Shown here in pieces: positions 1-27,402 of a stretch of 27,402 nucleotides of DNA. The stretch lies in the NCBI GenBank assembly GCA_963777155.1, contig CAVZPM010000012.1:1-27402 (forward strand). Reading direction: 5' to 3'. Below the pieces are notes generated by a model. The model ran no database searches, was not told where the DNA came from, and worked only from the letters and a program-made list of their open reading frames with translations. The DNA is from Candidatus Bathyarchaeota archaeon. Lineage in GTDB: Archaea; Thermoproteota; Bathyarchaeia; Bathyarchaeales; Bathycorpusculaceae. The translations under genes were made by a program, and so were the position numbers. The first letter of the stretch is position 1, and every line of letters starts with the position of its first letter.

Positions 1-114
1 CACTGTTATTATGATTACAATTAATGCTACTATGATGATGAGGTTTTTCTTGTTGAGTTTTGTTGGAGGGGGCGGAAGGGGCGGTAGGTGGGGTAAATCA
101 GCGTTTGTAGTCAT
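1..114 (-). CDS. N-terminal part of a membrane-anchored or secreted protein that runs off the window edge
   Basis: Manual translation from ATG 114: MTTNADLPHLPPLPPPPTKLNKKNLIIIVALIVIIITV (Pro-rich, basic, then hydrophobic helix); AGGAAG upstream. Confidence 0.7.
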   Translation of the reverse strand, partial: MTTNADLPHLPPLPPPPTKLNKKNLIIIVALIVIIITV

Positions 115-382
115 AATGATCTTCCTTTTTTCTTTCAATTCTTTATTGAAATATAGGTATGGATAAGTTTTTTGCTTGTTTGAAGTTGTGTTTGCATAAG
201 ATTTTGTTCTCCTATCTAAAAATGCCTAAGAACCTATGGTGCGCAGTTGTGGTTGGCAGGGAGGAAGTTGAACCCCGCAAATGACCTTCTCCTATTTGTT
301 GAGGGTTTTCTGCAATTTACTCTTCCACTTGCCAAAATACATGCTATGCACAGGACCGTAATTATCGCTAAATTTTGTATTC

Positions 383-479
383 TAATTAAGAATTATGTTA
401 AGAATTCCCAAGATAATTATTCGTAAAATTCCTTGCTGGTAGTTTGTTATGATTTGGCTCAGTAATTAAGAATTATGTT
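383..479. repeat. 17-bp direct repeat TAATTAAGAATTATGTT (383-399, 463-479), possible operator
   Basis: Exact copies 80 bp apart in the intergenic region upstream of the 536 gene. Confidence 0.6.
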
Positions 480-535
480 GGTGAGAATTATATACTCTGA
501 AAATAATGTGTTATTGATCATTTGGGGGTGAAATT

Positions 536-931
536 ATGGCAAAAAACAAAGCCAACTCTATTGAACCCGGTGGTGTAGATGAATACATAACAAAATTCCC
601 TAAAGAAGAGCAAGCCAGGTTGGCTGAGATTAGGGCTGCAATACGTGAAGTAGCGCCTGACGCCATAGAAACCGTCAGTTACTTCCAAATCCCGGGATAC
701 TACTTCAAGGGTTATGATTATAATGGGATGTTTGCTTGGTTTAGTTACAAGAAACCAAATGTGCGCCTACACGTGCGTCCTCCAGTATTACAAGACTATA
801 GAAACGAACTTGCAGGCTATAGTACAACCACAGCTATCGTTAGTTTCCCATTACGCAAAGAGATACCGGTGGCGTTGGTGAAAAAACTCGTGAAAGCAAG
901 CCTAAAAGTAATGAAAAACAGCTCTAGATAG
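536..931 (+). CDS. DUF1801 / YdhG-like (iron chaperone-like) protein
   Basis: VDEYI...RLAEIRAAIREVAPDAIETVSYFQIPGY...F...EIPVALVKKLVKA pattern typical of DUF1801; GGTGA RBS upstream. Confidence 0.85.
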   Translation: MAKNKANSIEPGGVDEYITKFPKEEQARLAEIRAAIREVAPDAIETVSYFQIPGYYFKGYDYNGMFAWFSYKKPNVRLHVRPPVLQDYRNELAGYSTTTAIVSFPLRKEIPVALVKKLVKASLKVMKNSSR

Positions 932-1298
932 TCATTTTCACATGCGCTATCATCAGGGTAATAGTCTATCTTCTGTAAAGTTCTAGCGTAAAAAGTCCAC
1001 CGAGCTTTAATTGGTGCTAAACTTTAACCTTATTTGGGTTCTGCACTCAGAACAGTTTGGAAAACCAAGTTTAGCTCGCGACTTCCAAGAGCACGCGCGA
1101 AGCTTCATAAGATTTGGGTCTTTTCAATTGGATAGACAAGCATATTTGCTTAACTTGACACGTTTGTTAAGTTGATTTTTGAAAAATTGCTAAAGTTGAC
1201 AAATAGCGTTATCGGGCTTTGCAAAAAACCATATATTAAATCATACGATAAGAGGAGTTAGCAAGAAACGGCAGCGTTATTTGGAGGAAAAAAGAAAA

Positions 1299-1520
1299 AT
1301 GCAAAACGAAGAATTAGCGAGTCTAGCAAAGAAAGTAAGAAACCATTTACCTAACGTGGAATCGTTTCCAATAGCTACAATCTACACCACAATCAAAGAG
1401 CAAGAGAAAACTAAATTGAATCTACCAGACTTTAAGAAATTAATTTATCATCTAACTGGCTGGGACATATCCTTCCAAATTATACGCAGACAACTGGAAA
1501 TAAACCAGATAGTATGGTGA
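1299..1520 (+). CDS. Hypothetical 73-aa protein (possibly small helical DNA-binding protein), repeat copy 1
   Basis: GGAGG RBS before ATG 1299; 6 synonymous vs 2 non-synonymous differences from copy 2. Confidence 0.75.
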   Translation: MQNEELASLAKKVRNHLPNVESFPIATIYTTIKEQEKTKLNLPDFKKLIYHLTGWDISFQIIRRQLEINQIVW

Positions 1521-1552
1521 GCAACGAGCGCACTTCTTTTGGGTGACTTGAA

Positions 1553-1666
1553 ATGGCGGATAAGAAATATTATGGTGGCATTGCGTTGTTCCTAATGCAG
1601 CATAATGAAAAAAGTAAAGAGGAGATAAGTATGTGCCGCGTATTTAAGAGAGAAGTCATTGTGTGA
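1553..1666 (+). CDS. Putative microprotein MADKKYYGGIALFLMQH... (37 aa), repeat copy 1
   Basis: GGTGA RBS; differences from copy 2 in the first 23 codons all fall at third positions. Confidence 0.5.
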   Translation: MADKKYYGGIALFLMQHNEKSKEEISMCRVFKREVIV

Positions 1667-2291
1667 TAGAACTCTCTTACCAGCCGATCCATAAGTTCTG
1701 AAGCGCGCGCATCCCTGAGCAACCTTGTCCTTTAGCCAATTATCATATTCTATTTTTATGAAGTGAAAATGAGTGGAAGTAATGCTTTTGGCGCCGTTTC
1801 ATTTTTTTGTGCGATCAATATAAGGTGTCTTCAAAGATAATAGATCATCAATAACCTAACTATTACCGTCGGTATGAGTCCAATAAGCGCGCGCTAAAGT
1901 ATAATAAGAAATTCTATTTCACTCCTTAATATAAGCAGACGTGGAAGAATGACTGGACCCAAATTACCCAATACATCGCGCACCTGTGAAAACAAAGCAA
2001 GCCCATGTTCAACTTGCGAAAACTCAGATGCAGAAGGATCGAAAGATCCACAACGTTGCCAGAACTGCGCAATATTTGATGATTGGGAGAAAAGAGAAAC
2101 AAGACCTTGGAAAACTGAATAATTACTCTGAGTTTCTGTTCTAATGGTTGTGTTAGATTGCAAGAAAGTTGCAGTTTTAGGGGGGTTGGTTGGGTTGGAT
2201 GTGGTTATTTTGGGCTCTGAATTGCAAGAGCTTGATGAATTGGGGTTTTTGCTTGTTGGGTTTGTGAAGCCGAGTTTGCATATTAGATAAA

Positions 2292-2651
2292 TTATGATTG
2301 AATTTGGTTCGGTCCCTTGAGTGTTTGGACTAGTTCTTTTAAGGGTGCAAGCGCACTTTGATTTCTATGTTCAATCTTCGAAACCAATTTAGCAAATAAC
2401 CCCTCCAAAGTTTCGTTGTGCAAATCGCCATACCCTCTTAGAGTTGATAGCCGAAGAGCAAATTCTTCTTCAAATGCTTTGCGCAGAAAATCTTCCTCAA
2501 ACCACCGAAAGTTCTTTAGGGTTAATTCGATGTCTTCAGATTTCTCCCCGCTGACAACCAGGCTCTTTTTGACATCGTTTAAATTCGGAAACTTATCTCG
2601 GTCAATGGTCGAGCTAGCAGCCGATACTGGCTTGGATACTTTTCCTGATGA
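2292..2651 (-). pseudogene. Start-less ~120-codon open frame, probable gene remnant
   Basis: Manual translation SSGKVSKPVSAASSTIDRDKFPNLNDVKKSL...NFRWFEEDFLRKAFEEEFALRL...QIQS* looks protein-like, but has no ATG/GTG/TTG at the 5' end. Confidence 0.35.
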
Positions 2652-2671
2652 ATAAGAATTATTAATATGTC

Positions 2672-2872
2672 TTAAAGATTTTTGAGGTAGACAATTATTT
2701 TTAAGTAATCTTCAGCCGAAACGTACCAGCCGCTATCGCGCATTTCTTTAACTTTCTCTATTAGCATTTCCTTGTCGATTTTTCCGGATGCATAGATTTT
2801 GCCCAAGATGTATCCGGTTCCGTGGAGCTCTATTCCCAGAATCCTTGCAACGGATCCGGCGACTCTATAGAG
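2672..2872 (-). pseudogene. 5'-truncated DUF3368 / PIN-domain (VapC-like) gene fragment
   Basis: RVAGSVARILGIELHGTGYILGKIYASGKIDKEMLIEKVKEMRDSGWYVSAEDYLKIIVYLKNL* resembles the DUF3368 C-terminus; in-frame TAA immediately upstream. Confidence 0.65.
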
Positions 2873-2963
2873 TTAGTTAGAAGTTGAGAGTGAAAAAGAT
2901 ACAAATATAGTCTGCATCGGGTAAACTGGGAAACTGAAAAAAAGATTGAAAGTATATAGTGGA

Positions 2964-3658
2964 CTAGCGGACACCGAATAGCGAGAAGTGGTCTGTTACT
3001 CCCCAGACAATGTGGTTGGCGGAGTCAACATTTTTTGTGATGTCTATCCAATATGCTGTTTTTCCCAGGTTTTGGGATACTATGCATAAGTCTTGCAGGT
3101 TGATTTTGCCATCATGGTTCAGATCGTAACATTGATTCCATCTGGAACTGCTGTGAGTGGAACCGAAGGCTTTGGCTACGAGCAATAAGTCGGCACAGTT
3201 AACTTTTCCGTCTTTGTTGACATCACCGAGCACAATCTGACCATAATCGGTGACATCTGTCTGCCATACTTGCAGATTAGCGGGTGTAAGGTCGTCGTAG
3301 AATAAGCCAACTTTTACATGTCCAATGAACTTTGCCGTTACTTGGACATCCCAGACTTTCACGAAGCCTGTAGGGAGTATCGGAGAAGCGACTGTAGGGA
3401 CTGCGGTAACTGCTGAAATTCTGGTCCTATGTCTGACCCAGGATAGTCGTAGGTTTCGGTTGCTGATAATGATCCAGGTGTTATTACAAAGTCAAACTGT
3501 AAATGGACGCCGTTCATTTCGACTGTCACGTTGCGGCCTGCGGGAATTGGAACAGATGTCTCAGATTCCCCTTTTGCAGATTGGACGCTGAAAGCCATTG
3601 ATAACAGAGATAATAGCATTAAGCAAAGCACAAATAGGGTTACGATTTTCTTTGTCAT
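2964..3658 (-). CDS. Secreted dockerin type I domain protein, frameshifted near 3420 (joins ORFs 3359-3658 and 2964-3362)
   Basis: Signal peptide MTKKIVTLFVLCLMLL; GDVNKDGKVNCADL and YDLNHDGKINLQDL Ca-binding dockerin repeats; alternative frame ISAVTAVPTVASPILPTGFVKVW bridges the two ORFs. Confidence 0.8.
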
Positions 3659-3834
3659 TTCAATTCTTCCTTTCTAAAATAGACAGAACTGTTTCTTTTG
3701 TTATTTGAATATAAGGTTTATGGATTTTACGGATGAGTCTTCTAGACTCTACTTGATGTAAAAACAGATCGGTTCTCCACCGGTTGCGTCTGAAAAACTC
3801 TATTAGTTAAGCGTTAATTTTAGCGTTTTAGTCT

Positions 3835-6800
3835 TTAAATCTCCATTCTTTCCTTTTTCAGGACCAGGTCAGTGTCCAAGTATTTTTGGTTGTAAAGTTT
3901 TCGGATTCTCAAGATTTTTTCAGATCCTTTATCGGTCTCCCTCTCAATTATCTTGATTTCTCCTTCGAATAGGCCCAAGATGGCTTGTACTTCTTCTTGT
4001 GGATGCATCTCAGGATTTATGACCGCTAAAGTGGTGAAACCTTTAGACTTTAGATCTGCAAGAAGACCACTTAGCCATTTTCTAGTTATTACTGCGTGAT
4101 GTTGCAGCAAGACATCTGAGATGATTTCTATGCAGGCTCTTCGTGGTCCAATACGTGAGGTGTCGATTGTGCGAAACGCTCTAGTTAGAGCGATGTCGAT
4201 ATCTGTTAAACTATCTATACCTTTCAGTTTGAAAACGTTAGGCATGCTTTGGACTATAACCTCTGCCCGAGGGTTGCAGATGAACAGATAAAGAGTAGAT
4301 TTAAATTCCTCCGCTAGGGTTGACACGTTTCCTAGCTTTTCTGCAATGTAGAAGGTTGTTTGCCCGTTTATCAATCCAGCTCGAAGGAACCTCTTTATCA
4401 GTTCTTCTTTCTCGTCACTGGAGGGACTTGTCAAAATGACCGCGTAGTTTTCGGGTATTCCGCCCAATAACAGGTTGTCAAGGTCTAAGTATCCTGAGCT
4501 GACTCGGCCGGGTAATGGTGCCTCTAGAAAATTGAATGCTACGGGTTCTAGTCTTGTAAGTTATTTGATGCCCTGTTTCGTCGAAACAAATGATTCTTGG
4601 ACTGATTTCAACAGAGCCTTTTATGAATGATTTCAAGGAGATTTTGATTTCTTCAGTTATAAGAGGGGATAGTTTTTTTCCCTTTAAGGTAAAAGCCGTG
4701 CCCTCGACAGAACAATAGTCAGGTTTGGTAACTAATTCAAACCCAGCTGGAATGATGTTTTCGATCTTGGTCATTAGGACTGGTTCTTTACCTACGTTTA
4801 CAATTTGAATCTCAAAGTTTACATCTTCTCCCACTTTGATCTCGTTTCAGTGTTGGATAAGTTTGGCTTGTAGGTTTGCATGTTCAAATCTTTCTAGACC
4901 TACTGCTTTTTCCTCGTTTGGTCCTATGGTGGAGAAACTCGCCGTTGATGAAGTGATTGTTGGAGCATGGAAGATCTCACTTAATGATAATGCCAATTCT
5001 CTATCTTCCCTGACTTTTCTTAGAAGACTCTGGACGCGCTTGGTTTTTTCCATGTGCCCTGCTTTTGTAAAACATTCACCTGAGATCTGCAGCACTTTCT
5101 CGGCCATCAAGTAGAAATTAGCCTGTTTTCCAGGATCTTTTTCTCGTTTAGCGGTATCCATATAGACATAAGCGTCGAATAGACGTTGTGTGCCTAAAGC
5201 ATAGTCTGAAGCTGATTCAAAACCAGCACGAAGATAGTAATTTGCGGCTGAATTCATGTATCTGGCTGTTTCTTCATACATAGCTGTATTTCTGGTGATC
5301 TCAAATTCTGTGCCCGCTTCCAAAGCTTTGCAGAAACTACTGTGTCCTAATGCTAGCAGACTTGTGGATTCTTTTGTCGAGTGTTCATTTGCAAGAGTGA
5401 AGAGGTCTGCCGCTTCTTCATACATTATTGGAGAATTTTTTGCTTCAGCGAGAGTCATTTTTTGCCATGCTTCGCAGAGAAAGATTAGCGGCTTGACTTC
5501 TCTTCCCGTTTGCGTTGGATCGATCTCTACTATTTTTTTGAAAGTCTCTGAAGCAGAGCCGTATTTTTGGGAACTCGCTCCGTGGTCGCCTTGTTTATCG
5601 AGAATTTTTGCTTCTTCTATCGCAATTCTTCCATTGCTATAATCAACTCTAATATTTGAAGCTTGAATAAGCATCTTAACAAGATTTTGTTCGTCGGTCT
5701 TGTCGATTCTGCCCAGCTCGGTGCGAAGGATCTTTTCGGAGTCTCTTAGCAATTCGATTGCTTTCTCAAAGGTTACTATTGACTGTTCACAATTGTCTTT
5801 TCTACTTTGATCTTCTGCTTGTTCTAAAAGTGACCATGCACAGAAATTCGAAGAAAGGTGATTCCATAATTTTGATTGTTTGAGAAGGTTTGATGCTTTT
5901 TCGTAATTATTCATCGAATCTAAGTATTTGTCATTGCTATGTTCGAATTTCGCCGTTTCGATTAGGCTCCATGCCTTCATATAAGACGCGTAATCAAGGT
6001 AGAAATCGCTGAATTGACTGATTTTTTGAGCAGCAGTTTTGTACCAAACAAAGCCCTTCTCAAAATTTCCAGCAGCTTGACTGTACTCGCCAAAAATATC
6101 GAGGTTTCTTGCGATTTTCCAATAACTTTCAGCGACCCGGCTTGGCAAATCTACTTTCTTAAAATCGGTTGCTGCGTTACCATAGACTTCGTTTGCCTTT
6201 TTTAAATTCTCTTTTTCTGAAGTCAACTCATAACCATGGTCTAACATTTCTGCTAAGTTATCTTCAAATTCAGCAACAATCGCAATAAGTGATGGGACAG
6301 CACGGCATTCTATCCAATTCTTGCAATAGGAAACTCCGTCGTTCATATCAGAGATGGAGTCTTGAAGAAGGGCAATTTTGCCTTCTTCCTCATTTAGCAT
6401 AGCAAGGTCAGCTTCTATCTGCGCTGCATAAACCAATCCTACACCTAGTATCCAGGCGTTTGTTGCGAATTCTCTTTGAACAAGACTAACGTATTCTTTT
6501 CTGAAGCCCAAAGCATTTCTTAGTTGTTGTTGTTTTTCATTTTTTCCAGGTTCAAGTTTTGAATAGTAATGGTATGCTTTACTTAGAGCATGTAAGGTGG
6601 ATCCCAAGGCGTCAAGTGATCCTGAGCGAAGAGCATAATCTAGTCCTTTTTCTCCAGTTTCAATTGCTTTCCTTGAAAAAGTTAGTTTCTCCGACGTATT
6701 CGTCATGAATTCTCGTGCTATGCTCGAGTAGCTCTCTGCATAGAATAGGTAGGTTTCTGCAATTGCAGCGTCTTGGTTTACCAATTGCAGGTTTCGGATG

Positions 6801-7747
6801 GCGTCTTCTGAGTATTTAAGAATCTCTTCATGTTTCTTCTTCTTCCTATCAGGGTTTGCTTCTCCTGGAACCATCCAATCAGAAACGAAAGCGAGAAGAT
6901 AGCTTGCTATTCCTTTGAAATAGTTGTCCCCAATTATTGAAGCCTGTTCAAGCATTTCTTTTGCGCATTTCAGTGAAGATTCGATGTCATCTGTGAAAAA
7001 TAGAGTTGATAGGGTTCCAGCCCACAGCGACATCGCCTGTAAATATGGATTTTCAATTTGTGTGGAAAGTTTCAATGCGTTTTCTGAGTAACTCAAACAT
7101 TTATTTGACAATATCTTTGCATCTTTCTCTTGTTCAGAAATATTAGCAGCATACCAGGTTTGGAGGCTAGCCAAAGAATAGGCTAGAAGAAGACCGTCTT
7201 TATTTTCAAGCTCAGAATGAACAGCTATTGAAACCTCCGCAGTTTCTATTCCCAGTTTGGATATCGCTCTAACCTCTTCTCCAGTCCCTGCAATGTACAA
7301 ACGTTCAAAGAGACATTGGCATAAGATGTTAGCGGTGTTACCGTATTCTACCATGTTCCCAGAATTCTTAAAAGCCTCTAAGGCATCTCTTGCCAGATCT
7401 TGACATTTGTCTAATGCTTTTTGTTTCTCGGAAGAGCCGCTTGCAAGCCAAGAACGTGCATATTCAGCAAGGGATAGGCATAGTGAACTCTTCCCTCGGT
7501 TTTCTTTATTCAGGTTCTCTCCGAAAAGTCCAGCAGCTTTTTCGTATGCTTTGACTGCCAGCTGCCGAAGATTCTCAAATCCCTCAACATCCTTTGTCTG
7601 CCGAGAAGCTAGGTCATAGCAATAGCCTATTCTTTGCCAATAATCCTCGGCAGAAGAAATAGGTAAGGAGATAGACTGTAATATTTGCTCATATGATTTT
7701 GCCGCTTCAAACCATTTGTAGTCCTTTTCATTTTGGCTAAAATCCAT
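3835..7747 (-). CDS. Large TPR-like helical protein + Ig-like domain + C-terminal inactive KaiC/RAD55-like domain; interrupted by an in-frame TGA (4847-4849) and a +1 frameshift (~4550)
   Basis: LIQH*NEIKVGEDV continues in frame; the shifted frame reads EPVAFNFLEAPLPGRVSSGYLDLDNLLLGGIPENY (RecA/KaiC N-terminal motif); Walker A position is degenerate (TSPSSDEKE). Confidence 0.8.
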
Positions 7748-7899
7748 GAGTATAACCTACGTGCGATTATGAACCCTAAACCAAATAAAGGGGGACACAA
7801 GCATAAAACGTTTTTCAGCAGTTGCTTTTGCCTCGAACTCATAAATAAATACATGTTCTTTGCCAACAAAATAAACTCTACGTTACTTGAAGATGCAGA

Positions 7900-8667
7900 C
7901 TATTTTTCTCTGAAAAGCGACATATTGGGGTAAATCTCGATTCCAGTATTATCAATAGTGTAAGGTACAAGGTTATTGTTGACGTTTACCCCACGCATTT
8001 TCTCAACTTGCAACCCCCTTGTTGTTGTGCCGTGTGAGAACAATGTCTGCATCATTATGGAACCATGAACGAGGAATTCTTCTTCCATGATTTTGCGTTT
8101 TAACCCTAGTTGGTTGAGTTCAGTTGTAACAATAACTGTTGCTCCAAGATCTGACAGAGACTCTATCAAGTCCACGCCTGCAGTCCGCCGTTCTATGGGA
8201 TCTATAAATCTATAGAACAAAGATGCAAGAGTGTCAATAACGACACGTTTGGCATTTACTTGTTTAATTTTTTCCTCTAACTCTTGAACCAGTTTATCAA
8301 CCTGCAATTCTTTACCTCTCAGGTTGCCAACTTCTTCTTTAAGCAGTTTCTCTTTAAGCATAGCTACTCTAGATAGTCTTGTCGCATCCAAAAAATAGAA
8401 TTTTGATTCTAGCTCTGCTTTTTCAAAATTCCAGCCAAATTTCCCCATTTCAGCCAAGTAATGGCGCTTACTCTCATCTAAACTTACGAAAACACCGTTT
8501 TCGTTGTAATCACAAATGCCCTTATAGAGGAATTGTGATGCTAGAATAGTTTTTCCGGCTCCGGGTCCTCCAACAACAAGAATTACTCGACCATTTGGAA
8601 AGCCACCGCTTATCAGTTCGTCCAACCCTGGAACTCCAGTATGCACTGTTGGCAAGGTTTCCGACAA
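7900..8667 (-). CDS. Single-domain KaiC/RAD55/GvpD family RecA-superfamily ATPase
   Basis: TGVPGLDELISGG, Walker A GGPGAGKT, VSLDE, Walker B VVIDT, C-terminal VEKMRG. Confidence 0.92.
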   Translation of the reverse strand: MSETLPTVHTGVPGLDELISGGFPNGRVILVVGGPGAGKTILASQFLYKGICDYNENGVFVSLDESKRHYLAEMGKFGWNFEKAELESKFYFLDATRLSRVAMLKEKLLKEEVGNLRGKELQVDKLVQELEEKIKQVNAKRVVIDTLASLFYRFIDPIERRTAGVDLIESLSDLGATVIVTTELNQLGLKRKIMEEEFLVHGSIMMQTLFSHGTTTRGLQVEKMRGVNVNNNLVPYTIDNTGIEIYPNMSLFREK

Positions 8668-8704
8668 TAGATTCCGCTCTAAGATGGATAGGAGAACTAA
8701 AATG

Positions 8705-8719
8705 TATTTATAACTTTTG
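8705..8719 (-). promoter_or_regulatory. Archaeal BRE/TATA promoter of the KaiC-like gene
   Basis: Minus strand CAAAAG-TTATAAATA about 40 bp upstream of the TTG start. Confidence 0.5.
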
Positions 8720-8868
8720 CAGGCACCCCCTCTAACCTATTTAGAAGTATTTCGGTTCTCGACATCCTTGATAATTATAGCTTGTTAAAAGAGAAAAACT
8801 AAATAACGATACAAAAATGGTAGAGCGCCTTATCTAAATGAGGTATCTATTTTTTCACTGAGCGCTTT

Positions 8869-11800
8869 CTATGATGGTTTAGAGCAAGGGAGAAGGTTAA
8901 CTGCAAGCCGCAGCAATTCCTCTTGCGATTCAAAAGACACTTGCTCTAGCTTTCCTATATCCATGCTGTCATTAGCAAAATTGACTACGATCTTTCTGCC
9001 CATGTTTCGATGCCTAAAGAATATGAATGTTTTGTTCACTTGTTTTCTTGCCATATCTATTTCTTTTACGACTTCCGATGAAAGGTTAAAACCTGGAGTC
9101 ATTATAAGAACAAAAAACTTACTTTCCTCTAGCGCTTTATCTCTGAACCTTGTCCATTCTTCTTGCCCTTCAACTATCCGTGGGATGTCTTTGCTATCGA
9201 TAAATGTATGTAATCCAAGTTCTTCTAAACCTGCCTTCAAATGATCGGCGAAATCTTTAGCAGAACTTTTTTTGTAACAAAGGAAAACTTGGAAAGGCTT
9301 CGAACCTGCGGTAATAGTAGAATGAGTTCTGTTTTCTTCTGTGAGTGTATTTATTCTCGGTGAGGGTGACGTTTTTGCTGTTGGTATTTGACTTGGATGA
9401 ACTGTAATGGTAACTGGTTCAATGGTACTTTTCTTTCTTTGACCTAAATCATCGTTGTAGATGATTTCAGGGCTTAAAGTGTATGTATCCGGCTTTGTGG
9501 CTTTAATGGTTAGAGTATAAACTTCATTTTTGAAAGCGGGGATTCCTTTGTTATCCATCTCTGCCGTATTATCTTTGAGATTTAAGATCGGGTTTGTTGA
9601 GATAAGGTTAAAACTTGGAGGTATCAAGCCCTCGATTTTTAATAGAACCGCTGGGTTTTTGCCTGCATTAGCAACGTCGAGCCTAAGGGTGAATTCCTTA
9701 TCAACGTGGACTGATGAAGGCACCATCATGGATGAAATTATGGCAGCATGCATCAATCTCTTTCCTATCATGTTGACGATGGTTTTTGATATTGCTAGCT
9801 GACGCATACCCTCTTCGAATCGGCCTTGCTGTAAGAGGGCGCAGCAGTACCATTGTCGAATTGAACTTTCAACGCATGTTCCTGGCCGCAGTTCATTGTA
9901 ATGTTCTATGCTCTCTTGGTAGAACTTGTTCGCCTCATCCCATTGACATTTGAAAGAGAAGAAGAGGGCTTTACTAAACAAGTACAGGCTTTTTTCAAGA
10001 ACAAATCTTGAGATCAGATTCTCGTTGAATATTTTTTCGAGTTTTTTTCTGTATGCTTCTGATTTTTCCAGTTCTCCAACAAAACAGTATTCTCTTGTCA
10101 AGTTGCCATAAAGTAAAGCTTGAATTTCCTGGGAACCTATTTCTCGAGCTAATTCAACGCCTTTTTCGCTCTGCTCTATGGCAGCTTGGAAGTCTTGTTT
10201 TTCTGTCTCGGTTAGTCTTATTGTGGGTGATAGATCAAATTCCATCTTCTCATAAATCTTTGAGAAGATTCTGTCCATTGTTTGGCTTTCAGTTAAATAA
10301 CTCGACAGCCAACACCGCCAAGCTTCGCTTTCACTTTTTCTTTTTGGGTCTTCTATTTTTTGAATGGTCTTTGACAAGTCGTCAATTATACTTGCAGTTT
10401 GTTTGCAGAAGCCGCACTCCTTGGCGACTACAAATGCAACGACGAGGCTTGAGAGTTGTTTTCCTAAATCTCCTGTTTGCTCGCAGATTGCAAGTGCTCG
10501 CAAAATTGAAGCTATTGCTTCTTCCGGTTGGCCAGTGCTTGAAATCTCTTGCTCTGATCTATACATGTAAGCCATTGATAATTCGTTTGATACATCAATA
10601 ATATCTGGGAGTGATTTCATTTCTTCGAAGATCTGAAGAGAGCTCTGAAGGTCTTCCAAGGCATCTGGTATATTTCTGCACCATGACTCAACCATTCCTT
10701 TGGTGAACTTGAAGCGGGCTACCTCGAGCCGATCAATATCTGCATAAGAAACAGGTTTTCTTACTATCACAAATGCAAGATCACAATTTCCATTTAATAG
10801 GTAAGCATTAGCAGCTTTTCGTGATGTTCGAACTTTGACGAGTTGAGACTTTGTTTGCTCGCATAGTTTTTCAAACACCTTTATGGCTTCAGCTATTTCG
10901 ACATTCAAAAAGGCATCCCCCAAACCCTCGGTGGCTTCTTCCCATTGAGAAATATGTTGGGGGTTGTCCTTTGTATTATCAATCACATATTTGAAGTGTT
11001 TAATAGCTTCCATGTTTGACATTGAAGCTAGAGCATTTTTTCCAGCAGCAAGCGAAAACTGTACCGCTTTTTCTTTCATATCTGATCGAGAATAATGGTA
11101 TGCAATTATACCAATTTCCGGGATCGAGATGTCGCTACTGTTTTTCTCAAGTTCTAGTGCTATTTTACTGTGGTATATCTTTCGTTCTTCATCAGGTATC
11201 TCGTCGTAGACTATTTCTCGTGTTTTTGGATGGTCGAATCGGTAGTATGATCCGTCGCGAACAAATAGTGCATAGATTTCTGAAATAGTCTGAAAAGCAT
11301 CAGCTGTTTCAATATTGTTTTTACCAGAAAGTGAGGATAAGAGAGCTACATCAAACTTGGTAGTAAGAATAGATGCTATGTTCAAAATTTTTCTTTGTTC
11401 AGTTGTTAGATTTTCTGTTCTAAGTAAAATTATTTTTTTAAGGTCTGTTGGCAAATTTGTTTTAGTAGTTATGGTGAACTCTTGGGTTTTTTCGATTGAA
11501 CCGTGTTGCTTTTCACATAGCATTCTTAAATATTCAATTATGAAAAGGGGGTTGCCGTGGCTTTCTTTATGTAGTTTCTGAGCAAAATCTGATTGAAGAC
11601 TTTTTCCAACCATCTGAGTTGCTAAAGAAGAAACTTCACCAAGACTTAGACCCGAAGGCAAAATCTCAACTAAATTTCCGCTGCCTTTCATCTGCTTAAC
11701 ATAGTCGGTTAGAGAGTACTTTTTTTCCTTGTTAGCTTCCAAGTTTCTGTTAGAAGTTGCAATAATCAAGAGGCGCTCGGAAAGAATTGAATTAGTAATA

Positions 11801-12345
11801 TAGTGAAGAAGCTCTAGTGTGGCCGAATCAGCAAATTGTATATCCTCAATGAAAAAGATTAGAGTAGTTTTTGCACATAAGGAGAGAAACGTCTCTTTTA
11901 CTGCTCTGAAAGTTTGATTCTTCCAGGTTTGTGGTGAAATTTCACCAGAACCGGAAGGTTCAATTGGTCCATTCAGCCAGCTGATTAGTGCTGAATTGCT
12001 GATGGGGTTCTCGAGGTTTAGTTTATTATCGGTTTTTTGTGAAGGAGCAACCTCTTTTTTCTTGGTTTGCGACTCAAAATAGGTGTTAAATGCCTCGAGG
12101 AAAAGATAGTAAGGTTTTCCCGAATCCTTCAAGCATTGACCAGTCAATGTTGTGATAGACACTCTTTCGCTAAGCGAGCCCAAAAAATGGTTAACTAATC
12201 TGGTTTTTCCTAATCCATCTTCTCCTGAAATGAGAATAATTCGTCCATGACTTTCAATTGCAAATGCCAAGGATTGCAGCAATTCTTCTAGTTCTCGATT
12301 TCTACCAACGAAAGCGGATTCAAAATAAATTCTGGATTTCACCAT
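8869..12345 (-). CDS. STAND-class (AAA_16-like) ATPase-TPR-Ig-like-TIR domain protein
   Basis: FVGRNRELEEL, Walker A GEDGLGKT, Walker B FFIEDIQFAD, GNPLFI, FDHPKTRE, TPR helices; C-terminal TIR VFLCY...FADHL...TFID...ALEESKFFVLIMTPGF..S.EVVKEI; ATG 12345 preferred over TTG 12435. Confidence 0.9.
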   Translation of the reverse strand: MVKSRIYFESAFVGRNRELEELLQSLAFAIESHGRIILISGEDGLGKTRLVNHFLGSLSERVSITTLTGQCLKDSGKPYYLFLEAFNTYFESQTKKKEVAPSQKTDNKLNLENPISNSALISWLNGPIEPSGSGEISPQTWKNQTFRAVKETFLSLCAKTTLIFFIEDIQFADSATLELLHYITNSILSERLLIIATSNRNLEANKEKKYSLTDYVKQMKGSGNLVEILPSGLSLGEVSSLATQMVGKSLQSDFAQKLHKESHGNPLFIIEYLRMLCEKQHGSIEKTQEFTITTKTNLPTDLKKIILLRTENLTTEQRKILNIASILTTKFDVALLSSLSGKNNIETADAFQTISEIYALFVRDGSYYRFDHPKTREIVYDEIPDEERKIYHSKIALELEKNSSDISIPEIGIIAYHYSRSDMKEKAVQFSLAAGKNALASMSNMEAIKHFKYVIDNTKDNPQHISQWEEATEGLGDAFLNVEIAEAIKVFEKLCEQTKSQLVKVRTSRKAANAYLLNGNCDLAFVIVRKPVSYADIDRLEVARFKFTKGMVESWCRNIPDALEDLQSSLQIFEEMKSLPDIIDVSNELSMAYMYRSEQEISSTGQPEEAIASILRALAICEQTGDLGKQLSSLVVAFVVAKECGFCKQTASIIDDLSKTIQKIEDPKRKSESEAWRCWLSSYLTESQTMDRIFSKIYEKMEFDLSPTIRLTETEKQDFQAAIEQSEKGVELAREIGSQEIQALLYGNLTREYCFVGELEKSEAYRKKLEKIFNENLISRFVLEKSLYLFSKALFFSFKCQWDEANKFYQESIEHYNELRPGTCVESSIRQWYCCALLQQGRFEEGMRQLAISKTIVNMIGKRLMHAAIISSMMVPSSVHVDKEFTLRLDVANAGKNPAVLLKIEGLIPPSFNLISTNPILNLKDNTAEMDNKGIPAFKNEVYTLTIKATKPDTYTLSPEIIYNDDLGQRKKSTIEPVTITVHPSQIPTAKTSPSPRINTLTEENRTHSTITAGSKPFQVFLCYKKSSAKDFADHLKAGLEELGLHTFIDSKDIPRIVEGQEEWTRFRDKALEESKFFVLIMTPGFNLSSEVVKEIDMARKQVNKTFIFFRHRNMGRKIVVNFANDSMDIGKLEQVSFESQEELLRLAVNLLPCSKPS

Positions 12346-12656
12346 TGGCGCTCGCTCTCGATTAAAGGCAATGCGGACATGTACTTTTTTATAGGGCGTG
12401 TAACCACAAAAGCTTTGTGATTTTATATTCTTCAAAAAGCTATGGTGTGCCTTATTTTGATTTTTCTAGGGTGACAATATTATTAGAAAAGCGTGCGTTT
12501 TGGAGAGAAGGAGATTATTGAGCAGTTATCTAGAGGAAAAATCTTTCTGATTGATGTATAGTACACCATTTAATGGATCAATTTTTGTCTCAAGAGTGGC
12601 GATTTGGCAAATCTTTTATATTAATTCCAAACATAGAAGAATCGGGGAGATTTTCA

Positions 12657-15162
12657 ATGCGTCTCTTTCTCTCTATATCAGGTTTAACTAGACTGATAGC
12701 TATTTTGTTGGTCGCTATTATCGCCGTTGGCGGCGTTGGCGCCAGCTATTTCGCAGTAACACAACTAACCGGGAACAATTCTCCGCAGACGCCCACTCCA
12801 ACACCTGCACCTTCGTCCACTCCAACACTAACACCCACAATTACGCCTACGCCAACAGCCACACATTCAGCCACCCCAAGGATTACGCCAGCACCAACGA
12901 GCAACGATGTACCCATAACCCCTATTCCAAGTACTCCTACCCCAACACCCATACCCACTCTGGACCATTTCGTGTTTAGCCCCGTAAGCACTCAAAGCGT
13001 AGGCGTACCGTTTAGCATAACCGTAACAGCCGTAGACGCATCGGGGAACACACTGACAAGTTACACTGGAACTCCAACCTTAACCTATTCTGCAGGCCCA
13101 ATAACCCCAAACGCTATGGGTGCATTCGTTGGCGGAGTAGGCTCAACTTCAGTTACAGTAACTACACCGGGTTCAGGAGTCACTATCTCAACATTTGACA
13201 ATGGTCGTTCGGGAACAAGCAACGCCTTCGCTGTTTCCCCATTGATTGTCGCTTCTGCAGGAAGCGGCGGAACCATAAGTCCAACTGGAAACGTATACGT
13301 CAACAATGGAGCTGACCAAGGCTTCACCATAACAGCTAACACCGGATATCATATTGTTGCTGTTTTGGTCGATGGTGCGTCTCAGGGATCTATTTCATCC
13401 TACACCTTCACTAATGTTCATGCATCTCACGTAATTTCAGCAAGCTTTGCCGTTGACAACATTAACACCTACAATATTGCTGCTTCTGCTGGCAGTGGGG
13501 GTGCTATTAGCCCGTCTGGAAGCGTAAGCGTTAATTATGGAGCTAGCCAGACTTTCACGATAACAGCCGACAGCGGCTATCATGTCAGTGATGTTTTAGT
13601 AGATAGCATCTCTCAGGGTGCAATCTTAACCTACACTTTCACTAACGTTCAAGCCTCTCACACAATAACTGCATCCTTTTCAGCTACTACTTTTACAGTT
13701 ACTGCATTTGCTGACGTGCACTCATCCATTACGCCAGTTGGAGCTGTGATTGTTAATTTTGGTGGTAGTCAAACGTTTACTTACTTGGCAAGTTCTGGGT
13801 ATTCTATTGCCAGTGTTTTGGTTGATGGAGTTTCTGTTTCAGCCACGGGAAGCTATACTTTTAGTAATGTTCAGGCAAATCACACGATAAGTGTTTCTAC
13901 ATCGGTGAACGTACAAACTATTACTGCGTCTGCTGGTAGTGGTGGCGTTATTAGTCCGTCTGGAACGGTAAGTGTCAACTATGGTGGTAGTCAAAGCTTC
14001 ACCATAGCTGCGAATACTGGTTATCATGTTGTTGATGTAGTTGTGGATAGTGTTTCGCAAGGAGCAATTTCCTCGTATACGTTCAACAATATCCAAGGAA
14101 ACCACACAATCACCGCAAGCTTCACAATTAACAATTACGCTATTGCTGCTTCTGCGGGTAGCGGTGGAACCATCAGCCCATCTGGAACAGTATACATCGA
14201 CCATGGTGCTGGCCAAACCTTCACCGTAACAGCAGATACAGGTTATCATGTTATCGATGTTTTGGTCGACGGAGTTTCTCAAGGAGCAATCACAACCTAC
14301 ACATTCACAAACGTAGTTTCAGCTCACACAATCATCATAAATTTTGCAATTAACACTTACATTATTACTGCTTCTGCTAGGTAGTGGTGGCTCTATTGTT
14401 CCGTCTGGAAGCGTAAGCGTCAACTACGGAGCCAGTCAAACCTTCATCATTGGCCCCGTTGTTCTAGATTACCGCCTTGTTGAAATGGTTGTTGATGGTG
14501 TTTCTCAGGGCGAAATCTATTCCTACACATTTACAGATGTAATAGCAGATCATACAATTTTTGCAAGTTTTTCAAACACCCCGGATACACCTACTTTTAC
14601 TTTAACGGCTAACCCTACAACAGTTGATGTCGGAGGACAAATCCAGCTAACTGGCACACTTTCAATTCCAAAAACTGGCACAATTACTCTTACCTGCATG
14701 ACTGGAGCAGGCCAAACTTTGTGGTCCGCCTCACGCACCCTAACCAACGGTGTATATACAGAGTCAATCAACGAGCCCGGTTCTGGTACATTCCAGTACA
14801 AAGTCTCTTGGCCAGGGGACGGAACAACAAACCCCGCTACATCCAACTCAGTAACAGTCACGGTAAACCCCACGCCCACCCTAACTGTCACTAGTCCGAA
14901 TGGCGGAGAGAGCTGGGCTAGGGGCTCAACTCATTCGATTACATGGTCGTCTGTGGGAAACGTTGGATCCAATGTTAAGATTGAGTTGATGCAGGGTGGA
15001 TCGGTATATTTTGTGATTACTGAAAGTACACCTAATGATGGATCCTTTAGTGGGACGATTCCTGCCGGTACGCCGGTTGGAGCAAACTATAGAATCCGAA
15101 TAACTAGCACGTCTAATCCTGCAATCACCGATAATAGCAACGCCAACTTCTCTGTCATATAA
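12657..15162 (+). CDS. Membrane-anchored surface protein: PT-rich linker, Ig-like domain, six InlB-B-repeat-like units, C-terminal Kre9/KNH-like domain; +1 frameshift at ~14379
   Basis: N-terminal hydrophobic helix; repeats I(T/A)ASAGSGG.ISPSG...YTFTNV..HTI.ASF; LTVTSPNGGESW motif; removing one base restores TASAGSGGSIVPSG. Confidence 0.85.
13245..14575 (+). repeat. Six intragenic tandem repeats of about 74-77 aa
   Basis: Unit starts near 13245, 13476, 13698, 13920, 14142 and 14364. Confidence 0.85.
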
Positions 15163-15702
15163 AAGTGCGATAATATTTGAAAGAAACCCATAAAAAGCCA
15201 CCAGAATCCGATAAATCCAACCTATACATATGAAGTCTGTAGAGTACATTGAGAAGAGTTTGGTTCCTGCTGAATATAGCCTGCGTCATTTTTCTTTTTA
15301 TTTCTCTTTTTTGCTTAACTCAGTGAACAGAGTGCGCTCGGGAGTAACCATTCGCGACGATTTTTTTGAAGCTGGCAACAATAGTAGTTGGTATGTCTAA
15401 ATAGCATAAAAACGCAAAAAAAATCAAATTAATTTCATGTAAACTGAACCTACTTATAACCCAAACTATTCATAGGTTTACAAGTAAATCTGCCTAAATA
15501 CAGATAAGACACTTAAGGTTCGTGAATATTAAGTAGTCCCTTTTTTGATTTGCCATGTTTTATATAGATAAAGAAAACAAGTAAAATATATCGGGAGTGC
15601 GTGATTTAATTGAAAAAGCCCGCTCACTAAATGTTTTGTTAACCAATTAAGGAAATACATTTTGATTATCGTATTACAAATTGCAAGAGGAGAGGCATTA
15701 AA

Positions 15703-18562
15703 TTGAAAAGGAGGTCTCTTCTTGTTTTCAGCATCCTAATAGTTCTACTATTCTCTGCTGTTACTTTTGATCCCTTGGGAAACAAGTACAAAATAGAAAC
15801 AGTGAAGGGAGACGAAGGAGGCACTAGTATAGGGACGCATGATTTCACTGCCTTATACGAGAAGGCCTACATTTGGGATGATCATGATAGCGGCCTTGCA
15901 GGTTCAGCAGGTGAATGGTATTTCCTCCTTTGGGGGCCATCAGATGCCAGCTCAGGCGACAGTACCGGTGAAATCGATGTAGACGGACCGCAAATGGTCG
16001 ACTTTCCTGATTTGTCCCGTACGTGGAGTGTATCAGGAAACGCAGTTCCGAAGTTTCATTTGTCAGCGTGGGAAGATGACACGCTTAATATTGAAATGGT
16101 ATGTGACTTGGATGTAGCGCGCTCAATTTTGGATTACACTCCTAACGCATGGTATCATCAATCTGAAAGGGTTGGAGACGTTACTTGTTATTTTGCCTTC
16201 GTAATAGAGAATGGCCAACCTACTGCGGCTGGTGTAGTTGGTCCCAGTTCAGGCTATAGAGGTGGAACTTATTCTTTCGACACGACAGCCTCTGATCCCA
16301 ACGATGATTCATTAACTTATGAATGGACAATTGATGGAGTAGCTCAAGTATCCACAACCTCGTCGATGAGTTACACGTTTCCAACTTGGTCCACACTTGG
16401 ATCTTACACTATCTCAGTGAGAGCAAAGGACGCGATGGGAGCATACAGCGATTGGGTGAGCAAAACTTTCACTCTTAATTCGCACGCCCTTCCTACCCTG
16501 TCAATTGATATCAACAACGGAGACGGTTACACGACCTCTACGGCAGTAACCTTATCTTTGACATACGCTGCCACCGAAGGTGCTACCGTAAGCGATATCC
16601 GATTCAGCAATGATGGCATATGGGATGTCGAGACATGGGAAGCCCCTGTTGCATCCAAAACCTGGACGCTCACAAACGGAGATGGCGGGAAAGATGTCTA
16701 CGTCCAGGCAAGAGATTCCTATGGAGCTCTCAGTAGTCTCTACGCTGATTATGTTCTTTTGGATCAGACTCCACCTACAGGTTCAATTACAATTAACGCT
16801 GGGGCTGATTCAACGTCTTCAACGTCAGTTACTCTTTCGTTGACTTTCCAAGATGAAACGTCTGGCGTCAGTCAGGTTCGGTACAGTAACGATGGAATAT
16901 GGGACACTGAAGCTTGGGACAATCCTCCCCTGCTTCCCTTAGCTTCTGAAGCTTGGACTTTGCTGCTCGGCGATGGAGCCAAGACCGTATGGTTCCAAGT
17001 CAAGGATCAGGCTGGATTGCTAAGCCCGACTTACTCAGACACAATTTACCTTGCTCTTTCTAAGGTTTCCACCCCAATGTTTAGCCCCACTGGAGGTACT
17101 TACTCTTCGACTCAAACAGTAACCATTAGCTGCGCAACGTCTAGCGCCACTATCCGCTACACAACAAACGGTGTTGACCCAACATCAACAACTGGAACAG
17201 TCTATTCTAGTCCGGTCTCAGTTCCAAGTACAATAACACTCAAAGCCAAAGCATTTGCAAGTGGAATGACAGACAGCGACACAGCCAGCGCAACATACAT
17301 CATCGCGGAAAAGGTTGCAACACCAACACTTAGCCCTGCTCCAGGATCTTATTCTACAGCTCAGTCAGTCACGATTAGCTGCGCAACTTCCGGTGCAACC
17401 ATACGATACACAACCGACGGCTCGACACCGACAACAACATCAACCGCCTACTCAACTCCAATACCCGTAAACAACGGCACAGTCATCGTTAAGGCTAAGG
17501 CTTTCAAAACCGGAATGGTAGACAGTGATACTGCCTCGGTAACATACACTGTTCTTGAAAAGGTTGCTTCACCAGTGTTAAGTCCTGGGGGAGGCGCCTA
17601 TTCTTCGACCCAGTCGGTTACAATTAGTTGTACTACTTCTGGTGCAACGATTCGGTATACCACTGATGGTTCTGATCCATCTTCAGCGTCTATGGTTTAT
17701 TCGAGTCCTATTCAAGTTGTATCTACAACAATTGTTAAAGCTATAGCGTTCAAGAGTGGTATGATAGACAGTGATGTGGCAACTGCGACTTACATGATTA
17801 CTTTGCCTCCTGTTAAGGTTGACACTCCCGTTGTTACTCCTGCGGGTGCCAGTTTCTCTTCAGCGCAATCCGTTACGATTAGTTGTTCGACTTCTGGCGC
17901 AACCATTCGGTATACTACTGATGGTTCGGAACCAACATCAACTTCTACTGCATATTCAAGTGCTATCGCGGTGAATAGCGGCACAATCACAATTAATGCT
18001 AAAGCTTTCAAGAGCGGTATGACCGACAGTGACACCGCATCAGCAACATACACCATTAACCCACAGAAGGTTGCTACTCCAAGTTTGAATCCTAGCAGGC
18101 GGCAGCTATTCGAGTGTGCAGTTTGTTACTATCTCTTGCGCGACAAGCGGAGCAACCATAAGATACACAAATGACGGCTCAGACCCAACATCATCCTCCG
18201 CAGTATACTCCAGCCCAATTGCAATAAACACTGGTACCACCACAATCAGAGCAAAAGCCTACAAAGACAGCATGACTGAAAGTGACGTTGCTTCTGCAAC
18301 CTACACAATTAACACACCAACTCCCCCGCCCACTGTAACACCAGCTCCGACTCCTAAGCCTACCCCGAGCCCAACACCAACACCTACGCCTTCACCGACT
18401 CCAACTCCAACACCAACCTCTGAGCCACCTACACCATTCCCTCAAGCCCAAGAGGCAATCTATAATCTATGGATAATTTTGCCAATAATCACAGCAATAT
18501 TTGTCGCTATAGCCCTAAGCGCTACCGTTGTGTACCTTAGAAGAAAGAAATCCGCGGATTAA
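15703..18562 (+). CDS. Secreted, C-terminally anchored surface protein with PKD/Ig-like domains and five chitobiase/beta-hexosaminidase C-terminal (Fn3-associated) repeats; +1 frameshift at ~18094
   Basis: Signal peptide; five V.TP..SP.GG.YS..Q.VTISC.TSGATIRYTTDGS.P units; PT linker, TM helix and RRKK tail; removing one base restores NPAGGSYSSVQFV. Confidence 0.88.
17065..18315 (+). repeat. Five intragenic repeats of about 250 bp
   Basis: Unit starts near 17065, 17314, 17563, 17818 and 18070. Confidence 0.85.
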
Positions 18563-18858
18563 CGAGAACAAATTAGCTAAAACCACTTTTTTCTTGTGGT
18601 TAGTTTAAATTAGAATTTTATCCTTCCAGCTAACTACTTCATGCTTAGCAGGATTACAATTTAGGGTAGTAGTATGTACGGAACCGAGTATGCGCGATAA
18701 TCTGAGATAGCGCGCAAGCAAATAGTTTGGTTGGAATGTATGTACTAGAAGCACATAAACAAGGCGGGAAATTGGACAGTAACCAAAACAGAACTGGATA
18801 AATATATGAATTCCGTTGGCAAACATGCACAGAAAACTTAGCAATCCCCCCTTTTAAT

Positions 18859-18900
18859 TCTCCACTTGTCGAATGGAGATTCAAATCCCAACCTTCTGCA
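18859..18900 (+). repeat. Degenerate copy of the tRNA-like/att-like motif
   Basis: TCTCCACTTGTC is identical to 20101-20112 and is followed by TTCAAATCCCA. Confidence 0.6.
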
Positions 18901-19283
18901 AAATGTAGCAAAGTATTGACTTTGACTTATACTCTTTTGAGCAGTATCATTGTTTCAGGTTATGATTATTTCAATCATTTCAGCTTTAGGTTTCTTCACC
19001 TGTTTTTTCCTTTACTGCAAAGATTCTTTTAAATCCCGAACTTGGAAATTGGGCAAAGTGCACATGAACGTCATTTTGAAGCTTTATCTAATTAGATTTT
19101 ATAAATTAGAGATTCACTGCAAAAGAAAAAAGAGATTGTGTGGGAGACGCGTTGTATGGATTGAAATGAAGAAATCAGCACTATCGCAAGTAATCATTTT
19201 AGTGGATACAGTTTCCTTGATGGCTACTTTTTATCCTGTCGATGCATAGTTGTCCTTTAATCAGGGCTCCACAAATACTGCAA

Positions 19284-19967
19284 TCACGCTAAAAGAGACT
19301 GTGAGTTTTGCTGAGGTTGAGCGGTTTTCTTTTTTCTGGTCATGAGCACAACGACGACTATGATAATGACGGCGACGACTGCGACGGCTCCGATGATAAG
19401 GAGCCACGGGAAGGATGTCAAAGACTCAACTGATGCTCCGCTGACGTCTATGCTGTTTATTATTGAGTTCACTTTGTCTTCGCTCTGGATTGTGGCGTCA
19501 TAGTAGGCGTGAACGTTAAAGTAATAATCGCCTTTTATGAAAACTAGCTCCGTTTTGTAGCTTTCTTCGTTGGCATCGTATCCTTCTGCATAACCCGCAA
19601 CTACTCCCGCAAAATTTGCGGTTCCACTGTCATTGAGTGAACGTGTGTCACTCACGTCGATTTCGTTAAACAGGTCTTCCGCTTCGGTTTTCAGTTGTGA
19701 GGCGGTGTAACTTGTAACCTGGGCTTTTTCGTAGAAGATTCTTACCACGTCGTAGTTGGTTTTCTCTGTGAACTCTAGCATACCTGCTCCAGCTGGGTCA
19801 TGTTCCGCGAAAGAGTCAGGGTACGCAGTTGAGTCTGTCTTTTCCCAATTGCCGTTGGGCAGTCTAACGGTTGGAGCGGCAAGTGTTGTTGCACCTTTGG
19901 CTAAAGGGATTGCAGATACAAGTAGCACTGCCAAAAGAAGCATCACTATTAATTGTCGCTTTTTCAA
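19284..19967 (-). CDS. Secreted protein with C-terminal TM anchor (possibly PsbP/DcrB-like fold)
   Basis: TTG 19967 gives KKRQLIVMLLLAVLLVSAIPLAKG signal peptide; DKVNSIINSI; C-terminal TM followed by RKKK. Confidence 0.75.
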   Translation of the reverse strand: MKKRQLIVMLLLAVLLVSAIPLAKGATTLAAPTVRLPNGNWEKTDSTAYPDSFAEHDPAGAGMLEFTEKTNYDVVRIFYEKAQVTSYTASQLKTEAEDLFNEIDVSDTRSLNDSGTANFAGVVAGYAEGYDANEESYKTELVFIKGDYYFNVHAYYDATIQSEDKVNSIINSIDVSGASVESLTSFPWLLIIGAVAVVAVIIIVVVVLMTRKKKTAQPQQNSQSLLA

Positions 19968-20070
19968 TTCTCTATTCCCATTTGTTTTGCCTAGCGTATT
20001 ATCCCTCAAACCATGGTAGGAAGAGTTCACTTTATAAAATTTGCGTGCGCTGTCTTCTTTTAATATGTGT

Positions 20071-20137
20071 GCGCAGAAAAAAGGGATTTTGTGGGTGACA
20101 TCTCCACTTGTCCCATGTTCAAATCCCATGGGTTTTT
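20071..20137 (+). repeat. tRNA-like/att-like motif with hairpin
   Basis: GCGCAGAAAAAAGGG...GTGGGTGACATCTCCACTTGT-CCCATG-TTCAAATCC-CATGGG-TTTTT. Confidence 0.7.
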
Positions 20138-21227
20138 ATGACCTAACTGTGCTAACCAGTTCTCTCCAAGGTGACAAACAGGGTTTACCTGAACCGTCTG
20201 AGAATAGAAAGCCATCGCCTCGGGCACCATGGTAGTCAATGTAATGCATCCAGGAAATACCGAATAAACCCATCTCCCTTAGGGAAGCCTCTCTTTGGGA
20301 AATGTCGTTAACAACATCAACCTGAGCTTGGGGACCCCAGAGATAATCATCAACGGAAAGATGCGCCAGCAGGATATGTTGGTTGTATTTGCTCAAAGCC
20401 TTCACATTAGCTGCTATATCGTCTATCATGTAATCCCAAACATGAGATTTGTCTCCGAATCTGTCTACCCAGTTAACATCTCCATAGTTCGTCTTCAAAT
20501 CGTCTCCACTGAGCCATTTCCCTTCTTCCACACCTCTCAAACTCCACATAGCTTGAAAACTCATAAAATCCATACTCTCCATACTAGAGGTCAAAGCTCC
20601 GTTCATACTGATGTCATCATTATAACGTGGTTCCCAACTGCCAATGCAATAGCTTACTAAAACATTGGGTGCAACTTCTTTTATTGCATTCCTAGAGTCA
20701 ATCATCAACTGATTCCAATAGGTATAATCAAGGTTTTCGTAAGCAGATGGGTCGTTAAATTCAGTTTCCAACGAAATCAAGGCTGTATGGCGACCATCAT
20801 TTGGAGCTTTCAGATGATTTGCCAAAAACCTGAGGTCATCAAGCCATTCTTGCCTGTGCAAACCGAGGCTGGCTGGTGAATAATCAACATTCCATGTGCC
20901 TGTAAAATATTGGTATGTAATCAGATGTGGAACAAGGCTCTGATTCCACAGAGGTCCAGGCAAATAATAACTAGACCACCAGCCGTAAAGGTCATCATGA
21001 CTACTTATCCATGATGTTGCTAAATTCATGCTTAACGAATAATCGCTGTTAAGGTCTTGCAAATTACTCCATGTGTCTGCGCCTGTTCCTATCAGAAATT
21101 CATCAAATGTTGCGTTTTGAGGGTCTAAACTTTTCGGAAGTACGAAAATGGCGCTAACACTAATTGCAGCAATGATAATTAGTGCCGCACTCAAAACCAG
21201 TTTCTTGAATTCGTCCACCAGCTTCAA
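20136..21227 (-). CDS. Secreted or membrane-anchored putative glycoside hydrolase (TIM-barrel-like)
   Basis: N-terminal hydrophobic helix; Trp/Tyr/Asp-rich; ISLETEFN, IKEVAPNVLV, MDFMSFQ and DGSGKP segments resemble GH superfamily proteins; family not assignable. Confidence 0.55.
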   Translation of the reverse strand: MKLVDEFKKLVLSAALIIIAAISVSAIFVLPKSLDPQNATFDEFLIGTGADTWSNLQDLNSDYSLSMNLATSWISSHDDLYGWWSSYYLPGPLWNQSLVPHLITYQYFTGTWNVDYSPASLGLHRQEWLDDLRFLANHLKAPNDGRHTALISLETEFNDPSAYENLDYTYWNQLMIDSRNAIKEVAPNVLVSYCIGSWEPRYNDDISMNGALTSSMESMDFMSFQAMWSLRGVEEGKWLSGDDLKTNYGDVNWVDRFGDKSHVWDYMIDDIAANVKALSKYNQHILLAHLSVDDYLWGPQAQVDVVNDISQREASLREMGLFGISWMHYIDYHGARGDGFLFSDGSGKPCLSPWRELVSTVRS

Positions 21228-21331
21228 CTAAGGTGAGTTGATTTATGAGTTTTGCTAACTTCAAATTCACCTAGCTCGCTGAAGAACAAATAGTTCATTC
21301 CAGAAACACTCTTTAAACGAGTTTTCGACTA

Positions 21332-21365
21332 AGAAAAAGGGGAAAGCGAGTGACATCTCCACTTG
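21332..21365 (+). repeat. Truncated copy of the att-like motif
   Basis: GTGACATCTCCACTTG (21350-21365) is 16/16 identical to 20095-20110; preceded by AGAAAAAGGGGAAAGCGA. Confidence 0.75.
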
Positions 21366-21487
21366 GGGGCGCGAGCAACCTGACAAGTATATTAATTTAG
21401 TTTTTTTAATTTTTTTTTATGTATATCTGCATGTTAGCAAGTGTTAAATCTTCACGAGGCAAAAACTAAAATCGATAAGGGAAAGGT

Positions 21488-21616
21488 ATGACTGAAAAAA
21501 AAGTGATTAGCTTTACAGAGGTTTTCGGCAAAGTTAATGCCATAGTAGTTAAAGACGGGAAAGTTGAACTTCAAGAAACCGAAATAAAAAGGTCTGATTG
21601 CTTCTGGAAGGATTAG
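21488..21616 (+). CDS. Putative 42-aa small protein
   Basis: MTEKKVISFTEVFGKVNAIVVKDGKVELQETEIKRSDCFWKD; purine-rich AAGGGAAAGGT directly upstream. Confidence 0.45.
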   Translation: MTEKKVISFTEVFGKVNAIVVKDGKVELQETEIKRSDCFWKD

Positions 21617-22139
21617 AACACGCGCACGTGCAGTTGCTTTTATTGGTAAAAGGGATTGGAGTTTAAGGGTTGAAGCGTTAGCGGCTAAACTGAAAAATAT
21701 AGAGAAATCTTCTTTGAATGTTCCAGTCGATAAGTAGAGCTTAATCTTTGGCTTGTCCTCGAAGTTTCTCCAGTTAGGCGTTGACAGCGAAACTAAAAAC
21801 AGTTTATCAGAAGTCTATTGTCTAAAGTCTATTGATAAGATGTTCTCTTTGAATCTTTCTTTAGCGAGTTTTGCTTCTTTTACACCATTTCGCATATTAT
21901 ACTAATATATCGCTGTATGTTATAAAGTCTTCTTGTTAGACACTATTCTATTTTGCACGCGAAAGCCTCTTCATTTATGTAAATAGCTTCTTTGGTTTAA
22001 ACTAAAATCAAAACGAACAGCTTGACAAACCTAACTTTCTAAAAAAAGGATGGTGCGGGAGTGGTCTTCAAGATCTCAGTTATTTCCCGTAGAGATTTGT
22101 CTTATTATTTAGGTGAATAAAACAGGTAGAGCAATAAAC

Positions 22140-23420
22140 TCAAGTGGTTAGGTTGTGCCTACGCGATTTAGCCACAAAAACCGCAAGCAACCCTCCAACA
22201 ATAATGATAGGCACAACGATTGTCGCAGTTGGGAACACAGGAACATTTGTGCTACTGGAGATGTAGCCAACGTAAAGTGGGTCATGCACTATCTGCAAAC
22301 CATCCCAAACTGGAAAACAAACCCTATACACCATCGAAGACCCACTATAATCTGTGTTTATGTCTGCCCATGAACCGCCGAAAAGTACATTCAGGTTTAG
22401 TTCGTCCCTGAAAAAGATGAAGACTCTAACTGAAGGGCCATAGAATTGGAATGGCAGACTTGAAATCGAAACCACTTCAGCTTTTGCCTCATAAGTTTGG
22501 ATGTCGGCTTGATGGGTTTCGTTATTTTCGCCTCGGTTTAGGGTATAGTTTCCGCCGAAAACAAACTCATAAGCCTTCACATTGCCTACTGTAACTTGTG
22601 CATTGTCAGCGACGATTGTTGAATTCTCCGTAGTTGAAGGGTTGTACGCTTGACCATTCACTGACGTAGAGAATTGTTGCGAGGCATAAGTTGATGTCGG
22701 GTAGAGTAGAGATAGGCTCAATCCATTAAGCGAGAAGTTTGAAGAGTTAGAGACTTCGAGGCTGGAGACTTCTCCGATGTCAAAGTTCGTCTTTAGGTTT
22801 GAAACGTTCTCATTAACACTGAAATCATAGCTAAACATAATATGGTCAAACATTAGTTTAGCAACTGTGTCTACGCCACCTGCAGGCTTTGGCTGAAGAA
22901 AGTAAGCTTGAACATCCTCATACCTGAAGCCCCACTGATAATGCGGTACATCGCCGACAAACGTCTTTTGAATCAGGGTTGGGCTGGCGCTGATACTCGT
23001 ATTCATGAACATGTAATAGAGTATTTCACTGCTTGCAGAATCGAAGTTGCCTTGAGGGATCCCGTCGCCATTCAAGTCACGGTAAACTTCAAACTTATCC
23101 AAAGCACTTGCAACAAAAACTTCCGAGCCGTCAGCCAACTTAAGATACTGCCCAACTAAGTTAGCAACTGGACCTGGATATGGATTATTAGGATCAGTAT
23201 ACATCGCGTAGTTGATTATTTGTGTGCCTGAAACATTTACCCAATCGTACCAAATCTTCAAACCTGAATGTGGCGAAACAATGGTGCCGTTTCCAAACTC
23301 CTCATTCACAAAAGCAAAGTTGGGCGGACTCTGAGCAGAAACCACATCAGTCTGAAACACAAATGCAAACTGAAAAAAAAGAATAAGAAGCAAAGGCAGA
23401 ATGACAACAGTCTTTCGCAT
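22140..23420 (-). CDS. Hypothetical secreted, C-terminally anchored surface protein
   Basis: Signal peptide MRKTVVILPLLLILFFQFAF; many N-x-S/T sequons; FPVWDGLQIVHDP; C-terminal TM followed by KSRR; alternative start at 23444. Confidence 0.85.
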   Translation of the reverse strand: MRKTVVILPLLLILFFQFAFVFQTDVVSAQSPPNFAFVNEEFGNGTIVSPHSGLKIWYDWVNVSGTQIINYAMYTDPNNPYPGPVANLVGQYLKLADGSEVFVASALDKFEVYRDLNGDGIPQGNFDSASSEILYYMFMNTSISASPTLIQKTFVGDVPHYQWGFRYEDVQAYFLQPKPAGGVDTVAKLMFDHIMFSYDFSVNENVSNLKTNFDIGEVSSLEVSNSSNFSLNGLSLSLLYPTSTYASQQFSTSVNGQAYNPSTTENSTIVADNAQVTVGNVKAYEFVFGGNYTLNRGENNETHQADIQTYEAKAEVVSISSLPFQFYGPSVRVFIFFRDELNLNVLFGGSWADINTDYSGSSMVYRVCFPVWDGLQIVHDPLYVGYISSSTNVPVFPTATIVVPIIIVGGLLAVFVAKSRRHNLTT

Positions 23421-23812
23421 TTTAATCGCCTGACAAATATTCATTCGTATGAGGTATTAAGTTCTTGCTAAAAGAGACCTAGATTTTCTGAATCCATTGT
23501 TGAGAATTAAGAAAGATTTTCGTGGTTTGGAGAGTTTTGTTCCTTTTTTGGTGGGTGGTTTTTTATTTGTTGTTTTTTGTTTTTTTTTAGTTGATAGTGG
23601 TTTGCTTTTGCAAGTGTTTCATAAGATTTGGGTCTTTTCAATCGGATAGACAAGCACATTTGCTTAATTTGACACGTTTGTTAAGTTGAGTTTTGAAAAA
23701 TTGCTAAAGTTGACAATTAGCGTTATTGGACTTTTCAAAAAAATATATATCAAGTCATACGATAAGAGGAGTTAGCAAGAAACGGCAGCGTTATTTGGAG
23801 GAAAAAAGAAAA

Positions 23813-24034
23813 ATGCAAAACGAAGAATTAGCGAATCTAGCAAAGAAAGTAAGAAACCATTTACCTAACGTGGAATCGTTTCCAATAGCTACAATCTACA
23901 CCACAATAAAAGAGCAAGAGAAAACTAAATTGAATCTACCAGACTTTAAACAATTAATCTACCATCTAACAGGCTGGGACATATCCTTCCAAATCATACG
24001 CAGACAACTGGAAATAAACCAGATAGTATGGTGA
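23813..24034 (+). CDS. Hypothetical 73-aa protein, repeat copy 2
   Basis: 71/73 aa identical to the 1299-1520 product; GGAGG RBS. Confidence 0.75.
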   Translation: MQNEELANLAKKVRNHLPNVESFPIATIYTTIKEQEKTKLNLPDFKQLIYHLTGWDISFQIIRRQLEINQIVW

Positions 24035-24066
24035 GCAACGAGCGCACTTCTTTTGGGTGACTTAAA

Positions 24067-24162
24067 ATGGCGGATAAGAAATATTACGGTGGCATTGCAT
24101 TGTTCCTAATGCAGCACAAGGACAAAAGTAAAGAGGGAGAAAAGTATGTGCCGCGTATTTAA
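24067..24162 (+). CDS. Putative microprotein MADKKYYGGIALFLMQHKDKSKEGEKYVPRI (31 aa), repeat copy 2
   Basis: GGTGA RBS; a 1-bp indel changes the C-terminus relative to copy 1. Confidence 0.5.
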   Translation: MADKKYYGGIALFLMQHKDKSKEGEKYVPRI

Positions 24163-24240
24163 GAGAGAAGTTATTGTGTGATAGAACTCTCTCACCAGCC
24201 GATCCATAAGTTCTGAAGCGCGCGCAAAAAAGATGGGTAA

Positions 24241-24291
24241 GCGGGTGATAAATCCACGTGTCAGGGGTTCAAATCTCCATCCCCTGCACCA
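24241..24291 (+). other. Degenerate tRNA 3'-half-like sequence, candidate attachment site
   Basis: AATCCACGTGTC-AGGGG-TTCAAAT-CTCC...CTGCACCA resembles variable loop + T arm + CCA; no matching 5' half upstream. Confidence 0.6.
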
Positions 24292-24794
24292 CTAATCAAA
24301 ACCATAACAGGCCGTTAAACAGAAGATAAAACCGAAAAATCCTGTCAGGAAAGCATTCTTATTTTTATTACTTACAAACTTCGTCAAGGTTCGACAGTTT
24401 TAATTCGACAAGCAGTAGTCATAAAAGAAATGTCGTTGAAACTATGTTGTAGAGGTTGATTTGGTTCCTGCGCAACTTACTGCCTATGATACGTCATGGT
24501 TGAACGTAACCTAGATGAAACTTGAAAAATGGTTTTGTTGATTTAATCCTAAAAGGATGGTGAACGTGAGCATTATTTCATTTGTTCAGCGTAGTTAAGT
24601 TGCAGATCTCAGACTCACCAGGTATGGAACTCAATTACAAACACCTCTCCTATGACAGCACATTTCGTCTATAATTCCTAATTCTTAATAGAATATGTTG
24701 TTTTAAATATTAGAGAAAAAAGAAGAATAAAGAAATGTTCCTTGTTGATTACAAATACCAGAAAGAAAAAATGCAGACAGAAATCAGCCTTCAG

Positions 24795-25000
24795 TTCTTT
24801 TGTTTTGCTCAACTTGCGTGGTTGTGGGTTTTTTGGGTGCCACATCTTTTTGTTTGTGGATTTTGTTGCGTTTTGTTTTTGGGGTTGTTTTTGCTGGTTG
24901 TTTGGTTGTGGGTGATGGGTTTGTTTCACTAGTTTGCATGGATGGTATGTTGGGTTTTTTGGTTGTGGTTGTGGCGCATGTTGGCTTTGTTTGGTTGTGG
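24795..25000. repeat. G/T-skewed low-complexity tract
   Basis: Runs such as TTGTTTTTGGGGTTGTTTTTGCTGGTTGTTTGGTTGTGG with very few A or C on the + strand. Confidence 0.7.
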
Positions 25001-25003
25001 AAG

Positions 25004-26458
25004 CTATCCTCTTGGGACAACTGCAAGAAACTGTTCAGGCTCCATAGTTGCCGTAGCATAAACAGCTAAAGCTATACTCCAAAAGACATCATCGTGTGTT
25101 CCGTAGGGGTGCGAAAAGCCGATGTTGCCATCTTTGCGCAAGTCATAGCGTTCTACGTTAAGCTCTGTGCAAATCTCTCCCCGGTAAGGGCGCTCCCAAC
25201 TTAGCAAGGGATAAAAAAACTGTTTGTTCATCATGCGCTGCTTGAGCAAGCCAGCCATCTCGCTTTTTCTTGGGACACTAAAACAAACGCCTTCGGCGTT
25301 GTCTATGCCGGCGTTTTCCATGTCAGCGATGATTGATGGGCCTTCGCGGGTGAAGTCTACCCGTATTTTTTCAAATCCGCCCCAACGATCCTGCAGTGCC
25401 TTTAGATAGCCTAAAACGGTTGCATAGAGGGTTGGCTGCTGAAAAATCTTCAGATGCCTCAAATACAGTTTATCGTTTTGTCGCTCAACCACTGAGAGAA
25501 CGCAGTAGTCTCTGGTTTGTGCCAGGTCAAGTCCAGCGAAAAATTCGCCTTTAACATTTGAGTCTGGGTTGAATTCTTGCAGGTCTTCGCCGCAGCTTTT
25601 GTTTGTGCCCACGCATGAAGCGATTAGGCTTTGTGTTAACCAGACGTTGTCATCTTCTACCCATTCTGCCTCCATTTCGCGTCGCCACCTGGAGGGGTCG
25701 TCGCCCATTTGTGTCTTGATTTTCTCTATGATGCCTGGTTTTAATGGACCATTGGGATACAGGGCTTTTTCAACTGTGACATGGCTGGTTTTAAAGTCGC
25801 TAAAATCCTTATGGTTAAAAATTTTAAAGAATACGCTGTCACTATTCCAAGGAGTACTGCTGCAAACGAATTTTCCATCCGTAGTCCCAAGAGTATAAAG
25901 AATAGCGTCATAGAGTTCTTGGTCGTTTGGAACAAAATTAAATTCGTCACAGTAAACCACGTTTAATGTTGGTCCACGTATTGTTTCTGGGTTATTTGGG
26001 AATGCTTCTATGCTGCTTCCGTTAGCAAAGTGAATTTGAGTTCGCTGAGGCTTAAATGCAATTCCTGGCGGCAGTTTGTGTGTGAAGAAGGCTATGCGTG
26101 AGAGGATTCTTTTTGTTTGCCGCCATGAAGGACCAACTATTCCAATTGCACTTTGGGGATGAGTTGTTGCATACCACAGGAGCAGAGCGGCTATTATGAA
26201 GGTTTTTCCGCTTTGTCTACACCAACGAGCCGCAGTGAATTGGTTGTTTTGGAACATCTGAATGAATTCTGCTTGATAATTAAAAGGTTTAAAGCCCACT
26301 AATTGCTCAAAAAATTTTAGGGGCTCCAAGCTTAGATTCTGGGTTTTTCTAATTTCCGCTTGCCTGATTTCCCTGTTAGTTTGCTGGACGCTACGCCACT
26401 GGGGAAGAATCTGGTTGGGACGAAGAGTTCTGGCTTCTTTCCTTAAGTAACTGCGCAT
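25004..26458 (-). CDS. terL: Terminase large subunit (ATPase + RNase H-like nuclease)
   Basis: PFNYQ adenine-binding motif, Walker A CRQSGKT, IRG, Walker B VYCDEF, SSTP coupling motif, GLDLA and HDDVFWS nuclease motifs; exact start uncertain. Confidence 0.9.
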   Translation of the reverse strand: MRSYLRKEARTLRPNQILPQWRSVQQTNREIRQAEIRKTQNLSLEPLKFFEQLVGFKPFNYQAEFIQMFQNNQFTAARWCRQSGKTFIIAALLLWYATTHPQSAIGIVGPSWRQTKRILSRIAFFTHKLPPGIAFKPQRTQIHFANGSSIEAFPNNPETIRGPTLNVVYCDEFNFVPNDQELYDAILYTLGTTDGKFVCSSTPWNSDSVFFKIFNHKDFSDFKTSHVTVEKALYPNGPLKPGIIEKIKTQMGDDPSRWRREMEAEWVEDDNVWLTQSLIASCVGTNKSCGEDLQEFNPDSNVKGEFFAGLDLAQTRDYCVLSVVERQNDKLYLRHLKIFQQPTLYATVLGYLKALQDRWGGFEKIRVDFTREGPSIIADMENAGIDNAEGVCFSVPRKSEMAGLLKQRMMNKQFFYPLLSWERPYRGEICTELNVERYDLRKDGNIGFSHPYGTHDDVFWSIALAVYATATMEPEQFLAVVPRG

Positions 26459-26846
26459 TTAATTCCTCCATCTCTCTAAGTTTAGCTTCGATTTGGCGGT
26501 AATCGATGTAGTCGGCAAGGAGTTCTTTGTAGGTTTTAGCGATTGTTGCGACTGCTTGCAAGCGTTGAACTTCAACTTTGTCTAGTCCTGGTTTTATGGC
26601 TAATTTTAGTGCGCCTGCGAGAATTTTTGCGGTTTCTTCTACGCTTGGTAGCTCTCTTGGGATGGGAATGGAAGTGTTAACGTATCCTTTTGCTTTGAGT
26701 TCTATGCCTAGGCGTTTGCATTTTAGGAAAATGGCGCCTGGAGTTTTCTGTAATTTTGCGGCTATCTCATCTATCCTTGCGTTTGCTTCGACAAGTGATT
26801 TGAGTTCGGCTTCTTCTTGGGCGGACCATTGTTTTCCTTTTGTCAT
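26391..26846 (-). CDS. Putative terminase small subunit / Myb-HTH DNA-binding protein
   Basis: WSAQEEAELKSL...IDEIAAKLQKTPGAIFLKCKRLG HTH followed by a helical/coiled-coil region; overlaps the 5' end of terL. Confidence 0.65.
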   Translation of the reverse strand: MTKGKQWSAQEEAELKSLVEANARIDEIAAKLQKTPGAIFLKCKRLGIELKAKGYVNTSIPIPRELPSVEETAKILAGALKLAIKPGLDKVEVQRLQAVATIAKTYKELLADYIDYRQIEAKLREMEELNAQLLKERSQNSSSQPDSSPVA

Positions 26847-26868
26847 GTATTGATTGCATGTAGCAACG

Positions 26869-26923
26869 CTTATATAACATTTAATGTTAAATAAATGGCA
26901 TAACTTAACAATGTCTGTTAATG
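26869..26923. promoter_or_regulatory. Divergent promoter with TATA box and two TAACA-N5-TGTTA palindromes
   Basis: Minus-strand TTATATAA about 25 bp before ATG 26846; palindromes at 26875-26889 and 26906-26920. Confidence 0.55.
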
Positions 26924-26933
26924 GTGTAAGAGC

Positions 26934-27377
26934 ATGTTGGGTAATTCAATGAGAAAGTATGTTATGAGCGAAAACAAGAACGGCTACAGCAAAGCCGTCC
27001 AAAGCGTCTACAATAGCCGCATCAAAACCTACGCAAAACAAGCCCTCCAAGACCTCGCCCTACTAGCAGAGAAGCTGCCTGAAGACCAACAAGCAGAAAT
27101 ATTCAACGAAAAAAACACTTGGGAACTACTAAGAGCCATCTTAAAACAGAGCTCAGAAGAAATGACCCGACTACACCAAGACAGAGAACTAACGAAAAAG
27201 AAAAGAGAACGCCTTCTACCATTCTGCTACAATCTAATAACACTGCTAAACGACTCTAATTTGGCTCATCTTCTTGCGCCCGTTGGAGATAGATACATGA
27301 TAAAAGAAGGTGGACATTTAGCGCACCTAAAAGCCATCTACTACCGCAGCTTAAACGGAAGAGACGACCAAGAATAG
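26934..27377 (+). CDS. Hypothetical helical protein, divergent from the terminase module
   Basis: Up to 147-aa ORF with natural composition and several possible ATG starts; no recognisable motif. Confidence 0.75.
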   Translation: MLGNSMRKYVMSENKNGYSKAVQSVYNSRIKTYAKQALQDLALLAEKLPEDQQAEIFNEKNTWELLRAILKQSSEEMTRLHQDRELTKKKRERLLPFCYNLITLLNDSNLAHLLAPVGDRYMIKEGGHLAHLKAIYYRSLNGRDDQE

Positions 27378-27402
27378 AGATGCCTCCAATGAAACAGCGC
27401 AG

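Follow-up and report, generated by a model that had tools for sequence, protein, structure and literature searches.

The window, the whole stretch of 27,402 nucleotides analysed here, comes from a Candidatus Bathyarchaeota archaeon. It carries three adjacent genes, all on the minus strand and separated by gaps of 201 and 152 nt in the ORF list, an arrangement that a sequence-only reading of this DNA had described correctly. Each gene is preceded by a promoter-like box of its own, read from the sequence. The features are as follows.

3835..4560, minus strand: gene 3, part 3, dead KaiC (iKaiC) domain (listed ORF 3835-4467, with no stop as far as ~4560); PF06745, DUF7504
4478..4846, minus strand: gene 3, part 2, Ig-like (DUF11) domain (ORF 4478-4834); DUF11 0.0021, TIGR01451 1.2e-5
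4551..4553, minus strand: extra base that shifts the reading frame where the Ig part of gene 3 gives way to the dead-KaiC part; relatives are without the base
4847..4849, minus strand: in-frame TGA at the start of the gene 3 Ig domain; sequence and translation
4850..7747, minus strand: gene 3, part 1, 966-aa TPR-like alpha-solenoid; AF2, Foldseek, weak Pfam TPR_12
7900..8667, minus strand: gene 2, single-domain active KaiC-like ATPase, 255 aa; Pfam PF06745 6e-57
8705..8718, minus strand: AAAAG followed by TTATAAATA, a putative BRE/TATA-like box lying about 40 nt before the start of KaiC; read from sequence
8787..8820, minus strand: oligo-T runs past the gene 1 stop, probably terminator-like for archaea; read from sequence
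8869..12345, minus strand: gene 1, STAND NTPase (AAA_16 type)-TPR-Ig (DUF11-like)-TIR; ORF list, Pfam
9007..9288, minus strand: gene 1 TIR domain; Pfam TIR_2, Glu alignment, AF2 and Foldseek
9478..9720, minus strand: gene 1 Ig-like (DUF11/BatD-like) domain; Pfam DUF11 0.0096 (weak), homology to the gene 3 Ig
11764..12312, minus strand: gene 1 STAND P-loop NTPase domain; Pfam AAA_16, residues 42-224
~12383-12393, minus strand: TATA-like box of gene 1, inside the longer ORF

Domain content of the three genes

We find that gene 1 encodes the STAND ATPase-TPR-Ig-TIR protein proposed earlier, with Pfam matches to AAA_16, TPR_12, DUF11 and TIR_2. It is 1158 aa long from the ATG at 12345, as in the database gene call (P0001), and the frame runs back without a stop to a TTG at 12435, giving an ORF of 1188 aa. 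The AAA_16 match (1.1e-17, 65.4 bits against a cut-off of 32.6) contains a Walker A, GEDGLGKT, and a Walker B-like FFIEDIQFAD, read from the translation; the same region matches TIGR03903 at 4.3e-45, far under the family cut-off. TPR_12 is matched at 1.1e-7, and the Ig domain is homologous to that of gene 3 (hhalign probability 97.3%, E 1.6e-11, 77 columns; BLASTP E 5e-12 against the Ig of the gene 3 orthologue in G019). The TIR_2 match (1.4e-11, 45.4 bits against 28) is joined by an AF2 model (pLDDT 84.2) whose top Foldseek matches are AbTir, RPP1, SARM1, TIR-1 and SPARTA, confirming, at the level of a predicted structure, that the C-terminal domain adopts the TIR fold. The putative catalytic Glu, encoded at 9061-9063, is E1125 in the 1188-aa ORF and E1095 in the 1158-aa form. 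Of the solved structures, Roq1 and L6 match best in sequence, and their catalytic Glu falls at this position in the alignment. The residue is invariant in 8/8 relatives in alignment A1 and 25/25 in alignment A6.

Gene 2 is an intact KaiC-like ATPase, again as first described: its Walker A GGPGxGKT, DE pair and Walker B Asp are invariant in 28/28 orthologues, and orthologues in other Bathyarchaeia are 63-89% identical. Like cyanobacterial KaiC it has a RecA-like fold with Walker A and B motifs and a pair of catalytic acidic residues, but at 255 aa it has a single domain instead of two, falls under the equivalog cut-offs (166.8 vs 408 bits) and has its second, inactive counterpart on a separate protein.

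That counterpart is gene 3, which does contain the TPR, Ig and dead KaiC parts ascribed to it but is not intact: it falls into three ORFs, divided by the in-frame TGA at 4847-4849 and by one inserted nucleotide at ~4552. The solenoid is modelled by AF2 as all-helical (pLDDT 89.9, 37 helices), with Ctr9, IFT-A TPR proteins, Ski3 and LGN as its top Foldseek matches. Against PF06745 the dead KaiC domain scores 29.1 bits when the whole open frame is taken and 22.8 bits when only the 210-aa ORF is, and it also matches DUF7504; its Walker A position reads TSPSSDEK, and Walker A is lost in 27/27 relatives. Orthologues are single intact ORFs of 1303-1375 aa. At the TGA site relatives have GGA or GAA, the G019 orthologue encoding Glu. 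The insertion is the sole frameshifting indel in the window's copy of gene 3 when set against its closest relative (L081, 90% nt), is absent from all covering contig depth in 4/4 metagenome runs and, when dropped, leaves gene 3 in the same reading frame as the G019 orthologue. As the best metagenome run contains only 0.27 of the stretch's words, the breaks may be either genuine mutations or errors in the window's assembly.

The KaiC and dead-KaiC pair across Bathyarchaeia

Synteny and phyletic co-occurrence both support the pairing of an active KaiC with a dead-KaiC partner, and KaiC with TPR-Ig-dead KaiC is a conserved, co-inherited module of Bathyarchaeia. Counting KaiC at 55% identity or more within 5 kb, over 75 loci, we find it next to 17 of 30 TPR-Ig-dead-KaiC genes, 10 of 11 wHTH-dead-KaiC genes and 3/3 wHTH-Ig-dead-KaiC genes, and next to only 2 of 18 STAND-Ig-dead-KaiC and 0/6 STAND-dead-KaiC genes. 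Of 120 genomes from the genus, 18 contain KaiC and 16 contain dead KaiC. The two coincide in 15, KaiC stands alone in three (65-88% complete), dead KaiC stands alone in one (80% complete), and 101 show neither. One contig (G030:C10) holds KaiC together with both a TPR-Ig-dead-KaiC and a wHTH-dead-KaiC gene, with a bactofilin-domain neighbour; the present window contains no wHTH-dead-KaiC gene.

This pairing is not new. Archaeal KaiC-like ATPases with inactivated 'iKaiC' partners have already been proposed as signal-transduction hubs (Makarova, Galperin and Koonin 2017, mBio 8:e01959-17, per PMC5847659 and PMC13700489). As that hub is cited there, the module shares with it a single-domain active KaiC adjoining proteins with a P-loop-less KaiC-like domain, partners whose other domains are sensor-like (TPR) or DNA-binding (wHTH), and the patchy distribution of an accessory module. 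It differs from the hub as cited in that the partner family here includes STAND NTPase-TPR-Ig proteins and a TIR takes the place of the dead KaiC or is joined to it.

The STAND-TIR protein and its family

Bacterial NLR-like STAND immune sensors include Avs and bNACHT proteins. The gene 1 NTPase is instead AAA_16/MalT-like, as the TIGR03903 region match indicates, rather than NB-ARC or NACHT, and the window matches none of the PADLOC models for Avs or NLR. Gene 1 resembles the plant TNLs Roq1 and RPP1 in combining a STAND NTPase, a repeat sensor and a TIR with a catalytic Glu, Roq1 and L6 being the best sequence matches and RPP1 among the best fold matches to its TIR, but the order is reversed, with the TIR C-terminal after TPR and Ig. 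With Thoeris ThsB, SPARTA TIR-APAZ and AbTir it shares the TIR fold and conserved Glu. Matches to ThsB-type profiles are weak (1e-5 in PADLOC; NF058526 at 26.4 bits, far under the family cut-off of 220), no ThsA- or Argonaute-type partner is found among the window ORFs scanned and, unlike these TIRs, the gene 1 subfamily is unusually conserved, at 57-87% identity across contexts. PADLOC returns TIR-level matches only on the window and no system model; at the metagenome STAND-TIR loci, metabolic or housekeeping genes predominate among the neighbours. The defence role proposed by the sequence-only reading thus has no direct support.

The apparent novelty lies in the pattern across the family, in which the C-terminus of STAND-TPR-Ig proteins switches among TIR, dead KaiC and nothing. 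Among 91 relatives the C-terminus is a TIR in 8, a dead KaiC in 16 and neither in 67. On a tree of 83 of these (eight shorter than 950 aa being left out), the C-terminal label changes at least 12 times and TIR at least four times; an IQ-TREE rerun with 30 rows again gives at least four for TIR, and an AU test of a group named after the tree was seen rejects a single TIR clade (p 4.8e-15). Close STAND-TIR relatives are 87% (P0002) and 83% (P0003) identical. The sensor part diverges fast (36-49% identity), and the TIR part stays at 64-87%.

Five protein clusters join the TIR subfamily of gene 1 directly to dead KaiC-type domains: P0121 (= L069) and P0122 are TIR-linker-dead KaiC, P0135 is TIR-TRASH-like-Ig-dead KaiC, and P0242 and P0243 carry a DUF7504-type KaiC-like domain followed by the TIR. 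These fusions are rare, at five clusters in the protein collection. The L069 fusion is missing a canonical start codon before its TIR part, and P0135 has no full-length match among 401 Bathyarchaeia genomes. We found no TIR/dead-KaiC swap or fusion link in the literature, the 2017 paper being covered here as its citing papers describe it.

A probable two-module reading and its alternatives

We consider it probable, by a modest measure, that the locus brings together two modules of one combinatorial Bathyarchaeia signalling toolkit rather than a fixed three-gene machine, with the STAND-TIR protein most likely autonomous. The sequence-only reading had proposed one integrated system, in which the STAND-TPR and TPR-Ig-dead-KaiC proteins sense, a KaiC hexamer integrates and the TIR is the regulated output. 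We now regard this as unlikely. It draws on the common strand and short gaps of the three genes, on the fusions and swaps that connect TIR to the hub, and on the homology between the gene 1 and gene 3 Ig domains, which could be a shared contact. It also draws on the recurrence of the same three gene types in one further genome (G041:C16; in this order, KaiC 88%, STAND-TIR 45% with its TIR part at 87%, and TPR-Ig-dead KaiC), kept together despite the low identity of the STAND part. This recurrence may point to a tighter functional link than autonomy would imply, and being limited to one other genome it supports the trio as one system weakly: the genes there lie on one strand, but with 3.6 kb between STAND-TIR and TPR-Ig-dead KaiC and in an order unlike that of the window. 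Against integration, the STAND-TIR protein is without a dead KaiC domain with which to dock, and each gene has its promoter-like box, with T-runs between genes. KaiC is found beside STAND-TIR at 0/9 metagenome loci; only one of these (L031) has 10 kb on both sides, and the other eight could miss a KaiC a few kb off. Two of the genus genomes carry STAND-TIR (intact, 1125 aa, in G090, 85% complete; fragmented in G012) with no matches to KaiC or dead KaiC, and the closest gene 3 relatives (L081; G019, 81% aa) have neither KaiC nor STAND-TIR alongside.

Quite unlikely, too, is that STAND-TIR is carried by a mobile element of viral origin or lies next to one, serving defence or superinfection exclusion, and that its adjacency to KaiC is an accident within a variable island. 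A large terminase (Terminase_6N 3.7e-19; phrog_2 1.2e-40) and a D5-like piece do lie at the right end of the window, a terminase 80% identical to it sits ~2.5 kb from the STAND-TIR homologue on G012:C14, and stand-alone TIRs of the same subfamily adjoin terminase homologues at L175 (76%) and L167 (28%). STAND-TIR is patchy, occurring in 4/120 genomes of the genus, its fast-diverging sensor beside a steady TIR would suit such a role, and synteny with the closest relative stops exactly between gene 3 and KaiC. The window terminase is, however, 12.6 kb off with surface-protein genes between, several terminase paralogues occur in the genome, so that proximity may arise by chance, and no flanking repeats or tRNA marking an insertion were found; the unmatched PADLOC system models and the mostly metabolic or housekeeping neighbours argue the same way.

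That the locus is decaying and functionless in this organism, with gene 3 a pseudogene and KaiC left without its only partner, is very unlikely. In its favour, gene 3 has two independent lesions, no other dead KaiC of its type is found in the organism's 90.6%-complete genome, and STAND-TIR and gene 3 relatives are fragmented too, in G012 and G041. Against it, KaiC and STAND-TIR are intact with key residues conserved, and the insertion may be an assembly error because it is missing from all contigs in all four runs. Translation of an Ig-dead-KaiC protein could, moreover, still begin with the GTG at 4834, and proteins of this kind with 400-424 aa occur elsewhere. If the lesions are real, the KaiC module may be dead in this organism.

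Under the two-module reading, the first module would be an accessory pair of the 'KaiC hub' kind, in which an active KaiC ATPase of one domain is joined by a 1300-aa partner. The TPR solenoid and Ig domain of the partner would receive a signal, and its C-terminal dead KaiC would dock onto the KaiC ring. The same KaiC pairs elsewhere with wHTH-dead-KaiC proteins, a would-be transcriptional output. The second, the NLR-like AAA_16-type STAND NTPase-TPR-Ig-TIR protein, most likely works alone: a ligand would be bound by the TPR-Ig part, oligomerisation would be driven by the NTPase, and the TIR domains would be brought together to cleave NAD+, which would be either drained or turned into a signal. 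The end of a STAND family protein would then decide its use, a dead KaiC plugging it into the hub and a TIR acting directly, while others end in neither. Terminal switching and the TIR/dead-KaiC fusions tie TIR to the KaiC network in evolution, and we suggest that it is because of this tie that the genes adjoin here and in one other genome.

Domains of the three genes

The 27,402-base window is an entire contig of a parent genome of 2.29 Mb (39 contigs, 90.6% complete), and those of its relatives that have a named source come from Bathyarchaeia. The three adjacent genes are co-oriented, as the sequence-only reading had it, and all lie on the minus strand:

8869-12345, minus strand: gene 1, STAND-TPR-Ig-TIR, 1158 aa from the ATG at 12345 (as in the database gene call)
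7900-8667, minus strand: gene 2, single-domain KaiC-like ATPase, 255 aa, PF06745 at 6e-57
4847-7747, minus strand: gene 3 ORF 1, TPR solenoid, 966 aa, ending in TGA
4478-4834, minus strand: gene 3 ORF 2, Ig/DUF11, 118 aa, in the same frame as the TGA of ORF 1
3835-4467, minus strand: gene 3 ORF 3, dead KaiC (iKaiC), 210 aa, in a different frame

We find that gene 1 encodes a STAND NTPase, with a helical part and repeats after its STAND-type P-loop NTPase domain, and the STAND-TPR-Ig-TIR make-up first read from the sequence holds, with Pfam matches to AAA_16 (1.1e-17; 65.4 bits, cut-off 32.6), TPR_12 (1.1e-7), a weak DUF11 Ig domain (0.0096) and TIR_2 (1.4e-11; 45.4 bits, cut-off 28). Residues 39-498 match the NTPase-helical region of TIGR03903, and a paralogue also matches NB-ARC (5.9e-7). 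A longer ORF extends to a TTG at 12435, but this extension contains a TATA-like box (about 12383-12393). The AlphaFold2 model of the last 163 residues has a TIR fold (pLDDT 84.2), and its best structural matches in Foldseek are the enzymatic TIRs AbTir, RPP1, SARM1, TIR-1 and SPARTA, with a probability of 1.00 for AbTir, RPP1, SARM1 and the SPARTA TIR. The putative catalytic Glu of this domain is E1125 (numbered in the longer ORF), which in a sequence alignment falls on the Glu of the Roq1 and L6 W-C-L-x-E-L motif at the start of helix alpha-C, the catalytic residue of those TIRs; it is invariant in 8/8 STAND-TIR relatives and in 25/25 TIR domains of the subfamily. P0002 and P0003, the STAND-TIR proteins nearest to gene 1, are 87% and 83% identical to it. 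The modelled fold and this putative catalytic Glu both fit a TIR of the NAD+ hydrolase type, with a putative activity.

Gene 2 is the intact KaiC-like ATPase it had been taken for, with a PF06745 match that spans positions 1-229 of the 231 in the profile (193.1 bits, cut-off 26.6) and all catalytic motifs present: Walker A (GGPGAGKT), the acidic pair (SLDES) and Walker B (VVIDTLA). In 28/28 orthologues there is no change in Walker A, in the acidic pair or in the Asp of Walker B. A bona fide circadian KaiC is rejected on the scores for NF006799 (166.8 vs 408 bits) and TIGR02655 (113.7 vs 546 bits), and gene 2 has one KaiC domain where a circadian KaiC has two in tandem.

For gene 3, once read as a single TPR-Ig-dead-KaiC gene, the domains are present but in the window are split into three ORFs. 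The 966-aa part is modelled as a 37-helix solenoid (pLDDT 89.9) that resembles long TPR scaffolds, and comparison of its N-terminus with the ESM Atlas gave weak TPR-type leads only, with recognition below the usual level. The dead KaiC domain scores 29.1 bits against PF06745 over the open frame (24.5-65.3 bits in orthologues) and aligns with active KaiC, with TSPSSDEK at the Walker A position; 27/27 relatives likewise have no GK[ST]. Orthologues are single ORFs of 1309 aa (G019, 81% identity), 1375 aa (G030) and 1287 aa (G039), and of 1303-1346 aa at many other loci.

KaiC pairing and the exchange of end domains

When species-representative genomes were scanned with a dead-KaiC alignment, 221 related stretches came up. 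We retained 75 loci among them and classed their 84 dead-KaiC-bearing ORFs by BLAST against the domains of the window.

Active KaiC beside dead-KaiC ORFs. Columns: architecture; ORFs; KaiC of at least 55% identity within 5 kb; none, with at least 5 kb of both flanks; contig too short.
TPR-Ig-dead KaiC; 30; 17; 6; 7
wHTH-dead KaiC; 11; 10; 0; 1
wHTH-Ig-dead KaiC; 3; 3; 0; 0
STAND-Ig-dead KaiC; 18; 2; 4; 12
STAND-dead KaiC; 6; 0; 3; 3
Ig-dead KaiC; 10; 2; 3; 5
Other dead-KaiC architectures; 6; 1; 1; 4

The KaiC genes beside TPR-Ig-dead-KaiC genes are mostly convergent and 57-430 nt off, and one locus (G030) combines KaiC, TPR-Ig-dead KaiC and wHTH-dead KaiC with a bactofilin-domain neighbour. 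Across 120 genomes of the genus, searched with E-values of up to 1e-60 for KaiC and 1e-40 for dead KaiC, KaiC is found in 18, dead KaiC in 16, both in 15 and neither in 101; KaiC stands alone in three genomes (65-88% complete) and dead KaiC in one (80% complete). A single accessory module would be distributed in this way, though the genomes are related and not independent. The proposed partnership of an active and an inactive KaiC is thus supported both by synteny (17/30 within 5 kb) and by co-occurrence, and the dead KaiC of gene 3 qualifies as an iKaiC on the loss of its P-loop and on its genomic pairing with active KaiC. Such pairing is already known and is not new here; its role as a hub is the idea of Makarova et al. 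2017, as relayed in passages of PMC5847659 and PMC13700489.

The STAND-TPR-Ig family of gene 1 is expanded in the lineage (15/41 relatives, often with several copies), and among its 91 best full-family relatives HMMs find TIR as the end domain in 8, dead KaiC in 16 and neither in 67. In a phylogeny of the N-terminal region common to the family (83 rows, after exclusion of 8 below 950 aa) the end-domain label changes at least 12 times, with TIR accounting for at least 4 and dead KaiC for at least 8; a dead-KaiC form lies within the TIR clade of the window and a TIR form within a dead-KaiC clade. IQ-TREE on 30 rows gives the same picture, and by the AU test the TIR forms are not a single clade (rejected at p 4.8e-15), for a group that was named with the tree already in view. 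The Ig domain ahead of the TIR in gene 1 is homologous to that ahead of dead KaiC in gene 3 (BLASTP E 5e-12, hhalign probability 97.3%). We also find the TIR subfamily of the window fused to dead KaiC domains in three architectures, here given by protein cluster:

TIR-linker-dead KaiC: P0121 (the same as locus L069) and P0122
TIR-TRASH-like-Ig-dead KaiC: P0135, whose Met start is normal
DUF7504-type KaiC-like domain, then TIR: P0242 and P0243

These fusions are rare, and a full-length TIR-Ig-dead-KaiC fusion of the P0135 type had no match in 401 Bathyarchaeia genomes. The TIR part of the subfamily is 57-87% identical across contexts, which include stand-alone TIRs in the window's own genome (for example X-TIR, 249 aa, and TIR-TRASH, 217 aa); similar small stand-alone TIR proteins occur in about 30 of the 120 genus genomes. 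In the literature searched, which has Makarova et al. 2017 and its supplements outside it, we found no report of STAND-TPR-Ig carriers of dead KaiC or of TIR/dead-KaiC exchange or fusion, and none that joins TIR domains with Bathyarchaeia, or KaiC with STAND NTPases and TIR. We think that the pattern of exchange and fusion is the real point of interest.

Several further features of these loci were observed. Within L069 (673-2103) no ATG, GTG or TTG lies ahead of the conserved TIR start in the fusion frame; a stop precedes that TIR start by only four codons, and a protein begun at the earliest canonical start codon, a TTG at 748, would lack the first TIR strand. A TRASH-type Cys motif repeatedly follows the TIR subfamily, as in the 217-aa TIR-TRASH and in the P0135 linker (residues ~195-235), and the 217-aa gene (G000:C13:9960-10613, in the window's own genome; L157 8960-9613) adjoins a ParA/MinD-like ATPase. 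STAND-TPR-Ig(-dead-KaiC) genes often form tandem pairs on one strand (L090, L100, L106, L133). Three dead-KaiC loci (L083, L114, L155) carry bacterial record titles (Limnocylindrales, Eubacteriales), and since their genes are 59-77% identical to Bathyarchaeia ones these contigs are probably mis-binned.

Neighbours of the locus

The remainder of the window holds the following features:

2964-3362, after gene 3: small dockerin-domain protein (Dockerin_1, 1.2e-12)
3359-3658, after gene 3: 99-aa ORF with a signal-peptide-like start
12573-15162: overlapping same-strand ORF pair, 603 + 272 aa, with Ig-like or CHB_HEX_C domains
15703-18562: overlapping same-strand ORF pair, 823 + 148 aa, with Ig-like or CHB_HEX_C domains
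25004-26458: large terminase subunit (Terminase_6N 3.7e-19, phrog_2 1.2e-40)

Dockerin homologues also lie near the TPR-Ig-dead-KaiC genes of six loci (L081, L083, L085, L086, L099, L113) and near the 5'-cut Ig-dead-KaiC ORF of L096, and the dockerin gene may be a conserved neighbour or target of TPR-Ig-dead KaiC. The two ORF pairs may be further frameshifted surface-protein genes. Second copies of a 363-aa ORF (20136-21227, 97% identical to C13:50126-51214) and of a DUF1801 gene (536-931, 98% identical to C36:134545-134937) occur in the same genome and may be recent duplications or mobile DNA.

The stretch from 19284 to 27402 is virus-like, with a piece of a D5-like regulator (26391-26846) and uncharacterised same-strand ORFs of 281, 363 and 434 aa. 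The terminase shares no more than 26% identity with those of phages and haloviruses and has paralogues in the same genome on contigs C11 (64%), C27 (63%) and C9 (77%, partial). Elsewhere, a stand-alone TIR lies 37 nt from a terminase 76% identical to that of the window (L175, G015:C2, 1501-3408), a TIR adjoins a 28%-identical terminase-like gene (L167, G085:C1), and some 2.5 kb separate a fragmented STAND-TIR from a terminase of 80% identity (L026, G012:C14, 4199-11632).

Readings of the locus and their meaning

We lean slightly towards reading the observed domains, motifs, gene pairing, domain swaps and fusions as an autonomous STAND-TIR protein that sits beside a KaiC pair, both drawn from one shared toolkit. 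The dead KaiC domain would then dock on the KaiC ring and link what the TPR-Ig part senses to outputs, wHTH proteins among them, while ligand binding would oligomerise the STAND-TIR protein and switch on NAD+ cleavage by its TIR; STAND family members with a dead-KaiC end would signal via KaiC instead. More tentatively, the Bathyarchaeia TIR may be a true output of the KaiC hub, such that STAND-TPR-Ig sensors would either dock through a dead KaiC adaptor or bear a TIR, and the TIR-dead-KaiC enzyme would come under the control of KaiC ATPase activity or phosphorylation in an NLR-like immune or stress network.

That the trio forms one integrated system, as the sequence-only reading proposed, we consider unlikely: all three genes lie together in one other genome, in another order, and STAND-TIR occurs in genomes that gave no KaiC match. 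That genome (G041, numbered G120 in the genus searches) does hold all three gene types on one strand of its contig C16, in the order KaiC (88%), STAND-TPR-Ig-TIR (45% overall, 87% in the TIR part), a 3.6-kb gap and TPR-Ig-dead-KaiC, the last fragmented in that assembly; the window has STAND-TIR, KaiC and then gene 3. The STAND part in G041 is strongly diverged, so the trio there did not arise by recent copying of a single block. No KaiC or STAND-TIR adjoins gene 3 in its closest relatives, synteny with the closest (L081) ends at 7879, between gene 3 and KaiC, and in G019 a papain-like peptidase and a TrmB-CBS regulator occupy the place beside the gene 3 orthologue. STAND-TPR-Ig-TIR relatives occur at nine metagenome loci (35-49% identity), amid mainly metabolic or housekeeping genes; tblastn gave a KaiC match in 0/51 scan loci and dead KaiC in 0/9 STAND-TIR loci, with 10 kb on both sides in L031 only. 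STAND-fused Ig-TIR is present in 4/120 genus genomes (G000, G120, G090, G012), and neither KaiC nor dead KaiC is found in G090 (intact 1125-aa frame, 85% complete) or G012 (fragmented copy, 95% complete). A TATA-like box precedes each of the three window genes and T-runs follow genes 1 and 2, which suggests separate transcripts. An inserted element around KaiC and STAND-TIR was also considered and rejected, as flanking direct and inverted repeats in the window are chance-size matches only and the window contains no tRNA.

It is less likely again that the STAND-TIR gene is a virus-linked conflict gene, at this site by accident. Hints in this direction are its patchy distribution, a fast-evolving sensor part joined to a conserved TIR part, fragmented copies in G012 and G041, and terminase genes nearby in the window (25004-26458), G012, L175 and L167. 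A defence role of the locus has no direct support: PADLOC-DB 2.0 yields no named defence system, with matches at the TIR level only (ThsB 1e-5, SAVED_TIR 1.3e-5, PDC-S66 1.1e-4) together with a weak match to mad8, no match to a model of Avs or another named STAND system, and none to the parts of gene 3. Compared with Thoeris, the gene 1 TIR falls short of family level (NF058526, 26.4 bits vs a cut-off of 220), and no SIR2 or SLOG protein that could be a ThsA-type partner was found among the window ORFs scanned with Pfam.

We give little credence to a locus that is dead in the window's organism, the lesions of gene 3 being either those of a real pseudogene or assembly errors, judged against metagenome copies that are relatives. 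Against L081 (90% nucleotide identity over 2911-7879) the coding region in the window has one frameshifting insertion, at 4552, and once the extra base is removed the frame runs on through dead KaiC, in agreement with the G019 protein. Four metagenome runs supplied contigs that were aligned to the window at 85% likeness (the best run contains 0.27 of its words), and the base at 4551-4553 is missing from all covering contig depth (X1 20.7/20.7, X2 14.5/14.5, X3 6.57/6.57, X4 11.1/11.1). Relatives carry GGA or GAA at the position of the TGA (4847-4849), and in 3/4 runs part of the depth has no listed difference there, with 261 differences unlisted. A recoded TGA was rejected on these GGA and GAA codons, there being no other sign of recoding.

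To our knowledge, no other candidate signalling family of archaea is as expanded and as little understood as the KaiC-like ATPases, and we know of almost nothing about the inputs and outputs of their hubs. This locus and its relatives offer a concrete set of parts, with a single KaiC, a single dead-KaiC domain as adaptor, heads of three kinds for input or output (TPR-Ig, STAND-TPR-Ig and wHTH) and a TIR that replaces or joins the adaptor. Were the TIR wired to KaiC, this would be the first link of an NAD+-consuming immune-type enzyme with the archaeal KaiC network, STAND/NLR-like sensors would be using a RecA-fold adaptor, and KaiC would take the role of the adaptor and oligomerisation domains of eukaryotic innate immunity. 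If instead the STAND-TIR protein acts on its own, the locus still shows the KaiC/iKaiC pairing, known already, in a clean form and next to an NLR-like TIR protein of an ordinary kind.

Follow-up and report, generated by a model that had tools for sequence, protein, structure and literature searches.

A solitary terminase gene pair of Bathyarchaeia and its probable origin in head-tail proviruses

Introduction

The large terminase subunit, TerL, is regarded as a hallmark of tailed viruses, and the terminase complex, according to the available text of Krupovic et al. (2019, PMC6563490), had yet to be recognised in mobile elements other than viruses. A locus in an archaeal genome raises the question of whether a terminase can persist apart from virion genes and, if so, what it would be used for. 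The host is a Bathyarchaeia metagenome-assembled genome (MAG; G000, completeness 90.6%), and the window analysed here, 27,402 nucleotides long, is the entire contig C12. A weak DUF2555 match had raised the question of a cyanobacterial source, which is rejected, since TBP, L10P and MtrH occur and close homologues bear Bathyarchaeota names. Hereafter, C## designates contigs of G000, L### sampled terminase loci, G### genomes and W the window locus. A terS-TerL pair without viral structural genes is called solitary, and the related head-tail proviruses are called type A. An initial annotation had described the pair as intact and orphan, and as possibly satellite-like, GTA-like (gene transfer agent) or domesticated.

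The terminase pair, its promoter and its downstream side

Both open reading frames of the pair lie on the minus strand with intact motifs (Table 1), and no structural genes were found in G000 or beside the pair in its close relatives L109 and L076, which upholds the description of an intact orphan pair. The divergent gene, the low-complexity tract and the att-like tRNA piece that had been noted around it are likewise all present.

Table 1. Coordinates of the terminase pair and of neighbouring features in the window
Feature	Position	Strand	Remarks
TerL, large terminase subunit, 484 aa	25004..26458	-	Intact; PF03237 and phrog_2
terS-like gene, 151 aa	26391..26846	-	HTH/coiled-coil; overlaps TerL start by 68 nt
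Divergent promoter region	26847..26933		TATA-like GTTATATAAG about 25 nt before terS
Inverted repeat TTAACA-N5-TGTTAA	26905-26921		1 match for 0.02 expected
c19, conserved divergent gene, 147 aa	26934..27377	+	Adjoins terS in L038, L039, L072, L076 and L109
Low-complexity tract	24780..25003		G/T-rich, C/A-rich on TerL strand; directly after TerL stop; from sequence and TRF
tRNA-like acceptor and T-arm minihelix with CCA end	24241..24291	+	att-like remnant, convergent with TerL; cmscan 8.6 bits, E 0.8
Direct repeat	23618..24226	+	95% identical to 1104-1711 (blastn); context, outside the pair
STAND NTPase-TPR-TIR protein, 1188 aa	8869..12435	-	AAA_16, TPR_12, TIR_2; context

TerL matches Pfam Terminase_6N (PF03237) with an E value of 3.7e-19 (69.7 bits for a cut-off of 22) and the phrog_2 profile, 'terminase large subunit', at 1.2e-40 over residues 18-468. 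Aligned to T4 gp17, it shows CRQSGKT, VVYCDE and SSTP, which we take to be Walker A, Walker B with the catalytic glutamate, and the coupling motif, respectively. Judged from the sequence, the motif set of the N-terminal ASCE ATPase of a large terminase is present. Residues D311, D368, E432, H455, D456 and D457 are near-invariant among 34 sequences. PDB profile searches with TerL aligned the ATPase part only, and Terminase_6C reaches no more than 20.4 bits in the C11 paralogue, under the cut-off of 22.6; an RNase H-like nuclease in the C-terminal part is predicted by family assignment.

The terS gene lies directly upstream of TerL, with an overlap of 35-77 nt, in 27 of 29 loci. Its product is predicted to begin with a three-helix HTH, followed by one helix, by another of about 50 residues and by a Ser/Pro/Gln tail (model pLDDT 74.6). 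Its sole profile match is phrog_323, 'transcriptional regulator' (2.8e-8), and no TerS family was matched in Pfam or PHROG, nor any sequence in the PDB. In fold, the HTH model is similar to the DNA-binding domain of GcrA (Z 7.8, rmsd 1.6 over 48 residues) and to the HTH of Tc3 transposase (Z 6.8). Foldseek searches with the model gave nothing significant, with no TerS among the fold matches, and VIA-align returned only HTH and generic long-helix matches.

The promoter region, in which a second repeat spans the TATA box, is kept in L038, L039 and L109 and partly in L072 and L076, and a TATA-like box precedes terS in most of 13 compared clade members. The divergent gene c19 shows dN/dS values of 0.20-0.21 relative to the window copy; it has no family match in Pfam, PHROG or PADLOC and no usable match in the atlas.

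On the other side of the pair, DNA homology between the window and 25 other loci stops at 25003-25071. One 96%-identical contig (L120) tracks the window from 25573 to 24794 and continues into unrelated, C36-like sequence. The low-complexity tract is a rearrangement breakpoint, as judged from these alignments. No tRNA was found in the window by ARAGORN or at Rfam gathering thresholds. The geometry of the tRNA-like minihelix recurs downstream of TerL in L009, L035, L042, L044 and L054, and tRNA 3′ fragments adjoin TerL stops, lying 42-60 nt after TerL in L042, L044 and L054.

Virion genes in the window, in related loci and in the genome

None of the 21 window ORFs scanned with Pfam and PHROG profiles matches portal, capsid or tail families. 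The argument for an orphan state had first been drawn from the lack of portal and head genes after terL. This argument does not hold: type A proviruses run from the head genes and then the tail genes through terS, TerL and an ABC-ATPase/GNAT gene to the integrase and the tRNA, and because the family thus keeps its head and tail genes upstream of terS, their absence downstream of terL is uninformative. Furthermore, 556 bp separate terS from the contig end on the very side where these genes would sit, so that the orphan state is not demonstrable from the window alone. It was established from the loci of relatives and from searches of the whole of G000.

A metagenome contig 96% identical to the window (L109) reaches 2.9 kb past the window end and carries only c19, a 128-aa ORF and MazE/PIN toxin-antitoxin genes. 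At L076, where TerL is 87% identical, no viral genes occur in the 9.6 kb beyond, and none were found in about 8 kb upstream in L038 and L039. Hence, in these relatives, no provirus lies to the right of the pair, where its presence would have spoken against the initial annotation. More generally, 113 proteins flanking 18 solitary loci include 0 integrases and 0 members of phage structural families, and the neighbours of most solitary loci are plain housekeeping genes. Full-length copies were found at 20 of the 22 solitary loci of the first sample; L089 retains an a14 fragment.

Within G000, TerL occurs as three full copies, one copy cut by a contig end and one fragment; copies within one genome are 63-77% identical. 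The C11 terminase copy is flanked by GT87, Lhr helicase, TBP and ribosomal genes and by PRPP synthase and THUMP methyltransferase genes. When G000 was searched by tblastn with every conserved type A gene, the only matches were to terS, TerL, a 28-aa vestige of a11 and cellular ATPases of the ABC type (a19; weakly a14); the remnant of this proviral gene adjoins the C11 copy. The capsid, portal and tail-tube families PF05065, PF04860 and PF18906 are absent from G000, as is the integrase family PF00589, in a genome 90.6% complete; the sensitivity of Pfam models for capsid genes of archaea is low, and in type A even the major head protein has no Pfam match. The count of terL paralogues that had been called for is thus three full copies, with no structural gene found in the genome. 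Contiguous capsid, portal and tail genes, as in a complete head-tail provirus, were found neither in the window nor in L109, L076 or G000. Similarly, the capsid and tail set of a gene transfer agent was not found in G000, with the same reservation on completeness and on Pfam.

Related proviruses and origin of the pair

Type A proviruses are exemplified by L032, L034, L050, L051 and L055 and by the IMG/VR contigs L061-L066 and L069. Upstream of terS, they carry a cement/scaffold gene, the major head protein (phrog_544, 8.6e-8), the tail tube, Neck1 and a weak portal match. An integrase is present in L034, where it adjoins tRNA-Leu, and in L055. Among ten IMG/VR contigs with TerL relatives (48-68% identity), seven carry the type A structural block and none falls in the clade of the window. 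The terS and TerL genes of the window lineage and of type A are homologous and overlap in the same way, and the HTH protein is common to both, TerL identities being 63-69% within the genus and 52% for L055, which belongs to another family. They differ in that type A has, upstream of the pair, genes for the major head protein, cement, Neck1, tail tube and tail and, on the other side, the ABC-ATPase/GNAT gene, whereas the window lineage has none of these. The best explanation of these sequence relationships is that the pair descends from head-tail proviruses of the genus, where terS and TerL close the morphogenesis module.

Two further type A proteins were considered. The structure predicted for the 339-aa protein (c11) has a pLDDT of 48 and was therefore set aside. 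The 462-aa protein (c10) was rejected as a portal candidate, the atlas leading to virus-labelled clusters with a weak likeness to alpha/alpha-toroid hydrolases. Seven genomes of the genus besides G000 contain a TerL of the family (57% identity or more) with no c10 or c11 match. Of 24 genomes of the genus that were searched, 12 lack the terminase family, which is therefore accessory. Copies with stop codons and TerL fragments also occur in genomes of the genus, isolated C-terminal TerL remnants (about 11 loci) being more frequent than N-terminal ones (about 3).

Phylogeny, selection and synteny

In a first TerL tree, the clade of the window comprised 14 rows, all solitary (support 100). In a larger tree of 60 TerL rows, corresponding to 55 different sequences, it comprises 38 rows, some of them duplicates, with a support of 99: 21 are solitary, one has an a14 fragment only and 16 are of unknown context. 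The phylogeny that had been called for thus places the window copy in a well-supported clade where 21 of the 22 rows of known context are solitary. The sister group consists of L103 and L105, both type A.

Solitary TerL is under purifying selection as strong as that on proviral TerL. In the syntenic subclade, dN/dS values for TerL are 0.05-0.11, to be compared with 0.05-0.08 for the neighbouring UbiD; across 11 unsaturated pairs of solitary TerL they are 0.06-0.23, as against 0.056-0.079 for type A TerL. The duplicates in G015 give 0.106 at a dS of 0.096. Relaxed selection on terL, which would have spoken against the initial annotation, is therefore not seen, values spanning 0.05-0.23. In many compared pairs dS is near saturation, and some of the divergence may predate the loss of the proviral state.

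The pair adjoins the mevalonate-pathway genes UbiD, AcnX and kinases in four species (L031, L042, L044, L047); a fifth (L045) has only the GHMP kinase in common with this locus. Recombination blurs vertical descent, because the terS genes of L045 and L047 (dS 0.31) are far closer than their TerL genes (dS 1.16). At the mevalonate locus of G000, an AbrB/PIN pair stands in place of the terminase pair, and clean insertion ends are not readable. The sister solitary copies C11 and L048, located at different loci, cease to be homologous at the TerL stop codon and have a 116-bp patch of homology upstream; this comparison revealed no terminal repeats, and target duplications were not seen at solitary pairs.

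Possible roles of the solitary pair

Considering these data, the account that we prefer, with a confidence slightly short of even, is that of a solitary and functional small/large terminase module using the capsids of related viruses; we infer its activity, its dependence on foreign capsids and its benefit from the sequences. In such a model, the HTH protein would bind a site at or near the locus, and TerL would cut at the bound site and pump DNA. Procapsids would be supplied by a related virus infecting the cell or induced in it. The module would divert packaging, whereby the virus would be harmed and/or DNA of the neighbouring island would be moved, as with a satellite or in lateral transduction. 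In the window lineage, the pair has its own TATA promoter, and its neighbours are cellular, toxin-antitoxin and defence-like genes. G000, a 90.6% complete MAG that may lack proviral contigs, yielded no helper virus, so the capsid would have to come from outside this genome. It may even be imagined, although this broader proposal is rather doubtful, that solitary pairs constitute a distinct kind of archaeal virus-derived element, reduced to the terminase and devoid of a capsid, that would persist, spread as a two-gene unit and pirate the procapsids of related viruses, being at once a minimal satellite or anti-virus device and an island launcher.

Purifying selection without capsid genes would also suit a pair domesticated for a task other than packaging, for instance an HTH-guided antiviral or DNA-processing ATPase-nuclease with TIR, STAND, PLD or toxin-antitoxin partners, or a bait. 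The TIR domain of the window STAND protein is 73% identical (100/137) to a 241-aa TIR protein encoded directly downstream of TerL in L038 and L039, L036 has a broken STAND gene of this cluster on the upstream side, and PLD/DrmC-like and PIN/MazE genes are close by. Such a role is nevertheless unlikely in our opinion: the TIR link concerns one sub-lineage only (W, L036 and L038/L039, the last two being duplicates), G000 has at least three copies of the TIR domain, most solitary loci have housekeeping neighbours, every packaging motif is retained, and neither TerL nor terS matches a PADLOC model. Nor did the link to Avs suggested earlier for the STAND protein find support, PADLOC yielding only TIR-domain matches (1e-5) and no Avs model at E values up to 0.001. 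Self-mobility, as a terminase-derived transposon or homing-type element or as a mini-element moved by a helper integrase, is suggested by members of one clade at different chromosomal sites with several copies per genome, by the end of DNA homology at the TerL stop codon, by the tRNA 3′ fragments past TerL, by the nuclease assigned to TerL and by the Tc3-like HTH. We consider it quite improbable in view of the lack of terminal repeats and target duplications, of an empty-site comparison without a clean boundary, of copies in one genome that are far from near-identical, and of one lineage whose position is constant in four species, with only a nearby gene in common in a fifth.

An inert remnant left by decayed proviruses and still intact by chance would agree with the fragments and stop-codon copies, with the excess of C-terminal remnants, with the a11 and a14 vestiges at C11 and L089 and with the one comparable case, NitKor-E1, being judged a likely relic in the available text of Krupovic et al. 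(2019, PMC6563490). The full length of nearly all solitary copies of the first sample, the low dN/dS, including those of recent duplicates and syntenic orthologues, and the conservation of the promoter and of the terS-TerL overlap argue against such a relic, and we regard it as very unlikely. Finally, the pair might be the terminal part of a complete provirus, the head and tail genes being located beyond the end of the contig or having been left out by binning. The upstream position of these genes in type A, the proximity of the contig end and the incompleteness of the MAG point in this direction. However, the neighbour of terS is the divergent c19 and not the co-oriented a10/a11 of type A, L109 and L076 carry toxin-antitoxin and cellular genes upstream, L038 and L039 lack such structural genes in their upstream regions, and type A structural genes were found nowhere in G000, which makes this last reading extremely improbable.

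Comparison with known systems

Phage satellites, such as PICIs with their own TerS, capsid-forming PICIs and PLE, are chromosomal, encode packaging specificity, borrow virion parts of a helper and interfere with it; they carry an integrase, replication genes, regulators and defined att sites. PF00589 was absent both from G000 and from the 113 proteins flanking solitary loci, and tRNA-like fragments only were seen; the combination of own integrase, replication genes, regulators and att sites was not found. We know of no satellite consisting of TerS and TerL alone. In lateral transduction, reportedly described by Chen et al. in 2018, in situ packaging from a chromosomal pac site carries adjacent host DNA into capsids. 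It involves complete bacterial prophages, whereas here the terminase only would be resident and the capsids, as proposed, foreign.

In the available text of two studies (PMC6563490, PMC5797428), GTAs and the provirus-derived morphogenesis loci of Thaumarchaeota appear as virus-derived packaging genes in a cellular genome without replication genes. GTAs retain capsid, portal and tail genes, whereas none were found in G000. Of the three options offered at the outset, the satellite-like, GTA-like and domesticated ones all stay live, the GTA-like one being unlikely for G000 because no structural gene was found there.

The closest parallel is NitKor-E1 of Ca. Nitrosopumilus koreensis AR1, an integrated element whose sole Caudovirales-like genes are TerS followed by TerL, with VapBC toxin-antitoxin and nuclease genes close by; its function is called enigmatic in the text available (PMC6563490). 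NitKor-E1 is a single case with a tyrosine integrase inside and is judged there a probable relic. The window copy, by contrast, belongs to a whole lineage with several copies per genome, in which no integrase was found and for which purifying selection and partial synteny were measured. Beyond NitKor-E1, no solitary terminase pair was found described in the full-text literature, a scope that leaves aside subscription journals and supplements. If true, the proposed model would represent a new route by which cells or minimal parasites keep viral packaging machinery, and, for an uncultured lineage, a candidate mechanism by which genes could be transferred and viruses interfered with. Caution would also be called for, as TerL matches would overcall proviruses in these genomes.

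Other features of the window

The two copies of the direct repeat (Table 1) flank an island of 21.9 kb. Four DNA read runs over 22000-27402 gave short contigs only, with no joint skipping the terminase pair. One read joint, from 22182 to 23436, concerns a different gene. The GC and GC3 contents of the pair equal the means of G000.

The gene pair and its host

The window makes up an entire contig (C12, 27,402 bp) of the metagenome-assembled genome G000 (2.29 Mb, 39 contigs, 90.6% complete), whose other contigs encode TBP, ribosomal proteins L10P and L1, and MtrH. The host is a Bathyarchaeia archaeon, since the closest homologues of the large terminase (TerL) are named Bathyarchaeota or Bathyarchaeia. 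The TerL and terS ORFs share a 68-nt overlap, and the GC (0.452) and GC3 (0.449) of the pair match the genome means (0.449 and 0.445 over 784 long ORFs). Family scans identify the longer ORF as a large terminase (Terminase_6N, E 3.7e-19; phrog_2, 1.2e-40, residues 18-468). Its alignment with T4 gp17 contains CRQSGKT, VVYCDE and SSTP, which we take to be the Walker A, Walker B plus Glu, and coupling-motif positions, and residues D311, D368, E432, H455, D456 and D457 are near-invariant among 34 family members. The shorter ORF had no TerS family match in family scans or in a PDB sequence search. Its structural model (pLDDT 74.6) predicts a three-helix HTH and, after it, a helix some 50 residues long, the HTH resembling the GcrA DNA-binding domain (Z 7.8, rmsd 1.6, 48 residues). 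It is called TerS-like by position, overlap with TerL and architecture, not by family membership. Some close TerL homologues (P0037, P0096, P0100) have intein domains (PF14890, PF07591); the TerL match is 2027 nt long at loci L079 and L080.

Features of the window discussed in the text
Feature	Position	Strand	Evidence or remark
609-bp direct repeat, left copy	1104-1711		95% identical to right copy
STAND protein, 1188 aa	8869-12435		
363-aa ORF	20136-21227		function not assigned
609-bp direct repeat, right copy	23618-24226		
tRNA T-arm-like copy	24241-24291		weak minihelix
TerL, 484 aa	26458..25004	-	Terminase_6N, phrog_2
terS-like ORF, 151 aa	26846..26391	-	overlaps TerL by 68 nt
c19-terS promoter, 87 bp	26847-26933		divergent

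Gene order in related proviruses

Genes in the surroundings (about 9 kb) of 29 TerL loci, drawn from G000 and nine related genomes, were clustered. A conserved block, termed type A, is common to five loci, with two more partial. Its order, read from extended flanks and family scans, is: HTH regulator, cement/scaffold protein, major head protein (phrog_544, 8.6e-8), weak portal-like protein, alpha/alpha-toroid-like protein, tail tube, Neck1, tail proteins, two small genes, terS, TerL, and an ABC-ATPase/GNAT gene. An integrase lies farther downstream in L034 and L055, followed in L034 by tRNA-Leu. The same tail-terS-TerL block is found in seven of ten IMG/VR contigs with TerL relatives; two have a Neck1-like gene and a same-strand gene run upstream, and one (48% identity) has the textbook gene order. 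In this virus family, therefore, structural genes precede terS, so the informative side of the window is the right one, where the contig ends 556 bp beyond terS. The initial annotation had argued for an orphan terminase from the absence of portal and head genes downstream of terL. That argument does not hold, the family keeping these genes upstream of terS, but the conclusion stands on the relatives and the genome searches.

In the window, terS adjoins a divergent 147-aa gene, c19, unlike type A, whose small genes at this place are co-oriented. The c19-terS-TerL trio recurs in L038, L039, L072, L076 and L109. Locus L109, 96.4% identical to window positions 25761-27402, extends 2.9 kb farther and there carries a 128-aa ORF, MazE/PIN and PIN genes. 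These sequences are also found in G000 contig C36, a repetition that probably caused the assembly break of C12. In L076 (TerL 87% identical), the 9.6 kb upstream of terS contain PIN/MazE, cupin, GYD, metallo-beta-lactamase and radical-SAM genes, and no viral family in the family scan. The IS91-family (Y2) transposase at L076:11362-12390 directly follows a TerL truncated at 421 aa.

A lineage of lone pairs

Any TerL match occurs in 30 of 40 relatives, and the window's own TerL family (57% identity or more, read from identities) in 12 of the 24 genus genomes; there are up to eight matches per genome, some with stop codons. G000 has three full copies, of which the two others share 63-64% identity with that of the window, besides a copy interrupted by a contig end and a fragment; the copy on contig C11 is flanked by GT87/Lhr/TBP/ribosomal genes and by PRPP synthase/THUMP methyltransferase. 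The type A structural genes c10 and c11 occur in only 6 of 24 genus genomes, and seven genomes besides G000 (completeness 58-95%) have the terminase family without them. Conversely, genome G014 has c10/c11-type genes (C1, about 1.69 and 2.51 Mb) with no TerL of the window's family listed nearby.

In a 30-row tree the TerL of the window belongs to a 14-row clade that is solitary throughout (support 100). When 70 metagenome loci were added, this clade grew to 38 rows (support 99): 21 solitary, one with only an ABC-ATPase gene fragment downstream, and 16 without known context. Because of duplicate rows in the larger tree (55 different sequences among 60), the clade stands for fewer than 38 independent cases. 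The sister group is a type A pair, L103 and L105. Further solitary copies (C11, C27 and relatives) are nested inside type A clades, so the solitary state arose at least three times. Upstream sequence of 700 bp or more was available for 32 metagenome loci: type A small genes were seen in 8, the textbook order in 1 and neither in 23.

Anatomy of the unit

Between loci, DNA homology extends only to near the terS start on one side and to a few bases from the TerL stop on the other. Among 13 clade members compared, most have a TATA-like box about 25-35 nt before terS. In the window's sub-lineage, the c19-terS promoter holds two TTAACA...TGTTAA-type inverted repeats, one perfect (0.02 matches expected) and one overlapping the TATA box. 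The arrangement resembles an operator, and the HTH protein might also recognize it. In 6 of 29 loci a tRNA T-arm-like motif follows TerL within 1.2 kb, on the opposite strand (about 0.1 loci expected by arithmetic with equal base frequencies). In L042, L044 and L054, where the tRNA is represented by a 3' fragment alone, the motif lies 42-60 nt after the TerL stop. Such a position agrees with the layout of the proviruses, where TerL is near the tRNA-side end, and also with the excess in relatives of isolated C-terminal TerL remnants (about 11 loci) over N-terminal ones (about 3). Some C-terminal remnants in L042, L045 and L053 lie 0.5-5 kb downstream of an intact TerL and point the same way, which would suggest accumulation or replacement of elements at a single site.

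Possible roles

The pair is of viral origin: an intact predicted ATPase-nuclease with an HTH partner and its own promoter, and without capsid genes. Since a terminase can act only on procapsids, the module would use capsids of related viruses, and thereby divert packaging and/or export adjacent DNA. An unlikely alternative is that the pair belongs to an unseen provirus. No match to PF05065, PF04860, PF18906 or PF00589 was found in the 90.6% complete G000; the tyrosine recombinase PF00589, absent at E up to 0.001 and present in 14 of 14 control genomes, may be in the missing 9%. Searching G000 by tblastn with every conserved type A gene revealed no structural gene; the only matches were terS, TerL, a 28-aa remnant of a11 adjoining the C11 copy, and cellular ABC-type ATPases (a19; weak a14). 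Nor does a provirus lie immediately to the right as far as L109 and L076 extend. Self-mobility of the pair may also be envisaged, given the sharp boundaries of the unit. Pfam matches among the 113 proteins flanking 18 solitary loci are ribosomal, respiratory, primase/GINS, transporter, mevalonate-pathway and toxin-antitoxin genes plus two transposases, with no integrase or phage structural family.

An inert relic is the reading given to the one precedent in the main texts covered by full-text literature searches: in the thaumarchaeal element NitKor-E1, TerS-TerL are the only viral genes, called enigmatic and probably a relic (PMC6563490). Passages from papers on the viruses and proviruses of Bathyarchaeia make no mention of lone pairs. 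Relaxed selection on terL, which would suit a relic, was not observed: by Nei-Gojobori, 11 clade pairs (dS 0.03-0.9) gave dN/dS of 0.06-0.23 for TerL and 0.10-0.45 for terS, the L038/L039 duplicates (dS 0.096) 0.106 for TerL, and two type A pairs 0.056 and 0.079. One sub-lineage adjoins mevalonate-pathway genes (UbiD-like, AcnX, kinases) in four species (L031, L042, L044, L047); there, dN/dS is 0.05-0.11 for TerL, 0.12-0.20 for terS and 0.05-0.08 for the neighbouring UbiD, and TerL and UbiD are alike in dN and dS, with dS near saturation. These ratios indicate that lone pairs are under purifying selection in the solitary state. L045 has only the GHMP kinase in common with this sub-lineage, and its terS is far closer to that of L047 (dS 0.31) than is its TerL (dS 1.16); recombination therefore occurs. 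At the mevalonate site G000 has an AbrB/PIN pair in place of the terminase pair. Such selection would also suit a non-packaging role in defence or DNA processing. Immediately after TerL, the G015 copies (L038:1728-2453, L039:8450-9175) have a small membrane-anchored TIR protein that shares 73% identity with the TIR domain of the STAND protein; the Avs link once proposed between this STAND sensor and the terminase found no support in a defence-system model scan.

The neighbouring island

The low-complexity tract of the window is a breakpoint, from which L120 (96% identical) departs at 24794; the adjacency of the pair to the repeat-bracketed island is thus strain-specific. The 609-bp direct repeats bracket a 21.9-kb block with STAND-TIR, KaiC-like ATPases and CHB_HEX surface proteins, and match further G000 sequences (C36:135274-135941, C38:47805-48199). 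Each copy carries a 102-aa ORF with no Pfam match, and the right one is followed by the tRNA-like minihelix. C36 looks like an island-less version with further rearrangements. In L036, a broken STAND from the cluster of the window's STAND protein is found upstream of terS. The 363-aa ORF is 97% identical to C13:50126-51214, which is followed by a short terS-like HTH fragment (C13:51565-51705; 47% identity, 47 aa). Finally, in contigs of two DNA runs (X1, X3), position 22182 is separated from 23436 by 14 letters of other sequence; this is a population variant that lacks a 434-aa ORF (function not assigned).
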